64,000 nt of DNA from Chitinivibrionales bacterium (GCA_038247415.1 JBBRUX010000021.1:1-64000); one strand, 5' to 3'; positions 1-64,000 are shown, counted from the stretch's first letter. The notes: a model not told the origin generated them from the sequence alone. Made by a program: numbers and translations.

Positions 1-150
1 ACTTCGCCAAAATATGCCTTAACAACTGATAAGCAAGGATCGTGATAAACACATGCCCATCAACACGTTTTTCCTTCTGATGAAAATTTGGTCGTAACCC
101 CAAAGTTCCTTTTAATGTACGAAAACCATTTTCCGCCGTAGACAAATTGA
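1..150 (-). mobile_element. IS1634/IS4-superfamily DDE transposase, C-terminal fragment (runs off the window edge)
   Basis: Manual minus-strand translation gives AENGFRTLKGTLGLRPNFHQKEKRVDGHVFITILAYQLLRHILAK, matching the E-x2-FR-x-LK-x2-LGLRP-x-FH...RV-x-GH-x-FI-x2-LAY signature. The in-frame sequence upstream does not look like transposase, so the gene is truncated. Not in the ORF track. Confidence 0.75.
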
Positions 151-240
151 ATATACAACTTGCTATTCTCGGAACAAAATGAGCGCAATTTTTACGGTAC
201 AGCCTTTGGAGGGCATCATTTCCGAAGCTTTTAGCCAACC

Positions 241-426
241 TCATAATTGAGCGAGGAAGCACTTTTTTATAGCGTAAATACGCCGCCCGCCCAAAAAATA
301 TTCTTTCTTGATATTTCCAGGATTGTTTCTGCCCGCCGGTGGCTTAAATCCACCTCCTCTGCCACGGGTTTGCCGCGGTACATCTCCTTGGAAAATGGGC
401 AAAGGCAGATGCTCGTATTGGTTCAT
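241..426 (-). pseudogene. Probable N-terminal stub of an S8 peptidase partnered with an AAA ATPase
   Basis: MNQYEHLPLP...RQTRGRGGGFKPPAGRN resembles the N-termini of S8 proteases encoded after AAA ATPases. Its start overlaps the AAA fragment stop (423-426). It ends after 61 aa with no catalytic domain. Confidence 0.45.
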
Positions 427-683
427 TTAGAATCTCCCATTGCCGTCGTGCGGACACTTTCGCGCTTATTGAAGGTATCTATTGCACTAAGCAGTGCACC
501 TTGCGAAACGGTATTGAGCGAACGAATTATCACCTGCTTCAATGCTTCTTCACAAATCATTCTAATATCTGAAGGGGAAAGTCCACCTGTCTTTTCCGCA
601 AGTTGCATTATATTAATATCGTTATCCCGCTTTAGTGGCTTAATGTAGCGATTAAAAAGCTTGTCCGCTATGCTTGGTTTCAA
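423..683 (-). pseudogene. AAA+ ATPase C-terminal lid fragment
   Basis: LAEKTGGLSPSDIRMICEEALKQ is a typical AAA lid motif. Walker A and B are absent, so the gene is 5'-truncated. Confidence 0.65.
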
Positions 684-685
684 TC

Positions 686-824
686 ACTTTTTCCTCGTCC
701 TGGTACGCTCCATCGCACCTTGCCGTAGGCCAGAGCCACCAATTATTAGAGCGCCAGCGTCTGGTTTAGCGATTAAATAATTCTGAAACTTACTGTATTC
801 GTCATCGGGTAAGACCGATAGCAT
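686..824 (-). pseudogene. RelE/HigB-like toxin fragment, frameshifted
   Basis: LPDDEYSKFQNYLIAKPDAGALIIGGSGLR; removing one base near 723 continues as KVRWSVPGRGKS, restoring the G-x2-I-x-G-x2-GLRKVRW...GRGKS motif. Confidence 0.7.
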
Positions 825-1250
825 ACCAAAACATCCCTTAAACGGAACCAAGTCAGGTGGCTGTTTTGTTTCCCATAGCATACCCGAAATTGGGGTGCAT
901 GCGGTCATAGTGGCCATATGCGTACCTGTTTAGGGGTGCTATCGGTAAATGACGATTTTTAGGACATCAATCGGACTCCGTGTGGAGCGCCTTGCCTCGG
1001 CGTTCATCCAATTGCTTTTCACCGATCAGATCATCCGCATGGATTACCCTCTCCTTCGTAAGCGTTAGCTAATCACTTAATAATTTATGCCCGCTTCATA
1101 CAAATATTTTCTGCCGCTCTGAAATGACAACAACGCTCGCTAATACTTGCCTTGGGTACACAAAAATCCAATTTCGACGCAGAGTCTCTATAAACTATAT
1201 TTAACCATTCTAATCAAACCTCTTCTCCTTACCAAATTCAGGAAATTTTA

Positions 1251-2657
1251 ATGACACTCTTAATTACCCTCCTCACAAGCGTTGGCTTTTTACTTACGGG
1301 AATTCTCGGGACATTTATTTTTTTATCCCGTCGGCAATCTAATATGCCTCAGCTTGTTGAGAGATTAGCAGCACGAGATGCAACTATTTATGAATTGACA
1401 AGCAAGATCGAAAAAAGTGAGGTTCTCATTTCAGGTCAAAACGATCTGGTGTCCACACTCAAGACTTCGCAGGGAAAGCTTGAGAGCGATCTGGAGAACG
1501 AAAAGAAAAACTCTCTCGAAAAGCTGGCTCTTTTGGAACAGGCGCGCAAACAACTCTCCGATGCTTTTTCGGCCCTCTCTTCAGATGCCCTTAAAAGCAA
1601 TAATCAGGCTTTTCTGGAACTCGCCAAAACTACTTTGCAAAATTATCAGGATGCAGCTAAAACCGATTTAGAAAAAAAACAGGAAGCTATTACTCAGCTC
1701 TTTACACCCGTTAAAGAATCTATGGTCAAATTTGACGAAATGCTTCAGAAAATGGAGAATACTCGCGTTGGTGCCTACGAAGGCCTCACGCAACAGGTTC
1801 GTTCTCTTTTAGAAACACAAGTTCAGCTGAAATCGGAGACTTCTAATCTTGTTAAGGCACTCGGTACTCCCCGCATTCGCGGCAGATGGGGAGAAATCCA
1901 ACTCAAACGCGTTGTGGAAATGGCGGGAATGCTTGACCATTGCGATTTTTATGAGCAACAGAGTGTTACCACGGAAGATGGCCGGCTTAGACCCGACTTG
2001 CTAGTGCGTTTACCTGGAGGCAAAAATATCGTTGTAGATGCCAAAGCCCCTTTGGCTGGATACCTTGAAGCTATTGAGGCACCCGATGAAACTATTCGTA
2101 CTGCAAAGCTTGCCGACCATGCACGACACATTCGGGATCATATTGGCGATTTATCAAGGAAGTCGTATTGGGATCAGTTTCAGCCGGCGCCCGAATTTGT
2201 GCTGCTCTTTCTTCCTGGGGAATCGTTTTTTTCGGCCGCCCTCGAACAGGACCCTTCACTTATAGAATTGGGCGTTCACCAGCGTGTTATTCTTGCAACC
2301 CCCACAACCCTTATTGCACTTTTAAAGGCCGTATCCTATGGATGGCGACAAGAGACTATCGCAGAAAATGCACAGCATATTAGTAATCTTGGCAAAGAAC
2401 TTTACAAAAGAATTGCCGATATGAGCAGTCATTTTTCTGATGTGGGCAGGGCATTATCGCGTTCGGTAGAAAGCTATAACAAAGTTGTCGGATCATTAGA
2501 AACCCGCGTACTTGTTACGGCCCGTAAATTTACAGAGCTTGCATCAACCGGTACCGAAAAAGAAATTGCAGAGATTTCCCCTATCGACCATGTAACACGG
2601 GATGTTGCTGCGCCCGAAGCAGCACTCGGTTTTAATGAAGAAGCTAATCCCGATTAA
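1251..2657 (+). CDS. rmuC: DNA recombination protein RmuC
   Basis: N-terminal TM helix, coiled coil, [37 protein letters not shown] and [10 protein letters not shown] motifs. Confidence 0.95.
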
Positions 2658-4435
2658 TCTTGAAGCGAAACCTTAACAAGCCCGCGCACAGAATTGCCAC
2701 AAAACACGGCATCTGCGCTTCTAAGATCTTCTAGGGTTAGTGTTTGTTGTATACATTTTTTGCGTAGTAGTAATTGTTTACGAAAAACCCCCGCGAGCAG
2801 ACCATCTTCAACCGGTGGAGTTATTAACACCCCGTTTTTTTGGATAAAAATATTGGACCGAGCCCCTTCGGTTACATGGCCTACGGTATTAACAAAGCAC
2901 ACATCAAAGCATTCTGATCTTTTTATTTTTTGCAAAGCCTCTTCATACCACGGCTTATACGTTGTTTTATGATACAGCGTTGGCTGTGCATGGTTTATGG
3001 GTTGTTTATTGATTGTGAGAATGGAAGATGCTTGAGCCTGTTCTAGCCCAAACGATTCCATGGTTATAGCACCTTCTTTATCGATAAGCATCCGAACCCT
3101 TAATACCGCACCTTCTTTTTGACTATTTGCAAAACAATGCAGTGCCTCTATTACCGTTTGTCGAGAAATGTGAAACGAGAAAAATGTGGCCGAAGATACA
3201 AGTCGGGCGATATGATCTTTCAGGTATAAAAATGTGTTGCGTTCAAATCTGAACGTTTCGACAAGTGAGAAGATGGGCAGTTCATGTGAAAGATACGCAA
3301 GCTTTGTCTGACACTCCTGCCACTCTTCTGAAGGATTTGAATCTGCAACAATCCCGCTGCCCACCGGGGCATGATAAAAGCTTTCGTGGGAGTACTTATA
3401 CAGCGTGCGAATCGGAACAGAAAAAACAGAACTACTCATAGCAGGAGCTCCATAGCCAATAGCCCCACAGTAAACACCACGAACATGTGATTCTAGCTCT
3501 TTTATAATTTCCATGGCTCTTATTTTTGGAGCCCCCGTTACCGAACCACACGGAAAGAGGGCGTTCATGATGCTTGCAAGTTTAGGCAATCCCGTTAATC
3601 GTCCCTGTATTGCAGAGGTCATTTGATGCACCGTTGGGTGCGTTTCCACATCAAAAAGCGACGAAACACGAATCGACCCAATGTCGCAAATCCGCCCCAG
3701 ATCATTTCGCAAAAGGTCAACAATCATGAGGTTTTCTGCTTTATTTTTTTCCGATGTAGCAAGCTCTTGTTTGATCTTCCTATCGGACGCTTGATACATT
3801 CCCCGCTTTGAAGTCCCTTTCATGGGCTTGACACGGATAGTATTGGATCGTGTCTCAAAAAAAAGCTCTGGAGAACAAGACACAATAGAACATTCTGATG
3901 TTTGGATTACCGCCCCATACCGCGTGGGTTGTTTTTCTCTCAGGTATGCATAAAGAATAAGAGGTTCTTGTAAACAGTTTATTGTTACATCGGTCGTTAA
4001 ATTTACTTGATAAGATTCGCCATTGCGGATATAGTCTAAAATTGCAGCCACCGATTGCTGGTAAGCTTTTTCATCGGTGCAATATCTAGGGATCAAACGA
4101 TCTATTTCAGTCATTTGATGTGCCTGGGCGCCTAAGAGCGTTTCTAAGGTAATAACTTCTGGCTCATTAAAAACACCAAACCAGCAGCAGTCGGTACCGG
4201 TAGACGATTGGTAATCAGCTGCAAAACGAGGCTCCAAAGCATACCCCGATTCATAGCTCATGTAGCCTGCTACATAATATCCCGAAGCGGTGTAGCCATC
4301 GCATTCGGCTAAAATGGCTTCTACCTGAGAATTCTTCTTGGTGGAAAGGATACATACTGGGTTAGAAAACAAGAGCGATGGAGCAGATGGATCTGAGGCA
4401 GGATCGAGGAATACAAATGGCGTAGAAGGATTCAT
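2654..4435 (-). CDS. pabB: Aminodeoxychorismate synthase component I fused to class IV aminotransferase/ADC lyase (PabB-PabC fusion)
   Basis: Chorismate-binding motifs [43 protein letters not shown]-terminal HKTT, TEGARSN and GLLAGVFR fit the PabC fold. Confidence 0.92.
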
Positions 4436-4443
4436 GATTTTAG

Positions 4444-4758
4444 TTACAAAGAAAGCCCTTCAACATCATTAACAAGCGTAAATATGGTATCGAGCTTAAC
4501 AGATGCAATCATACCCGAAAAATAGGTATCGGGCTTATAGAGGAGCAAAGCCATGTTTTTTTCTAACGTGACCCGGTGAATCGAGAGGAGCATACGGATT
4601 CCGGATGAATCACAAATTTTCACCGATTCCATATCAAGAACAACCCTTTTAACACAGGGGTCGTTAAGTCCCTCTAGTATCCGTGCGCGTTGAAAATCTG
4701 CATTAACTATAGTAATGCTTTCACTGCAGCGGTAGACAAATGTGTCTAGAATCATCAT
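4444..4758 (-). CDS. STAS domain protein (anti-sigma factor antagonist-like)
   Basis: VVLDMESVKICDSSGIRMLL contains the DSSG phosphoacceptor motif. Start moved to ATG 4758. Confidence 0.85.
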   Translation of the reverse strand: MMILDTFVYRCSESITIVNADFQRARILEGLNDPCVKRVVLDMESVKICDSSGIRMLLSIHRVTLEKNMALLLYKPDTYFSGMIASVKLDTIFTLVNDVEGLSL

Positions 4759-4821
4759 ACGAGCGCTCCAGCGAAGCTGCAAAAACCAAGACGCTGGCAT
4801 ACAGCCAGCGTCTGATAGCAC

Positions 4822-7800
4822 TCAGTATACATCGAGAAAAACTTCGCCAATAATTCCCGCTGGCCTTCCGCTCATGCGCATGATATTATCGATCGTATTG
4901 GACACCCGGATAACGAGTTCGTTACGCTTTGTATCACACGAGTCGGTAATGTCAAATTGACACGGAGCGCACAACGACGAGCCAAGCGCCTGGCCATTAA
5001 GAAGAACATCGACTGCACCCGAAACATGCGATATATTGAGCACAAGCCGAGTATAATCGGAAGGAACTTCGATAACCTGATGATATTCTCCAACACCGCT
5101 TAAATGTGGAAAACCGTATTTAGTCCAGGAATCGTATCCTGCAATTTGGCTGTGTGCACCCACAACCCATCCTTTTGAGCCTTTCTCTACCGCAAAGTCA
5201 CCTGCAACATACATTGGATATACAATTGTTGGTGGATTATCGGTGATACCAACCGTACGCACGGCAACGCGATTAAATCCTTTGTTAAGGAGGCCGTTAC
5301 ACGCGCCAATAAAAGACTGCGCCATATAAGGAGATGCGGCTGCCATGAGCGCAATTGCGGGATCGGTTCCCATGATAGCTGAAAGGGGAGTGTGCTCGAG
5401 CTTGTTTCCATTAATGGATATTTCGAGCATCTTTTTAGAGTGCTCGTTTGTAAGTTGACTATTAGAGAGAACATTTCCCAGCACAACAAACGCATGCGCT
5501 GGTATATCTTTTACTTCGAAATACGATTCGTAATAGTGTGAATAGCCGCCCGATTCACGCGAAATGCCAATTCGAGTATTCCAGCCGGCCAAAGGCAGTG
5601 CATTAAAACTCTTGGGTGTAAACTTCCATTGATTGCGCAGTACCAGACGATAATTTCGCGCTCCAATTTCGAAAACCGCCGGCTGCAATTCAACGTTGTC
5701 TGTGTCTAAAGATGAAACGTACTTCTTTTCGGTTCCAATTATCACCGCAGTTTGTTGTGGAACAAAGTTCATCAAAATACCTACAGATTCTTCTATAGCT
5801 TCTACATTGACAAGTTCGGTGATTTCTCCTGTCATGGCAGAGACAAGATACCAATGAGCGTGTGGCGGCATTTCCAAAAGAACTGAGTGTTCTTGTGACT
5901 CGGATGTATTATGAAACATGAATACCGTATGTCCGGGAGCGTACATCTGAGAGGAAATAATATCAGCGCAGCGCTTTCCGTGTGTTGTCGCATTGACTAG
6001 AGGAGCTCCTAATCGAGCAAGTGCTATTCCTGCTTCCATAGCATCTACGACCAAAACCGACGGAACTTTTCCTTTAAGCAGCTTTTCTACGCGAGTTGTA
6101 AAAGCAGCACTAATACCATCATCCTGATTCCCGACAGGAGCCGTATCAATAAAAATGACGGGCGACTTTTTAACTGCCATTTTCTCTATTTGTACAAAGG
6201 CACTTCTGTCGATCATGCGAGAATAGGGAACAATCAATGCTCGGTATCCATTTTTACGTGTTTTATCGGTTCCAATTAGCTCGCCAGTTGGTTTTAGGGT
6301 CATTGACCCAAGGCGACTCTCGGAAATAACATCATATTCAAAGCCCGCTTCACCGATGCGCTCGAGCGTTTCTCGCATTTGTACACAGGTCGATTTAACC
6401 ACTTCGTTGTGATACGGAGTAAAATCGGTTGCAACTGACGATGCGGGGCTTAGGACTGCAATATCACGCGTTCCATGTGTTCCAACCACAAGCTCTTGCA
6501 TACGGCCTACATATTCGCATAATTGCTTCATGCGAGAAGCTTCAACAGAGTACCAGAAAGGAGCATAGCCCGTTTTAAGTTGGCTTCGGTGATCGATTGC
6601 AGAATAAAATCCATCGATGATAATGATAGATTCTCCCGCAAGGGTAATCAGATCGATTTCTTGCTTGAGAGACTGTAACGATTGAGCAGCACCTGTTTTA
6701 TTGCGGCCAATTACCGATACGGTAGTTCGCTTATATTCAACAGCGTTCTGATCTGCCATGGTCCGTATCGCACACAAATTTTCGAAGGTGCCTTCTTGAT
6801 TCTGAACACCAACGCAAGCGAGTGGCACCTGAGGAACAATAAAAGAGTCGCGGAGGCATGACACACTGCCGGTAATTGACTTTTCTGGAACTAATACCCA
6901 CTGACTCATTTTGTACTTTTTAGCCCACGTCTCAAGTGTCAAGGCTGTTCGTTCGAACATCGACTGAATCATGAACGAATAAACGTGTGCGCGAACTTTA
7001 ATGCTTTGAGAATCGGCATCACAAAAAAGAATTGGCAATGTCTTAAGGAGTTCCTTTTTGTATTTAGACCGATATTTAATAACGAGATCATCGTCCCAGG
7101 GAATAGAATTATCGCCAGGAAGTGTTGCCGGTAGTTCGGTAATAAAACCTTCCAAAACAGTGCCGATGTATTTAGGAAATCGCTCGTTGAAAACTTCGAG
7201 GACGCTATTGATATACACTTGCGGAGATTCAACATTAAAAGGATTCATGAGATAATTGCCAAGTGGATCGAGAATATATTCTCGTTTGAGAACAATTATC
7301 CTATAGGTGCTGCCCGTTGGAGCCTTAAAGGAATAATGAGACTTGGCAGCAGTAAAAGGAATCTCTCGAATGTCCGATGAATCGATACGATCATTTTTGC
7401 TTTTAGAAGCGAATGCGAACGTATTGCCATCTTTTTCGATCGGATAATCGAACGTTTCGCCCGAATTGAGAATCTGATTGTGGATGACTACCAATTTTTG
7501 AGCTCTGATTGTTGCATTTCGCTTGGTAGGTTCTTTAAAAACCTCATTTTGTGGAAATGAAAAATCATCGGCTAGACGAATGCCAAGACCAGCTTCCTTA
7601 GCCTGTTCCAAAATATGCCCAAACAAAACCAAGAACTCTTCGGAGAGATATGCGGGAACAAGATCTCGTCCTGCGCGTATCGCTACGCCAGCAAAGCCAC
7701 TTTCAACAAAAAATTTAAACTGATCATTGAGCTGTGTTTGAGTAATTGATTGATTCCAGATCCAAATGGCCCATGGTCTGGTACCTTGAGAGGGCTTCTG

Positions 7801-7824
7801 CAGAGATGCTTTCAGATCTTTCAA
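4822..7824 (-). CDS. Large glycoside hydrolase-like protein (GH106/alpha-rhamnosidase-like architecture with C-terminal GH2-type sugar-binding domain)
   Basis: PWAIWIWN...SGFAGVAI...YLSEEF N-terminus, GFEYDVISE, SWTKYGFPHLSGVGEY and NELVIRVSNT...GIIGEV C-terminus. No signal peptide. Confidence 0.65.
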   Translation of the reverse strand: MKDLKASLQKPSQGTRPWAIWIWNQSITQTQLNDQFKFFVESGFAGVAIRAGRDLVPAYLSEEFLVLFGHILEQAKEAGLGIRLADDFSFPQNEVFKEPTKRNATIRAQKLVVIHNQILNSGETFDYPIEKDGNTFAFASKSKNDRIDSSDIREIPFTAAKSHYSFKAPTGSTYRIIVLKREYILDPLGNYLMNPFNVESPQVYINSVLEVFNERFPKYIGTVLEGFITELPATLPGDNSIPWDDDLVIKYRSKYKKELLKTLPILFCDADSQSIKVRAHVYSFMIQSMFERTALTLETWAKKYKMSQWVLVPEKSITGSVSCLRDSFIVPQVPLACVGVQNQEGTFENLCAIRTMADQNAVEYKRTTVSVIGRNKTGAAQSLQSLKQEIDLITLAGESIIIIDGFYSAIDHRSQLKTGYAPFWYSVEASRMKQLCEYVGRMQELVVGTHGTRDIAVLSPASSVATDFTPYHNEVVKSTCVQMRETLERIGEAGFEYDVISESRLGSMTLKPTGELIGTDKTRKNGYRALIVPYSRMIDRSAFVQIEKMAVKKSPVIFIDTAPVGNQDDGISAAFTTRVEKLLKGKVPSVLVVDAMEAGIALARLGAPLVNATTHGKRCADIISSQMYAPGHTVFMFHNTSESQEHSVLLEMPPHAHWYLVSAMTGEITELVNVEAIEESVGILMNFVPQQTAVIIGTEKKYVSSLDTDNVELQPAVFEIGARNYRLVLRNQWKFTPKSFNALPLAGWNTRIGISRESGGYSHYYESYFEVKDIPAHAFVVLGNVLSNSQLTNEHSKKMLEISINGNKLEHTPLSAIMGTDPAIALMAAASPYMAQSFIGACNGLLNKGFNRVAVRTVGITDNPPTIVYPMYVAGDFAVEKGSKGWVVGAHSQIAGYDSWTKYGFPHLSGVGEYHQVIEVPSDYTRLVLNISHVSGAVDVLLNGQALGSSLCAPCQFDITDSCDTKRNELVIRVSNTIDNIMRMSGRPAGIIGEVFLDVY

Positions 7825-8235
7825 AATCCTGCTCCGGGATAAAGTTTAGCGATACTATAGTAAAACAATTTATTCGTTTAACATATACTATATATATAAG
7901 AGTACAAATTCAAACTATATTGAGCCAGATTTCTTGTCAAGCATATTTTTTTGAGCATGGCTCCTGACTTACATCGTAAGTTATTGAATTAAAAAGAAAT
8001 ACATAGTTTACTGAAATGTGAATATTAATTACAAATTGTTCTTTTAAAGCACCACCCACTCGATAAACAACCCATTTTAGCCCTATTCAAGAAATTTTTT
8101 AGCTACCTTCATTTCGTAAAAATTCACCCCTTAAATACATTTTTTTAAAAAAGTATTCACCCTGAAAGGCCAAACTGATATACTTTAATAAACTTGACTA
8201 CCTCTGTATCCACATCCAACCTTGAAAAGGTGTTT

Positions 8236-8631
8236 ATGAAAAAGCATATTGAACTCTTGGCCATTCTTCATATCACCCTGGGGAGTTTAACACTCATTGG
8301 CGGGATCCTTCTGATTTCCATTCTTCTGGGAACCGGATACCTTGCTTCAACCCTTAGCGGCGAACCATCGGTTGCATTCATTGTACGTTGCATTGCGATA
8401 GGGCTTTCCATCTTTGCCTTTATTATTGGGGCCCCCATACTCATTGCAGGAATAGGCCTTTTAAAACTCAAATCGTGGGCACGCGTCCTTTCGCTTATCT
8501 TGGCATTCATCGATATCATAAACTTTCCCTTTGGAACGCTCGTTTCGATTTATACTTTTTGGGTACTTTTAAAAACAGAATCGACAAGCCTCTTTGGAAT
8601 GTCAATTACAGGTATTGACATACGCGATTAG
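8236..8631 (+). CDS. Small integral membrane protein
   Basis: Three to four hydrophobic helices; GIGLLKLKSWAR and FPFGT motifs; ATG 8236 follows AAGGTG. Confidence 0.75.
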   Translation: MKKHIELLAILHITLGSLTLIGGILLISILLGTGYLASTLSGEPSVAFIVRCIAIGLSIFAFIIGAPILIAGIGLLKLKSWARVLSLILAFIDIINFPFGTLVSIYTFWVLLKTESTSLFGMSITGIDIRD

Positions 8632-8667
8632 GCATGACCATTTCACCGCTGGGTACCGGTAAAGCGT

Positions 8668-9816
8668 ATGCTCTGTATAGGATTTCTTAACCAAAGCCAT
8701 CTTGTTCAGCGCGAATGCATTGCTGCACTTTCGCGGGTACCACACATTCGCCTTGTTGTTATAGATATTGTCGAAAACCCTTCGCTGCTCCAGATTCAAA
8801 CACTTACCGAACAGCTTGCCAAACAGTCCGTTACGTGCCTTTTTACCATTAACGAATGGGGATTAGACACCCAACAAGCATTAAGCACCTACTGTACAGT
8901 CAAGGATATTGTTCATATCAACTGGTTTGTTGATGATCCATTTTTTTTGGAGACCATGTATGCTATCCCCCTTACACCCTCTCACAATCGCATCGATTTT
9001 GTATCTGATCGCGGGTATGTGCAAAAGCTTAGAGAACGAGGGTTTTCTGCCCACTTTTTACCCCTAGCAACCGATCCGGCTCTATTTACTCCTCGAAATC
9101 AATCTGAGCGCTATCAGCACAGGATCTGCTTTGTCGGCAATAGCTACAAAGAAGAATTCGATGGATTTTTGACTACGCTCAACATTGACCTAGAACCCTA
9201 TATTAGCGGCATTAAAAAAATTCTTGATACCTATAGCACCAACACGCACCTATCGCTTGACCAGGCCATTGAGACCATGCTTACGCACTACCCCACGCTC
9301 TCTTTTGTGCAGCACTCGCAAACAATCTTTCTTAGTAAATTTTTTATTGGCTACATGTTCCGCAAACAGCTTATTACAAATTTGTGTACACACTACCCCG
9401 ACTGCATGGTATTTGGCGATGCTTTGTGGACAGAAATAATTCCACGGCATCAAGTGTCAACGGCCGTTGGCTATTATATCAATTTATGTCAAACCTATCA
9501 ATCGACTGCCATCAACATCGATATAAATCGTACGGTCATTCGCGATGGATTTACACAAAGGATATTCGACTGTTCGGCATGTGGTTCCGCAATCATAACA
9601 AGCAGCAAGCCCTGTGTTGAGGAATTCTTTGAGACATCGGGTCCTTCTCAAGATATGGTGATGTTCACCGATGCCGAATCATTTATGGATCTTACCCGGT
9701 ACTATCTCGCTCACGAAAAAGAGCGACAAACTATTGCATTACGAGCGCAAAAAAAAGTATGTTCTCTTCATACGTATGACCATCGAATAAACTCTCTTAT
9801 GCAGGCACTTTTGTAA
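8668..9816 (+). CDS. CgeB-like glycosyltransferase (GT-B fold)
   Basis: NWFVDDP, HFLPLATDP, ICFVGN, QRIFDCSACG and HTYDHRI motifs. Confidence 0.85.
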   Translation: MLCIGFLNQSHLVQRECIAALSRVPHIRLVVIDIVENPSLLQIQTLTEQLAKQSVTCLFTINEWGLDTQQALSTYCTVKDIVHINWFVDDPFFLETMYAIPLTPSHNRIDFVSDRGYVQKLRERGFSAHFLPLATDPALFTPRNQSERYQHRICFVGNSYKEEFDGFLTTLNIDLEPYISGIKKILDTYSTNTHLSLDQAIETMLTHYPTLSFVQHSQTIFLSKFFIGYMFRKQLITNLCTHYPDCMVFGDALWTEIIPRHQVSTAVGYYINLCQTYQSTAINIDINRTVIRDGFTQRIFDCSACGSAIITSSKPCVEEFFETSGPSQDMVMFTDAESFMDLTRYYLAHEKERQTIALRAQKKVCSLHTYDHRINSLMQALL

Positions 9817-9825
9817 GGATAGGCT

Positions 9826-10770
9826 ATGAATGCTCTGGAACTTGTTTCTGTTACCAAAATTATGCAAAAGCATTTTTGGACACCCAAATTTATTGCTGTT
9901 GATGCACTCTCCTTTACCGTTGCGCAGGGAGGTATTGTTGGCTTTGTGGGGCCAAATGGTGCCGGCAAAACCACATCTATAAAAATGCTTCTGGGTCTTT
10001 TAGCGCCCACGAAAGGATCGCTCTATATTAATGGAGTGTCCGCACATGTCCCTGCAAGCCGCAAAAAAGTTGCATTTATAGCAGAACAACCATACCTTTA
10101 CGCACACTTAAGTGCTCGCGAATCACTGATACTCTCGGCAAATCTACTGGGTATTTTTGGTGAGGAAGCAACCACGGCGGTTGTTGCAGCACTTGAACGT
10201 GTAGACCTTGCTAGTGCAACCAATAAACCAGTTAAGGAGCTTTCTAAAGGAATGCAGCAACGGCTTTCTATGGCATCGGCGCTTTTAGGAAACCCCGACA
10301 TTTTTATTTTCGACGAACCTATGAGTGGCTTGGATCCACTGGGGCGAACACTCTTTCGTTCTCTCTTTTTAGATCTTGCAAGCACGGGTAAAACCATTTT
10401 CTTTTCGACCCATATCCTAGACGATATCGAACAGCTTTGCCAAAGCATTGTGGTTATCTCTCACGGTAAACTCATGTACAATGGCCCTATGAAACCAATT
10501 CTAGAATTAGGGTTTGCCGGCACCGACATTCATGTGCCGCTCTTGGCCGACGCTTTAGCAACCAAACTTTTTGAAATGGGATTTACCCTCACACAATCGG
10601 GGGCGCACGATCATATCCTTTTTGTTCCTAAAAATCTTGATCCCACTCATGCTCAAAAAATTCTTTATGACAATGGCATTTTCATCACATCTATACAACG
10701 GCGAATGACTTCTCTCGAGGATTTGCTCTATCGCTCGCCTCAATCTCTTGCATCGATTTTCGTTAGCTAG
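9826..10770 (+). CDS. ABC transporter ATP-binding protein (PilH/XapD-like)
   Basis: Walker A GPNGAGKTT, signature LSKGMQQR, Walker B FIFDEPMSGLDP, H-loop STH. Confidence 0.93.
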   Translation: MNALELVSVTKIMQKHFWTPKFIAVDALSFTVAQGGIVGFVGPNGAGKTTSIKMLLGLLAPTKGSLYINGVSAHVPASRKKVAFIAEQPYLYAHLSARESLILSANLLGIFGEEATTAVVAALERVDLASATNKPVKELSKGMQQRLSMASALLGNPDIFIFDEPMSGLDPLGRTLFRSLFLDLASTGKTIFFSTHILDDIEQLCQSIVVISHGKLMYNGPMKPILELGFAGTDIHVPLLADALATKLFEMGFTLTQSGAHDHILFVPKNLDPTHAQKILYDNGIFITSIQRRMTSLEDLLYRSPQSLASIFVS

Positions 10771-10779
10771 GAGGAATAT

Positions 10780-11544
10780 ATGAATACAATTTTTATTATC
10801 ACCAAAAACACCTTCTCCGAAAGTATTCGCAATAAAATACTCTACACGATTTTTGGTTTTGCTGCAGCAATTATTATCCTGTCTATCTCTTTTGGCGAAT
10901 GGTCGGTTTTTGCACGCGTACAGGTTATGGAAGACTTTGGCCTGGCTACCATGTCGATTGCAGGGCTTATGCTTGCGGTATTTATTGGTGTTGGACTTTT
11001 AGGTAGAGAAATTGAGTCTAAAACATCGTATGCGATTCTTGTCAAGCCTCTTCCACGGTACCTGTTTGTTATTGGAAAATATCTGGGGCTGTGCGCAACG
11101 CTCCTGCTTACCTTTTTTCTTATGGCGCTTATTTTTTGTATTACTATTGTATGGCTTGGCGGAGCGCTTACCATGGGGATTGCAACCAGCATTTTACTTA
11201 TCGGTATCGAAATGATGATAATTGTTGCGGTTTCGATCCTTTTTTCGGTATACACAACAACTACGCTCGCAGCTCTTTTTACCCTTGGCTTTTATTGCAT
11301 TGGTCATTATAACGATTTACTTGACGTATCTGTATTTGAAAAATCTTCGCCCATTCTCGTTTTATTGCTCAAAATTGTATACATCGTAATTCCTAATCTG
11401 GAGCATTTTAATATCAGGGCTGCAGTAATTTACGGATCGGGTATGAGTCCGCTGTATATTGGATCAACGGTTGCCTATGGCCTTTTGTTCGTTACCTTCT
11501 TTTTGGTACTTGCTTGCAACGGCTTTTCCCGGAAAGATATCTGA
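10780..11544 (+). CDS. ABC-2 type permease (PilI-like)
   Basis: NTFSESIRNK, REIESKTSYAILVKPLPR...GKYLG, six TM segments, C-terminal FSRKDI; RBS AGGAGG. Confidence 0.9.
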   Translation: MNTIFIITKNTFSESIRNKILYTIFGFAAAIIILSISFGEWSVFARVQVMEDFGLATMSIAGLMLAVFIGVGLLGREIESKTSYAILVKPLPRYLFVIGKYLGLCATLLLTFFLMALIFCITIVWLGGALTMGIATSILLIGIEMMIIVAVSILFSVYTTTTLAALFTLGFYCIGHYNDLLDVSVFEKSSPILVLLLKIVYIVIPNLEHFNIRAAVIYGSGMSPLYIGSTVAYGLLFVTFFLVLACNGFSRKDI

Positions 11545-11546
11545 AA

Positions 11547-12221
11547 ATGCATTTAAAATTTCCTGTCAAATCATATGGATTAGCAGTGGTGCTTTTGCTT
11601 GCAATTGCAGGCTTACAAACAAGCATTACAAAGCAGAAGAGTACGCTGCAAACGCTCGAAAACATGTCCTATCTGCCACAATCGGATAAACTTAAGCCTT
11701 TTTTGTGTGGTTTTCATACGACCTATGCTGCTTTTTTATGGATAAAAACCATTCTTTATTTTGGGGGAAATACCCAACTGGGAACAGCCGTTCCTTGGTT
11801 ACCGCATATGGTTGACGTTGTTACAAAACTGAATCCCGAATTCTTCCCCCCCTACGAATTTGCCGGCCTTATGCTGACGCAATATGCACAAGATCCCAAA
11901 GGCGCGCTCATCATTCTTGCCCGTGGCGGAGCACACCTTAACAAAGACCGTTGGAAAGCCTATTATTATATGTCTTGGATATATAATACGTGGTATCACG
12001 ATACCCTCCGCGCTGCCGATTGTTTATCCATGGCAGCTAAGGTGGATCCTAAACAGCGGGAATACATTATCTCTCTGGCAGCAAAATTCTATAGCCGTTC
12101 CAATGAAAAAGAAAAAGCCATACAATTCCTTACTTCAATGTACGATATAGCGGAAAGCCCCAGTGTTAAGCGCGCTATTATTGACAGACTTAATAAGCTT
12201 ACCACACAAGGAAAGCTATAG
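11547..12221 (+). CDS. Membrane-anchored TPR-like protein (PilG/XapA-like)
   Basis: N-terminal TM; AAFLWIKTILYFG and VTKLNPEFFPPYEFAG followed by helical repeats; directly follows the ABC pair. Confidence 0.65.
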   Translation: MHLKFPVKSYGLAVVLLLAIAGLQTSITKQKSTLQTLENMSYLPQSDKLKPFLCGFHTTYAAFLWIKTILYFGGNTQLGTAVPWLPHMVDVVTKLNPEFFPPYEFAGLMLTQYAQDPKGALIILARGGAHLNKDRWKAYYYMSWIYNTWYHDTLRAADCLSMAAKVDPKQREYIISLAAKFYSRSNEKEKAIQFLTSMYDIAESPSVKRAIIDRLNKLTTQGKL

Positions 12222-12309
12222 CCCCATTACACTCCAGATGATATTACACCCTTCTAGCTTCTTTTCCTTTCTATTTCGAAAATTTTTTTAAAAATAATTA
12301 ATTTTTTCC

Positions 12310-12338
12310 TTGATGCTCTCAGAGGATACTATTATATT
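12310..12338 (+). promoter_or_regulatory. Candidate sigma70-type promoter TTGATG-N17-TATATT
   Basis: Canonical 17-nt spacing in an AT-rich intergenic region upstream of the 12410 ORF. Confidence 0.45.
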
Positions 12339-12409
12339 TTTTGTCAGTTGACCGAACCTAATCATTCGCATTGCGTAGTGCTTATACCATTTTTTCTAAA
12401 AGAGTATGC

Positions 12410-12676
12410 ATGATTTGCTTTAAAGATTTTTCCAAAGATTCCTACCAATCCGATACACGTCCATCTTCATCGAGCGATATGGGTGATGTCAACAAAGACA
12501 TCCACGCATGGATTAATGCCTCACACAAGCATATCGTCAATATCGAAATAGTTAAAGCCCTTGCATCAAGCCCAACACACAAGTCTCCACTAGCTATGCA
12601 ACCATCCAATGCTGCTGCTCAATCAGACCAGTACATTCGAGTCTGGTACACAGACCAAGAAAGCTCCTCGCAATAA
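12410..12676 (+). CDS. Hypothetical protein (88 aa)
   Basis: Isolated ORF with a candidate promoter; W...IVNIE...IRVWY pattern looks protein-like. Confidence 0.6.
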   Translation: MICFKDFSKDSYQSDTRPSSSSDMGDVNKDIHAWINASHKHIVNIEIVKALASSPTHKSPLAMQPSNAAAQSDQYIRVWYTDQESSSQ

Positions 12677-12883
12677 CCTTTCTCTAAACCATTTTTTTTC
12701 TAATCACACATACCGAAAAAACCCTCTTAACTACTTTTTTTGCCTAACCAAGACATTTATTTGCGCCGATGATACTTGATGTAGCTGCAACTCTATGATA
12801 TGATTAAGAATCTAAAGCATACTAAGGTAGCACTCAAGCATCTCAGAGGATTTGATCATCATCATTCTTACAAGGACAATCTC

Positions 12884-13690
12884 ATGTATCGAATAATGGG
12901 CTCTTTATTTCTATCGTGTAGCATTTGTTGTGGGCTCTTTAGTTGTGCTTCTACCATAAAAAAATCCGATGCTGCAATGCTCTTGCCAGAAATAGACGTT
13001 GTGCAAGTAAAAGAAAACTCCGACGAAGCTTTACGTATTGCCCAAGAAGCAAAATTAAATGTTGATGTTGTTAATACAAAAGTTGCCGAAATCGACAACA
13101 AACTTGTTGCTCTTTCGGAAGAAGTTTCGGCTGTTTCCCTTGCTAAAATAGAAGAATTGGAAAACAGGTTGTCGCTCTTGATTGAAGCTCTCAAAGATAT
13201 TCAAGCACAATTATCTGCTATCGAAGTAATGCCGCAGGTTAGAGTCAATACGCCAGCCAACAAGAATCCTGGCATTCCAACCTTTGCGCCATCATCGGCT
13301 GGTGGTGTTTTGCTAACAACCCCAGAATTTGACGCATACCAGAAAGCCCTCGACTCATTTAAGTCTAAAAATTACAAACAGGCTAGCCAATTATTTTCCG
13401 ACGTCATTAAGCAATTTCCCGACGGAAAATTTATTGATAATTGCCAATACTGGATTGGAGAATGCGCATACGCACAACGCGACTTTGCCTCTGCAATTGC
13501 AGCATTTAACAAAGTTTTTGCCTATCAGAACAGCTCCAAAGGTGATGATGCCCAGCTCAAATTAGCGCTTTCGTATCTAAAAATGGGTCAAAATGCTCTT
13601 GCAAAAGCAGAATTCAGTAAATTAATAGATCGTTATCCCGGTTCAGAATATGCGCCGCGTGCAAAAGAATATCTCCAGACGTTGCAATAA
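12884..13690 (+). CDS. ybgF: Tol-Pal system protein YbgF/CpoB (probable lipoprotein)
   Basis: Lipobox-like LFSC, coiled coil, TPRs YQKALDSF...FPDGKFIDNCQYWIGE...DAQLKLALSY...RYPGSEYA; RBS AAGGA before ATG 12884. Confidence 0.88.
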   Translation: MYRIMGSLFLSCSICCGLFSCASTIKKSDAAMLLPEIDVVQVKENSDEALRIAQEAKLNVDVVNTKVAEIDNKLVALSEEVSAVSLAKIEELENRLSLLIEALKDIQAQLSAIEVMPQVRVNTPANKNPGIPTFAPSSAGGVLLTTPEFDAYQKALDSFKSKNYKQASQLFSDVIKQFPDGKFIDNCQYWIGECAYAQRDFASAIAAFNKVFAYQNSSKGDDAQLKLALSYLKMGQNALAKAEFSKLIDRYPGSEYAPRAKEYLQTLQ

Positions 13691-13709
13691 TACGCACCTA
13701 GCTTTGAGC

Positions 13710-14594
13710 ATGAGCCAAATGCCATTGATATCAATTGTAATTCCTACCTGCAATCGGGCTCATCAGATTGGTGCGCTTCTTGATATCTTAGAGCATGAAG
13801 TAACTCCTCTCTGTGAAATTATCGTGGTTGTTCAGGGCACTATTCCAAGCACCTGCCATCGCCCATGGGTAAAGCTTATTCACCTTAAAAAGCCATCCCT
13901 TACCAAAGCGCGCAATGCAGGAATTAGCGCGAGTACGGGAACTATTATTCTTTTTTTAGATGATGATGTTGTTCCAGCAAACGGGCTCTTAGACATGCAT
14001 CTTCTTCTTCATAAAGAATTTTCTAGCCATGCTGTTATTGCAGGAAGAGTTCTAGATGCCCATAATAAAGGCACTTTACAGCATACCGTTTCTTTTACCA
14101 CTTCGAAAATGGTTTACAAGGCAGACTACGGACGCATCGATTCTTCCGACATAGATGGCATGCCTGGTTGCCATATGTCGTTTAAACATTCGATCCTGGG
14201 CCATGTGCGCTTCGACCCTTGGTTTAGAGGAAATGCCCATTTTGAAGAGATCGATGTAGGCATGCGAATCCGCAAACGCGGAGGATTGATTCGTTTTGAT
14301 TCTCGGGCCTCTCTTACGCACTTGCTTACACCATTGGGAGGATGCCGTAGTGTTGCAGAAAAAAAACGATTCTTGTTCGATCATCATTTTAATGTTTCTT
14401 TCTGTTTTGCAAAGAACATTTCATTGCTTCATGCAAGTACGTATTGTAAGAAACAGTACCACGACATTGAATTTGAAACACGCAGCGGACGCGGTCATTC
14501 TAAACGATTAGTATTTTTCTCCTTTTTAGGCCTTGCAGTTGGCCTTTGCGCAGGAATACTTCGTCGTTTTTATGGATCGCAAAAATATCGGTAA
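13710..14594 (+). CDS. Glycosyltransferase family 2
   Basis: ISIVIPTCNR, ARNAGI, LFLDDD, GCHMSF and EEID motifs. Confidence 0.9.
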   Translation: MSQMPLISIVIPTCNRAHQIGALLDILEHEVTPLCEIIVVVQGTIPSTCHRPWVKLIHLKKPSLTKARNAGISASTGTIILFLDDDVVPANGLLDMHLLLHKEFSSHAVIAGRVLDAHNKGTLQHTVSFTTSKMVYKADYGRIDSSDIDGMPGCHMSFKHSILGHVRFDPWFRGNAHFEEIDVGMRIRKRGGLIRFDSRASLTHLLTPLGGCRSVAEKKRFLFDHHFNVSFCFAKNISLLHASTYCKKQYHDIEFETRSGRGHSKRLVFFSFLGLAVGLCAGILRRFYGSQKYR

Positions 14595-14707
14595 ATGCAA
14601 AATCATGCAATAATGTAATTGCATTGGACGGGCTTCAGAAGCTATTTTTTGGAATCTCATACGAATTTTCAAGTAACAGTAGTATATGTTTTTTCAAGGA
14701 GAACTCC

Positions 14708-17002
14708 ATGTTTAAGCGTCCCGATCCGTATCTTGCCATTGCACCTTGGACCGTTTCTGAAAAAGGGTTTAGCGATTCTAAAAGTCGTCGTAGTGAATCG
14801 ATTTTTTCCCAAGGAAACGAATATATGGGCGTTCGTGGTTTCTTTGAAGAAGGGTATTCGGGCGATTCTCTTTTAGGTTGCTATTACAATGGTTCTTTCG
14901 AAAGCATGAAAATTGAGCATCCTTATGTTTGCAAAGGTATGGCCACACAAGGTCGATTTATGGTGGCTGCACCAAACTGGCTTTATACTCAAATTTCTGT
15001 GGATGGCGTAACGCTCGATATTCATAAAAGCTCTATTAAGAACTTTTCTCGTACACTCGATATGAGAAACGGAATTCTAACGCGAAGCTTTACTTGGAAT
15101 ATTTCAAAGACAAAATCTGTCGATATTGTTTTCGAGCGTTTTGTATCTATGGACAACAAGCACCTTGGCTGTCAACGTGTTCGATTTACATCGGTTAATT
15201 TTACCGGATCCGTTGCTATTACCTGCGGCGTTGATTTCGATGTAGTGCACGAATTTTCCGATGGACGTTACTGGACAATGCAGAATAAGGAAATCAAAGG
15301 ATTATCGGTTGGTGCCATGGGTATCACCACAGGAAGCAAACAACGAGTTACATCACTTGTCAACATCGTGGCTCCAGAAGCCAAAAGCATCAGCGCACTT
15401 AAATCCGATACTTTAGCAGCCTGCAGCTTTTCCCTGCCTCTTAAGGCCGGCGTAGAAATTGGCTACGATCGCCAGTGTATGAATACCGTTACCTTTGATG
15501 AAAAGATCCCCCAAGCTTCTGTCTGGAACGCATGTGTAAAAAGCGCTACTCCCGTATTTGCCAAATCGTACGATGCGCACAGCGCAAAGCATTGCAAAGC
15601 ATGGGAAGAACTTTGGAAAACATCAACCGTTACCATTGATGGAGACGAAGGCGCACAGCAAGGTCTTCGCTTTTGTATTTTTCAACTTCTTCAAACGTAT
15701 CATGGAGCCGACACACACACCAATGTTGGAGCAAAAGGCTTAACAGGTGAAGTTTACTGGGGATCTGCTTTCTGGGACATAGAAACCTATTGCCTACCCT
15801 TTTATGCCCTCACCTGCCCACCCGCTGCACATAACCTTATTGGATTTCGGCATCGCACATTACCACAAGCAAAAGCAGGTGCTCTAGAACGTGGCTGCGA
15901 AGGCGCACGGTATCCTATGGTAACCATCGATGGGAACGAAAGCTGCGGCCCTTGGCAATACGGAGAGCTCGAAATTCACGTATCAGCTGCTGTTGCCTTT
16001 GCAGCGTGGCATTATTACATGATTACCAAAGATGAAAAATTCATTCAGACAATTGGCCTCGAATTGCTTATTGAAATCTCTCGCTATTTTGCAAGCCGTG
16101 GTTTATGGAATAAGAACGATGGCAGCTTCGGATTTTATGGCGTCATGGGTCCCGATGAATTTCACATGATGGTGCATAACAACCATTATACCAACACCAT
16201 TGTTAAAAATATTTTTGAATTTACTTGTTCAACGGTACCGACTCTTGCCAAAAAAGACAAAACCGCTTTTACCGCGCTCGCAAAAAAGACTAAAATTTCG
16301 GATACCGAACTTGCGACCTGGAAAAATATGGCTAAAAAGATGCGTTCAAAACAAGATCCTAAAACGGGTCTTATTGAACAATTCGACGGATTCTTTGACC
16401 TTCCTCACATTGAAGTTGCAAAGATCCCGCTCGATCAAATTCCTATTCAGTCACACTGGGTATACACCCGTATTTTCGAGCGCGATATGATAAAGCAACC
16501 TGACGTGCTCATGCTTCAGTTCTTGTATGGTACACAGTATACGGCAGCTCAGAAAAAAGTAAACTTCGATTTTTATGAACCGCGCTGCGCCCATGAGTCT
16601 TCTTTGTCACCAAGTATTCATAGCATTATCGCGTGCGAAATTGGCTACGAAAAAATGGCATACGATTATCTCCAATATTCGATGCGATTGGACTTAGACG
16701 ACTTCAATCGTAATACCCGCGAAGGTTTACATGTTACATCAATGGGTGCTGCATGGATGAATGTAACCTATGGCTATGCTGGGATGAAAACCGATGGAGA
16801 CCTTCTCGTATTGTCGCCTACGTTACCACAAGCATGGAATGGGTATTCGTTCCGTATTATTTATCGCGGATCATTGCTCGAAATTGCTGTCAATAAAGAA
16901 GGTATTCAACTTAACTTGATCGAAGGTTCGTCGCTTACTATAAAGCTTTATGGTAAATCGGCCAAGATTGGGAAGTCGGGGTTTGCCGCTTCGCTTCAGT
17001 AG
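14708..17002 (+). CDS. Glycoside hydrolase family 65 (maltose/kojibiose phosphorylase-like)
   Basis: ESIFSQGNEYMGVRG, AKGLTGEVYWG..FWD.E, catalytic GPDEFH, KQPD and HESSLS motifs; RBS AGGAG before ATG 14708. Confidence 0.93.
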   Translation: MFKRPDPYLAIAPWTVSEKGFSDSKSRRSESIFSQGNEYMGVRGFFEEGYSGDSLLGCYYNGSFESMKIEHPYVCKGMATQGRFMVAAPNWLYTQISVDGVTLDIHKSSIKNFSRTLDMRNGILTRSFTWNISKTKSVDIVFERFVSMDNKHLGCQRVRFTSVNFTGSVAITCGVDFDVVHEFSDGRYWTMQNKEIKGLSVGAMGITTGSKQRVTSLVNIVAPEAKSISALKSDTLAACSFSLPLKAGVEIGYDRQCMNTVTFDEKIPQASVWNACVKSATPVFAKSYDAHSAKHCKAWEELWKTSTVTIDGDEGAQQGLRFCIFQLLQTYHGADTHTNVGAKGLTGEVYWGSAFWDIETYCLPFYALTCPPAAHNLIGFRHRTLPQAKAGALERGCEGARYPMVTIDGNESCGPWQYGELEIHVSAAVAFAAWHYYMITKDEKFIQTIGLELLIEISRYFASRGLWNKNDGSFGFYGVMGPDEFHMMVHNNHYTNTIVKNIFEFTCSTVPTLAKKDKTAFTALAKKTKISDTELATWKNMAKKMRSKQDPKTGLIEQFDGFFDLPHIEVAKIPLDQIPIQSHWVYTRIFERDMIKQPDVLMLQFLYGTQYTAAQKKVNFDFYEPRCAHESSLSPSIHSIIACEIGYEKMAYDYLQYSMRLDLDDFNRNTREGLHVTSMGAAWMNVTYGYAGMKTDGDLLVLSPTLPQAWNGYSFRIIYRGSLLEIAVNKEGIQLNLIEGSSLTIKLYGKSAKIGKSGFAASLQ

Positions 17003-17028
17003 CAGAAACTATTCCTCAGCATATAATC

Positions 17029-17062
17029 AAAAGGGACATTGCCTCATGGGATGTCCCTTTTT
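17029..17062. terminator. Bidirectional intrinsic terminator
   Basis: AAAAGGGACAT-loop-ATGTCCCTTTT with A/T tracts, between convergent genes. Confidence 0.85.
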
Positions 17063-17074
17063 GTTTAAACTTTT

Positions 17075-18538
17075 TTAATCTACAGTAAACGTTTGTGCCT
17101 TATAGCTTTTCTGGCCATCTAGCCTAATTTTAGCTACATAAACACCCGACCTAAAATTCCGGGTTGAAATACGCATCGACGAACCAGTCGATGCAAAATT
17201 CCCTCGCACTACGCCTTTTGCATCCACGATGGTAATCTGATGCGTTCCTTCGGTATCAAAGCGCAAAGCAATAGAACCACCTTCAAAGTTTGCAACTCCT
17301 GGCTTTATAAGTTTTGTACCATTTTCGTTATACAAGCCTCGATTAATCGAAACATATTGCCGCAAATCAGCATTAATTTCGGAATCGGGTGCGGTAACCA
17401 CAAAATCGCCGGCTTCTTGTTTGCGAATATACTTTCCTGTAAATGAAGCAGCAGGACAAAATGCAGCCCAGTTTTCTGTGCATGCCCGGGGATTAAAAGA
17501 AACCATGATGGTTTTCTTATCTTTCCAATTGACAAGTACTTGATTACTTCCGCACCGATCATCCCACCGGCCACCCTGCTGCCAACCAATTCGAAAACTT
17601 ACCCACTTATCGGAATTAGCCGACCACCTGTTTTCTTCACAGCCATCGCCTACTGTATACACATTTCCATCATCACACGTCATTTTGATTGCATTGCAAT
17701 TGACAGCCCAATCGTTATAATTCTTTGCAAGTACCAAAGATGCTCCTGTGGAACTTGCATAATTACCAAATTGATACGAAGAATGTCCAGCATCCACAGT
17801 CCAGAATATGTAGTTTCCAGAAGGGGAAATTGCATTGGTGCATCCTTGACTATATGCTAATGATTGATTTGAGCACGCTGTTGTTGCCTCTGAGGGGAAG
17901 GCAAACCGAAGAATCTCGTTTGAGCACCTAGAAGAATCACCTTTACGTACCGTCATTTTATCGGCATGTGCGGATAAGCTCCACACCCACGCCGAATACG
18001 GAAGCGTAACTACTTTTTCTTTTACCAAAGTCTTTTCGTTAACACGCCAGATTTGGCTTGACCCCGCGGTATTATTGCCTCCGATATTGAAATAGATCCA
18101 ATCGCCAACCGGCCAATCCATATACCCTTGTGCATCGCCACTTACATCTTTAAGATCCAAAAGTATTCGTCGATTTGAACCATCGGTATTAATAACAACA
18201 ATGTACGAACTGGCTGCCATGAATCCACCACCACCATTGGGCCCGATGGTCTCACTGAAATAGGCACATTTAGTTCCAGAAATATTTAGTGTAGCCCACC
18301 GTGTGCAAAAATTTGCTGTAGTATCCAGCACTTTGTCGGAGATTACCTGATCATTTTGAATTCTGTAAACATGCAGTTTTCCAAATGTTGGTGATTCGGT
18401 ACAACAAAAAGGCTTATTGATTCCCGGATACAACGTAGTGCTATCTGCACGCATAGAAACTGCTATACCGGAGGTTGCAAAGACCTGTAACGATCCTGAT
18501 AAAAGAATTCCCATAAAACGCAAACTCTTGAAAGACAT
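17075..18538 (-). CDS. Secreted Cys-rich protein, probable TolB-like beta-propeller with T9SS type-A-like C-terminal domain
   Basis: Signal peptide; VINTDGSNRR and AISPSGNY blade motifs; tail IVDAKG...FRSGVYVAKI...FTVD; RBS GAGGAG before ATG 18538. Confidence 0.7.
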   Translation of the reverse strand: MSFKSLRFMGILLSGSLQVFATSGIAVSMRADSTTLYPGINKPFCCTESPTFGKLHVYRIQNDQVISDKVLDTTANFCTRWATLNISGTKCAYFSETIGPNGGGGFMAASSYIVVINTDGSNRRILLDLKDVSGDAQGYMDWPVGDWIYFNIGGNNTAGSSQIWRVNEKTLVKEKVVTLPYSAWVWSLSAHADKMTVRKGDSSRCSNEILRFAFPSEATTACSNQSLAYSQGCTNAISPSGNYIFWTVDAGHSSYQFGNYASSTGASLVLAKNYNDWAVNCNAIKMTCDDGNVYTVGDGCEENRWSANSDKWVSFRIGWQQGGRWDDRCGSNQVLVNWKDKKTIMVSFNPRACTENWAAFCPAASFTGKYIRKQEAGDFVVTAPDSEINADLRQYVSINRGLYNENGTKLIKPGVANFEGGSIALRFDTEGTHQITIVDAKGVVRGNFASTGSSMRISTRNFRSGVYVAKIRLDGQKSYKAQTFTVD

Positions 18539-18680
18539 ACAATTCTCCTCTTCTAACACATTTCTAAATAAGATTCTAACGATAAGATATCATTTCTTGG
18601 CGGCATTTTCTCTTAAATTTTTTGACTTTCCGGCTAATTCGTACTAGTTTTGGCACACTACTTTTGATAGGGAGATCCTT

Positions 18681-19447
18681 ATAAATTCCATTGCTCGTCC
18701 TGCTCAATCCAAAGCGTTTAAGCTTCTTTCTGAAATGATACTATCTTTCCAATTTCCCGCTGGCTCGCCGCTTCCATCAATCCGTGTTTTATCAAAGATC
18801 TATGGTGTGAGCACTATGAGCATGCAAAAAGGGATAGCGCAAGCCAAGGAAGTTGGTCTTGTGACCCAATTGCCCAATCGCCGATTAATAGCTTCCATTC
18901 TGCCCGATACCCCTTATGATACAAAACAATTTTTCTGCTTACCAAATAAAGGTACAACAAACTCATACGCTAATTCCCCTGTGTTACCCTATTCCTCATC
19001 AAAACAAAGAATCTTGCAAGATATTCGCAAAAAAATTCTCACAGGAGAACTCAACAGCAAAATCAATTTTCCCTCCCTCAAAATGTTTTGTCAACAGTAT
19101 AAAGCATCCCATCGTACAATTCGGGCAGTTTTACAGGAACTCTTTGCAAAAGCGACCCCATTCCTACAGCTTGGATTGCTGTAAACGACTTTACAGCTGC
19201 CATAGCACAATAAGGCCTTAAAAATCTATCCAAACCAGACAGTCCTCTATCGCTGGTTTCTTTTGAAAATTCAAGCCTTGCACATAACGCTCAAATTGCG
19301 TCCTACGATTTTAATATCCCTGGAACGGTTGCAGCAGTTCTTAACTTTATTGTATCGGATTCAAAAGCGTCGAGTAGGTTTGGTGTTGAGCAGGAAGAAA
19401 TTCAAGAGACCCTTATTGAGAGATGGTCCTTGAAAAGAGAGGTATAA
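18681..19447 (+). pseudogene. Double-GntR regulator pseudogene, paralog of 23179-24753
   Basis: Start reads ATA after GGAG. Two wHTH domains, then about 270 codons missing, a frameshift near 19160 and an in-frame TAA at 19211. The remnant LSLVSFENSSLAHNAQIASYDFNIPGTVAAVLNFI aligns to IALISFDNSSIAQHKQISSYDFNVPGIVATVLNYI of the intact copy. Confidence 0.88.
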
Positions 19448-19501
19448 GCATGATGATTGCAATGAAAACAGCCAATCCTTTTTTGCTGCTCTAATTACGT
19501 T

Positions 19502-20320
19502 TTACTGAAGTATAATTAGATTGCTCGCACCTGCTGTATATACATCGCTAGCTATTATTTTTGCTCCTCTTAAACCTTTAGTCCCATTTGTTTGGACACT
19601 TCTTCTACCATTTACAAAAAAACATCCTCTTTCTTTTGTATAAGCTTTACTAGCACTTGATCTGATTGGGACACGGACTCCAACTTTGCCTTTAATGACC
19701 AATTGCTCCAAGAACGCCAGTTTATTCCTGTCAAAATAATACTCAACTTTAATACTGCAATTCGTCCCTAGCTTAAGAGAATCAGCAAGCGTCCACTGAT
19801 ATGACGTTATCCCCGATGCGATAGGACCATCATAAATAGACAAATAATTTTTGCCGCCATCGGTTGAAATGTACAATAAAACAGCAACCGCTTGAGGCAC
19901 TTGCCACTTAAGATTTACAGTTGATCCTATTGTTAACGTATCGCCAGCTTTAGGAGATGTAATTTTAAAGACAACAGAATCTGCAACGGTGACAGCAATC
20001 GTATCTTTTGAAGTAGCCTTTCCATCGGTAGCGCTGAGTGCAAAAGTATAGTTTCCTGCAACGGTAAATTTAACACCGGAAATCGCATATCCAGGATAGT
20101 ATATCTGTGCACCCGGAATAGGACCAGTCAATTGCTGCCATTGGATATTCAAGGAATCTTTTGGAAGACTATCATCCGATACTGTTCCTTTTAAGGTAAA
20201 TGGTAGACCCAACGAAATTGTCGTGTCATGTGCAGTTTTTACAACAGGGGGGAGATTTACGGCCGTTGCAATATTTACAAAAACAAAACTTAACGTTAAA
20301 ATACTTATCGAAAATCTCAT
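19502..20320 (-). CDS. Secreted protein with PKD/Ig-like domains and basic C-terminal tail
   Basis: Signal peptide; NLPPVV...LKGTVSDD...WQQLTGP...GNYTFALSATDG (PKD-like); ITSPKAGD...ISTDGGKNY; tail FFVNGRR. Confidence 0.75.
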   Translation of the reverse strand: MRFSISILTLSFVFVNIATAVNLPPVVKTAHDTTISLGLPFTLKGTVSDDSLPKDSLNIQWQQLTGPIPGAQIYYPGYAISGVKFTVAGNYTFALSATDGKATSKDTIAVTVADSVVFKITSPKAGDTLTIGSTVNLKWQVPQAVAVLLYISTDGGKNYLSIYDGPIASGITSYQWTLADSLKLGTNCSIKVEYYFDRNKLAFLEQLVIKGKVGVRVPIRSSASKAYTKERGCFFVNGRRSVQTNGTKGLRGAKIIASDVYTAGASNLIILQ

Positions 20321-20435
20321 GATCTAATCCTTCGTAAATTTCTTGTTTGTTACTAATCCAACCCAAAGATAAAAAAGCCCCACCACATACACTTGCACTG
20401 ATAGGGCTAAATAAAATCTGCCGCACGCGTATAAG

Positions 20436-21668
20436 TTATCGAGCTATAAGGTCACAAGAAAGACTTGCTTTCCCGTTTTGCGCAGTGCGGATAACAAGCC
20501 CATTAGAGAGCTTACTTGTTTGCAGCAATTTGCGTCCGTCAATAGCATACGATGCTTGTTTAGCCTGTGATTCTTGAGCCCTTACAGACACCAGATTTTT
20601 TACACTTGTTGGCACGGGTGTATAGATGCAAAGAGACAAGCTGCTTGGCCAATTACAAGGACTTGCTGTATTCGCCTCCAGTGTAATAAAAGTCATATCA
20701 GAAATTCGCATGATGTAGGGATTTTGAGCTGTAAAATATCCAAAAAACGTATAAAAATTTGAATGATTGCTATAGCGAGTACATTCATATTCGTTGTGAG
20801 TCGTCTCACCGCAGTTAGAATTTCCATTTTCAGCAAGAATTAATGCTGATGTATTTATAGAAACCTTAACAGATCCATCTGGATTATAAATATTATGCAG
20901 GCTGTGTGTGCCATTTTGTAATATTACATTGTAATTATTATCGGGAGAAATCGACGGATAACAAGACTCATTGCTTATTTGTTTAAGAACACTTGCACCT
21001 GTTCCTGGGTTTTGAATAAGATTCGTAATGGGATGTGGGTTTAAACACATGCGTTTGCCATCCCGAGAAAGAGTAACCCAAATTGACATAAAGTCGCTAG
21101 TTTTGTTCCACAATACAGATTCATCGGATGGTTTATCAACATTTACTTTACAAACTCCAATATTCGTTTTCATTATAATTGCATAATCTTTATTTGTTAC
21201 CGGATCGCGCCAATAACCTTCGATCACAAATCTTTCCACACCTGGCCCCCCAAAAAATCGCTTTAAGCCAGTCCCGTCCCAATTAATGACATATCCTGAA
21301 TAAGTGGCATCCCAATTTTCTTGGTAATCCTGGAAAATGACCCGTGTGCCATCATCGGTAATAAATGGGTTCACACAGCGATGGTTCGCGTTTACAGAAG
21401 GAGTTATGCTCGAAAAAATTGAATTAGGGGTAAGCTCACTTATAACGGCATTATCAGCATCCATTTTGACAATTGTTCTAACAACATTTGCATCAGACCA
21501 TGAAGCCTGATTTGGACCCTTATTCCAGGCCATTTTTGCCTTCTGCGTTCCTGTCAACTGTAAAAACAACTTAAGTCCAGCAGATGTAGTTACAGGCGCT
21601 GCTGCCATAAGCTGGGCCAGAGCCCCAGAAGCAATAAGCACTGCAATTGCTCTTTTCAAGCTTTTCAT
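20436..21668 (-). CDS. Secreted TolB-like beta-propeller protein with basic C-terminal tail
   Basis: Signal peptide; ITDDGTRVIF, INWDGTGLK, LSRDGKRM and PSISPDNNY blade motifs; tail YAIDGRKL. Confidence 0.7.
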   Translation of the reverse strand: MKSLKRAIAVLIASGALAQLMAAAPVTTSAGLKLFLQLTGTQKAKMAWNKGPNQASWSDANVVRTIVKMDADNAVISELTPNSIFSSITPSVNANHRCVNPFITDDGTRVIFQDYQENWDATYSGYVINWDGTGLKRFFGGPGVERFVIEGYWRDPVTNKDYAIIMKTNIGVCKVNVDKPSDESVLWNKTSDFMSIWVTLSRDGKRMCLNPHPITNLIQNPGTGASVLKQISNESCYPSISPDNNYNVILQNGTHSLHNIYNPDGSVKVSINTSALILAENGNSNCGETTHNEYECTRYSNHSNFYTFFGYFTAQNPYIMRISDMTFITLEANTASPCNWPSSLSLCIYTPVPTSVKNLVSVRAQESQAKQASYAIDGRKLLQTSKLSNGLVIRTAQNGKASLSCDLIAR

Positions 21669-21700
21669 AGATTTCTCCTTAAATAGATATATTCAAAATC

Positions 21701-23005
21701 CTAGTTGCTATTGTGATAATTAAAGATAATAACGCGGCTGAGATTCCCGCTTTGATTCCTCTTTAGTACCAGTGCACTTTTGCCAAAACTTTTAGAAATG
21801 CGTTTTCCTTGTATTGTGAACAAGCTAATGCCTAGCGTGCTGTTTCCAATTTCAACACCCGCCACAGGCTGTTTACCAAAAGAGGATTTCACATCAACGC
21901 TTGCCCCTGTTATGCTCTTGATACCTGCATACAGGAGATTTCCCATGCGGCCATATTCCGAAGATCCAGGATGTAAACAATCGCCGCCAACAGTATCGTT
22001 TGTAAGTATACCTTCCATAGTATTCATGTAGAGGGCGCTTTTTCCTGCAGTGGTATATTTTTGGGCAAGAGTTTTTAAGCCTGCATTAAATTGATAGATT
22101 TTAGGTTTCATTGCATTAATTTCAGATGCAAACTGTGTAAAGCACCATTCAGGCAAAGGTACTAAAAGCAAAGTCGTTTGGGGGTTAAGAGCATAAATCC
22201 TAGAAGCGAGGGTATCGTATTGTGCTAAGAAATTAGGAACATTCTTTTCCGCTATACTTGTTGCACCGCTATTAAAGTCATTTGTTCCGATCTCTAAAAT
22301 AACAATATCGGGACGGAAATTTTTAATAGCGCGATCAACAACGCCACGTGTTAAATCGCCAATTGCTCTGCTATTCCATCCCTCATGATATGGATCGACC
22401 ATACCAGCAGCAGATTGACGAGTAAAACTTCCAACAAGCAAAAAATTATAGCCGCCTTTTGTAAGGGAATCGTACAAATTTGTCCGATATCCACCTGCAT
22501 TATTGGGCCCATCGTAGCCAGAAGTAATTGAATTTCCAAGCGGTAGTATTTTTAAGAATCTATTTTTTACAATAGTGGTTGTTGTTGCAACAGGTGTAGC
22601 GTTTACTTCTGCTGATTTAGTCGCATCTGTTCCAGCCGTTACCTGATAATAATATTTTGTACCATTTGCTACCGTTGTATCTGCAAAGTCGACACAAAAA
22701 AGCTGCACGGTTGTTTTGTTATCCCACACAGAAACCGCAGAATCGGAAGAGAAGAAACCATTAGCCTGTTTAATATTCGGAACAGCCGCAGGTAGCACGT
22801 TTGCATTAAGCAGTGATGTACCAGTATTCCCAGATGTGGTAGACCTATATACTTTATAATTAGTTGCACCAGCGACCCTGTTCCATACCAGAGTAACCAT
22901 ACCATTACCTGGAATTGCTCGCACGCCGCTAGGAGCAGCAGCAAAGACAGCGCTGCATGAGAGCGCAAAGAATACTTGTATCTTGGTCAATTTTTGGGAT
23001 TTCAT
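21701..23005 (-). CDS. Secreted FN3 + SGNH/GDSL esterase (CE3-like)
   Basis: Signal peptide; FN3 VTLVWN...YKVYRSTTSG...YYYQVTA; SGNH blocks PLGNSIT, HEGW, IGTND and DCLHP. Confidence 0.88.
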   Translation of the reverse strand: MKSQKLTKIQVFFALSCSAVFAAAPSGVRAIPGNGMVTLVWNRVAGATNYKVYRSTTSGNTGTSLLNANVLPAAVPNIKQANGFFSSDSAVSVWDNKTTVQLFCVDFADTTVANGTKYYYQVTAGTDATKSAEVNATPVATTTTIVKNRFLKILPLGNSITSGYDGPNNAGGYRTNLYDSLTKGGYNFLLVGSFTRQSAAGMVDPYHEGWNSRAIGDLTRGVVDRAIKNFRPDIVILEIGTNDFNSGATSIAEKNVPNFLAQYDTLASRIYALNPQTTLLLVPLPEWCFTQFASEINAMKPKIYQFNAGLKTLAQKYTTAGKSALYMNTMEGILTNDTVGGDCLHPGSSEYGRMGNLLYAGIKSITGASVDVKSSFGKQPVAGVEIGNSTLGISLFTIQGKRISKSFGKSALVLKRNQSGNLSRVIIFNYHNSN

Positions 23006-23178
23006 AGCAATTTCCTGTTTCTAGCTCTTCAATTATAAAGTGTATACTGTATAAGTTATTTAAAAGAATCGTCTTTGATTCATAATGTATTGATTCTCGT
23101 TCGTGCTTACTACTAGCAAATTTGATTTTATAATCTCTTTGTACTAATTTTATATCAAACCATTATCCTGGAACTCAC

Positions 23179-24753
23179 GTGAAAACAATTTCACAACCAG
23201 CTCTCGAAAAAGCTACCCAATGGCTTACAGAGCTGATTCGAATAAAAAGATTTGAAGCAGGATCTGTTCTTCCCTCAATTCGACTATTAGCCCACGAATG
23301 CAGTGTAAGCCCGATGAGCATGCACAAGGCTATAGGAATTTTGCGCGAACAGGGACTTATTGCGGGCTCACCAAACCACCGTCCGCACGTTACCTTCCGA
23401 AACCCAATCTCAGAAAAACCTCTTAATGCTCCCCTTGCAATGGTGGCAATAACAAGTATAGAGCGTATTGAAATAGATTTACGAAAGCGTATTCTTGGCG
23501 GGGAGCTCGCTACGGGGCAACAAGTTCCTTCTGTAAAGGAACTTCGGCAACATTACCAAACCTCGCATAAAACTCTCCAGCGCATCATTGCCAAACTTCA
23601 CCACGAGGGTTTGCTCGAAATCGATCGTCGGTGGTTTCGTGTAAAACTTCATGGGGCACGAAAAGCCACGGCCAGAATTGTATTGATCGGATTTTCGTAT
23701 GTACAGCAAACGGCTATTATTTTGGGTCACCACGACGGGTATTTATTCAATTTGCTTCAAACGGATTGTTCGCGGCGAAATCTTATCCTCGAACAGGCAA
23801 TTTGCCCAATGGATACCTGCGCCGAAGTTTTCAGGGTTGATGATGGTCGACCACTCAAATTCACCGATGAAGTTGAAGGCTATGTTGTCTTGCTTAATCA
23901 ATTTCCCGAAAAAGTAGGTACGCTCTTTAAACTTCTGGAAACTATAAAGCGACCTGTCGCTATTATCGACGAAATGGGCTATTGGACTCCCGGAGAATAC
24001 TTCAGAACAGATAGTAAGGTGAAGGTTTTTTCATTTTCATCGGGACACCTTGCAGCGAGGGAAATTGCCCAAATTCTTCTGCACTATGGACATCGCTTTT
24101 TTGCCTATGTATCCCCATTTTCGCGGGCAGCATGGTCTATGGTTCGCCGTAATGCATTGAGTAAAGAGCTTTTAGACTCTGGTTTAGAGCATCAGTTGTA
24201 TCTTCACGAAATTTCCATTCCAGATGATTTTCCCTCTCACAATCTTATTGAGCAGGCACAAGCAACGCATGCAGAAATGTTGAGCATCCTTAAAAAAAGA
24301 TCCGAAATGGACTACAAAGCATATGAACGATCTTTTTCGTGGTATTGGTGGCATCAGGAGCTCGATTCGATTTTCATTGAAAGCACAATAGCACCACTGG
24401 TTACAGACATATTCAAGGATGCAAACAGACCCACTGCAATCATAGCAGTCAATGATTCCACTGCAGCCATTATTCAATCTTGTTTACAAAAATTAAAATC
24501 GTATGACTCTCAAGAAATTGCTCTGATTTCTTTCGATAATTCCAGTATCGCCCAGCACAAACAGATTTCCTCATACGATTTTAATGTTCCAGGCATTGTA
24601 GCTACTGTTCTTAATTACATCCTCGATGAATCCGATTCGCGTCAAACCTTTGCCATACAGCGCGAAGATGTCAAAGGAACCCTTGTAGAACGAGCATCAA
24701 TGAGAATAAAAATGGCATCAGCTTCCGATAAATCCCATGATTTCTTCAGCTAG
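23179..24753 (+). CDS. Transcriptional regulator with two GntR wHTH domains and a LacI/periplasmic-binding-protein-like sensor domain
   Basis: LPSIRLLAHECSVSPMSMHKAI and VPSVKELRQHYQTSHKTL; C-terminal PTAIIAVND and ISFDN motifs. Confidence 0.85.
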   Translation: MKTISQPALEKATQWLTELIRIKRFEAGSVLPSIRLLAHECSVSPMSMHKAIGILREQGLIAGSPNHRPHVTFRNPISEKPLNAPLAMVAITSIERIEIDLRKRILGGELATGQQVPSVKELRQHYQTSHKTLQRIIAKLHHEGLLEIDRRWFRVKLHGARKATARIVLIGFSYVQQTAIILGHHDGYLFNLLQTDCSRRNLILEQAICPMDTCAEVFRVDDGRPLKFTDEVEGYVVLLNQFPEKVGTLFKLLETIKRPVAIIDEMGYWTPGEYFRTDSKVKVFSFSSGHLAAREIAQILLHYGHRFFAYVSPFSRAAWSMVRRNALSKELLDSGLEHQLYLHEISIPDDFPSHNLIEQAQATHAEMLSILKKRSEMDYKAYERSFSWYWWHQELDSIFIESTIAPLVTDIFKDANRPTAIIAVNDSTAAIIQSCLQKLKSYDSQEIALISFDNSSIAQHKQISSYDFNVPGIVATVLNYILDESDSRQTFAIQREDVKGTLVERASMRIKMASASDKSHDFFS

Positions 24754-24799
24754 TATTATGAGAACCTAGGTTGGCAATAAAGAAATTGAGTATCTGTTT

Positions 24800-24813
24800 T
24801 GGGCACTATTTTT
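24800..24813 (+). repeat. 14-bp direct repeat TGGGCACTATTTTT, copy 1 (overlaps GH5 stop)
   Basis: Identical to 26225-26238. Confidence 0.85.
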
Positions 24814-26209
24814 TGTAGATTTTCACAAATACTATACCATGCGTTTTTTCTAAAGCTTTAGCATAATTGGGCGAAATAGCGTGAGTTTTCGAATCAAAGA
24901 CTAGTGCTCCCTTCGCATTTGTAATAAGAATATTTTTACCTAGATACGGGGCACAATCTCCCTTAAGTACATAGCGGGATGTAACTCTCTGATCATGCTG
25001 TAGTCTTGATGGCAACTTGGGAACAACAGGCGTTGCATTGCCTCCGATGAGCGGTGCCATATACGGCTCAAGCTTATCGATTTTCCATTGAACCGGGGTT
25101 TTCCAATCATCACTAAGAATTCCGCCCGTGTCTCCAGAGTTTGGGTTAAGACACCAAAAAGTCCAGGAAATAGTTGTTCCCATATACGCAAGAAACGTAT
25201 CAAACCAGATGCCTTCGCTTCCCTTAAAACTTGTTGCGTCTTTAATACCAAATTCTCCCACCAAAAGCGGTGCCTTTTTTTCCCGTGCAATATATCCAAA
25301 GGCCGAATCCCACACCATACTCAAATTTGTTGGAAATGAAGCGTCCGTAAACCAAGTTTGATTAAATACTTCTGGCCCATATTCATGGGGTGAATACACC
25401 AATTTAGCCGGATTGCTTAAGAGTACTGGATTTGATCTAACCCCCCTGAGATTACCGCCCCACCAATACGTTGTTGCGCCATATTCCTGAACTCCCTCAA
25501 CAAAAATAAGCACATCGGCATTAGCTGCAAGAATTGCATTTCCACACCGAGTGGCTGCTTTATCCCAATCGTAAAGTACATTGCCGCTAGCCCACAGCGA
25601 TCCGGTAGCAGGTCCTTTTCCATGGGGCTCATTATCAAGATCACAGCCCACCACAGTAGCATTGTTCTTATAGCGGGTTGCAAGCATAACCCAATCAGCA
25701 ATCCATTGCGCCTCGGAAGTTTTTGCGGTATACCATACTAGCTCATTCATATAGCCATCTGGTTCGCGCGAATGATTATCAAGTATTACTTTTAACCCTA
25801 ATTGACCACATGCGGAAATTATAGAATCCATAACCACCAACGCCGTTTTCCCTTGAAGTTCAGCATTCATGACATTTGTAGCACTGGGGCGGGAAGGATC
25901 ATTGCCATAAAAATTGATACTTGTAGGCATTGCGCCATCTCGCAGCATTGCATTACAAAACGGGAGCCGGATGCAATTAAACCCAAATTTTTTAACATCG
26001 GTAAGCATGCCCTTATAATCCCGAGCCCATAAACCATGAGGACACATATTGGATGTTTCTAAACCAAACCAATTAACACCGGTAAGACGCACTTTTTGAT
26101 TGTTTGCATCAAACAGATCTGAGCCGGAGGTATGCAAATAAGTGGCGCCATTTGGTAAATACATCCCTATAAGTAAGACACATGCGGTGCGTAATATCTT
26201 CAATATCAT
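24806..26209 (-). CDS. GH5 endoglucanase (subfamily 1-like), secreted
   Basis: GVNWFGLET, PHGLW, IRLPF, ILDNH, acid/base NEPH, YSPHEYGP, nucleophile VGEFG, WTFWCLNPNSGDTGG; ATG 26209 follows AAGGA. Confidence 0.95.
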   Translation of the reverse strand: MILKILRTACVLLIGMYLPNGATYLHTSGSDLFDANNQKVRLTGVNWFGLETSNMCPHGLWARDYKGMLTDVKKFGFNCIRLPFCNAMLRDGAMPTSINFYGNDPSRPSATNVMNAELQGKTALVVMDSIISACGQLGLKVILDNHSREPDGYMNELVWYTAKTSEAQWIADWVMLATRYKNNATVVGCDLDNEPHGKGPATGSLWASGNVLYDWDKAATRCGNAILAANADVLIFVEGVQEYGATTYWWGGNLRGVRSNPVLLSNPAKLVYSPHEYGPEVFNQTWFTDASFPTNLSMVWDSAFGYIAREKKAPLLVGEFGIKDATSFKGSEGIWFDTFLAYMGTTISWTFWCLNPNSGDTGGILSDDWKTPVQWKIDKLEPYMAPLIGGNATPVVPKLPSRLQHDQRVTSRYVLKGDCAPYLGKNILITNAKGALVFDSKTHAISPNYAKALEKTHGIVFVKIYKK

Positions 26210-26224
26210 TTGTCTATCCTTCAC

Positions 26225-26238
26225 TGGGCACTATTTTT
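26225..26238 (+). repeat. 14-bp direct repeat TGGGCACTATTTTT, copy 2 (just upstream of the GH5 RBS)
   Basis: Identical to 24800-24813. Confidence 0.85.
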
Positions 26239-26265
26239 AAGAATTACAGGCACTTTTGTAGTGCA

Positions 26266-28407
26266 TTAAAAAGAAATTACCTGTTTGATGGAAGTTTTTG
26301 TTTTACGATCTTGTACAATAATTACTCCCTGAGATGTATTTCTTTTTTGTAAATTAATACTACGGAGTGGTTGTGCAGTAATTGCTCTTCCCTGCAGCGA
26401 ATATGCCTGGGCCGAAAACGAATTCTCCCAAAAATTACCCCTTTGTTGTAAAGATTCTGTTTTTGAATTTGGCATTATGCCAGTTGCAATCGGCGAGGCA
26501 GAACCAAACACAAGTTTGCCATCATCATAGACAGGGATTCTTACTGAACGGATTGGCGTGGAATTTGTTAACCCAAGATACGACCAATCATTGTTCGGAT
26601 TCCACCCAGAAATAGCTGCATTATCGGGAAGGCTTACGCGAAACTGTATTTCGCGCTTGTATGAATCTTGAGTACCAGGATACAAGGTATCTCCAGAATA
26701 ATCGATGAGGACATAGTACAGGTTTTTGGATTGATCTGCAACTTTCAGATCTGAGACTACTCCTTTTCCCTGAACATAATTCTTAGACACTTTTATGGCA
26801 GAAGGAGAAATACCCGCAGCAATAGCTTCGGATACATCTACATAATATCGAAAAGAAAGTTTTGAGGTGCCGCGCGCTGGCCAAGCAGTTTTATTAGAAA
26901 GCGTAGCTTTTATTTCTGTAAATCTATCACCATGGGCATTAATTGAAGCCATTACAAATAATTCTGTATCTACCACTTCTGGCGATGGAAAATTTGCCAT
27001 GGGAGTACCGCCATACTCTTTGTAAAGACGTGCCAATGTTCCCGTAAACGCGGCATTATAATCGCACGCGACTTCGTTTGTTGTATAATTATTGCGTTCA
27101 TCGGTATAATCATCTGTTTTTGTTGGTCCGCCAACTAAGGCCCCATAGAGCACATGCTTAGAGGCCGCAGTATCACTTGCCTGGCTTGGAAAAAAGCCAG
27201 TACATGTCCTGTGATGAGGATGTGTGGGAGGATTATTTCCAAAACCTACCATGAAACTTCTTTTGGTGGGATTATTTCCCAGCATATAATTGATTTGCGA
27301 AAGTGCAAAATCATGATACCGTGTTTTGAGACCGCCATCTGTAATGTAATCGGAATATATCAGTGCGCAAAAAGCAGTATTTGCAGCATATCGACACGAT
27401 CCCCACGTATCAAGCCATGCGAGGCCCCCGGGTGTATATGCAATCTTGGCTCCATTAACCCCCACGCTCCAAAAATCGAGCCATCGCTGCGCATCATCCT
27501 TGTACTGTTGCTTCCCGGTTAGTTTACTTAAAAGGACATAACAAGCGTATGATTTATCATCCCAGGATGTTGTCCATTTATACGATTTAATGGTTGACTG
27601 TGGTTCTGTTCCCAGTAAACTATAATTAGCTTCTGCCGACGATACATACGAGTTGTCATTTGTTGCCATAAAGAGCCATAATGCACTCCACACAAGCTCA
27701 TCATTATAACCGCTCCATGAATTATAGTATCCTTGCGCATCTGATATTGATGATGAATATTTTCCACGATAGGTATCTGCAAAAGTGTACAATTCTTTGG
27801 CATGTTTGAGCAGTGTATCCGCATAGAGCGGATCCGTTTGCCGCAGTACTATTGATGCTGCCGCGAGTGCAGCACAGGTTTCGCCAGCCAAATCTGTTCC
27901 CGGGTTTGCTGCGTCGATTTTATAGGCGGGGCGGCTCATGTAGTACTCAACCGACTCGGCAGGCCCCCAAAAAGCATGATCGGTTCCACCATTGCCCACT
28001 TGTCCATACAATTCATTTGGGGCAGTATGACACTTTACAAGATAGCGTGCGGCAAATTGTATGGTATTCAAAATGGCAGTTAGTTGTCCCGATGATTGAT
28101 AGGCATCCCGGTATTCCTTTACGCCCCACGCAAGCATGGTTACGCTATACGCCATAGGAAAATTGAATTTCACATTGTCGCCTGCATCATACCATCCTCC
28201 TGTAAGATCGTGTTCAACCGATCCACCATCATGAATACATGAGGGCCCCCGCCACATTACGCGATTCCACGAGGGCAATGATCCTGATTGCTGACATTCA
28301 TAAAAGTAAATAGACTTTTGCAAAGCCTCGGCATAATTAAATGCCCCTGCCCCAAAAACGCCGCTGCTTAAAAAAAACCCCAGTGCGATTGATTGTATTC
28401 TTCTCAT
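26266..28407 (-). CDS. GH9-CBM3c processive endoglucanase-like, secreted
   Basis: NYAEALQKSIYFYE, GGWYDAGD, PHHR, GALVGGP, NEVACDYNA; CBM3c FTEIKATLSNKTAWPAR...FRYYVD...WNPNNDWSY. Confidence 0.95.
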   Translation of the reverse strand: MRRIQSIALGFFLSSGVFGAGAFNYAEALQKSIYFYECQQSGSLPSWNRVMWRGPSCIHDGGSVEHDLTGGWYDAGDNVKFNFPMAYSVTMLAWGVKEYRDAYQSSGQLTAILNTIQFAARYLVKCHTAPNELYGQVGNGGTDHAFWGPAESVEYYMSRPAYKIDAANPGTDLAGETCAALAAASIVLRQTDPLYADTLLKHAKELYTFADTYRGKYSSSISDAQGYYNSWSGYNDELVWSALWLFMATNDNSYVSSAEANYSLLGTEPQSTIKSYKWTTSWDDKSYACYVLLSKLTGKQQYKDDAQRWLDFWSVGVNGAKIAYTPGGLAWLDTWGSCRYAANTAFCALIYSDYITDGGLKTRYHDFALSQINYMLGNNPTKRSFMVGFGNNPPTHPHHRTCTGFFPSQASDTAASKHVLYGALVGGPTKTDDYTDERNNYTTNEVACDYNAAFTGTLARLYKEYGGTPMANFPSPEVVDTELFVMASINAHGDRFTEIKATLSNKTAWPARGTSKLSFRYYVDVSEAIAAGISPSAIKVSKNYVQGKGVVSDLKVADQSKNLYYVLIDYSGDTLYPGTQDSYKREIQFRVSLPDNAAISGWNPNNDWSYLGLTNSTPIRSVRIPVYDDGKLVFGSASPIATGIMPNSKTESLQQRGNFWENSFSAQAYSLQGRAITAQPLRSINLQKRNTSQGVIIVQDRKTKTSIKQVISF

Positions 28408-28429
28408 GTGGAATATCCTTCGTGCTACG

Positions 28430-28452
28430 ATAGAGGCCTTTTAGGCCTCTAT
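28430..28452 (-). promoter_or_regulatory. Intra-operon stem-loop between the two GH9 genes
   Basis: Perfect 10-bp stem ATAGAGGCCT-N3-AGGCCTCTAT with no following U-tract on the coding strand. Confidence 0.65.
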
Positions 28453-28454
28453 GA

Positions 28455-31031
28455 TTAATTTACAATTGTTACCGATTGCGAAACCCTAAAATTGGTTCCG
28501 TGCATTGAAACGGTATAAACCCCTCGTGCAAACGACTTAAGAGAAAGTGCCAAAGATTGCTCTTTACCCTCTCCAAAATTCGTTTTATATACACATCGAC
28601 CAGAAATATCACTCACAACAACACTCACCTTTTGTGGGGTTTGTAATGAGGCTCTTAGTACATTCTTATGTACCTGTATGCGGCATGCGTTTGCAGAACG
28701 TACTGCAACGTGAGGTTCATTGATTGAAGTTGCTTGTTTTTCGTCAAGGAAAGCAGCAACCCATGCAAGAGGAGCATTCCAGTTAATAGTTACTTCATTT
28801 GTAGACCATGCTTCGATATTGTCTAGATAACATTTCTGCGCAGAGGTTCCCAAAATACCTGCCGAACGAACCCATGGGTCTTCTAACCCCGAATTTGGTC
28901 CACCACTTATCGCCCCAGCCGGAGCTGTTGGAAAAAGGGAATTTGATTGAAAAGCCCAAAATCTGTGATGGGGATTTGCAACTGGATCTGAACCATAGCC
29001 TGTCACATAGGCTTTATCCATTGCATTGCGACCAAGCAGATAATCCATGCTTTCGGAAACACCATCCAGATATTTTTTATTGTTTGTAAAGTCGTATGCC
29101 AGAGCCATGGCAAGTGCTTCATTCAAGATAAAAGAATTAGATCCCCACGGATAACCTTTTGCACCCTTTGGAATAGGCACGCGGTATCCTTCCTTACCTA
29201 TAATCCCAATCCAATAATCTGATGATGCCGCAATTGCAGCACGAGCTTTGGCAATTTCCGTTGATGCGAGTGCGTTAGGAACCATAGCAAGGGTTATTGT
29301 ACCACAACCATACGTTGTACCCCATGTAAATGCTCCAGTAAGGCCATTATCTTCTCCAGCAACATCAAAAACTGTTGGCATTTTCAAATAATACGCCGAA
29401 TTTTGAAGATATGTTTTATAGACATCTTTTCCTGTTGTTACAAAGAGTTCGCAGGCAGCCCAATAGAAATCATCGGTAACACAAGAATCACCATACGGCC
29501 CACCACCAAGTTTATCGGTATTTAAAGCATACTTAGCTGGGTTTGCAATAGCGGCAAGCCATGCTATTTCTGCTGCGTCAAGGCATTTTTTCGAAAATGC
29601 AGGGTCGAGCATTTTCCAGATACGTGAGCTTGTTGCCCCAACTGCCGCTAGATTAAGTGTAGCCGCGGTGCTTGGCGGCTTAATAATTCGCTTTTCGAGA
29701 TCTTGATCGGGCCGCGTTGCCAGAGCAGTCCATTTTTCGTCGTGCATTTTATGATGCACCATTCCTGCCATGGGCTTATCTACAGGAACCTGCATCTTAA
29801 GAAGCATCGACATTTCCCACCTACCTTCGTCGAGAATATCGGGAATACCATTTCCCTTTTCGGGAATATTCATGCTTCCATCTGCAAATGGGGCTACTAC
29901 ACGTGCACCGCGAAGCGCTGCACGCTCATACTGATTCATCATTGTCCACACTGCAATTCCCCCATTGACAACGTATTTTCCATGATCTCCGGCATCATAC
30001 CATCCCCCTGTGATGTCAAGCGTATACACCGATGGAATTTCAACCGTTGTGGCAATATCGGATGGATGACCAGCCGCGCGCGCCAGATCAGGTCTTGTGC
30101 AATAGGGCATTTTGATTTCTATGCCGCTACGATTATGATAGAAATACGCAAGCGCATCATACTTCAATTTTGCATAAATATTTTCTTGCACATCAAAAGG
30201 ATGGCTTGTATTATTGCTACCCGGCACATTTACAGAAAGGTCATAGCCCTTGCCAGGAGTAGTAAAGCTCGAAAAATCGATAGTATGAACGGTATCACCC
30301 GAAGCTTCGTCTTTTCCAAAAACCGTGGTAGATCCCGAAGCAACAGCTGCTCCGGATCCGTTTTTGATTGTCCAGGTTAACGGTGTAGTTGAAGCGGACA
30401 ACACAGTAGCATGCTTTTGCGCAAACGGTAAGTAGCCAACCTGATTTACACGAACCAATGGCTTGGGCACAGGAGGTGGTTTAATCGGCTTCGTATATTG
30501 AGGGTCGGAAAGATAAATATCATCGAGTCCAATGTCGATGGGATACGGGCTCAAAACGAGATCTCCTCCTACATGAAACGCAAATTCACACGTGGCATCA
30601 GTTGCATCATTCATTGTAAATGTTTGCTTTATGGTAGTTGGACTATTTGCTGCAATTGAGAATGGATTCCAATTATTATTCCAATACTCTTTGTATGGCG
30701 TAGCCATTTGACCAATTTTTGCATACACTTTAGTAGCTTTGGTGGCGCGTATTTTAAACGTTACAGTATAAGTATGCCCTTGTTGAAGAGTTAGCCCCCG
30801 GTGCCGAGTTTGTGTATCCCATCTATTAGGTACACCTTTTAAAAGCGTAATAACATACTCACCATTTACTAATGCAAAATCGGAGTTTGCTTCTTCACTT
30901 TCCGAAACATTCCAAGGCAAAATTATGCCATCATTAAAATTATTTTGATCGAGTAATTCACCTGCGTGCCCCTGCGTGCACACCATGATGACAGCAAAGA
31001 TAGTCCCACGTAGTAGAGCCCCTATTTTCAT
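28455..31031 (-). CDS. CBM4-Ig-GH9 cellulase (CbhA/CelK/CenC-like) with T9SS type-A-like C-terminal domain
   Basis: CBM4 (RWDTQTRHRG...YKEYW), Ig VRVNQVGY, GGWYDAGDHGKY, PHHRFW, NEVTINWNA; tail SDISGR...ARGVYTV...VTIVN. Confidence 0.95.
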   Translation of the reverse strand: MKIGALLRGTIFAVIMVCTQGHAGELLDQNNFNDGIILPWNVSESEEANSDFALVNGEYVITLLKGVPNRWDTQTRHRGLTLQQGHTYTVTFKIRATKATKVYAKIGQMATPYKEYWNNNWNPFSIAANSPTTIKQTFTMNDATDATCEFAFHVGGDLVLSPYPIDIGLDDIYLSDPQYTKPIKPPPVPKPLVRVNQVGYLPFAQKHATVLSASTTPLTWTIKNGSGAAVASGSTTVFGKDEASGDTVHTIDFSSFTTPGKGYDLSVNVPGSNNTSHPFDVQENIYAKLKYDALAYFYHNRSGIEIKMPYCTRPDLARAAGHPSDIATTVEIPSVYTLDITGGWYDAGDHGKYVVNGGIAVWTMMNQYERAALRGARVVAPFADGSMNIPEKGNGIPDILDEGRWEMSMLLKMQVPVDKPMAGMVHHKMHDEKWTALATRPDQDLEKRIIKPPSTAATLNLAAVGATSSRIWKMLDPAFSKKCLDAAEIAWLAAIANPAKYALNTDKLGGGPYGDSCVTDDFYWAACELFVTTGKDVYKTYLQNSAYYLKMPTVFDVAGEDNGLTGAFTWGTTYGCGTITLAMVPNALASTEIAKARAAIAASSDYWIGIIGKEGYRVPIPKGAKGYPWGSNSFILNEALAMALAYDFTNNKKYLDGVSESMDYLLGRNAMDKAYVTGYGSDPVANPHHRFWAFQSNSLFPTAPAGAISGGPNSGLEDPWVRSAGILGTSAQKCYLDNIEAWSTNEVTINWNAPLAWVAAFLDEKQATSINEPHVAVRSANACRIQVHKNVLRASLQTPQKVSVVVSDISGRCVYKTNFGEGKEQSLALSLKSFARGVYTVSMHGTNFRVSQSVTIVN

Positions 31032-31228
31032 ATGTATCCTCTTTTTTGTAAGTGATTTTTACTAAATAATTAGGACTTAAAAAACGTCGTGCTCTTTCCT
31101 CCTCATAAAAATCTTAAAAAATTGTGATACCACGTTGTTTTAATGCATATACTAGCCATGATTGCTCTCAAAAGATACACTCCCAAGTCTTTTACTGCTT
31201 GCTTATTTGAGCACTTTTTACATTTATA

Positions 31229-31246
31229 GGTGGCATGTTTGCCACC
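31229..31246. promoter_or_regulatory. Palindrome GGTGGCA-N4-TGCCACC, candidate operator
   Basis: GC-rich perfect 7-bp arms in the AT-rich divergent promoter region between the cellulase operon and the TIGR02147-like gene. Confidence 0.45.
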
Positions 31247-31418
31247 ATTTTTGTCCTATATATACTTTATTTGTTTGTATATTATTGAACGATTCTTTAG
31301 AATTTCGTTTAAAAGAGTTGTTTTTTTAATTATATTATTATAGTATTGAGAAGTCCTCAGATTACATTTTGATTGATTTTATATAAAAGATGTCACCACT
31401 TTGGCACTAGCAAACACT

Positions 31419-32282
31419 ATGAAACCTATTTTCGAATACCTTGACTACCGACCTTTTCTTGCAGACTTCTACGAAGAACAAAAGAAGGGCAACTACTTTT
31501 ATTCGTATCGTTATATGGCAGGCAAGCTGGATATGGATCATAGTCAGCTTATAAAGATTCTCAATGGCACACGACACATCACAGAACTACACATTAAGCC
31601 AATTGCTGTATTGTGCCATCTTGCTAATCGTCAAGCACAATTTCTAGAAGCGCTGGTGCAATTTTGCAAGGCAAAAACAGAACGGCAGGAAAAGATATTT
31701 TTTGAAAGAATGCTCGCGCTTAAAAGCTATGAATCACAAACCCTCGAAGCTTATCAATTCGAATATTTTCAAAAATGGTATTACGCAGCAATTCGATCGC
31801 TTCTGGATTACTTCAAATATAAGGGCGATAACGAACGCCTTGCCAAGGCACTCAATCCTGCCATTACAACCGCCCAGGCAAAAAAAGCAATCGATTTACT
31901 TTTAAAACTTAATTTAATCCAAAAAGAAGCATCGGGACACTATATTCCTACTCAAGCTCACGTAAGTACTGGAGAATCGTGGCAGGGCAGGGCAATCGAA
32001 ACATATCAAAAAGAAACAATCGAACTTTCGGCAACAAGCATCGATCGTTCTCAAAAAAATGAGCGGGATATATCTTCTATAACGATGTCTGTGGACAAGG
32101 AATGCTTCGAAGATATCTCCCGGCTCACAAAAGAATTTAGGGCATCAGTAATTAAAAGGGTTAACGAAATCCCAATTAATACTACCGATCGAGTTTACCA
32201 AATGAACATACAAATAATTCCACTTACAACCATTTTAACAAATTTGGATGTTCCCATTCCGCAAGGGAATACAGAGCCATGA
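31419..32282 (+). CDS. TIGR02147-like (DUF4423) Fibrobacterota paralogous family protein with N-terminal HTH
   Basis: IFEYLDYRPFLADFY, FYSYRYMA, ILNGTRHI, YFQKWYYAAIRSL, ERDISSITMS and VYQMNIQIIPLT motifs. Confidence 0.9.
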   Translation: MKPIFEYLDYRPFLADFYEEQKKGNYFYSYRYMAGKLDMDHSQLIKILNGTRHITELHIKPIAVLCHLANRQAQFLEALVQFCKAKTERQEKIFFERMLALKSYESQTLEAYQFEYFQKWYYAAIRSLLDYFKYKGDNERLAKALNPAITTAQAKKAIDLLLKLNLIQKEASGHYIPTQAHVSTGESWQGRAIETYQKETIELSATSIDRSQKNERDISSITMSVDKECFEDISRLTKEFRASVIKRVNEIPINTTDRVYQMNIQIIPLTTILTNLDVPIPQGNTEP

Positions 32283-33949
32283 GAATACTTTCTGCACTCC
32301 TTTGTTTTGCCGTATGCGCATTACTTGCGTGCAGCCATAGCACTACTCTTTCGGGCGGTACCACAACAGAAACCACCAATGGGCTCACTGCATGCGTTCG
32401 TTATGCCGATGGGTCGCTTGCTGCCAACGCGATAATTTCAATTCGTCCGCAACTATATTTGCGCGGGATTGATACTGTTAGCACCGCCGATTCAAACGAT
32501 GCAGTAACATCCTCAAAAGGCATGTTTGTAGTGGGAGGATTACGGGCAGGAATGTACCGCCTAACCATTCTAACCCGCGATTCTCTCTTTGGTGCAAGCA
32601 TCTCAGATCTTTCTCTGGGAAAAGGAGCAAACTCCAAAGCGGATACTATTCAGATCGATACCATTATTCTTGAGCATACTGGTTCTCTTGCTGGATTTAT
32701 ACCCTTCGATAGCTCAACAAGCGCACCACGTGTTGTCCTTCGTCTTTACGGAACAGATTTTATTGACACCATTAATCCTGGTACCCGATTTGTCTACGCT
32801 GGTTTTGCACCAAGCAGCTATCTTCCGGCTGTATCAATTAACAGGTTGCCTAGCTTTTCAATAGATACCGTACAAGTTCTCGCACATGATACCGCCATAC
32901 TTACAGGTGCTCCTTTTTTTAATCCAACTGCCTTTGCAGGCAATAAAAAAATTCTGGTCAATACCTCGCAAAGCGGAACGCTCCTCACAACAGATGTCAC
33001 GCAGTTTCCGCTTTTAGTGCGTCTTAACTCTACCGACCCCACAGATTCTGCTATCTTTGTGCATTCACCTAATTCTAATTATATCCAATTTTTTTCTAAC
33101 GATTCGATCCCTTTACAATTTGAAGTCGAAGAATGGGACACCCTAGCCTCACCAAAAACAGCCTGTTTTTGGGTAAAAGTCCCCACACTCTATGCAAATG
33201 ATTCGATTCAGGCGATACACCTTTATTATGGGATTTACACAAAACCCTCCCACCCAACCCTGCGTCTATTTGACAAAGGCTATGGCTATTCTGCGGTGTG
33301 GCACCTTTGCGAAAAAAGCAGAGACTCTCTTTACGACGCAACAGGAACCGTAACCCTTGTGTCGTCATTTTCTCAACGCCAACCGGGACCTGCCCTTATT
33401 GCAGGTGGACAAAAATTAAATGGGGTATCACAGTATATTGACGGAGGCGATTTTAATTATTTTAACGGGGCCACTTCCTTCACTATTTCGATGTGGGTAA
33501 ATGCCGACACATTCCCTTTTGAGATGATTCATCTAACCTCCACAGCTGGATTGCCTCAAGAGCTCAATCGCGCGTCGTTAACCATCGATAGCCTTGGGAA
33601 CATAATCGCCTACGGCTCAAATAGTGATTCATCGAGATCACTACTCACGGCGTATAGCACATCAAAACTATCTACTCATACATGGTACTTAATAAGTGGC
33701 ATTTTTATGTTTGCTTCAGATTCTATCGTCATTAATGTTAACGGTACCGAGGCTCCCACTCTCCGCAGTGGAACAATGGGCAGCGTGCAAGGCTCAGGTA
33801 TCACTACTGCACCTGTAAAGTGCTCAATCGGCTACGACCCATTACAGCACAGCGGTTATTCTAAGGGCACGCTCGATGAAATAAGAATGTTTCGTTCTGC
33901 ACTCTCAGCCGATTGGCTAAAGCTATGCTATACAAGCCAGCTACCATAA
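32279..33949 (+). CDS. Lipoprotein with DUF2341 and LamG-like domains
   Basis: Lipobox LLAC then GGTTTETTNG; FPLLVRL...FEVEEWD...FWVKVP (DUF2341); FTISMWV...WYLISG...GTLDEIRM (LamG); ATGA overlap with the upstream gene. Confidence 0.85.
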   Translation: MRILSALLCFAVCALLACSHSTTLSGGTTTETTNGLTACVRYADGSLAANAIISIRPQLYLRGIDTVSTADSNDAVTSSKGMFVVGGLRAGMYRLTILTRDSLFGASISDLSLGKGANSKADTIQIDTIILEHTGSLAGFIPFDSSTSAPRVVLRLYGTDFIDTINPGTRFVYAGFAPSSYLPAVSINRLPSFSIDTVQVLAHDTAILTGAPFFNPTAFAGNKKILVNTSQSGTLLTTDVTQFPLLVRLNSTDPTDSAIFVHSPNSNYIQFFSNDSIPLQFEVEEWDTLASPKTACFWVKVPTLYANDSIQAIHLYYGIYTKPSHPTLRLFDKGYGYSAVWHLCEKSRDSLYDATGTVTLVSSFSQRQPGPALIAGGQKLNGVSQYIDGGDFNYFNGATSFTISMWVNADTFPFEMIHLTSTAGLPQELNRASLTIDSLGNIIAYGSNSDSSRSLLTAYSTSKLSTHTWYLISGIFMFASDSIVINVNGTEAPTLRSGTMGSVQGSGITTAPVKCSIGYDPLQHSGYSKGTLDEIRMFRSALSADWLKLCYTSQLP

Positions 33950-33974
33950 CGTCGGCTTTTTTATGTCAAGTGGG

Positions 33975-34180
33975 TTAGGGAGTACGAAATGTGACGGTGT
34001 AAACGGAGTGCCCCCGGCAGTACGTGAGGTCTCAGGCGCATAAGCGCCGCAAGAACGAGCGTACCGGCTTGCGAAGCAAGAGCGTAGGAGGAGCCGCATC
34101 GGAACATACCCCAAGGGTACTTCCTTTGGGCGCCCGAAGGGGTGAGGCCCAACAGCGAAGCCGAAACGCCCAAAATCTTG
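33975..34180. repeat. GC-rich multi-hairpin intergenic element (MITE/REP-like or structured RNA)
   Basis: Hairpins GGCGC-ATAA-GCGCC (34035-34048), CTTGC-GAA-GCAAG (34068-34080), GGAACATACCC-CAA-GGGTACTTCC (34101-34124) and TTGGGC...GCCCAA (34126-34152); composition differs sharply from the flanks. Confidence 0.5.
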
Positions 34181-34222
34181 ATTTGTCACCACTCTATCAA
34201 TCCCTCAACGTATATTAATTTC

Positions 34223-34384
34223 ATGTCAAGAAAAAAGCTCATCATGATTGGGATGGTTGTAGGATCTCTGTTGGGGGGTTTTGTTGTCTCCCTTTTTGGA
34301 GCGGGTGCATTTTCATTTACTTCACTGATTGCAAGTTCAATTGGTGGATTACTCGGCATCTTTATCGTTTTCAAGTATACATAA
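34223..34384 (+). CDS. Small Gly-rich membrane protein (53 aa)
   Basis: MSRKKLIMIGMVVGSLLGG...SIGGLLGIFIVFK, two TM helices with glycine zippers. Confidence 0.75.
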   Translation: MSRKKLIMIGMVVGSLLGGFVVSLFGAGAFSFTSLIASSIGGLLGIFIVFKYT

Positions 34385-34451
34385 CTTTGCATTCATGAGG
34401 TCGGTTTTTATTGCTCACGCATTTTACTCGTAACACTTTCAAGGAACAAGC

Positions 34452-34922
34452 ATGAATATCGGCATTGTTTTTCATTCACAAACAGGACACACATTTGCCT
34501 TCGCACGGAGCATCGCATCTGTGTTGAGAACAAAAAATCACACTGTGGAGCTGCTGCCTATTTCTACCAAGCACAAGACACACCCCGGGATGCGCGATGT
34601 AAAACTCGATTCGATTCCAAACCTTACTGCGTTTGATGGAATCTGTTTCGGCTCTCCCACGTGGGCTTTTGCTGCTACGCCGATTTTTATGACATTCATG
34701 AACACACTTAGCACACTCGCCAATAAAAAATGTGCCATTTTTGCCACTATGGGATTTCCACACCCCTCTTTGGGTGGAAGCAGAGCTATTTCTCAAATAA
34801 ATCAGCGAATTATATCTTTAGAAGGAACAGTAATCGCCACAGAAGTTGTGCCTCTGCTCTTTCATAATTTTAATAAATGCACAAAAATTGGAGCCCAACG
34901 AATTGCTGAAGCATTTCAATAA
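34452..34922 (+). CDS. Flavodoxin-family protein
   Basis: HSQTGHT FMN-binding loop, FGSPTWAF, AIFATMG. Confidence 0.88.
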   Translation: MNIGIVFHSQTGHTFAFARSIASVLRTKNHTVELLPISTKHKTHPGMRDVKLDSIPNLTAFDGICFGSPTWAFAATPIFMTFMNTLSTLANKKCAIFATMGFPHPSLGGSRAISQINQRIISLEGTVIATEVVPLLFHNFNKCTKIGAQRIAEAFQ

Positions 34923-35010
34923 AGCGAGCTGTTTTTGCATCTGATTCCTGTCTCATCCTATATTTTAGCAGACCTATCTTTTCCATTCATTTTTACGCAC
35001 AACCATAACT

Positions 35011-36555
35011 ATGCCAAATCTTATTAACAATAGCCCTTCGGCACTGCCCTATATTACCGTAGTAGTACCCGTTTACAATGAAGAATATACGCTCAAAACA
35101 ACGCTCGAAAGTCTACAGTCGCAAGATTATCAAGGTCGTTTCGACATTCTTGTTGTTGATAATGCCTCAACCGATACAAGCGCTGAAATTGCCCGATCTA
35201 TGGGGGTGATGGTTGTTTCAGAACTCCGTAAAGGCTATGTGCATGCAGTACGCGCAGGTTTTGGTGCTGCTCCGGGAGACATCATAGCGTGCACTGATGC
35301 AGATACCTTCAACTCAAAAACATGGCTCTCCCAAATCGCCCACAATCTGACAGTTCGCGGTGCGGTTGCGTGTAGCGGATCTTTTCTTTTTAACGATGGA
35401 AGCAAACTTATAAAATTTATTGGTTGGGCATTTGGTCGCCTCAATTGGCATTTGGCTGGTGCTAACATGGCAGTCTGGAAATGGGCGTATCAAAAGGTTG
35501 GTGGTTTTAATCACGATATTAATTTGGGAGCCGATGTAGAAATTGGATTTCGGATAAAAAAACTTGGGAAAATAATAATTGACAGAAAGCTTATTTCGTA
35601 CACTTCCTCCCGAAGATTTCAAGTTGCTTTTTGGCAAACCCTGTTTCTGTATTACTGCAACGACCTTTGGCTTATCTTATTTCGCAAGCCGCTTTTTTAT
35701 GAGTTTCCCATAATCCGTATTCCGCAAAAAATCTTTAAACGCCAAGTCCCTCATCTGCAATGGGGATTGTTAACGCTTATTCTTATCATTTCTTGTTCCT
35801 GGTTTATAGAACGTCCTGGCAGTGACCTTTTAGGAACGGTCATGCACCAGGGGTCTGCATCACTTAAAACGGTAGCCCTTACCTTTGATAATGGACCTTC
35901 ACCGCAAACACTCCAGGTACTGGATATTCTTAAGCGATATTCTGTAAAAGCAACCTTCTTTATGGCAGGAAAAGAAATTGTCCGGTATCCAGATATTGCC
36001 AGACAAGTAATTATTGACGGACAGGATATTGGCAACCATACCTTCAGCAACTCCATCTGGTCACCCATCGAGCTTTCTCATCAAATCGATAAAGAGCTCG
36101 ATTCAACGTCGTCACTTATCCAAAAGACAACAGGTATTTCGACCAAGCTTTTTAGACCACCCCACGGGCTACGATCCCCCTGGATGATCTCTCAAGCTAA
36201 TAAAAAAGGCTATACAGTCATTTTATGGAATATTGCACCCAACGAATGGCTCTATCCCGATAAGAACAGAATAATTCGTGATGTTAGCAAGCGTGTTTCG
36301 CCAGGATCGATTATTCTTCTTAATGATGGGGCCTCATCCGATGCTCCACCCCTTGCGCATCAACATACCATTGCTGCATTGCCCGGAATTATCGAGAATC
36401 TTCAAGCCCAAGGGTATCATTTTGTTACTATTTCCGAATTGCTCGTGGAAGAAGGCTATCAACAACCCGCTTCCAGTGCCTGGGCGAAATTTTCTTTTGA
36501 TTCCCTCATCTCTCTCACCGCCCGCATCTACGAAGCTCGTCCCTTTAAAAACTAG
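35011..36555 (+). CDS. GT2 glycosyltransferase fused to a CE4/NodB polysaccharide deacetylase-like domain (degenerate active site)
   Basis: VVVPVYNEE, VVDNASTD, TDAD and SSRR; TM segment; ALTFDNGP, ATFF, GNHTFSN, FRPPHG and ILLND. Confidence 0.88.
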   Translation: MPNLINNSPSALPYITVVVPVYNEEYTLKTTLESLQSQDYQGRFDILVVDNASTDTSAEIARSMGVMVVSELRKGYVHAVRAGFGAAPGDIIACTDADTFNSKTWLSQIAHNLTVRGAVACSGSFLFNDGSKLIKFIGWAFGRLNWHLAGANMAVWKWAYQKVGGFNHDINLGADVEIGFRIKKLGKIIIDRKLISYTSSRRFQVAFWQTLFLYYCNDLWLILFRKPLFYEFPIIRIPQKIFKRQVPHLQWGLLTLILIISCSWFIERPGSDLLGTVMHQGSASLKTVALTFDNGPSPQTLQVLDILKRYSVKATFFMAGKEIVRYPDIARQVIIDGQDIGNHTFSNSIWSPIELSHQIDKELDSTSSLIQKTTGISTKLFRPPHGLRSPWMISQANKKGYTVILWNIAPNEWLYPDKNRIIRDVSKRVSPGSIILLNDGASSDAPPLAHQHTIAALPGIIENLQAQGYHFVTISELLVEEGYQQPASSAWAKFSFDSLISLTARIYEARPFKN

Positions 36556-36710
36556 CACCTTCACACACAAGATGCAGACAATTCTCGCCCTTGGCTAACA
36601 ATCTATTGTATGATAATTGTACATCACGTATATTATTTTTTAAGCAGCGTACACCACTTCGATACACAATACAACAACGTAAACAAAAAACTACCTATCG
36701 CGGTGGTACT

Positions 36711-37049
36711 ATGCTTATGCAGAATTTTTTAAAACACTTTTTTTTGCCGATACTATGCGTGGCTATCCCGTGTACGGGCGAAGTTTCTCAAACGCACAAG
36801 TCAACAAAAGCAAGTAATGCAAAAAAGGATTCTGCAGTTTTAATAAAAAAAGGAACGCCGAAATCTTTTTCTAAAACCGAAGAAATCGATTCGATGCTTA
36901 TTTCTCCCAAAGAAAGTAGCAACGACTTTTCTTTAGACAGCACCGATCATTTGTTTTCCGAAAAACATCAAAATGTGGATGCCGATTTTTTAGATACCAG
37001 TGGTGGAAGCTTCGATACTCTTGTGCAATCTAAAAAAGCTGATAACTAA
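36711..37049 (+). CDS. Hypothetical secreted, low-complexity protein
   Basis: Signal-peptide-like N-terminus followed by a K/S/D-rich region; GGTGG before ATG. Confidence 0.55.
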   Translation: MLMQNFLKHFFLPILCVAIPCTGEVSQTHKSTKASNAKKDSAVLIKKGTPKSFSKTEEIDSMLISPKESSNDFSLDSTDHLFSEKHQNVDADFLDTSGGSFDTLVQSKKADN

Positions 37050-37102
37050 GACACCGCTAGGGTGCGTTTGTTTTGTAAACGTTTTAAAGGAGTTTTGCGC
37101 AC

Positions 37103-38437
37103 GTGAAGGAAAGGACTACTGTTTCTGCTGAACCCGAAATGTGTGCCGACACAGAGCCCCCCAGTACCCACAGCAGAAAAAAATCTCCCGCTGCTTCATC
37201 GTTTGCACTTTCGGGCGCTAAGCTTGACACATCTTTAGAGGCTTCAATTGCTTCGGTAATTGCAAGCAATCGTCCATCTTCCAAATCTACTGCATTTCGC
37301 AAGAAATACTTTCCCACTGCAACGCTTGCCGACTGGAACGATTGGAAATGGCAGCTTACTAATCGACTCACCACAGCCGAAGACCTTGAACGGTTTCTCG
37401 AACTTTCGCGCGCAGAGCGGAGTGCATTTACAAACGATAGCACCGTTCTTCCCTGTGCGGTTACGCCCTATTACGCATCGCTTTTGCGAGACAGTGAGCC
37501 CCTCAACCCTTTGCGGCGCAGTGTTATTCCAACCGACAATGAACATGTCCGCTCGCCGGGCGAAGCAGACGACCCTCTGTGTGAAGATCTTTACAGTCCA
37601 CACTCCTGTCTTGTGCACCGATATCCAGATCGTGTACTCTTTCTTGTTACCACACAATGTGCCACCTACTGTCGTTACTGCACCCGATCTCGCATGGTTG
37701 GCAAGCCACACGAAACAGGCACGCGCGCATCGTGGGAAGAGGCTCTTGACTATATACGATCAACGCCAACCATTCGAGATGTTCTTATTTCTGGTGGAGA
37801 TCCACTTACGCTTGCCGATGACCAGCTCGAATGGCTCCTCTCGCGCCTTCGTGCAATTCAACACGTTGAGATAATCCGGATTGGAACCAAAACACCTGCA
37901 GTTCTCCCTCAGCGTATCAATCTATCACTCATTCGCATACTCAAGCGGTTCCATCCTTTATTTATAAGTATTCATATCACGCACCCCTCAGAGCTTACCC
38001 GAGAAATGAATCAAGCCTGTATCCGGCTTGCAGATGCGGGAATTCCTTTGGGAAGCCAAACCGTACTTTTGGCAGGTATCAATGACGATGCAGAAACCAT
38101 GAAACTTCTTACCCAATCGCTTCTCAAAATTCGCGTTCGTCCCTATTATCTTTATCAATGCGATCCCATCACCGGCTCATCTCACTTTAGAACCCCCATT
38201 GCAAAAGGTATCGATATAACGCGAAGCCTTCGAGGGTTTACAAGCGGTTATGCGGTGCCAACGTTTGTTGTTGATGCACCCGGCGGTGGTGGCAAAATTC
38301 CACTCGCTACCGATTATACGGTCGGTAAGGAAGGTGGCGATTTAATCCTGAGAAATTTTAGAGGAGATCGATTCCGCTATCCAGATTATGCAGGTGCCAC
38401 TCCTGTGCGATTTAAGCAAATGGAGCTTCCACTGTAA
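37103..38437 (+). CDS. kamA: KamA-family radical SAM aminomutase (lysine 2,3-aminomutase-like)
   Basis: WNDWKWQL, HRYPDRVL, CATYCRYCTR, SGGDPL, QTVLLAGINDD, PYYLYQCD and PLP-lysine motif VDAPGGGGKIP; RBS AAGGAG. Confidence 0.9.
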   Translation: MKERTTVSAEPEMCADTEPPSTHSRKKSPAASSFALSGAKLDTSLEASIASVIASNRPSSKSTAFRKKYFPTATLADWNDWKWQLTNRLTTAEDLERFLELSRAERSAFTNDSTVLPCAVTPYYASLLRDSEPLNPLRRSVIPTDNEHVRSPGEADDPLCEDLYSPHSCLVHRYPDRVLFLVTTQCATYCRYCTRSRMVGKPHETGTRASWEEALDYIRSTPTIRDVLISGGDPLTLADDQLEWLLSRLRAIQHVEIIRIGTKTPAVLPQRINLSLIRILKRFHPLFISIHITHPSELTREMNQACIRLADAGIPLGSQTVLLAGINDDAETMKLLTQSLLKIRVRPYYLYQCDPITGSSHFRTPIAKGIDITRSLRGFTSGYAVPTFVVDAPGGGGKIPLATDYTVGKEGGDLILRNFRGDRFRYPDYAGATPVRFKQMELPL

Positions 38438-39420
38438 TGCACCTTGGTATTACCTACGATCTCCGAGAAGAGTATCTTGCTCTTGGGTATTCTCTCGAAG
38501 CAACTGCCGAATTCGACAGCATCGAAACGATCGATGCTCTTGACAAAAGTCTTGTATTGTTAGGGCACACAACTTCCCGCATAGGAAATATCCGGTCGCT
38601 TGTTGGAGAATTGGCTCAAGGAAAAACGTGGGATCTTGTTTTTAACATTTCCGAAGGAATGTACGGATTTTCCCGTGAAGCACAAATTCCTGCACTGCTG
38701 GATGCCTATGCCATTCCCTACACATTTTCCGACCCGCTCACGCTCACGCTCGCCTTGCATAAAGGTATGGCCAAGCGCGTTGTTCGTGATGTGGGAATAC
38801 CTACTGCACCATTTGCAATAGTCAATGTTTTAGCCGATTGTGATACCCTTACGTTGCCGTATCCTCTTTTTGCAAAACCAATTGCAGAAGGTACTGGAAA
38901 GGGAATTACCGCAGCTTCCCGCATTTCATCATGTCAAGATCTTAAAGAAACTTGTTCGGTACTTCTTGCAACTTATAAACAACCGGTGCTTGTTGAAACG
39001 TATCTTGCAGGAAGAGAATTTACTGTTGGCATAACTGGATATGGAGCGCTGTCTAGCGTTATTGGTAGTATGGAAATTGTGATGCGCGATAAAGCAGACC
39101 AGGGTGTATACACGTACCGAAACAAAGAGTTTTGCGAAGAACTTGTAGACTACCGCACTACAGCCGACGCTGATGCACAAAAAGCCGAAGCAGTTGCCCT
39201 AGCTGCCTGGAACGCGCTCGGTTGTCGCGATGCAGGAAGAGTTGACATACGGCTCGATGGGACAGGAGTTGCGCATTTTATTGAAGTGAATCCAGTAGCA
39301 GGAATGCACCCGACACATTCTGATCTTCCCATGATTTGTTCTCTGAATAAAATATCCTATACAGAACTCATTGAGCGTATTATCAAATCTGCAGCAGCGC
39401 GCTCTGCACTCTGTTTATGA
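38437..39420 (+). CDS. ATP-grasp ligase, D-Ala-D-Ala ligase-like (copy 1)
   Basis: VFNISEG, PYTFSD, HKGMAK, KPIAEGTGKGI, ETYLAGREFTV, RVDIR and EVNP motifs; TAATG overlap with kamA. Confidence 0.9.
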   Translation: MHLGITYDLREEYLALGYSLEATAEFDSIETIDALDKSLVLLGHTTSRIGNIRSLVGELAQGKTWDLVFNISEGMYGFSREAQIPALLDAYAIPYTFSDPLTLTLALHKGMAKRVVRDVGIPTAPFAIVNVLADCDTLTLPYPLFAKPIAEGTGKGITAASRISSCQDLKETCSVLLATYKQPVLVETYLAGREFTVGITGYGALSSVIGSMEIVMRDKADQGVYTYRNKEFCEELVDYRTTADADAQKAEAVALAAWNALGCRDAGRVDIRLDGTGVAHFIEVNPVAGMHPTHSDLPMICSLNKISYTELIERIIKSAAARSALCL

Positions 39421-40415
39421 GTAACCCTTGTGTTAAACATATAGCTATTGTTTTTAATGCCCCCTCAGCGCACGCGCTTATTGATGAAGCAGACGTCCTG
39501 GTTGAAGTTGAAGCCGTTAAACATTCTCTTGTGCAGCTTGGCTTTGCAGTTTCGGTTTTTGGAGCTACGGTTAATCTTCTTCTTCTCAAGGATTTTCTCC
39601 TTAGTCAAAAACCCGACCTTGTTTTTAATCTTACCGAATCACTCGATGGTAAAGAACGGTTAATTTGTGCCATCCCCTTGCTTTTAGATACTCTTAACAT
39701 TCCCTACACCGGTAGTGCGGCAGATCCGATGTATCTCACAAGCTGCAAAAAAATAGCCAAAGAAATTATGCTCCTCAAGGGCATTTCAACCGCTCCGTAC
39801 GCAATGGCTCAAGAAATCTTGGTCCAAAAATCCATTTCCTTCGATCCGCCTTATATCATTAAGCCTATCGATACTCACGGATCCCTAGGTATAGAAGAAG
39901 ATTCTATTTGTGAATCTTTAGAGTGTCTGCTCGTTAAACTCTCTGGCTATTCTAAAGCTGCTTTATCTCGGATAATGGTTGAAGCATTTATTGACGGTCG
40001 CGAATTCAATATTTCTCTTATGGGTAATGCTCGCTCTCTAGAAATTATGCCACCCGCAGAAATTCTTTTCGAGGATCATTTTACGCACAAGCATAATCTT
40101 GTAGGGTATAAGGCAAAATGGATCGAGGACGCTCCAGAATATGCCGGAACACCCAGATCTTTTGATTTTGGATCATCCGATGCACCTCTGCTTATCCGCG
40201 TCAAATCCTTAGCACGCGAAGCTTTTCTTGCATTTGATCTGCACGGCTATGCTCGCGTTGACATGAGAGTCTCTATGGCAGGCGTTCCCTATGTTTTAGA
40301 AGTAAATGCAAATCCTTGTATTTCTCCCGAAGGCGGCTTTGTTTCGGCTACTGCCATGGGAGGATACGATTATACAGCGACACTACACAAAATCGTGGAG
40401 ATTTCGCAATGGTAA
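39417..40415 (+). CDS. ATP-grasp ligase, D-Ala-D-Ala ligase-like (copy 2)
   Basis: VFNLTES, PYTGS, KPIDTHGSLGI, EAFIDGREFNI, YKAKW, GYARVDMR and EVNANP motifs; ATGA overlap. Confidence 0.9.
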   Translation: MSNPCVKHIAIVFNAPSAHALIDEADVLVEVEAVKHSLVQLGFAVSVFGATVNLLLLKDFLLSQKPDLVFNLTESLDGKERLICAIPLLLDTLNIPYTGSAADPMYLTSCKKIAKEIMLLKGISTAPYAMAQEILVQKSISFDPPYIIKPIDTHGSLGIEEDSICESLECLLVKLSGYSKAALSRIMVEAFIDGREFNISLMGNARSLEIMPPAEILFEDHFTHKHNLVGYKAKWIEDAPEYAGTPRSFDFGSSDAPLLIRVKSLAREAFLAFDLHGYARVDMRVSMAGVPYVLEVNANPCISPEGGFVSATAMGGYDYTATLHKIVEISQW

Positions 40416-40921
40416 CTTTTCGTACCGATGTTGTGCCCTACGACTCTAAAAATGTTAAGGCTCTTGTAGCATCCACGGGAGTTTTTCACGACTACGAAAT
40501 AGACGTTGCCCAAGAACTTGTTGACGCCAGGCTTGAGCAGGGTATCGCAAGTGGCTATTTTTTTATTTTTGCGGAACGCGAAGGCGCTCTGGTCGGCTAT
40601 TCTTGTTTCGGCCCCATAGCCTGTACTCGCGCGCGATTCGATTTATACTGGATTGCTGTTCATAAAGCATCGCAGCATTCTGGTATTGGTAAATTAATTC
40701 ACGAAGAAACAGAACGCGCAATCGCATCTGCACAGGGTGAGCGACTTTACGCAGAAACGTCCTCCACGCTTCATTATACGCCAACACGGCGGTTTTACGA
40801 ATCAGTAGGATATTCTCTTGTAGCTCAGATCGCAGATTTTTATGATAACGGGGATGACAAATGCATTTTTGAAAAGAAAATTGTAACCCAGTATAGTTCT
40901 TACGTTGATGAATTCTTTTAA
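40409..40921 (+). CDS. GNAT family N-acetyltransferase
   Basis: DLYWIAV...QHSGIGKL (acetyl-CoA motif A), ETSS...YTPTRRFYESVGY; ATG 40409 after GGAG overlaps the upstream stop. Confidence 0.9.
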   Translation: MVTFRTDVVPYDSKNVKALVASTGVFHDYEIDVAQELVDARLEQGIASGYFFIFAEREGALVGYSCFGPIACTRARFDLYWIAVHKASQHSGIGKLIHEETERAIASAQGERLYAETSSTLHYTPTRRFYESVGYSLVAQIADFYDNGDDKCIFEKKIVTQYSSYVDEFF

Positions 40922-40952
40922 CACGCATTTATTTAACCGGGAGTGATATTCT

Positions 40953-43136
40953 ATGCGATATTTCTTTTTTTGTGTACTTGCACTCGCCAGCCTCCACTTT
41001 ATACCATCGCTTGCTTTTGCAGAAAGCACTTCTGATTGTACCCAAAAACCTATTGCATCTGGGTATGGTGCCGATGGCAGATTTACCGTGAAGCTCGATA
41101 GCATTATGCTCAAAGGGGAAGGAAACGATCGCGTGTATTTCTTTCGGCCTGATACAGCGGGCCAATTTCCTTGTATCTTTTTTTGTCATCGCTATGGAGA
41201 TATTTCATATGAAGAATACTCTCACCTTATCAATCATCTGGTAAGCCGAGGAAATTGTGTTATCTATTCGCCCGCACGCACAATAGATTTCACCGAAAAA
41301 CAAATTCGCAGCACCGCAATTCCCTACACAGGGATCGTTGATGCTGTCAATTATTTTAAGACATATCTCGATACAACACTTATTGGGTGTATTGGTCACA
41401 GCTTTGGCGCCGGTGCAGCCCCTGCAATTGTTTACAACTATCTTACCGAAAAGCATTGGGGCACTCGTGGTTCCTATCTTTACCTCATGTCTCCTTGGTA
41501 CGCCTACGGTAACGACATACGCAAACTGAGGGCATTTCCTTCACAAACTTCTCTTGTTGTGCAAATTTTCGATCAGGATCGGATCAATGATCCACGCATT
41601 GGTCTTGACATTTTCAATTCTATTGATATCCCATTGCAGCGCAAAAAATTTCTTATTGTGCGCTCAGATAAAAGAGGGGATTGTCAACTGAGGGCAGACA
41701 ACTTTACTCCGTTTAGTAATAATGCCATACTGGGAGAAGAAAACAGTTTAGATTATTATGGGATTTTTAGGATTGTCGACGGCTTAGCAAACTATGCCTT
41801 TTACAAGGACACGAGCGGATACTCAATTGCCCTGGGCGGTAGTGGCGCGCGCGATATCACGATGGGACAATGGCCCGATGGTATCGGCATAAGGACAATG
41901 CTTGCTCTGGATTCACCTTCCGTTTATTTTCAAAATGGCCTTTTTGTAAACAATTGGGAAAGCTTACGCAATCCCCGCATCGATGCAACACGCTTTCGTC
42001 AGGCGAGAAAGGTTTTTGGGGGCTTTATTAAAAAAACTGCCAAACTCTATGCTACAACAATAAAAACTGCTCTCAAAGAGCCCCGCGTACAGGTCGCTAA
42101 TCTCGAGTCTGAGGGTCTTGATATAATGCCTAATCCAATACTTCACGGATTCGGCGCGGACAGCAGCTTTGGCATGACGGTTGACAGCTTTCCACGACCG
42201 GATCTTCCTTTTCCTATTCAACAAAAAGGGTGGGTGTACGTTTTTCGTCCAAACGGCATTCACATCAAAACACCTGTTCTTTTCATGTTGCACGGCTATA
42301 TCGGCCAAGATTACCAAAGTTTTCAACCGCTTATATCGCATATTGTCAGTAAGGGGATTTCGGTTGTATATCCTACATATCCGTTTTTGCCCAAATTTAT
42401 AAATGAAAAAGGCGTTTTAGATAAATACGCTTATGTGTATGCTGGCCTCGATTCGGCACTTGTACGCTTTTCGAAAGGCTTTGATACTACCCGCATCGGT
42501 TTCTTTGGGCAATCGTTTGGCGGGGGCATGGTTCCTGCTGTAGCCTATAAAATGATTGTTACCAAGCACTGGGGAAGCATGGGATCCTTCATGTTTATGA
42601 GCGCCCCTTGGTATTCGTTTGATATCACACCCGAACAGCTTGCATCATTTCCGTCTAGCACCATGCTTCTTATGCAGGTCTATAACGACGACTGGATGAA
42701 TGATCATGAAATGGCAGTTGACATTTTCAATTCAATTGGTATTCCTCAAAGTCAAAAGGATTTTGTAACACTCTATACCGATTCTCTGGATGGTTACACA
42801 ATGCTTGCTAATCACTTTTTGCCCTACGGTGTCAAGAATATGTATGGGCAGCTCAATTTACACGATTATTACGGCGTATTCAGATATTTCGATGCTCTTG
42901 CAGCCTACTCGTGGTATGGTACAGAAAGCGGCAAATCTATCGCATTGGGCCATGGGAGTAAAAAGCAATGCTTCATGGGCACATGGCCAGATGGCAAACC
43001 TATTCGCCCTGCGTCGGTTTTATTGCAGCCAAAGGCACTTCATCCAGAATTGCAATATGTTTATTCTTGGGACAACAAACTCAATCCGCGACGCCTGGTA
43101 TCTGCTCCCGTTGCGCAAGACTCTTTATCACACTAG
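40953..43136 (+). CDS. Secreted protein with two tandem alpha/beta-hydrolase domains
   Basis: Signal peptide; GHSFG at about 41394 and GQSFG at about 42507; duplicated WG..GS...MS.PWY, DIFNSI, DYYG.FR, MG.WPDG..IR and W....NPR blocks. Confidence 0.85.
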   Translation: MRYFFFCVLALASLHFIPSLAFAESTSDCTQKPIASGYGADGRFTVKLDSIMLKGEGNDRVYFFRPDTAGQFPCIFFCHRYGDISYEEYSHLINHLVSRGNCVIYSPARTIDFTEKQIRSTAIPYTGIVDAVNYFKTYLDTTLIGCIGHSFGAGAAPAIVYNYLTEKHWGTRGSYLYLMSPWYAYGNDIRKLRAFPSQTSLVVQIFDQDRINDPRIGLDIFNSIDIPLQRKKFLIVRSDKRGDCQLRADNFTPFSNNAILGEENSLDYYGIFRIVDGLANYAFYKDTSGYSIALGGSGARDITMGQWPDGIGIRTMLALDSPSVYFQNGLFVNNWESLRNPRIDATRFRQARKVFGGFIKKTAKLYATTIKTALKEPRVQVANLESEGLDIMPNPILHGFGADSSFGMTVDSFPRPDLPFPIQQKGWVYVFRPNGIHIKTPVLFMLHGYIGQDYQSFQPLISHIVSKGISVVYPTYPFLPKFINEKGVLDKYAYVYAGLDSALVRFSKGFDTTRIGFFGQSFGGGMVPAVAYKMIVTKHWGSMGSFMFMSAPWYSFDITPEQLASFPSSTMLLMQVYNDDWMNDHEMAVDIFNSIGIPQSQKDFVTLYTDSLDGYTMLANHFLPYGVKNMYGQLNLHDYYGVFRYFDALAAYSWYGTESGKSIALGHGSKKQCFMGTWPDGKPIRPASVLLQPKALHPELQYVYSWDNKLNPRRLVSAPVAQDSLSH

Positions 43137-43153
43137 CTTATCAGGAAACAACC

Positions 43154-43567
43154 ATGGGCACTCTCTCTTTTTGTCACGACTATGAACCGCTTTCCTATCC
43201 AGAATCGGACCTCATCAAAGTAGCCGCGTCAATCTTTAAAAAAGAGAACGTTAAAAAGTCGACTTCTATTACTGTGATCCTCTGTTCCGATTACACAATC
43301 CGCAAACTCAATAAGCAGTTTCGGAAGAAAGACAAAGCCACCGATGTTCTCTCTTTCCCCATTACTTCCGATGATGGTTTTTTGGGGGAGATTTACATCT
43401 CGCTACAACGGTGTGCAGTCCAAGCAAAAGACTATGGATGGAGCTACAACGAAGAAATTTCCCGGATGCTTGTTCACGGCATTTTTCACTTGCTTGGATA
43501 CGACCATCTAAAAAAAACCGAAAGAGCTGCCATGGAAGCCAAAGAACGCCTGTATTGCTCCTTTTAG
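43154..43567 (+). CDS. ybeY: rRNA maturation endoribonuclease YbeY
   Basis: LNKQFRKKDKATDVLSFP, LGEIYIS and HGIFHLLGYDH motifs. Confidence 0.95.
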   Translation: MGTLSFCHDYEPLSYPESDLIKVAASIFKKENVKKSTSITVILCSDYTIRKLNKQFRKKDKATDVLSFPITSDDGFLGEIYISLQRCAVQAKDYGWSYNEEISRMLVHGIFHLLGYDHLKKTERAAMEAKERLYCSF

Positions 43568-43683
43568 GCACAGTATGCTTACGCAAACAATCTAAATGCC
43601 ATTCTGATTTTGATTGCGATGTATTTTCCTTTTTTGGGTGATGTACTGGATACTTTACTTTTTTCTAGGGTCTTGGAGGATGT

Positions 43684-44973
43684 GTGAATTTGTACGCGCT
43701 TCAATTGATACTTCTATTTCTGTGTGTTGTAGGGTCCGCTTTTTTTTCTATAATTAAAATTGTTTTTATTACCTTTAGAGCCAATCAAGCAATTGTAGAA
43801 GACGAACTCCCAGAAAAATCGATACTTGCCATAGAGGCAATCCTTAAAGACACCCTACGATTTGCTGCTACAATCTCTCTGGGAAAAAGTGCCTCAACTG
43901 TAGGAACCGCAATTCTTGGAGTTGTTTTTTTAATGTCCCATGTTCCATCAAGAACCCCCACCCTCATATTCTTTTTTGTTATTATGCTTTTGGCTCTGGA
44001 AATATGTGCCTACACCATTCCCCATGCCCTTGCACTGCGGTACTACCGGGCCCTGGCACCCCTCTGCATTGCACTTTACAAGAGCATAAGTTGGCTCTTA
44101 TTGCCTGTTGTCATTATTCTGAGTACGCTTTCCGCCATTATTTTATCTCTTGTTAAATACGATAAACGCTTAGCCTTTTTATCCGAAGAAGAAAAACAGA
44201 GAATTAGCAAAACCGAAGACGCCGAAACGCATCTCGACGAATCGGAAAAAGAAATGATCCATAGCATCTTTGAAATGAGCGAAACCATTGTCAAAGAGAT
44301 TATGGTCCCCCGTATCAATGTAACAGGAATACCAATAACTGCCGATCTTAAAAACATTTTGGGTATTATCCGCTCGCAAGGCCATTCACGCATGCCGGTG
44401 TATAAAGATACGATAGATTCTATTGTTGGTATCCTGTATGCAAAAGATATTCTTGGGTGGCTTGCCGAAAACAAAGAGACTGCAACCTTTACCCTTAACA
44501 CGGTGATGAAAAAGCCACATTTTGTGCCAACAACTAAAAAGATCGACGAACTCATGCGTGAGTTCAAACACAAACATTTACATATTGCAATTGTTGTCGA
44601 TGAATATGGCGGGACCGCAGGGATGGTCACCATGGAAGACATTCTGGAAGAAATTGTAGGAGAAATCAACGATGAATACGATGTTGAAGAAGCAGAAATA
44701 GTAGAGGTGTCAGAGAATATCTACACCATCGATCCGCATATCGATCTCTCCGATCTTGAGGAAAAACTCTCTATCGACCTCGGGCTCAATACACCAGGAT
44801 ACACCACACTCTCTGGTCTTATTTATCATGAATACGGAGATATTCCAACCGAAAATGGAATTCTTGACTTTCGCTCGATTCGCATTAAAGTTCTCAAGAT
44901 GAATCACCAGCGCATAGAGCGCGTTTCCGTTACTGTCCTCTCTCCCAAAAAATCGGACAACGATCCCGAATAG
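43684..44973 (+). CDS. HlyC/CorC-family (CNNM-CBS-CorC) membrane protein
   Basis: TM region, EIMVPR, HSRMPVY, IVVDEYGGTAGMVTMEDILEEIVGEINDEYD. Confidence 0.93.
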   Translation: MNLYALQLILLFLCVVGSAFFSIIKIVFITFRANQAIVEDELPEKSILAIEAILKDTLRFAATISLGKSASTVGTAILGVVFLMSHVPSRTPTLIFFFVIMLLALEICAYTIPHALALRYYRALAPLCIALYKSISWLLLPVVIILSTLSAIILSLVKYDKRLAFLSEEEKQRISKTEDAETHLDESEKEMIHSIFEMSETIVKEIMVPRINVTGIPITADLKNILGIIRSQGHSRMPVYKDTIDSIVGILYAKDILGWLAENKETATFTLNTVMKKPHFVPTTKKIDELMREFKHKHLHIAIVVDEYGGTAGMVTMEDILEEIVGEINDEYDVEEAEIVEVSENIYTIDPHIDLSDLEEKLSIDLGLNTPGYTTLSGLIYHEYGDIPTENGILDFRSIRIKVLKMNHQRIERVSVTVLSPKKSDNDPE

Positions 44974-44990
44974 CCACTAAGGAGGTTACT

Positions 44991-45524
44991 ACGAATAAAA
45001 TTGTTTTTGCAGGTCTTGTTGTAGCTACAAGCATTTCTCCTCTGGCGGCATTTACCGAAATAAGTATCGATTCGTTGCATGCGCGTATCGCTAATAGTGC
45101 CCCCATGATAATGATTGACGTGCGAACAGCTTCTGAATATCAATCGGGCCATATTGCTAACACTTCATTGCACACGTGGGTAAGCCCAACAGTTTCCGAC
45201 TGGCAATCCCTGCCGTCTGGTACCGATATTGTTGTAATTTGTCAATCTGGAAACCGCGCAGGGGCGGCATCTGTTTTTTTAGATACTGCTGGTTCAAATA
45301 AATTTGCGGGGCATGTTCTGCGTATGACCGGAGGGATGACTTCCTGGTCTGCCAAGTATGCAGTTGTTGCACTTAAAGAAACTTTGGCGCGGGCGTCGGG
45401 CTCTTTTGCAGCTGCGCACGTGCAAACAAATACCTACGATCTCTCTGGCAAAGTATATCATGCACATCCAACATCTCGACGTACTCTTTTAACTTTTCAG
45501 AACAAGAAAATCATCAAGCACTAA
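44991..45524 (+). CDS. Secreted rhodanese-like protein with basic C-terminal tail; apparent ACG start
   Basis: IDVRTASEYQSGHI, CQSGNRA and MTGGMTSW motifs. TAAGGAGGT at 44978-44986 precedes an in-frame ACG that opens a signal-peptide-like sequence. Tail TYDLSGKV. Confidence 0.75.
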   Translation, partial: TNKIVFAGLVVATSISPLAAFTEISIDSLHARIANSAPMIMIDVRTASEYQSGHIANTSLHTWVSPTVSDWQSLPSGTDIVVICQSGNRAGAASVFLDTAGSNKFAGHVLRMTGGMTSWSAKYAVVALKETLARASGSFAAAHVQTNTYDLSGKVYHAHPTSRRTLLTFQNKKIIKH

Positions 45525-48500
45525 AATGTAAGTCGAACACTTCCTTTAAATGAGTGCTGTTCAGTTTTGGAACTTAAAAGTTCATCGTTATTATGTGTAA
45601 ACGAATATGAAATCGTACTAACTACATTATCAGTAAAATCGTAACTTACATGCGGTGTGAGCGAAAAGTTGTTAGTATTACGCAATTCGGCCTTGCCCCC
45701 TTCTGGAATTGAATCAGTATAATTCTCCCAGCTATGTTTGTATTCCGCCTCTGCTCCCATAACCACGCGGCCCTTGATAGAGATTGTATATTTGAGCAGT
45801 TTAATATCACGGGCAATTCCCGATTTTTCTATAGTATAAGCAGTACTCCATTTATTTCCTACTTCGGTTGCTTTAGAGCGGCGTGCAGTAGAAGCGACGA
45901 GAATATCGGAATTAGATAGATTAATATCGTATGAGAGGGAGATTGGCAATGCTTTGATTATTGACGAAACGCCAACCAGCGGAGACCAACCGTTTCTAAT
46001 CTCTTCACCATACTGGTATTCTACTTTTAATATATTGTCCCGCCTAACCGACGTTGTATTCTTTTTAGAATAACTATACGACGAGCGAAGCGTTGGAGTT
46101 TCTAAATTATCCTGTACCACCTTGAGCTGGCTTAGCATCCCACTGGATGCAGATATGCCTAATCGCGGAGACGTTATTGCGGTATCGAGTGAGCTGAGTG
46201 GATTTGCTGGAACAGTAAATGATTTTTCAAAGTCCAAACTTATTTCAGAAAATTGGATGTCAATTGGTTTTGGAAATGAGAGAGAGGCGGTAGACCATTT
46301 CCAATTTTGCGTGGTTGTACGTTTATCATTTGTTGCATTGGGCATAATCCCGCCGTTTGCAGCAAGTCGACTCTCTGTGCCGCCAAAACCGCGTGGATTA
46401 TCCATTGTGCCTTTTATTCGACTTAAAAAAGGCCTACTTCCCATAAAACCTAAACTATAGCGCATAAGGCCAAAACCACCCCAGTTTTTGTCAATCATTT
46501 CGATATCATCAACTGAATACAACCCATTGAGCAAACTTAACCTTCCTGTATAAGTCACTGATATCGACGAAAAATTAACTTGATCGAGCATTGCACCAAA
46601 TTGCTTAAATGTTGTTGTTAAGAATGCGGATCGCTGTGTTGCCAAGGTTGCATCACGAACCCAATCTCGAATATTTACATTGCCAGAAAATCCAAACGAA
46701 TTATCAAGCGCAAGCGTAAGCTTTGTTCCGGCAGCTTTGCGATCGGGAGTAGCTGTATAATTAGACGTATAATCGAAATTATTATCAAGCCATGAAATAA
46801 GTTTTGGATTAAACTTTAAGCTGGTATTTTGCGTGCGCGAATCTTCTCCCATAAAAAACCATAACGTTGACAAAGCTTCGTCCCGAGCAAAGAAAACATC
46901 TCGTGCGGATTGAGTTTGCGAAAGATACGGTGCAAGGTTTCGCGCAGAGTTTAGGGAATAATCTAGTGACAACAAAGGGGAAATAGGAGCCCAACCAAAG
47001 GTAAAACCATGCCCAGCCGAAAAACTTCTAGAATCGTCGTAAATCGGGGTACTTTCGAAATGCTTTTGGGCAACACTCCAGTTTATTGTTGCAATAGTAA
47101 GCGAAAAGCGGGAGGGCAAAAGCATTACCTCGTACCTTTTAAAATCTTCTGGAAGCCACGCGAGCGTGTCTGTATCCATAAAACCAAAAGGCCGCCATTT
47201 GGCCCACTCTGGCTGATTACGTGGTGTTAAATCGTAGGTAAGGCCACCGCCATACGAGGTGTTTCGCGTGGTATCAACATAATCTCCAAAACCGCTTGGT
47301 TTAGAACCCTGCGATGCTTTTGTTTCATTAAACTGGTAGGTTACATTTTCTATACCAACACGTTCTGTTAATAAATTAATAAAGATGTTATCTGAAGAAG
47401 ATTTGTGATAACTTGTTGAAAGTGATGTTGTAGCAGTTGACGTTTGATAATGACGAGAGCGAGACTCTGCGAGAGAACCAAATCTGTTTGGCACCACATT
47501 CTGGACCAGATCATGATACATGTCCCCTAAATTGTCTGGTTCCCCCGGAGATTTTGTGAGAGTAATATCCGTTCCTGGGCGAAGTTGCGGTCTATCGAGG
47601 GTACTGGTTACTGCAGCTGCAACGGGAATTGACACTTTCCACTCGTCGGGTAAAAACTTATCAAATTTAAGGCTCCCGTCCATTCCCACCGTAACACGAG
47701 AATTATTACGAGATCGTGCATCATCGGTCATGGTTCTAAAGTTGCCATCTCGATAATCCATAGAACCTCGCAAAGACACAAAGTCTGCCCACTGGGTAGA
47801 AATAGATGCAATTGCAGCGGTACCAGAAATCGATTTAAGTCCCGAAGCTTTTAATTCATCTACCCATATTTCTCCGGACGAAACGGCATTGCCATACCCC
47901 AAGCGAGACACTCCAACCGTCAGTTGACGAATAGACGAAAAGCTGGGAACTCCCTTATTGCGAGAATAAATGCGTAAGGTATCCCCAGGTTTAGGACTAT
48001 ATGCTTTATTGATCGATAAGAATGCAGGATATTGCTCGAAATAGCGCAGTTTTTGAGAAGCTAGCTCTGCAAGGTCAATTTCAATAGGATGGCTCCACGG
48101 GGAGTCATAGTTCCAACCTGTTCGTATAGGAGTTTTGTACTCATAATAAGTCGAATCGTTTGTTCCAAACCTTAAAACCAAATAAAGAGAATCGTTGGGA
48201 ACAAGTGTCTTTCCATGAACAAGCATGGTAATTTTATCGTAGGGAGATATATCGATATTGCCATAGGTTAGAATTTTTCTGGCTACCACGCTTTTGTTTT
48301 GTTCAACATTGGTATAGCTAATAAGCAGTGATTGTTCTTTGGTTAGAATATTATTGGCATCTCGCGTTCTAATCAGGTACGGTTCTGTAGGCGCAACATA
48401 AATGCTCTTGTCATCTTCGGTATTTACTACTGAGACATTTACAAGGTTATTTGTTCCTCTTAAATCGGGGGCACTTTTATACCCGCTATCGGCAGAAAGT

Positions 48501-51500
48501 GCTTCCCATTGACTACCAACAAATTGCATGCGTATAAGTTGGAGACTACGAATACCAGAATTCTCTAAACCAAATTTTTTCCTACTCATTCGCACAAAGC
48601 CAATACGTTCCCAAGAAGGGGTCCCATGAATCGTGTCAACTTTTGAGGTAACTTTATTGAGGGGGATTCTTATTAAATACCAGCCCTTTTCCTTTCGCGC
48701 GCGAGAAGCGGTAACAACATAGTTGGCTGTATCGAGACTATCGAGATTAATTGTCATGCGATAATAATTATCGTTAATCCGCTTGAATCCATCCCCATTA
48801 ATATCCTCGGTATTGGCATAAATAGCAGAAGCCGATGAATTTTCCGCATTTCCTTGTAAATGACAAACGTTAGCATACTCCTTATACCTGTAAGTAGATG
48901 TCAACGAGTAGGGTTTCCAATTGTCATTGCTTGGATCTGTCGGATCAGGCAACTTGGGGTCTCCATACAAAAGAGTATCATACCTTTTGCTCGGATCAGC
49001 TCCCGGGATTAAAAACGTTTCCTTTTTATCATCGAGGATATTATCGAGCCCGGTATTAAGGTCTGCTGTCATGATCCCATTTTGTGCAGTATCTTCTGTA
49101 TTGAATCTAACATTAGGCGCTGCTCCGGCAATGCAGATATCTTCGCTCACCATTCCCAAATCTACAAGAAGTTTTCCACGCGTACTTTCGTTTGGGTCAA
49201 CTTTCATATAAAATTCGAAAAATTTATCCTGGGTGCGATTTTCCGCCGATTTCGGAAGCCAGGTCATAATTGACGACCAAGAATTGTCATACCGGCTTTT
49301 AAATTCATTATCAGGTGCAGGCTGAGTCTCCCAAAAAAGGGCCGACTCATATAAATTTGAAGCACTACTCCCAATCTTGTAAAGATTAGAAACCTCCTCT
49401 TTTGTTAAGCTATCCACATCTTCTTTACGCACTCTATGACTCTCATCGGTTCCATCGCCAGGTGCTTCGAACCAATATGTTTTCCAAGCAGGAGGATGAT
49501 AATACAAGCTGTCCAATGGAACGGGGGGGCTCCCCATATACCACATTGTAGTAGTAGTAGGTAAGGTATACACAATCTTAGCAGATTCAAAATCATCGAT
49601 ATATGCTTCGCCATTCTTATTAGTTACCGCTTGAATGGGCGAGGTAATACTGTGAGCTGCTTCTATATCTATTTTTACCGAAGACGGTGATTCCGAATGA
49701 ACAAGAGGGATTGCATTAACCGCCTTGGTCATCCATTCTGGCTCATAATCAATACTTGTATTTATGTCAAGTAGTAGCTTATTATACGGCTCCTGACCAA
49801 CACGGGGAATTTTTTCTCCTGTAAGCGATGCATTTTGAAACAGGATTGATGCGCCTACCAAAGAATTTTTTCCTATGGTTGGTAGCTTAAGCTCGGCCCT
49901 TGATCCAATAAAAGTTTTATTATCGGGAACACCCGTTTCGCGCTGATAGGTGGTCACTATTTTTGGTGACGCTTTTGCCTGATTCGACAACAACTCTATA
50001 AATCCCGTTTCGGGAGTTATTCTATAGTCAACATCACGCACCAGATCAATGTTACCCGGAGATGTCCTTACCTTATCTGATCCTGAAATAATGGGAGAAC
50101 TTAAATTAAAGCTCGTTTTATTTGCTGCAGTAGAAAGCCCCTTCAAATGAAAAGAAAAGCGCTGTTCAAGGTTTGCAAAATCGGTAGATGATTTTTTTAA
50201 GGCGTAAATGGCGGGCGCTTGGGACCCTGCATCAAGCTCGGGATTTACAAAAGGCTGTGCACCATTCGTTCCATCAGAAAATGGAGGGATAATAAAATAA
50301 CCCGAATCGGGCCTACAAACAAAACCACCTATGGGTTGATTTTTGCTATCGGTAAGGCCCAAAAGCTGAGCAATATCTTTTCCCTTTTCGGTAGTCCTGC
50401 GCCCATCAAGCTGTCCGGGCAAAGGCAATTGATACACCTCTAGCGAAAAGCTCCCGGAATAACTCTGCATTTGATATACGTTTTTCCACATTAGTTTATA
50501 GCCAGGCGCGGTTGTATCATTATTAGGCTTGGTAATAAACCATAGTCCTGTGGTTGTGTCACCTTGTGTAAGAACGACGGCTTTAGTAGCGGCTTCTGTA
50601 ATAGTAAACGTGAGTCCAACCTCATCTTGTTCAGTAATATTAGTTTTAAAGCTAATATAGCCTCGTTGACGATCAAGACTATAATCGGCATCGGGAACCA
50701 ATTTGCGGTATTTAGTCCCATTTATTGTTTTGCGTACAATATCTGCTGTCTGCACAGTACCATTATCAATAATCCAGGCACTAAAACTGGTTATTTGTTT
50801 ACTTGCAGGTACTGGAATATTTCCCGCGCGATACACCTGATAATTTTTAAGGTAATAATTTTGATACATAGTATCTAAAAAGTAAAATTTATACGGCCAA
50901 TACGATTTTTCTGATGTGCTTGTATCAACGTTAGACGATGCCGATTGCGCAAGTGAAACAGAATCGGCTGCGGATTGTGCTTGCATATGACTAATAATAG
51001 TATTTACCGTAACTGGCCCAAATTTAGATTTTACCGATAAGCCAAACAAACCTTGTTGACTTTCGCTATATCCCGATAATTTTGTTGACGGAAGCTCAAA
51101 ACGAGTATACCCCGCAGTCACTTCCTGAATGATATCGTCTTCGAGTTCGTTTCCCTCTCCTTTGTATTCGAGCTTAATATCTTTAAGGGGGTTTGTAAAA
51201 GCAAAATCCTCGGCGTTGCTTGTTTTAAGCGTCACGTTAATGAGGCGCCCAACACTGCCCGTTACCGAAAGTTCATATTTATTATCGAAATCAGGATTTT
51301 TATTTATCACTGGCTCCGCCTTACCAATTGTACGCTTCGAGACATCCCCACCAAAGATCACTTCTTCAAAACCATGGATTGCAAGCTTTGGCGGATCTTT
51401 CCCCAGGATTCTTTTTGCCCACGAAGGATATTGTACTGGTAATTCGAGGTCCAGTGAAAAACTACGCCCCTTATTAGCAGTACCTGCTGATTTAGGCGTT

Positions 51501-51859
51501 GCATTTTGCTGAAACCATGCTTGACTAACTGCAAAATCCCTTCTGCTTTGTATATATTCATCAAGTTCGGGATAGCGATATTGCCATATGATATTTCCCA
51601 TTTTATCTATTTTTTGAAACGTAATTTGTCGGCTTTCGAAATCGATAGTTTGCGAATCGGCAAAAATAGAAGAAGGTTTTGGTTTAAGTAGTGCGGATCG
51701 TGGATTTTTAAGCGGATTAAGCGGAGCAAGATCTTTATCGAGCGGGTAATACCCAGGAATAGCAGGATCGGACCATACAATGCCAGCGGCGTTAAGCGCA
51801 ACACAAAATGGCGCAAAAACACCCACTGCGGCTACACATACGAGTCGTAGAAAAATCAT
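45521..51859 (-). CDS. sprA: SprA/Sov-like type IX secretion outer-membrane translocon
   Basis: 2112 aa with signal peptide; QQGLFGLSVKSKFGP, YIDDFES, LLVDLGMVSED, NTEDINGDG, GWYLIRIPL, GEIWVDEL; beta-strand-rich C-terminus ending in aromatic F. Confidence 0.85.
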   Translation of the reverse strand: MIFLRLVCVAAVGVFAPFCVALNAAGIVWSDPAIPGYYPLDKDLAPLNPLKNPRSALLKPKPSSIFADSQTIDFESRQITFQKIDKMGNIIWQYRYPELDEYIQSRRDFAVSQAWFQQNATPKSAGTANKGRSFSLDLELPVQYPSWAKRILGKDPPKLAIHGFEEVIFGGDVSKRTIGKAEPVINKNPDFDNKYELSVTGSVGRLINVTLKTSNAEDFAFTNPLKDIKLEYKGEGNELEDDIIQEVTAGYTRFELPSTKLSGYSESQQGLFGLSVKSKFGPVTVNTIISHMQAQSAADSVSLAQSASSNVDTSTSEKSYWPYKFYFLDTMYQNYYLKNYQVYRAGNIPVPASKQITSFSAWIIDNGTVQTADIVRKTINGTKYRKLVPDADYSLDRQRGYISFKTNITEQDEVGLTFTITEAATKAVVLTQGDTTTGLWFITKPNNDTTAPGYKLMWKNVYQMQSYSGSFSLEVYQLPLPGQLDGRRTTEKGKDIAQLLGLTDSKNQPIGGFVCRPDSGYFIIPPFSDGTNGAQPFVNPELDAGSQAPAIYALKKSSTDFANLEQRFSFHLKGLSTAANKTSFNLSSPIISGSDKVRTSPGNIDLVRDVDYRITPETGFIELLSNQAKASPKIVTTYQRETGVPDNKTFIGSRAELKLPTIGKNSLVGASILFQNASLTGEKIPRVGQEPYNKLLLDINTSIDYEPEWMTKAVNAIPLVHSESPSSVKIDIEAAHSITSPIQAVTNKNGEAYIDDFESAKIVYTLPTTTTMWYMGSPPVPLDSLYYHPPAWKTYWFEAPGDGTDESHRVRKEDVDSLTKEEVSNLYKIGSSASNLYESALFWETQPAPDNEFKSRYDNSWSSIMTWLPKSAENRTQDKFFEFYMKVDPNESTRGKLLVDLGMVSEDICIAGAAPNVRFNTEDTAQNGIMTADLNTGLDNILDDKKETFLIPGADPSKRYDTLLYGDPKLPDPTDPSNDNWKPYSLTSTYRYKEYANVCHLQGNAENSSASAIYANTEDINGDGFKRINDNYYRMTINLDSLDTANYVVTASRARKEKGWYLIRIPLNKVTSKVDTIHGTPSWERIGFVRMSRKKFGLENSGIRSLQLIRMQFVGSQWEALSADSGYKSAPDLRGTNNLVNVSVVNTEDDKSIYVAPTEPYLIRTRDANNILTKEQSLLISYTNVEQNKSVVARKILTYGNIDISPYDKITMLVHGKTLVPNDSLYLVLRFGTNDSTYYEYKTPIRTGWNYDSPWSHPIEIDLAELASQKLRYFEQYPAFLSINKAYSPKPGDTLRIYSRNKGVPSFSSIRQLTVGVSRLGYGNAVSSGEIWVDELKASGLKSISGTAAIASISTQWADFVSLRGSMDYRDGNFRTMTDDARSRNNSRVTVGMDGSLKFDKFLPDEWKVSIPVAAAVTSTLDRPQLRPGTDITLTKSPGEPDNLGDMYHDLVQNVVPNRFGSLAESRSRHYQTSTATTSLSTSYHKSSSDNIFINLLTERVGIENVTYQFNETKASQGSKPSGFGDYVDTTRNTSYGGGLTYDLTPRNQPEWAKWRPFGFMDTDTLAWLPEDFKRYEVMLLPSRFSLTIATINWSVAQKHFESTPIYDDSRSFSAGHGFTFGWAPISPLLSLDYSLNSARNLAPYLSQTQSARDVFFARDEALSTLWFFMGEDSRTQNTSLKFNPKLISWLDNNFDYTSNYTATPDRKAAGTKLTLALDNSFGFSGNVNIRDWVRDATLATQRSAFLTTTFKQFGAMLDQVNFSSISVTYTGRLSLLNGLYSVDDIEMIDKNWGGFGLMRYSLGFMGSRPFLSRIKGTMDNPRGFGGTESRLAANGGIMPNATNDKRTTTQNWKWSTASLSFPKPIDIQFSEISLDFEKSFTVPANPLSSLDTAITSPRLGISASSGMLSQLKVVQDNLETPTLRSSYSYSKKNTTSVRRDNILKVEYQYGEEIRNGWSPLVGVSSIIKALPISLSYDINLSNSDILVASTARRSKATEVGNKWSTAYTIEKSGIARDIKLLKYTISIKGRVVMGAEAEYKHSWENYTDSIPEGGKAELRNTNNFSLTPHVSYDFTDNVVSTISYSFTHNNDELLSSKTEQHSFKGSVRLTF

Positions 51860-51886
51860 GCTACTTCGCTTGTCTAGTAAGAATTA

Positions 51887-53023
51887 TCATTTATGAGCGG
51901 CTGCCTGTGCGCAGCACCGAAAACCAACTGGATTATGACGGTTTTCGGGAAAATAGCTATATCGATTTGAAGTGCACGCAGATTCTATGCCACTAGACCA
52001 ATATCCGCCCATCACCATAAAATACCTCTTGTTTTTAATGGATGGTGATGATGTCCATTCTGAGAGATTGCCCGACATATCGTATACATCAAAGTAACCC
52101 CTGCATTCTGATCTACTCCCCGATTTCTTGCTTGTCGTATCGTCGGTAACGCATGCTCTGGGCTCGTATTTTTCGCCATACGAATAGGTGTAGGAATAAG
52201 GGCCGCTACATGCCAGCGTCCACTCTTCTGCAGTGCATAAACGCTTTTTTGCAAGCAGACATGAGTCTGCAGCAGCATATTGAGAAACGTATGCTGAAGG
52301 CAGATTGCCCTTCCTATTGGGCCACTCAAATCGATCGATACAAAATCGAGTGGTTCCTACCGAAATAAGAGCCATATCTTTGCTACAACTACCACTTGTA
52401 TCGGGTGGAAGAATTTCATAAACTGCCTTCTTTGACTCCATGCTATTTCCACACGAATCGATTGCCCGATAATACACAGCGGTTGTTTGCGCAATAGTCA
52501 ATATTTCTCCAGAATACGCATGATAGCTAGAATTATTTCCTATACTCACCTCAATTGCGCAAACCTTATTGCTTATAAGCTTACAATGTACAATCTCATG
52601 ATGCAACCCACCTGCTGGATCGGGATACACATATGGTGCTATTGTATCATTGTGGCACCGAATCGTCGCAGATTCGGTAGTATCTTGGGAGGGCGCTGCT
52701 ACAGAATCGATCATCGTCGTATCGATGATGGGCGCTGGATTTTTAACCTTTCGGACATGCTGCAAAGTAGGCATTGCTGCTCTTAACGAATCGCTCTTAG
52801 CAATACTACTCTGGGAAGTGTCTTGAGACGATTTTTCCGCGACCTCATACTTTGAAGCAGAATTACTCTTGTCAATGCTTGCACTCGATACCCCGGATAG
52901 GTATTGGCTTTTCTTCCAGGTATAAAATCCACCCACAAGAAGAAGCAAAAAAAGTATAATACCAATCCAGACCCATTTTTTTGAGAGTTTTTTTGGTACA
53001 TTTTGTGTCACATTTTTTTTCAT
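51887..53023 (-). CDS. Membrane-anchored FGE-sulfatase (SUMF1) domain protein
   Basis: N-terminal TM; FCIDRFEWPN, KRLCTAEEW, YDMSGNLSEW and GFRCC motifs. Confidence 0.88.
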   Translation of the reverse strand: MKKNVTQNVPKKLSKKWVWIGIILFLLLLVGGFYTWKKSQYLSGVSSASIDKSNSASKYEVAEKSSQDTSQSSIAKSDSLRAAMPTLQHVRKVKNPAPIIDTTMIDSVAAPSQDTTESATIRCHNDTIAPYVYPDPAGGLHHEIVHCKLISNKVCAIEVSIGNNSSYHAYSGEILTIAQTTAVYYRAIDSCGNSMESKKAVYEILPPDTSGSCSKDMALISVGTTRFCIDRFEWPNRKGNLPSAYVSQYAAADSCLLAKKRLCTAEEWTLACSGPYSYTYSYGEKYEPRACVTDDTTSKKSGSRSECRGYFDVYDMSGNLSEWTSSPSIKNKRYFMVMGGYWSSGIESACTSNRYSYFPENRHNPVGFRCCAQAAAHK

Positions 53024-53432
53024 AATCTAACAATAGCTGCAAAGCAGCCGCACAAGGGTGACTAGAGTTACAACTGAAAGCCGACAAGTAGAAGCGCTGG
53101 AAACGAATGGACGGGCGCATTTTTCTTTCGGGGCGGAACCTAATTGCTTTACGAAATGTTCCAAATCATTCTCTTATCTGATTCATTCGTTTTTCGCCTT
53201 ATTGTCAATGCTACTTTTTGCAGCTGAATAAGGATCGTACTCTGTTCCTCAGCGGTATCAGATCTTACTTAAAATACAAAAATGCACAGTTTCCTGCGCT
53301 ATTGATTGCCTTGAATTCGCATTCTGCCCAGCCCACAATATTTTGCATTTTCTGCGAGTTCTGGATTTTTCCATTGGGCAGGCACATTGCGGCCACCTAC
53401 CCTTATGGTACAAGAATTTTTTTTGAGCCTGA

Positions 53433-54125
53433 CTATTCTGCACACTTCGCTAAAAAAGTACGCAGTTGTGGCCAAGAAAGTGCCGAAGATGTCTTGGTGC
53501 GATCATTGATTTGCACAAAATTCATTCCAGCTGCTTTTGCTGCCTCGCCATCGGTATCAATTCTATCGCCTACAACCAATACCTGTTCGGGATCGATGTT
53601 CCATGCTTTTGCAATTTCTAAAAAAGGTCGGGGATGAGGTTTTAACGCTCCAACTTCTTCGGATGAAGCAATAGTATCAAAAAGTGAAACAGGAATAGCA
53701 AGATTTTTTAGCCGTGCTTCAATCTTTCCATAATCGGAAAGTACCCCAAGCTTAATGCCTCGCTGCCGTAGCGTGTTAAGCGTAGTGTTTAAGTGCGGGC
53801 GGGAATATCGCATACACGTCATAACACCAACAAACGCCTTGTAAAAATCGCATTGTATCCACCTGATCCACTCAGATGCAGAAAGGGAATATGTGGGTAG
53901 AGCCTCACATACGATCCCAATTTGATGATATAATGCAACTGAATTTTCCCAATCAACCCCTGCAAGAGTTTCTCGGGAACGAATGAATCGAGGGAGTCTG
54001 AAAGAATGGGGAATAAGCCAAAGAAACATGATTGGCCGCATATACCAGCGCATATGATACAATGTACCATCGAGGTCAAAAATTATTCCCTTGGGTGTCG
54101 CGGAAAGGCCGTTACCAGTATCCAT
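53433..54125 (-). CDS. HAD-family hydrolase
   Basis: FDLDGTL, VLSD, KPHP and VGDRIDTD motifs. Confidence 0.9.
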   Translation of the reverse strand: MDTGNGLSATPKGIIFDLDGTLYHMRWYMRPIMFLWLIPHSFRLPRFIRSRETLAGVDWENSVALYHQIGIVCEALPTYSLSASEWIRWIQCDFYKAFVGVMTCMRYSRPHLNTTLNTLRQRGIKLGVLSDYGKIEARLKNLAIPVSLFDTIASSEEVGALKPHPRPFLEIAKAWNIDPEQVLVVGDRIDTDGEAAKAAGMNFVQINDRTKTSSALSWPQLRTFLAKCAE

Positions 54126-54283
54126 GAAAATTTTATGCTCTCGCTGTGTAACTACCGAAGCAAAAAACCTATTTTATACAAGAGAAACATGAGAAGAGAG
54201 TTTCTTGAAAACAGGTGTTGTGCGTAACTTTCAGCTTTTGTTCGCATAAAAAATAATTTGTTGAAGCCACAAAGAGTTTAACT

Positions 54284-55480
54284 ATGGAAAAAAAAGACGA
54301 ATCCACGCTTCTTTCGCGCGAACGAGCACTGATGGCCGTTTACGCCATGGCAACAACTTACAACAGCACCCCGGAAGCCATTTTTGACCAAGTCGTGTTG
54401 AGCATCACAACCATACTCAATGTGCCATTCACGTCTTTGGGCATCTTTGAAAACAATAATTTCTCTACACTCTCCAGATTTTACAAAGGGGAAATTGGCC
54501 CGGCTTCACGACACTCCCACGCGTGCCCCTCATTCCAGAAAATGCTTACGCTCAAAGAACCCTATCAGTGGTCGAACGCCCAGATGAATAATAAAATGTG
54601 TGGTTTATGCATCGATGAATGCGGGTTTTTATCATACATTGGTGTTCCGGTACTGGGTGCCAAGGGAGATCTTCTTGGCGTTATCTGCTCTGCCGACACT
54701 AAACCCCGTTTGTTTACCGAATCGGAAATTCAGCTCATAGAGATCTTTGCCCGCTATGTATCGCACGAGATCGCCTCAAGTCGTATGACACAGCAACTTA
54801 CGCTGGCGCATAGCATGAATGTTATAGGTCGCATAGCCGCGGGCGTTGCTCATGAGGTACGCAATCCGCTCAATGCTATTCTTGCCATTTCGGAAGCACT
54901 CTTTGCAGAAATTGGCAACACGCCAAACTTTGCGCCCTATATTTCTCATATCCGTACACAGGTGGGGCGCCTCTCGTCGCTTATGCAAGATCTCCTTGAA
55001 TTGGGTCGCCCGTTGCCCTTAGATGATATGCAACGCATGGAAATAGGTGTCATTCTTAAACAAACGATTGAGGCCTGGACGCAATCACATCCAACCGATA
55101 CGCGTTTAGTCGATTTATCAATCCCGGAAGATTGTTTACATAAAGAAATTAAAGTGAGTCATCATAAAATCCAGCAGGCGTTTTTTAATCTTATTGAAAA
55201 TAGTGCCGATCATAGCCAACCCGATACCCGCATCGATATAACGTGCTCTACCGATTCGAGCACTTTTATTATTGTAAGAGTTATCGATTCTGGAAAGGGC
55301 ATTCAACCCGAATACTTAGGCAAGGTATTTGAGCCATTCTTTACAACAAGAAAAAGTGGCACGGGACTTGGGCTCGCAATAGTCAAACACATTGTTGGGC
55401 TACACGGGGGAGCAATAACCCTCTATAATAACGAAACAGGAACTGGCGCAACTGCAGAGGTTAGCCTACCACTCGCCTAA
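54284..55480 (+). CDS. GAF-domain sensor histidine kinase
   Basis: GAF SYIGVPV...GVIC; H-box AHEVRNPL; N-box NLIENS; DSGKGI, FEPFFTT and GTGLGL. Confidence 0.93.
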   Translation: MEKKDESTLLSRERALMAVYAMATTYNSTPEAIFDQVVLSITTILNVPFTSLGIFENNNFSTLSRFYKGEIGPASRHSHACPSFQKMLTLKEPYQWSNAQMNNKMCGLCIDECGFLSYIGVPVLGAKGDLLGVICSADTKPRLFTESEIQLIEIFARYVSHEIASSRMTQQLTLAHSMNVIGRIAAGVAHEVRNPLNAILAISEALFAEIGNTPNFAPYISHIRTQVGRLSSLMQDLLELGRPLPLDDMQRMEIGVILKQTIEAWTQSHPTDTRLVDLSIPEDCLHKEIKVSHHKIQQAFFNLIENSADHSQPDTRIDITCSTDSSTFIIVRVIDSGKGIQPEYLGKVFEPFFTTRKSGTGLGLAIVKHIVGLHGGAITLYNNETGTGATAEVSLPLA

Positions 55481-55881
55481 GAGGCTAGACTAGAAGCTAT
55501 AGAATAGATCCCTTGTTCAACAAGCAGGGCTCTTATTTTTTGAGGATACACAGGTTTTTCGAGGTAATAATCGGCACCCGACGCCATCACTTTCTCGTAG
55601 GTATCGGCGCCACCAAAAGCCGTCATAACAATAATAAATATCCCAGAATTTCTAGGTCGAACCGACCGAATAATTTCCAGGCCTTCCTCTTTTTCTGATC
55701 CGGCAAGTCTCACATCTGCAATAATAGCGCAATACGTATTTGACGCAAGCAACTCGTAGGCCCGTGGTGCTGTTGCTGCCGTATCAACGCTCACCCCATG
55801 CCCTTTCAAAAGTCGACTCAAGGCAAAGAGAATCGCTTCCTCATCATCAATCAGCAAAATTTTTTTGTTGTATATATCCAT
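55477..55881 (-). CDS. Single-domain response regulator
   Basis: LLIDDE, IADVRL, MTAFG and EKP receiver motifs. Confidence 0.92.
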   Translation of the reverse strand: MDIYNKKILLIDDEEAILFALSRLLKGHGVSVDTAATAPRAYELLASNTYCAIIADVRLAGSEKEEGLEIIRSVRPRNSGIFIIVMTAFGGADTYEKVMASGADYYLEKPVYPQKIRALLVEQGIYSIASSLAS

Positions 55882-55896
55882 AACTACTTTAATTCT

Positions 55897-55912
55897 AGCA
55901 ATTTGTTTGCCA
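55897..55912 (-). promoter_or_regulatory. Candidate sigma54 -24/-12 promoter TGGCAAACAAATTGCT
   Basis: Matches TGGCA-N6-TTGCW with correct spacing, immediately upstream of the response regulator. Confidence 0.55.
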
Positions 55913-56026
55913 ATATGCCAGACAATAGGCGATAAGTTACTATTTTGGATAAATTAGAGGCTCGCACTTGGCAAATGTTAATTGAGATTTAAATAGATGA
56001 GTTACAGGAAAAACTATATTAAACAA

Positions 56027-56120
56027 CCCTTCGAGAGCCTCAGGGTACGGTCCATAAGGATCAAATCAACATCTCAGAAAGGCGTACACTGATGCAATGG
56101 CCCCTGATTATGTCGAAGGG
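56027..56120. repeat. REP-like inverted pair CCCTTCGAGAGCCTCAGGG ... CCCTGATTATGTCGAAGGG
   Basis: Imperfect inverted copies at 56027-56045 and 56102-56120; same motif family at 62227-62283. Confidence 0.7.
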
Positions 56121-56451
56121 TCGAAGTGCACTCGAAAGGTACTTCTGAAAAGAGTTTCGTAAACAGCAGTCTCTCACCCGATCCTTTTATGTGGCTACAC
56201 CATACAAAATAGTTTTCATTCAAGTAAACTTTGAGAAATCTTCTCAATTTGATAGAACTCGGAGTAAATATTCCGAATTAGATAATTTTAAAATGCTTGC
56301 CGATTAAAGCGACGTTTTTTTTACCATGCATCCCGACTTGAAAACTGACGTTGTTTTATTCAAATAAATTACATAACATGCTTAAATAATTGAAGTTACG
56401 AATTTATGGCGCTACACATTCTCTGTTTGAATAGGGCTTTATTCCCAAAAT

Positions 56452-56467
56452 GGGCACGAGCTTTGCA
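56452..56467 (+). promoter_or_regulatory. Candidate sigma54 -24/-12 promoter GGGCACGAGCTTTGCA
   Basis: One mismatch to TGGCACG-N4-TTGCA; positioned so the transcript would include the AGGAGG RBS of the 56504 ORF. Confidence 0.6.
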
Positions 56468-56503
56468 TTCTTTAAGATTATTCATTGCATTAGAGGAGGA
56501 ACT

Positions 56504-56848
56504 ATGTGTGAACGAATTGGTGGATTTGTAGTAAGCTGTGCACTGCTTGGATGTATACTCGTAGGAATTTCTCTGGATAATCGGAACGCCGAAAGAGCCA
56601 TAGCGTTTGAAAAAATCATACAAAGTCCTGGTGTAATGCTCGAAGCGATTACAACGGGATCTTTGCCATCAAATGAGATTCAACCTTTAATCGTGGTTGT
56701 GCATCAGCCCTTGATAGTAAGAAATAGTGCTTCGGTGTTTTCTACCCAAGACATTGCGAATCCAAGGCCTTTGGTAGCATGTGGTACACAAGAATTCAGC
56801 TCAAAATGCGTTTTAGATATTCATTTATGCAGAGATACTGCTCCCTAA
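56504..56848 (+). CDS. Hypothetical protein with N-terminal hydrophobic segment
   Basis: Strong RBS GAGGAGG, TM or signal-like N-terminus; short convergent overlap with the kinase gene. Confidence 0.55.
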   Translation: MCERIGGFVVSCALLGCILVGISLDNRNAERAIAFEKIIQSPGVMLEAITTGSLPSNEIQPLIVVVHQPLIVRNSASVFSTQDIANPRPLVACGTQEFSSKCVLDIHLCRDTAP

Positions 56849-59104
56849 AACGTGCAGAAGTTCTGCTTTACGGTAGGGTTTAACCAGGCACGTATCAAAA
56901 CCGGCTGCTTTAGGCTGAGACATGCTCACATCCGAAGAATAACCCGATGAAGCAATAATGCGAATCGCAGGAAAAAGTTGTCGGACCTCATGAGCTATTT
57001 CACGGCCTCCGGGCCCTCCGGGAATAGTGAGATCTAGAAGCGCATAGTTAATTAGTTTCCCATGGGCAGCACACTCTTTACAAATAGAAAGTGCCTCGGA
57101 AGTATTTTCTGAACATACAACGATATATCCCGCCGGAACTAACATTTCCTTTACAAGTTCAAGAATAAAGGATTCATCATCCATGATGAGCACACGTCCA
57201 CTTCCGTGCGTAATCACAGCGTGCGGAATACTTTTATGCTCCTGAACACCTCGCGTTACCGGAAGGTACACATGAAATGTTGCCCCTTTCCCAAGCACCG
57301 AATCTACCGTTATGATACCATCGTGTTTTTTGATAATCGAAAACGATGTTGCAAGCCCTAGTCCATTGCCCTGTTGCTTTGTTGTAAAAAACGGATCGAA
57401 AATATACGCAAGATGCTCGGGAGCAATCCCAACACCCCCATCGGCAACCATCACGTGTATATATTCCCCTTTAGCAAGCGTTGGTGGAGGGTCATCGGAT
57501 AGTGCGATAGTCGTAACACGGATAGCAATAGTTCCCCCTAAGGGCATTGCTTGACGAGCATTAATGAGCAAATTATCGATTACCTGGGATATCTGCCCAC
57601 TGTCTGCCAAACAATCGGGCACATGCGGCTGACAATAAAGATCTGCCTTGGCATTAGAACCGCTTAATACGAATTTTACGGCATTTTCAACAACAACTCC
57701 AACATTTACATTCGATTTTATGGGAGCTCCACCTTTACTAAAAGTAAGAAGCTGCCGTGTAAGATCTCGCGCGCGCTCAAAAACCGATTTAATACTATCA
57801 AGTGCATACGTAACTTCATCTAGTTTACCCTCGTTCAGATACTCTCGGGCTACTTCCACAAACCCAAAGATTCCCCCAAGCAAGTTGTTAAAATCGTGGG
57901 CAATCCCCCCAGCAAGAACACCCAACGATTCTAATCGTTGTGCATTTTGCAAAAGTGATTCGGTATGATGCTTTTCGGTTACATCACGAAATACGAGCAC
58001 AACGCCTATAATAGTACCTTCACTATTGCGAATTGGGGCCCCGCTATCTGCAATCATGTATTCTTTGCCATTACGCGCAAGAAGCGCGGTATGATTTGCC
58101 AATCCGATAATAGCTCCTGTTTCTAAAACCTTTGAAACAGGATTTTCGCAGGGGATACGCGTTATCTGATTAACAATAGTAAAAACTTGTGCCAAGGGGC
58201 GGCCCTGTGCATCGGCAGCATTCCACCCTGTCAGAATTTCTGCAACGGTATTAATAAGCACAACACGACCTTCTACATCGGTTGTAATAACTCCATCCCC
58301 AATAGACCGGAGCGTAACCAAAAGCCGCTCCTTTTCGGATGCCAATTTTTCTTCATACTGTTTTCGGCCAGTGATGTCGAGAAAAATGGTTGCAAAACCG
58401 GCATCTCCCCAAGGGGTAACTGAAATTTGGAAATGCTTTTGCAGCGGGGAGAAATAGGTTTCGAACGTATAGGGAATACGCGTAAGCGCTACCTCGGAAT
58501 ATTCTTTAAGATACGCAGGTGTATCTGTTTTGTAAAGATCTGTTGCCACGGCATTTTCTGCGTCGCTGCGCTTTATGCCAATAATGGCCTCAAACCAAGG
58601 ATTCACGTCGATAATGCGATAATTAACAGGCTTGCCCAATTCATCAAACAACAGTTCGTGAAGTGCTACCCCTTCTGCCATATTGTCAAAAAGCGAATGA
58701 AATTTGCTTTCGCTTTGAATAAGCGCATTGGTACTTTCTATCTGATCGGTAACATCGTGCGCTGTAGCATACAGATAATTGTCAATGCGAACCACCCGCC
58801 ATTCGAGCCAGAGCTGCTGCGCAGATTTTTTATTGCACCGAGTAATAAAGACACAAGCGCTGTTCTTGGATGCAGCGTCTTCGAGCATTTTTGTGGTGAG
58901 TATTGTATCGTCGGAAAAAATAAAATCGATAAGTTTTTGATTATGGGCTTTGGCCGAAGGTATGCCTAGGAATCTTTCGCATGCAGGATTTGTTGCTACG
59001 AGTACGCCACTAAAATCTAATACACAAAGGAAATCTTGGGTAAGCTCAAAAAACTTGCCAAGAATTGTAGCATCCAATACAATAGACCCCTCAGTATGAT
59101 TCAT
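56825..59104 (-). CDS. Hybrid histidine kinase with three PAS domains and a receiver
   Basis: PAS repeats (LRSIGDGVITTD), AHDFNNLL, NARQAM, FDPFFTTK, GLGLA, receiver MDDE...LDLTIPG...KPY. ATG 59104 follows AGGA; the ORF track starts at 59140. Confidence 0.93.
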   Translation of the reverse strand: MNHTEGSIVLDATILGKFFELTQDFLCVLDFSGVLVATNPACERFLGIPSAKAHNQKLIDFIFSDDTILTTKMLEDAASKNSACVFITRCNKKSAQQLWLEWRVVRIDNYLYATAHDVTDQIESTNALIQSESKFHSLFDNMAEGVALHELLFDELGKPVNYRIIDVNPWFEAIIGIKRSDAENAVATDLYKTDTPAYLKEYSEVALTRIPYTFETYFSPLQKHFQISVTPWGDAGFATIFLDITGRKQYEEKLASEKERLLVTLRSIGDGVITTDVEGRVVLINTVAEILTGWNAADAQGRPLAQVFTIVNQITRIPCENPVSKVLETGAIIGLANHTALLARNGKEYMIADSGAPIRNSEGTIIGVVLVFRDVTEKHHTESLLQNAQRLESLGVLAGGIAHDFNNLLGGIFGFVEVAREYLNEGKLDEVTYALDSIKSVFERARDLTRQLLTFSKGGAPIKSNVNVGVVVENAVKFVLSGSNAKADLYCQPHVPDCLADSGQISQVIDNLLINARQAMPLGGTIAIRVTTIALSDDPPPTLAKGEYIHVMVADGGVGIAPEHLAYIFDPFFTTKQQGNGLGLATSFSIIKKHDGIITVDSVLGKGATFHVYLPVTRGVQEHKSIPHAVITHGSGRVLIMDDESFILELVKEMLVPAGYIVVCSENTSEALSICKECAAHGKLINYALLDLTIPGGPGGREIAHEVRQLFPAIRIIASSGYSSDVSMSQPKAAGFDTCLVKPYRKAELLHVLGSSISA

Positions 59105-59226
59105 ACACATCCTGTGCTTAACAAAAATGGTATCGGGCATGTGCGCCCAAAACCTCCAAGGTTTTGATACGTATTAGTAAAATAACGATGGATACAAGGA
59201 TTGTCAATACATCAGGGTAACTTTTC

Positions 59227-60909
59227 CTACACTTTGAATTGTCTGACAATCTGCGTTAGTTCGGCCGAAAGCGACGCTACATCGATACTACGAGATTTTA
59301 TTTGCTCTACCCCGTGTGCTGTATCAAGCGCAGCACTGTTGACACCTTGGATATTTGAGGATATTTCTACAAGGCCTTTAGCCGATTCGCCAACATTGCG
59401 CGCAATTTCCGAAGAAGCCTGGCTAGCACCGCCAATAGAGCGGGATATTTCGTTTACGGTAGCGCTTTGCTCTTCCACGGCACTTACAATGGTCTGACTG
59501 ATACGATTGATTTCTTCTATTATAGTAGTTATGTCACCAATGGCATTAATAGATGCTGTCGTGTTGGTTTGCATAGCCTCTACCTGTGCTCGAATCTGTT
59601 CTGTTGCCTGAGATGTTTGGCGCGCAAGATCCTTGACCTCACTTGCGACAACCGCAAATCCTTTTCCAGCATCTCCAGCCGATGCCGCTTCGATTGTTGC
59701 ATTAAGTGCCAGCAAATTTGTTTGGTCGGCAATATCATTAATTATCTCAACTACTTTACCAATTTCTTTAGACGAAACCCCAAGCCTCTTAACCATTTCG
59801 CGCGTTGACAATGCTGTGGTATTTGCTTTATTGGCAATCATGCTCTCTTTTTGACAATTTTTTGCAACCTCGTTAATCGAGGCACTCATTTCTTCTATAG
59901 CCGTTGCAACCGTTGAAACACTCGCCGACATTTCTTCTGCAGATGCCGAAATGCTTTGTATATTTGCAGTAGATTCTTCTGCACTACTAGCCACGGTCTG
60001 ACTTTGCGAAGTCATTTCTTCTGCATTGGCTGCAAGCTGTACGGCCGTAGCAGAAAGCTCCTGGGATGAACTCGTAAGCGTTGCAGTTCCACCTGAAATT
60101 TTTTGAATAATTTTTTGTAGCTTGTCTACAAAGGAATTAAAATAGCTTCCAAGCTCCCCGACTTCATCTCTGGAATCTACGGGTATTCTTTTTGTTAAAT
60201 TCCCTTCTCCCGATGCAATATCTTTTAAAATGAGCGCAGTAGCTGCAATTGGCCGTGCAATAATACGCGAAAGAACACCTGCTACAACAATAATTAAAAG
60301 AATGGCTAGCGATCCAAAAAGAAAGGTTATGATAAGTGCACTTGTTACCGATTTTTGAAGCGTTTTTGAAGCCTCATCAGATTCCTTTTCAATAGACACA
60401 TGAATGCCTGCCAGAGGTTCAGAAAGTGCCGATATAAACCCATCGGTTTTTGTATCAAGCGCGCGGATTTCATCGGTTACCCCCTCAGAATTGGCAAGGA
60501 GCGCTGACATTTCGGTGCGTATAGCAAGAAGCGTTGCAAAGGCGTCTTTCGATTTTTTTAAAAGATCCTTTTCAGTGTCGGTATCAATAATTTTTTCAAT
60601 AGAATCAAACATGGCTGAGTTCAGTGCACTATGAGTATCCCACAGCCGATTATTTTCTTCGAACTGACGATTAAGAATTGCATCTGCCATTATCTGGTAG
60701 GTTTTACTCCCCATTGCAGATGCTTCTAGTAAATATTGAGCATCCTTGCTGCGCTTATCCGCTTGGATGCTTTGCTTGTCAATATCCAAAAACGAAAAAA
60801 TATTAATACCAACAAGAAGAGAAACTATTGCAATAACAACGCTAAATCCAAATATCATTTTGCCAAAAATTTTATATTTTTTCATAAAATCAAACATGGC
60901 TTGCCACAT
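59227..60909 (-). CDS. Methyl-accepting chemotaxis protein (two TM, HAMP)
   Basis: GEGNLTKRI...[44 protein letters not shown] tip. Confidence 0.95.
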   Translation of the reverse strand: MWQAMFDFMKKYKIFGKMIFGFSVVIAIVSLLVGINIFSFLDIDKQSIQADKRSKDAQYLLEASAMGSKTYQIMADAILNRQFEENNRLWDTHSALNSAMFDSIEKIIDTDTEKDLLKKSKDAFATLLAIRTEMSALLANSEGVTDEIRALDTKTDGFISALSEPLAGIHVSIEKESDEASKTLQKSVTSALIITFLFGSLAILLIIVVAGVLSRIIARPIAATALILKDIASGEGNLTKRIPVDSRDEVGELGSYFNSFVDKLQKIIQKISGGTATLTSSSQELSATAVQLAANAEEMTSQSQTVASSAEESTANIQSISASAEEMSASVSTVATAIEEMSASINEVAKNCQKESMIANKANTTALSTREMVKRLGVSSKEIGKVVEIINDIADQTNLLALNATIEAASAGDAGKGFAVVASEVKDLARQTSQATEQIRAQVEAMQTNTTASINAIGDITTIIEEINRISQTIVSAVEEQSATVNEISRSIGGASQASSEIARNVGESAKGLVEISSNIQGVNSAALDTAHGVEQIKSRSIDVASLSAELTQIVRQFKV

Positions 60910-60914
60910 CCTTC

Positions 60915-62174
60915 CTATAAGGTAAATCGGGAGGTCAGCTCCTTGAGCTCTGCACTTAAACCGGAGAGATTACTACTTCCAGCACTTGTTTGTGCAGCTG
61001 TTGAAGCAATCTCCTGGATTACTGCAGATTGTTCTTCTACACTTGAGCTTACGGTTAACGTGATATTATTGAGCTTTTCCGAAACAGTAACATTGATATC
61101 TGCCACAAGACCAGAGAGTGCCATAATGCTTGACAATACACTTTCGGTAATCGAGGAAATCTCACCCGTTGACGCTGCGGTTTGACGCGAGAGTTCTTTT
61201 ACTTCGCTTGCGACCACTGCAAACCCTTTGCCGGCATCGCCCGCACTTGCAGCTTCTATGGTGGCATTAAGAGCAAGTAAATTTGTTTGGTCGGCAATGC
61301 CATCGATGGTTGTTACAATTTTGCGAATTTCCTGGGCCGAATTTTGAAGCACTTCAAATGCTTGTTTCATTTCGGCCAATTTCTTGACAGATTCCTCTGT
61401 AATGGATCGTTGCTGAGCAAATGCTTTGGAAATTTCTCTAAACGATGAATTAAGTTCTTCTATAGCTGCAGCTATCTGATTTGACGAGGACGAAGCTTCC
61501 TCCGATGTCGAAGCCAGCACATTGGTGGAAGATGCCAATTTTTCTATAACTGCACGGGTAGAACCGATTGAATCATTCAGTGACTTAGAAACCATTTCCC
61601 AAAGTTGTGCTGCATCTTTAGTATACTTATCAGCAGCATCAGCTTTTAAAGATCCGGTTAAATTACCTTGCGCAAGAAGATGCAAGACACCTTGCAACTT
61701 TTCTGACTGAGCTCTTTGATACATTGCATCCCGTTGTTTCTCTGAAATATCCTGGACAACTTCTATGTGGCCAACCTTTGTTCCAGTCGTATCTGTTAAG
61801 TAGCGTACATCAACCTGGAAATCCATATCGATCCCGGGTTGTGTAAACGTTGAGGTCAGTTTGCCTTTTCGTAAGCATTCTATACCACAGCGGTCTGTTT
61901 TGCAGATATCCGCTCCCCATTCGCAGCAGGCCTTGCCCACAACATCTTTTCTTTTTTTGCCTGTCACACTTTCGGCTGCTGCATTTACAAATGTCCACTT
62001 CATGTTCATATCGGTTACCGAAATCGGGAAGGGAATAGAATCGAGCATTGATTCATACCAGTGATTTCTTTTAGCTGTTTCAATGGCAGCCCGCTTGCAT
62101 TTTGATTGTTGCATATATCCATAAACTACTGCACACAACGATACAACAGAAAGCACTACAATAATCATCATCAT
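60915..62174 (-). CDS. Methyl-accepting chemotaxis protein with Cys-rich PAS domain
   Basis: Single [17 protein letters not shown]...VN; same signalling tip with a shortened signalling domain. Confidence 0.92.
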
Positions 62175-62226
62175 AACTGTCTCTCCTTTAAAATTTGTAT
62201 AATGGACACATCTGGAGTACCCTTAT

Positions 62227-62283
62227 CGTTTCGACAGGCTCAACGACCGGCAATCCGAATCGGACCCTGAGCATGTCGAAGGG
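62227..62283. repeat. REP-like inverted pair CGTTTCGACAGGCTCAACG ... CCCTGAGCATGTCGAAGGG
   Basis: TTCGACAGGCTCA and TGAGCATGTCGAA are near-perfect inverted copies; related to 56027-56120. Confidence 0.75.
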
Positions 62284-62347
62284 TTGGTCAAAGGGTGCTA
62301 AATAAAAATTTTGCAATTACCCCTGATCATTTTTACAATCCACAAAA

Positions 62348-62830
62348 CTAAACAGAATCGTGCGAAAGTATTTCGCGCAAACGGAGAACCACGAGTAGCT
62401 CTTTTTCGAGCTTTACAACACCTTGGATATATTTACCATCTACTCCACCGCTATTTGCCGGAGGTGGCTCTATAGCCTCTTCGTCAACTATTACCATGTC
62501 GCCGATTTTGTCTATTAAAAGGCCTATAATATCGTGTGCTCCGCTCATTTCATCGGTATCGGTAGCTCCACTCTTTTTAGATTCATCGGAAGTTTTAAGA
62601 ACGATACACCGTGATGTAGATAAAACATCTTTAACGGGCAGCCCGATACGAACCGCGCAATCGAGTATGGTAACAATTTGCCCACGCAAATTGAGAAGAC
62701 CCCTAACATAGGGGGGCGCAAGCTCTACCGGTGTAATATCGGTATTCCGATTGATTTCACGAACATATCTTACATCGATCCCATAGAGGCTATCGTCGAT
62801 ATAGAATGTTGTAAATTGACTTTGGGCCAT
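62348..62830 (-). CDS. cheW: Chemotaxis adaptor CheW
   Basis: YGIDVRYVREI, APPYVRGLLNLRGQIVTI, GLLIDKIGD. Confidence 0.95.
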   Translation of the reverse strand: MAQSQFTTFYIDDSLYGIDVRYVREINRNTDITPVELAPPYVRGLLNLRGQIVTILDCAVRIGLPVKDVLSTSRCIVLKTSDESKKSGATDTDEMSGAHDIIGLLIDKIGDMVIVDEEAIEPPPANSGGVDGKYIQGVVKLEKELLVVLRLREILSHDSV

Positions 62831-62893
62831 AATCTATTCTCCTTGAAAACACTTCGTATATGCATTTACCAATTGAGTGAACCTGCTTTTTAT

Positions 62894-64000
62894 CTAAAAC
62901 ATCTCTGGTTCTGCTGCTTTAAATAAACTATCAATATCCACAAGAATAGTCAGTTGCTTATTAATAACAGCCGAGCCGCTCATTCCAACTCCCTTGATAT
63001 TGCTCGTATCAATAACCAATTCTGTTTGAACTACGTCGTCTACATTGCCCGCTACTATACCAAGAGGATGCGCTTGATTTTTAGGAATTATTACATACGC
63101 CTCAGCATCTGATGATGTTGCTCCAGAAACCGGAAGGTATTCTTCGAGCCTAACAAGGCGCATCGATTCGTCCCCGTGATTGATATACTCTTTTGATCCC
63201 ACGCGTTGAATTGTTTCTAAAGGCACTTTTTCTACGCGGGCAATAGAAGCAAGCGATAGTGCAAAATGTTCTGCACCACCGTTGGTAAATAACAGCATTT
63301 CATGAATCTGTTTTGCAGCCTGTTTGGCAAACTTTTCTTTTTCGGCTTCTATTTCTTTTTCGAGCTCATTATATTTAAGCCCTGCCAACCGCGATATTCC
63401 GTTAGTATCAAGTATCATTGAAACCATGCCATCGCCCATTATAGTTGCCCCAGCATAGCACGAGCACGTTTTCATATAGATCGAGAGTGGTTTGACAACT
63501 ATTTCCTCCGAATCGTGAACTTCCTCTACAATCAGCCCATAGCGCTGCTCACCTATGCGTAATACCACCACTTTAACTGCATTTGCAATGGCAACGCGCC
63601 TATCTGGTCCTTGACGGCGTTCATCAGTTTTTGTACCCACATTTGCTGTTGACTTTGGTTGGTCATCATCTAATTCTTTCTTGCGTGCAACGCCTCGTCT
63701 ATCCGACCATCGGCTGCGTTTATCGGGTTTGCGTTCACCCGTAACCGGGTCGACAAAGGTAGGATTCATACCAAGTACATCTTCCAATCGAACTAAAGGC
63801 AATAATTTGCCCCGCAACCGCAGAACTTCAGCCGTGGCTACCCGTTCTATGCGTGCGGTTATATCGCTTGCTCTTATTCTGACAAGTTCCTCTATGCCAA
63901 CCTGAGGAATTGCAAAACGCCGCCCTTTGACACTTATGATAAGTGAACTTATAATTGCAAGCGTAAGCGGCAGCTTCATGATAATGCGCGTACCTTTACC
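62894..64000 (-). CDS. cheA: Chemotaxis kinase CheA, C-terminal part with two CheW-like domains (5' end beyond the window)
   Basis: GKGT...KLPLTLAII, LRLRGKLLPLVRL, EEIVVKPL, YAGATIMGDG, then a second CheW-like domain. Confidence 0.92.
   Translation of the reverse strand, partial: GKGTRIIMKLPLTLAIISSLIISVKGRRFAIPQVGIEELVRIRASDITARIERVATAEVLRLRGKLLPLVRLEDVLGMNPTFVDPVTGERKPDKRSRWSDRRGVARKKELDDDQPKSTANVGTKTDERRQGPDRRVAIANAVKVVVLRIGEQRYGLIVEEVHDSEEIVVKPLSIYMKTCSCYAGATIMGDGMVSMILDTNGISRLAGLKYNELEKEIEAEKEKFAKQAAKQIHEMLLFTNGGAEHFALSLASIARVEKVPLETIQRVGSKEYINHGDESMRLVRLEEYLPVSGATSSDAEAYVIIPKNQAHPLGIVAGNVDDVVQTELVIDTSNIKGVGMSGSAVINKQLTILVDIDSLFKAAEPEMF

Follow-up and report, generated by a model that had tools for sequence, protein, structure and literature searches.

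The window (the whole 64,000-nt stretch of Chitinivibrionales bacterium DNA that was analysed) contains a compact cassette of four genes. They encode a KamA-type aminomutase, two ATP-grasp ligases derived from D-alanine--D-alanine ligase (Ddl) and termed here Lig1 and Lig2, and a small N-acetyltransferase of the GNAT family. The features of the cassette are as follows:

37086..37092, plus strand: Shine-Dalgarno-like AAAGGAG, read from the sequence, 10 nt upstream of the aminomutase GTG
37103..38437, plus strand: KamA-family radical-SAM/PLP lysine 2,3-aminomutase-like gene (444 aa; Pfam Radical_SAM and LAM_C)
38437..39420, plus strand: Lig1, Ddl-derived ATP-grasp ligase (327 aa; Dala_Dala_lig_C, 90.2 bits)
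39417..40415, plus strand: Lig2, second and more divergent Ddl-derived ATP-grasp ligase (332 aa; Dala_Dala_lig_C, 60.8 bits)
40409..40921, plus strand: small GNAT N-acetyltransferase (170 aa counted from ATG; Acetyltransf_7/_1/_10)

An earlier note on this DNA had described four genes with overlapping stop and start codons, and all three overlaps were found as it claimed: TAATG (38435-38439) between the aminomutase and Lig1, ATGA (39417-39420) between Lig1 and Lig2, and ATGGTAA (40409-40415) between Lig2 and the GNAT gene. No terminator-like site was found on the plus strand between the four genes. The start of the aminomutase is uncertain and may be either the GTG at 37103, which is preceded by AAAGGAG, or the in-frame ATG at 37139.

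The aminomutase and the acetyltransferase

The aminomutase scores 340.3 bits with NCBIfam TIGR00238, whose cut-off is 199.2, which places it in the KamA family of radical SAM proteins; it is encoded by the sole KamA-family gene of the genome. It aligns to lysine 2,3-aminomutase (LAM; PDB 2A5H) with an E value of 6.6e-126, and this alignment confirms the residues that had been read from the sequence before, namely CxxxCxxC (as CATYCRYC), the aspartates of YQCD (D293) and VVDAP (D330), and the PLP lysine of GGGGK (K337). We take Asp293, Asp330 and Lys337 to have the roles known from the LAM structure literature, in which Asp293 and Asp330 bind the epsilon-ammonium group of lysine. The two retained aspartates suggest that lysine is the substrate; every equivalog cut-off was missed, including that of AblA (TIGR03820), which was the best-scoring equivalog model (461.5 bits, cut-off 525.4), and those of the glutamate 2,3-aminomutase (419.4, cut-off 650), arginine 2,3-aminomutase (373, cut-off 600) and EpmB (254.6, cut-off 369.3) models.

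The GNAT protein is an ortholog of the structural-genomics entry 2R7H (E value 5.6e-41, residues 2-157), a structure without an assigned function that is named 'putative D-alanine N-acetyltransferase of GNAT family'. Of the seven papers listed by a literature search for the entry code, locus tag or molecule name, none deals with this protein, judging by titles. The GNAT scored 33.9 bits with the RimI model, which is below the cut-off, and had no match to the AblB model TIGR03827 at E values up to 0.01.

Lig1 and Lig2 compared with canonical Ddl

Both ligases have Ddl entries as their best PDB matches, and their homologs are named 'D-alanine--D-alanine ligase' in databases. They share with Ddl (E. 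coli DdlB, PDB 2DLN/1IOV) the fold, the ancestry and the residues that we take to serve ATP and Mg binding and phosphoryl transfer (DdlB K97, K144, E180, E187, K215, R255, D257, E270 and N272). These nine residues are kept in Lig1 and Lig2 and conserved in 56/56 Lig1 and 59-60/60 Lig2 family members. In contrast, changes are found at the positions assumed to bind D-Ala in DdlB (150, 216, 276 and 282). All 56 members of the Lig1 family have Thr in place of Ser150, a gap at Tyr216 and Asp in place of Leu282, while Ser281, to which we likewise attribute a role in DdlB, is kept in Lig1. In the Lig2 family, Tyr216 is replaced by Trp, Gly276 by Cys and Leu282 by Gly in 60/60 members; Gly or Ala occupies position 150, and Gly, Ala or Ser position 281.

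The earlier statement that both ligases lack the N-terminal GGxSxE motif holds for the motif itself, but a glutamate remains in the DdlB Glu15 column of each, within TAEFD in 56/56 Lig1 sequences and within D-E-x-D in 48/60 Lig2 sequences of the family alignment. The reported difference at the EVN loop (EVNPVAG versus EVNANPC) was seen again. In addition, invariant acidic residues occur in the substrate regions of both enzymes (E25, D27 and D296 in Lig1; D23 and D26 in Lig2).

With the Ddl subfamily model NF002378 (cut-off 243 bits), Lig1 (146 bits) and Lig2 (98.2 bits) both fall short, whereas the control sequences pass: 268.9 for the genome's own canonical Ddl, which is encoded elsewhere, on contig C6, 439.5 for E. 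coli DdlB, and 256.8-357 for five Ddl proteins of cassette-bearing genomes. A quick maximum-likelihood tree with 71 rows placed the 29 Lig1 rows in one clade (support 100), the 31 Lig2 rows in another (support 88) and the seven rows of canonical Ddl in a third (support 99). The grouping within canonical Ddl which the earlier note had named as fatal to its proposal was not observed. These sequence comparisons support the view that Lig1 and Lig2 are not canonical Ddl enzymes. The best reading is that they are catalytically competent ATP-grasp enzymes whose pockets are predicted to have been remodelled away from D-Ala-D-Ala.

Conservation, distribution and neighbours of the cassette

In a survey of 80 fetched related loci, the order KamA-Lig1-Lig2-GNAT was found in 42, from at least nine phyla; the loci, judging by record titles, belong to Desulfobacterota, Bacteroidota, Spirochaetota, Planctomycetota, Acidobacteriota, Alpha-/Gammaproteobacteria, Chloroflexota, Dependentiae and Patescibacteria. 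Other layouts among the 80 were KamA-Lig1-Lig2 (17), Lig2-GNAT (9), Lig1-Lig2-GNAT (7), KamA-Lig2-GNAT (3), KamA-Lig2-GNAT-Lig1 (1) and Lig2 alone (1). A gene missing at the locus was present elsewhere in the genome in four of five genomes tested for each of Lig1, KamA and GNAT. One of the five Lig2-GNAT genomes tested (G208) has no close KamA, and Lig2-GNAT may therefore not always act on beta-lysine.

Among 201 genomes of the window's phylum, Lig1, Lig2, GNAT and a high-identity KamA (57% identity or more) were each detected in 12. Thirteen genomes carry partners, 10 with all four genes and three with two or three of them, and the remaining 188 are devoid of Lig1, Lig2 and GNAT. The unit is patchy (12/201 genomes, and 0/6 in the same family), which fits an accessory trait and is mute on its role. 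Within the phylum, Lig2 reaches 43% identity at best, no nearer than its matches in other phyla, and a plasmid collection gave only four distant matches of 28-29% identity. Because the order is kept in 42/80 loci and co-occurrence in the 201 genomes is near all-or-none, the arrangement is more than chance, and the four genes are supported as one translationally coupled operon and one conserved functional unit.

Natural fusions were also observed. The 14 long homologs examined comprise seven Lig1-Lig2, three Lig2-GNAT, one Lig2-like-KamA and three double Lig1-like proteins. Judging from the Lig1-Lig2 fusion proteins, Lig1 and Lig2 likely cooperate closely.

Outside the core, a single kind of neighbour recurs, namely a gene in 15/80 loci that encodes a GNAT-like domain followed by a deacetylase; the neighbour cluster next in size was seen in 7/80. 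The nearest solved relatives of the deacetylase domain are acetylpolyamine amidohydrolases (PDB 6PHR, E value 1.6e-73; also 9GKZ, 3MEN and 3Q9B), from which the cassette protein differs by its additional N-terminal GNAT-like domain and by being fused in some cases to the cassette GNAT, as in the 754-aa protein of locus L017. A deacetylase of this type is absent from the window and the genome, where only HDAC-family genes 32% identical over 209 aa were found; the acetylation site suggested below is deduced from this gene, which other loci carry and the present genome does not. Among the conserved neighbours, no mur or other cell-wall, membrane or carrier-protein gene was found, and no osmoregulatory or transport gene was consistently linked to the cassette. 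An MFS gene was one of nine extra neighbour genes typed, and an EamA gene was confined to one Bacteroidales lineage. A small gene with an RF-1 domain (ArfB-like) lies near the cassette in five related Bacteroidales loci and also beside the displaced GNAT of locus L117.

Candidate pathway and alternative readings

Several known systems resemble the cassette in part. In AblA/AblB (as presented in PMC3543383, which cites Pflueger et al. 2003, and in PMC11201294), a KamA-family aminomutase with the lysine-binding aspartates is likewise coupled to a GNAT, which makes an acetylated beta-lysine moiety likely here as well. However, the cassette places two obligatory ATP-grasp ligases between the two, its aminomutase lies below the AblA cut-off, and its 170-aa GNAT family is unrelated to AblB at the model level; TIGR03827 had no match anywhere in the genome, which is 96% complete. 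The view that AblAB does not account for the unit is in line with this result. EpmB/EpmA, acting on EF-P, is similar in that a KamA-family aminomutase supplies beta-lysine for ATP-dependent amide ligation, but the cassette ligases are ATP-grasp rather than aaRS-like enzymes, the distribution is patchy, and the EpmB model and EpmA cut-offs were missed. No EpmA above the cut-off was found in the genome (best genX match 203 bits versus 286.9, in a 524-aa frame), nor any match to Kce, the 3-keto-5-aminohexanoate cleavage enzyme (BKACE, PF05853), which extends genome-wide the earlier remark that lysine-fermentation genes and epmA are not nearby. Literature searches returned no paper on the four-gene cassette and, as had been anticipated, no characterised product or pathway for this layout.

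In NAGGN synthesis, Ngg is a bifunctional GNAT/ATP-grasp enzyme that works together with AsnO. The likeness to the cassette is in logic only: adjacent or fused ATP-grasp and GNAT activities yield an N-acetylated short peptide solute, and Lig2-GNAT fusions exist here. On the other hand, the cassette would use beta-lysine from its own aminomutase, its ATP-grasp enzymes are of the Ddl type, and a second ligase stands in place of the amidotransferase.

By analogy with AblA/AblB combined with such N-acetyl-dipeptide-amide synthesis, we favour, if only by a modest degree of confidence, a self-contained cytoplasmic pathway to a candidate acetylated beta-lysine amide or short peptide that would act as an intracellular solute, stress metabolite or polyamine-like compound. 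Briefly, the KamA-type enzyme, given its retained lysine-binding residues, would convert L-lysine to beta-lysine. Lig1 and Lig2 would then each form one ATP-dependent amide bond via an acyl-phosphate, using beta-lysine and one or two further amine/carboxylate partners; two ligations are favoured because the catalytic residues are all kept in both ligases. The GNAT would N-acetylate a free amine, either on the substrate or on the product. A lysine-type epsilon-amine is the most likely site, since the deacetylase that would act as accessory 'eraser' in about a fifth of the related loci is of the acetylpolyamine-amidohydrolase type. The product would be used inside the cell, where a role as compatible solute is suggested by analogy only, as the cassette has no consistent association with genes for osmoregulation or transport; a stress metabolite or polyamine-like compound would also fit. 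Of the earlier interpretation, which had beta-lysine ligated twice or by a heterodimer and acetylated to give a small peptide metabolite, osmolyte or cell-wall modification, the single unit, the lysine-type aminomutase and the non-Ddl ligases are retained and two ligations favoured, whereas cell-wall modification appears less likely than proposed.

More tentatively, the cassette could represent an undescribed, phylum-spanning class of beta-lysine metabolites that is made by two Ddl-derived ligases and bears a terminal amine with an acetyl on/off switch. If so, a new compatible solute or polyamine analogue would be present in hundreds of mostly anaerobic species, with the GNAT as acetyl writer and an acetylpolyamine-amidohydrolase-type eraser in a fifth of the carriers.

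Other readings of the same genes have to be weighed. The writer/eraser logic of an acetylpolyamine-type deacetylase that some loci encode as a fusion with the cassette GNAT recalls polyamine homeostasis, and it appears conceivable, if rather unlikely, that the product is of another class: a beta-lysine oligomer or polymer, built by alternation or iteration of the two ligases and kept as a cyanophycin- or RimK-like polyamide reserve, or a polycationic, polyamine-like conjugate of beta-lysine with a di- or polyamine, with acetylation and deacetylation as the switch of its charge. ATP-grasp enzymes that polymerise or acylate polyamines include cyanophycin synthetase, RimK and glutathionylspermidine synthetase, and the invariant acidic residues in the substrate regions of Lig1 and Lig2 would be compatible with such a product; however, enzymes of the Ddl lineage are known to make dipeptides in a single turnover, and neither primer, storage-granule or depolymerase genes nor a polyamine biosynthesis gene are linked to the cassette. 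Beta-lysine is also found in several antibiotics, and in streptothricins its moiety is acetylated. A secreted antimetabolite or antibiotic-like peptide, with the GNAT for self-protection and the deacetylase for activation, would agree with pro-drug logic and with the transfer-like patchiness (Lig2 at best 43% identical within the phylum), but it seems improbable: no exporter is conserved, the MFS and EamA genes being isolated cases, further tailoring or regulatory genes are absent, plasmid matches are few and distant, and the same minimal four genes recur across many phyla, a pattern uncommon in secondary metabolism.

Equally improbable is the modification of a macromolecule, in which beta-lysine, later acetylated, would be placed on a protein (for instance a factor of translation), on the stem peptide of peptidoglycan or on a lipid head group. 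EF-P is modified with beta-lysine in other bacteria, relatives of Ddl work in cell-wall synthesis, and the ArfB-like gene adds a link to translation; this adjacency is nevertheless limited to one lineage plus one case, the patchiness is not what a core function in translation or in the cell wall would show, and the EpmA and EpmB results speak against an EF-P system. The lack of mur, membrane and carrier-protein neighbours and the small-molecule type of the accessory deacetylase argue in the same direction, and they are also what weakens the cell-wall proposal of the earlier note. Compared with these readings, the intracellular acetylated beta-lysine amide or peptide remains preferred. Finally, the assignment to ordinary functions, with Lig1 and Lig2 as surplus ligases for D-Ala-D-Ala or D-Ala-D-X and with the aminomutase and GNAT as AblA/AblB or lysine-fermentation enzymes, is scarcely credible. 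It would account for the Ddl names of the homologs, the name of 2R7H and the top rank of AblA among the equivalog models, but it is contradicted by the failure to find AblB or Kce in the genome, the far sub-cut-off Ddl scores, the position of both ligases outside the Ddl clade, their changed D-Ala-binding residues, the canonical Ddl encoded elsewhere and the near all-or-none co-occurrence of the four genes, all of which are present in 10 of the 13 carrier genomes.

Layout of the four-gene unit

The cassette consists of four consecutive genes on the forward strand, as follows:

37103-38437, +, KamA-family aminomutase (444 aa; Pfam Radical_SAM and LAM_C)
38437-39420, +, Lig1, ATP-grasp ligase derived from D-Ala-D-Ala ligase (Ddl) (327 aa; Pfam Dala_Dala_lig_C)
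39417-40415, +, Lig2, a second Ddl-derived ATP-grasp ligase (332 aa; Pfam Dala_Dala_lig_C, plus ATP-grasp_3)
40409-40921, +, GNAT protein (170 aa counted from ATG; Pfam GNAT)

The overlaps between these genes that an earlier note had described can be read directly from the sequence (TAATG at 38435-38439, ATGA at 39417-39420, and ATGGTAA at 40409-40415). An AAAGGAG motif is located 10 nt 5′ of the aminomutase GTG at 37103; this codon and the in-frame ATG at 37139 are both possible starts. Compared with the lysine 2,3-aminomutase structure 2A5H, the aminomutase carries an N-terminal extension of ~67 aa, which is alignable in part in several orthologs, the tblastn matches to it beginning at query residues 7-16.

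Neither the upstream 152-aa ORF nor the downstream 727-aa ORF has relatives in any of 80 related loci, and the unit is therefore considered to comprise just the four genes. The 727-aa ORF (40953-43136, + strand), which is esterase-like with Chlorophyllase and Abhydrolase_3 matches, begins 31 nt past the GNAT stop, and a terminator scan found no terminator-like site between the two. It is probably unrelated to the cassette, because it is absent beside the cassette in all 80 loci, and may be co-transcribed with it. Promoter-like sites occurred at shuffle level (24 found vs. 21 expected), and an Rfam scan of 33500-44000 detected no riboswitch or other family, its single match (E 0.29) being attributable to chance. 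All sequencing runs on record that contain the stretch are of DNA. Also present in the window are a single 514-aa ORF (35011-36555, + strand) with a family-2 glycosyltransferase domain and a polysaccharide deacetylase domain, and a very long, 2112-aa ORF (45521-51859, - strand).

Comparison with characterized relatives

Residues 68-434 of the aminomutase align to Clostridium lysine 2,3-aminomutase (2A5H) with an E-value of 6.6e-126, and CxxxCxxC, Asp293 (YQCD), Asp330 (VVDAP), and the PLP lysine 337 (GGGGK) are all kept; their roles are described in the structural literature on this enzyme. The protein passes the KamA subfamily model (340.3 vs. a cut-off of 199.2) and none of the four equivalog models tried.

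Scores of the cassette aminomutase against equivalog models
Model; score; cut-off
AblA; 461.5; 525.4
Glutamate 2,3-aminomutase; 419.4; 650
Arginine 2,3-aminomutase; 373; 600
EpmB; 254.6; 369.3

It is the sole KamA-family gene of its genome. Across the 201 phylum genomes surveyed, a KamA class of high identity (57-66%) is found in precisely those genomes that carry the ligases, and a second class, 36-51% identical to the enzyme of the window, occurs in 26 other genomes that have neither the ligases nor the GNAT. Since the former tracks the ligases and the latter occurs without them, the cassette aminomutase is a distinct subfamily. Carriers of the second class comprise genomes G107 and G125 and 24 more, two of them belonging to the window's own family.

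The closest solved relatives of Lig1 and Lig2 are D-Ala-D-Ala ligases (E 4.1e-23 and 2.5e-14, respectively). Against the Ddl subfamily model, Lig1 reaches 146 and Lig2 98.2 bits vs. a cut-off of 243, and a separate Ddl, encoded on another contig of the same genome (C6), scores above it (268.9 bits). When 56 Lig1 and 60 Lig2 family members were aligned to DdlB of E. coli and to the Ddl encoded on C6, both families proved to retain K97, K144, E180, E187, K215, R255, D257, E270, and N272 of DdlB, and the Glu15 column holds Glu in both. Because these catalytic residues are retained, both ligases look catalytically competent. At positions 150, 216, 276, and 282, which hold D-alanine in DdlB, the two families depart from Ddl, and Lig1 departs from Lig2, by changes that are invariant within each family.

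Residues of the ligase families at the D-alanine-holding positions of DdlB
DdlB; Lig1; Lig2
Ser150; Thr; Ala/Gly
Tyr216; lost; Trp (60/60)
Gly276; kept; Cys (60/60)
Leu282; Asp (56/56); Gly (60/60)

Invariant acidic residues occur in Lig1 (E25, D27, and D296, the last at the Leu282 position) and in Lig2 (D23 and D26), and would suit a cationic substrate, for example beta-lysine or another amine. In a quick maximum-likelihood tree of 71 rows, built from every second family member, Lig1 (29 rows, support 100), Lig2 (31 rows, support 88), and canonical Ddl (7 rows, support 99) each lie on one side of a branch; the ligases thus do not group within canonical Ddl, an outcome that the earlier note had named as refuting its reading. 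Prediction of a Lig1-Lig2 complex with two alignments gave a median score of 0.29, against a mark of 0.32, and speaks neither for nor against such a complex. Four extra Ddl-like paralogs were observed in cassette-bearing genomes (L105:539-1564, L108:309-1451, L111:354-1397, and L116:304-1404). They are 27-30% identical to Lig2, form long branches beside it in the tree, have no match to NCBIfam models at E up to 1e-40, and may represent a third orphan ligase family.

With regard to the GNAT, the AblB model gives no match, and the top NCBIfam match is RimI (33.9 bits, under the model cut-off). Structural-genomics entry 2R7H, named 'putative D-alanine N-acetyltransferase', is an ortholog of the protein (E 5.6e-41), and a literature search on the code and name of the entry returned no paper on it by title; an atlas look-up of the cassette GNAT gave solely its own family.

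AblB of the N-acetyl-beta-lysine system and BKACE/Kce of lysine fermentation were not found in the window's genome (96% complete), nor did any protein exceed the cut-off for EpmA of EF-P beta-lysylation; the top-scoring one, at 203 bits in a 524-aa frame, is probably lysyl-tRNA synthetase. The only evident partners of the aminomutase are therefore its three operon neighbours. The logic of the cassette is in part like that of AblA/AblB and in part like that of N-acetyl-dipeptide-amide (NAGGN) synthesis. In their relevant passages, PMC3543383 and PMC11201294 describe AblA/AblB only, and a full-text literature search (subscription journals being outside its scope) found no paper on the combination of KamA, two ligases, and a GNAT. 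Judged by the model scores, residue comparisons, ligase tree, and genome searches, the cassette belongs to none of the AblAB, Ddl, EpmAB, and lysine-fermentation systems, and ordinary Ddl, AblAB, or fermentation functions for it are highly improbable.

Conservation, distribution, and gene fusions

At least 3352 database proteins are homologous to Lig2 at E up to 0.001, the top non-self matches being 45-47% identical; among the 120 matches listed, ten are proteins of 506-534 aa that also have GNAT domains. When species-representative genomes were scanned with an alignment of Lig2, at least 596 of them turned out to encode a relative (596 of 600 stretches); the 80 best loci were retained and typed by tblastn of the four window proteins. 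The gene order reported in the earlier note recurs elsewhere, KamA-Lig1-Lig2-GNAT being present in 42 of these best 80 loci.

Other architectures among the best 80 loci
KamA-Lig1-Lig2; 17
Lig2-GNAT; 9
Lig1-Lig2-GNAT; 7, mostly cut by contig ends
KamA-Lig2-GNAT; 3
KamA-Lig2-GNAT-Lig1; 1
Lig2 alone; 1

By record title, cassette loci belong to Desulfobacterota, Bacteroidota, Spirochaetota, Planctomycetota, Acidobacteria, Anaerolinea, Dependentiae, and a Patescibacteria MAG, as well as to Alpha- and Gammaproteobacteria (including a Coxiellaceae MAG). One locus with the complete cassette, L053, comes from the isolate record of Virgifigura deserti SYSU D60014. Cassette genes missing from a locus are usually found elsewhere in the same genome. 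This holds in four of five genomes each for Lig1 (51-56% identity; the fifth has only a partial 39% match), KamA (55-61%; none found in genome G208), and GNAT (44-51%; none found in the 1.4-Mb genome G213). Genome G204 has KamA paired with Lig1 and, separately, Lig2 paired with GNAT.

Within the phylum, 201 genomes were surveyed (thresholds of E up to 1e-30 for Lig2, 1e-60 for Lig1, and 1e-20 for GNAT). Lig2, Lig1, GNAT, and the high-identity KamA were each present in 12 genomes, 13 genomes together, and all four in ten, counts that describe a sample of mutually related genomes and are not a statistical test. The three incomplete cases are G013, without GNAT, G081, without a Lig2 match at its threshold, and G016 (81% complete), in which Lig2 and GNAT alone are present. 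None of Lig1, Lig2, and GNAT occurs in the remaining 188 genomes, and the ligases and GNAT are absent from all six genomes of the window's own family. In-phylum Lig2 identity is at best 43%, no higher than that to other phyla. On account of this identity and the absence from its own family, the cassette is an accessory trait that was probably transferred. In the plasmid collection searched, the cassette is not plasmid-borne, only four distant matches (28-29% identity) being present.

A fusion search yielded 53 longer proteins at E up to 1e-30, of which 12 were examined together with two fused forms from the Lig2 homologs.

Architectures of the 14 fused proteins examined
Lig1-Lig2; 7/14; P0121-P0124, P0130, P0133, P0134
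Lig2-GNAT; 3/14; P0017, P0020, P0157
Lig2-like-KamA; 1/14; P0173, confirmed by Pfam
Two Lig1-like halves, more distant family; 3/14; P0140, P0149, P0169

The last three proteins (~680-700 aa, Lig1-like halves with 31-39% identity; one is named from Enhygromyxa salina) are a separate tandem ATP-grasp family.

Candidate pathway and recurring neighbours

Clustering of 801 ORFs from the 80 loci revealed one broadly recurring non-core family, a ~590-aa protein in 15 loci that combines a weak GNAT-like N-terminal half with a Hist_deacetyl domain. This make-up was confirmed in eight of nine extra ORFs typed, the remaining one being an MFS transporter, and in locus L017 the protein and the cassette GNAT form one fused chain. 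Among solved structures, the ~590-aa protein is closest to acetylpolyamine amidohydrolases (6PHR, E 1.6e-73; 9GKZ, 3MEN, and 3Q9B), which outrank HDAC6 and, by far, other protein deacetylases. This kinship points to a small molecule whose aliphatic primary amine is acetylated, for example in an N-epsilon-acetyl-(beta-)lysyl moiety. The accessory deacetylase is absent from the window and from its genome, whose own HDAC-family genes were considered for this role and are not of the cassette type.

In the proposed pathway, the aminomutase would convert lysine to beta-lysine, Lig1 and Lig2 would each form one amide bond via an acyl-phosphate by ATP-grasp chemistry, and the GNAT would acetylate a free amine, probably the epsilon-amine. 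From general chemistry, acetylation of the epsilon-amine ahead of carboxyl activation would also block lactam formation, which is prevented in other N-acetyl-protected pathways. A cytoplasmic acetylated beta-lysine amide or short peptide is, by a cautious preference, the probable product. An oligomeric or polyamine-like product seems unlikely, and modification of a macromolecule by the cassette is more doubtful still. No conserved transporter, regulator, or cell-wall gene accompanies the unit in the 80 loci, and a secreted bioactive peptide with acetyl self-protection is considered just as improbable as a macromolecular target. The chemistry of the acetylated beta-lysine product is inferred; the cassette itself is real, widespread, and mis-annotated.

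Known fates of beta-lysine in cells are few: it is made into the osmolyte N-acetyl-beta-lysine, modifies EF-P, is fermented, or becomes part of certain antibiotics. The four-gene unit, compact and self-contained and present in no fewer than 596 species-representative genomes, points to a further one. A new non-cell-wall function would follow for two families that pipelines name 'D-alanine--D-alanine ligase', and knowing the product, which could prove to be a stress metabolite widespread among anaerobes of sediments, digesters, and guts, would set right the names of the 3352 or more Lig2 homologs. The unit is small enough for direct testing, and its GNAT family already has a crystal structure.

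Among the remaining neighbours, a Cys/Met PLP enzyme lies near the cassette in 7/80 loci. PhoU_div and PHO4 genes occur in 5-6 Syntrophales-type loci, and UDG, CYTH, EamA, and RF-1-domain genes in 5-6 Bacteroidales loci; as each is confined to one lineage, they were read as lineage synteny and rejected as pathway parts. The small RF-1-domain (ArfB/ICT1-like) gene lies 5′ of the cassette in related Bacteroidales (L039:2326-2751, also L052, L072, L076, and L079), and another directly adjoins a displaced cassette GNAT in a Desulfobacterales genome (L117:1053-1592, - strand). Lineage synteny may explain this adjacency, or it may point faintly to a connection with translation.

A Cys-rich CxxCxxCC protein (PF03692), absent from the window, was observed between KamA and Lig1 (L004:3866-4492) and after KamA (L100:2637-3218), and the related ORF cluster occurs in 5/80 loci, plus L100. 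In the fused protein P0133, residues 1-152 form a CxxCxxCC domain ahead of Lig1-Lig2 that is 53% identical to the L100 protein. The Cys-rich protein may serve the aminomutase or the ligases as a metal or Fe-S helper.
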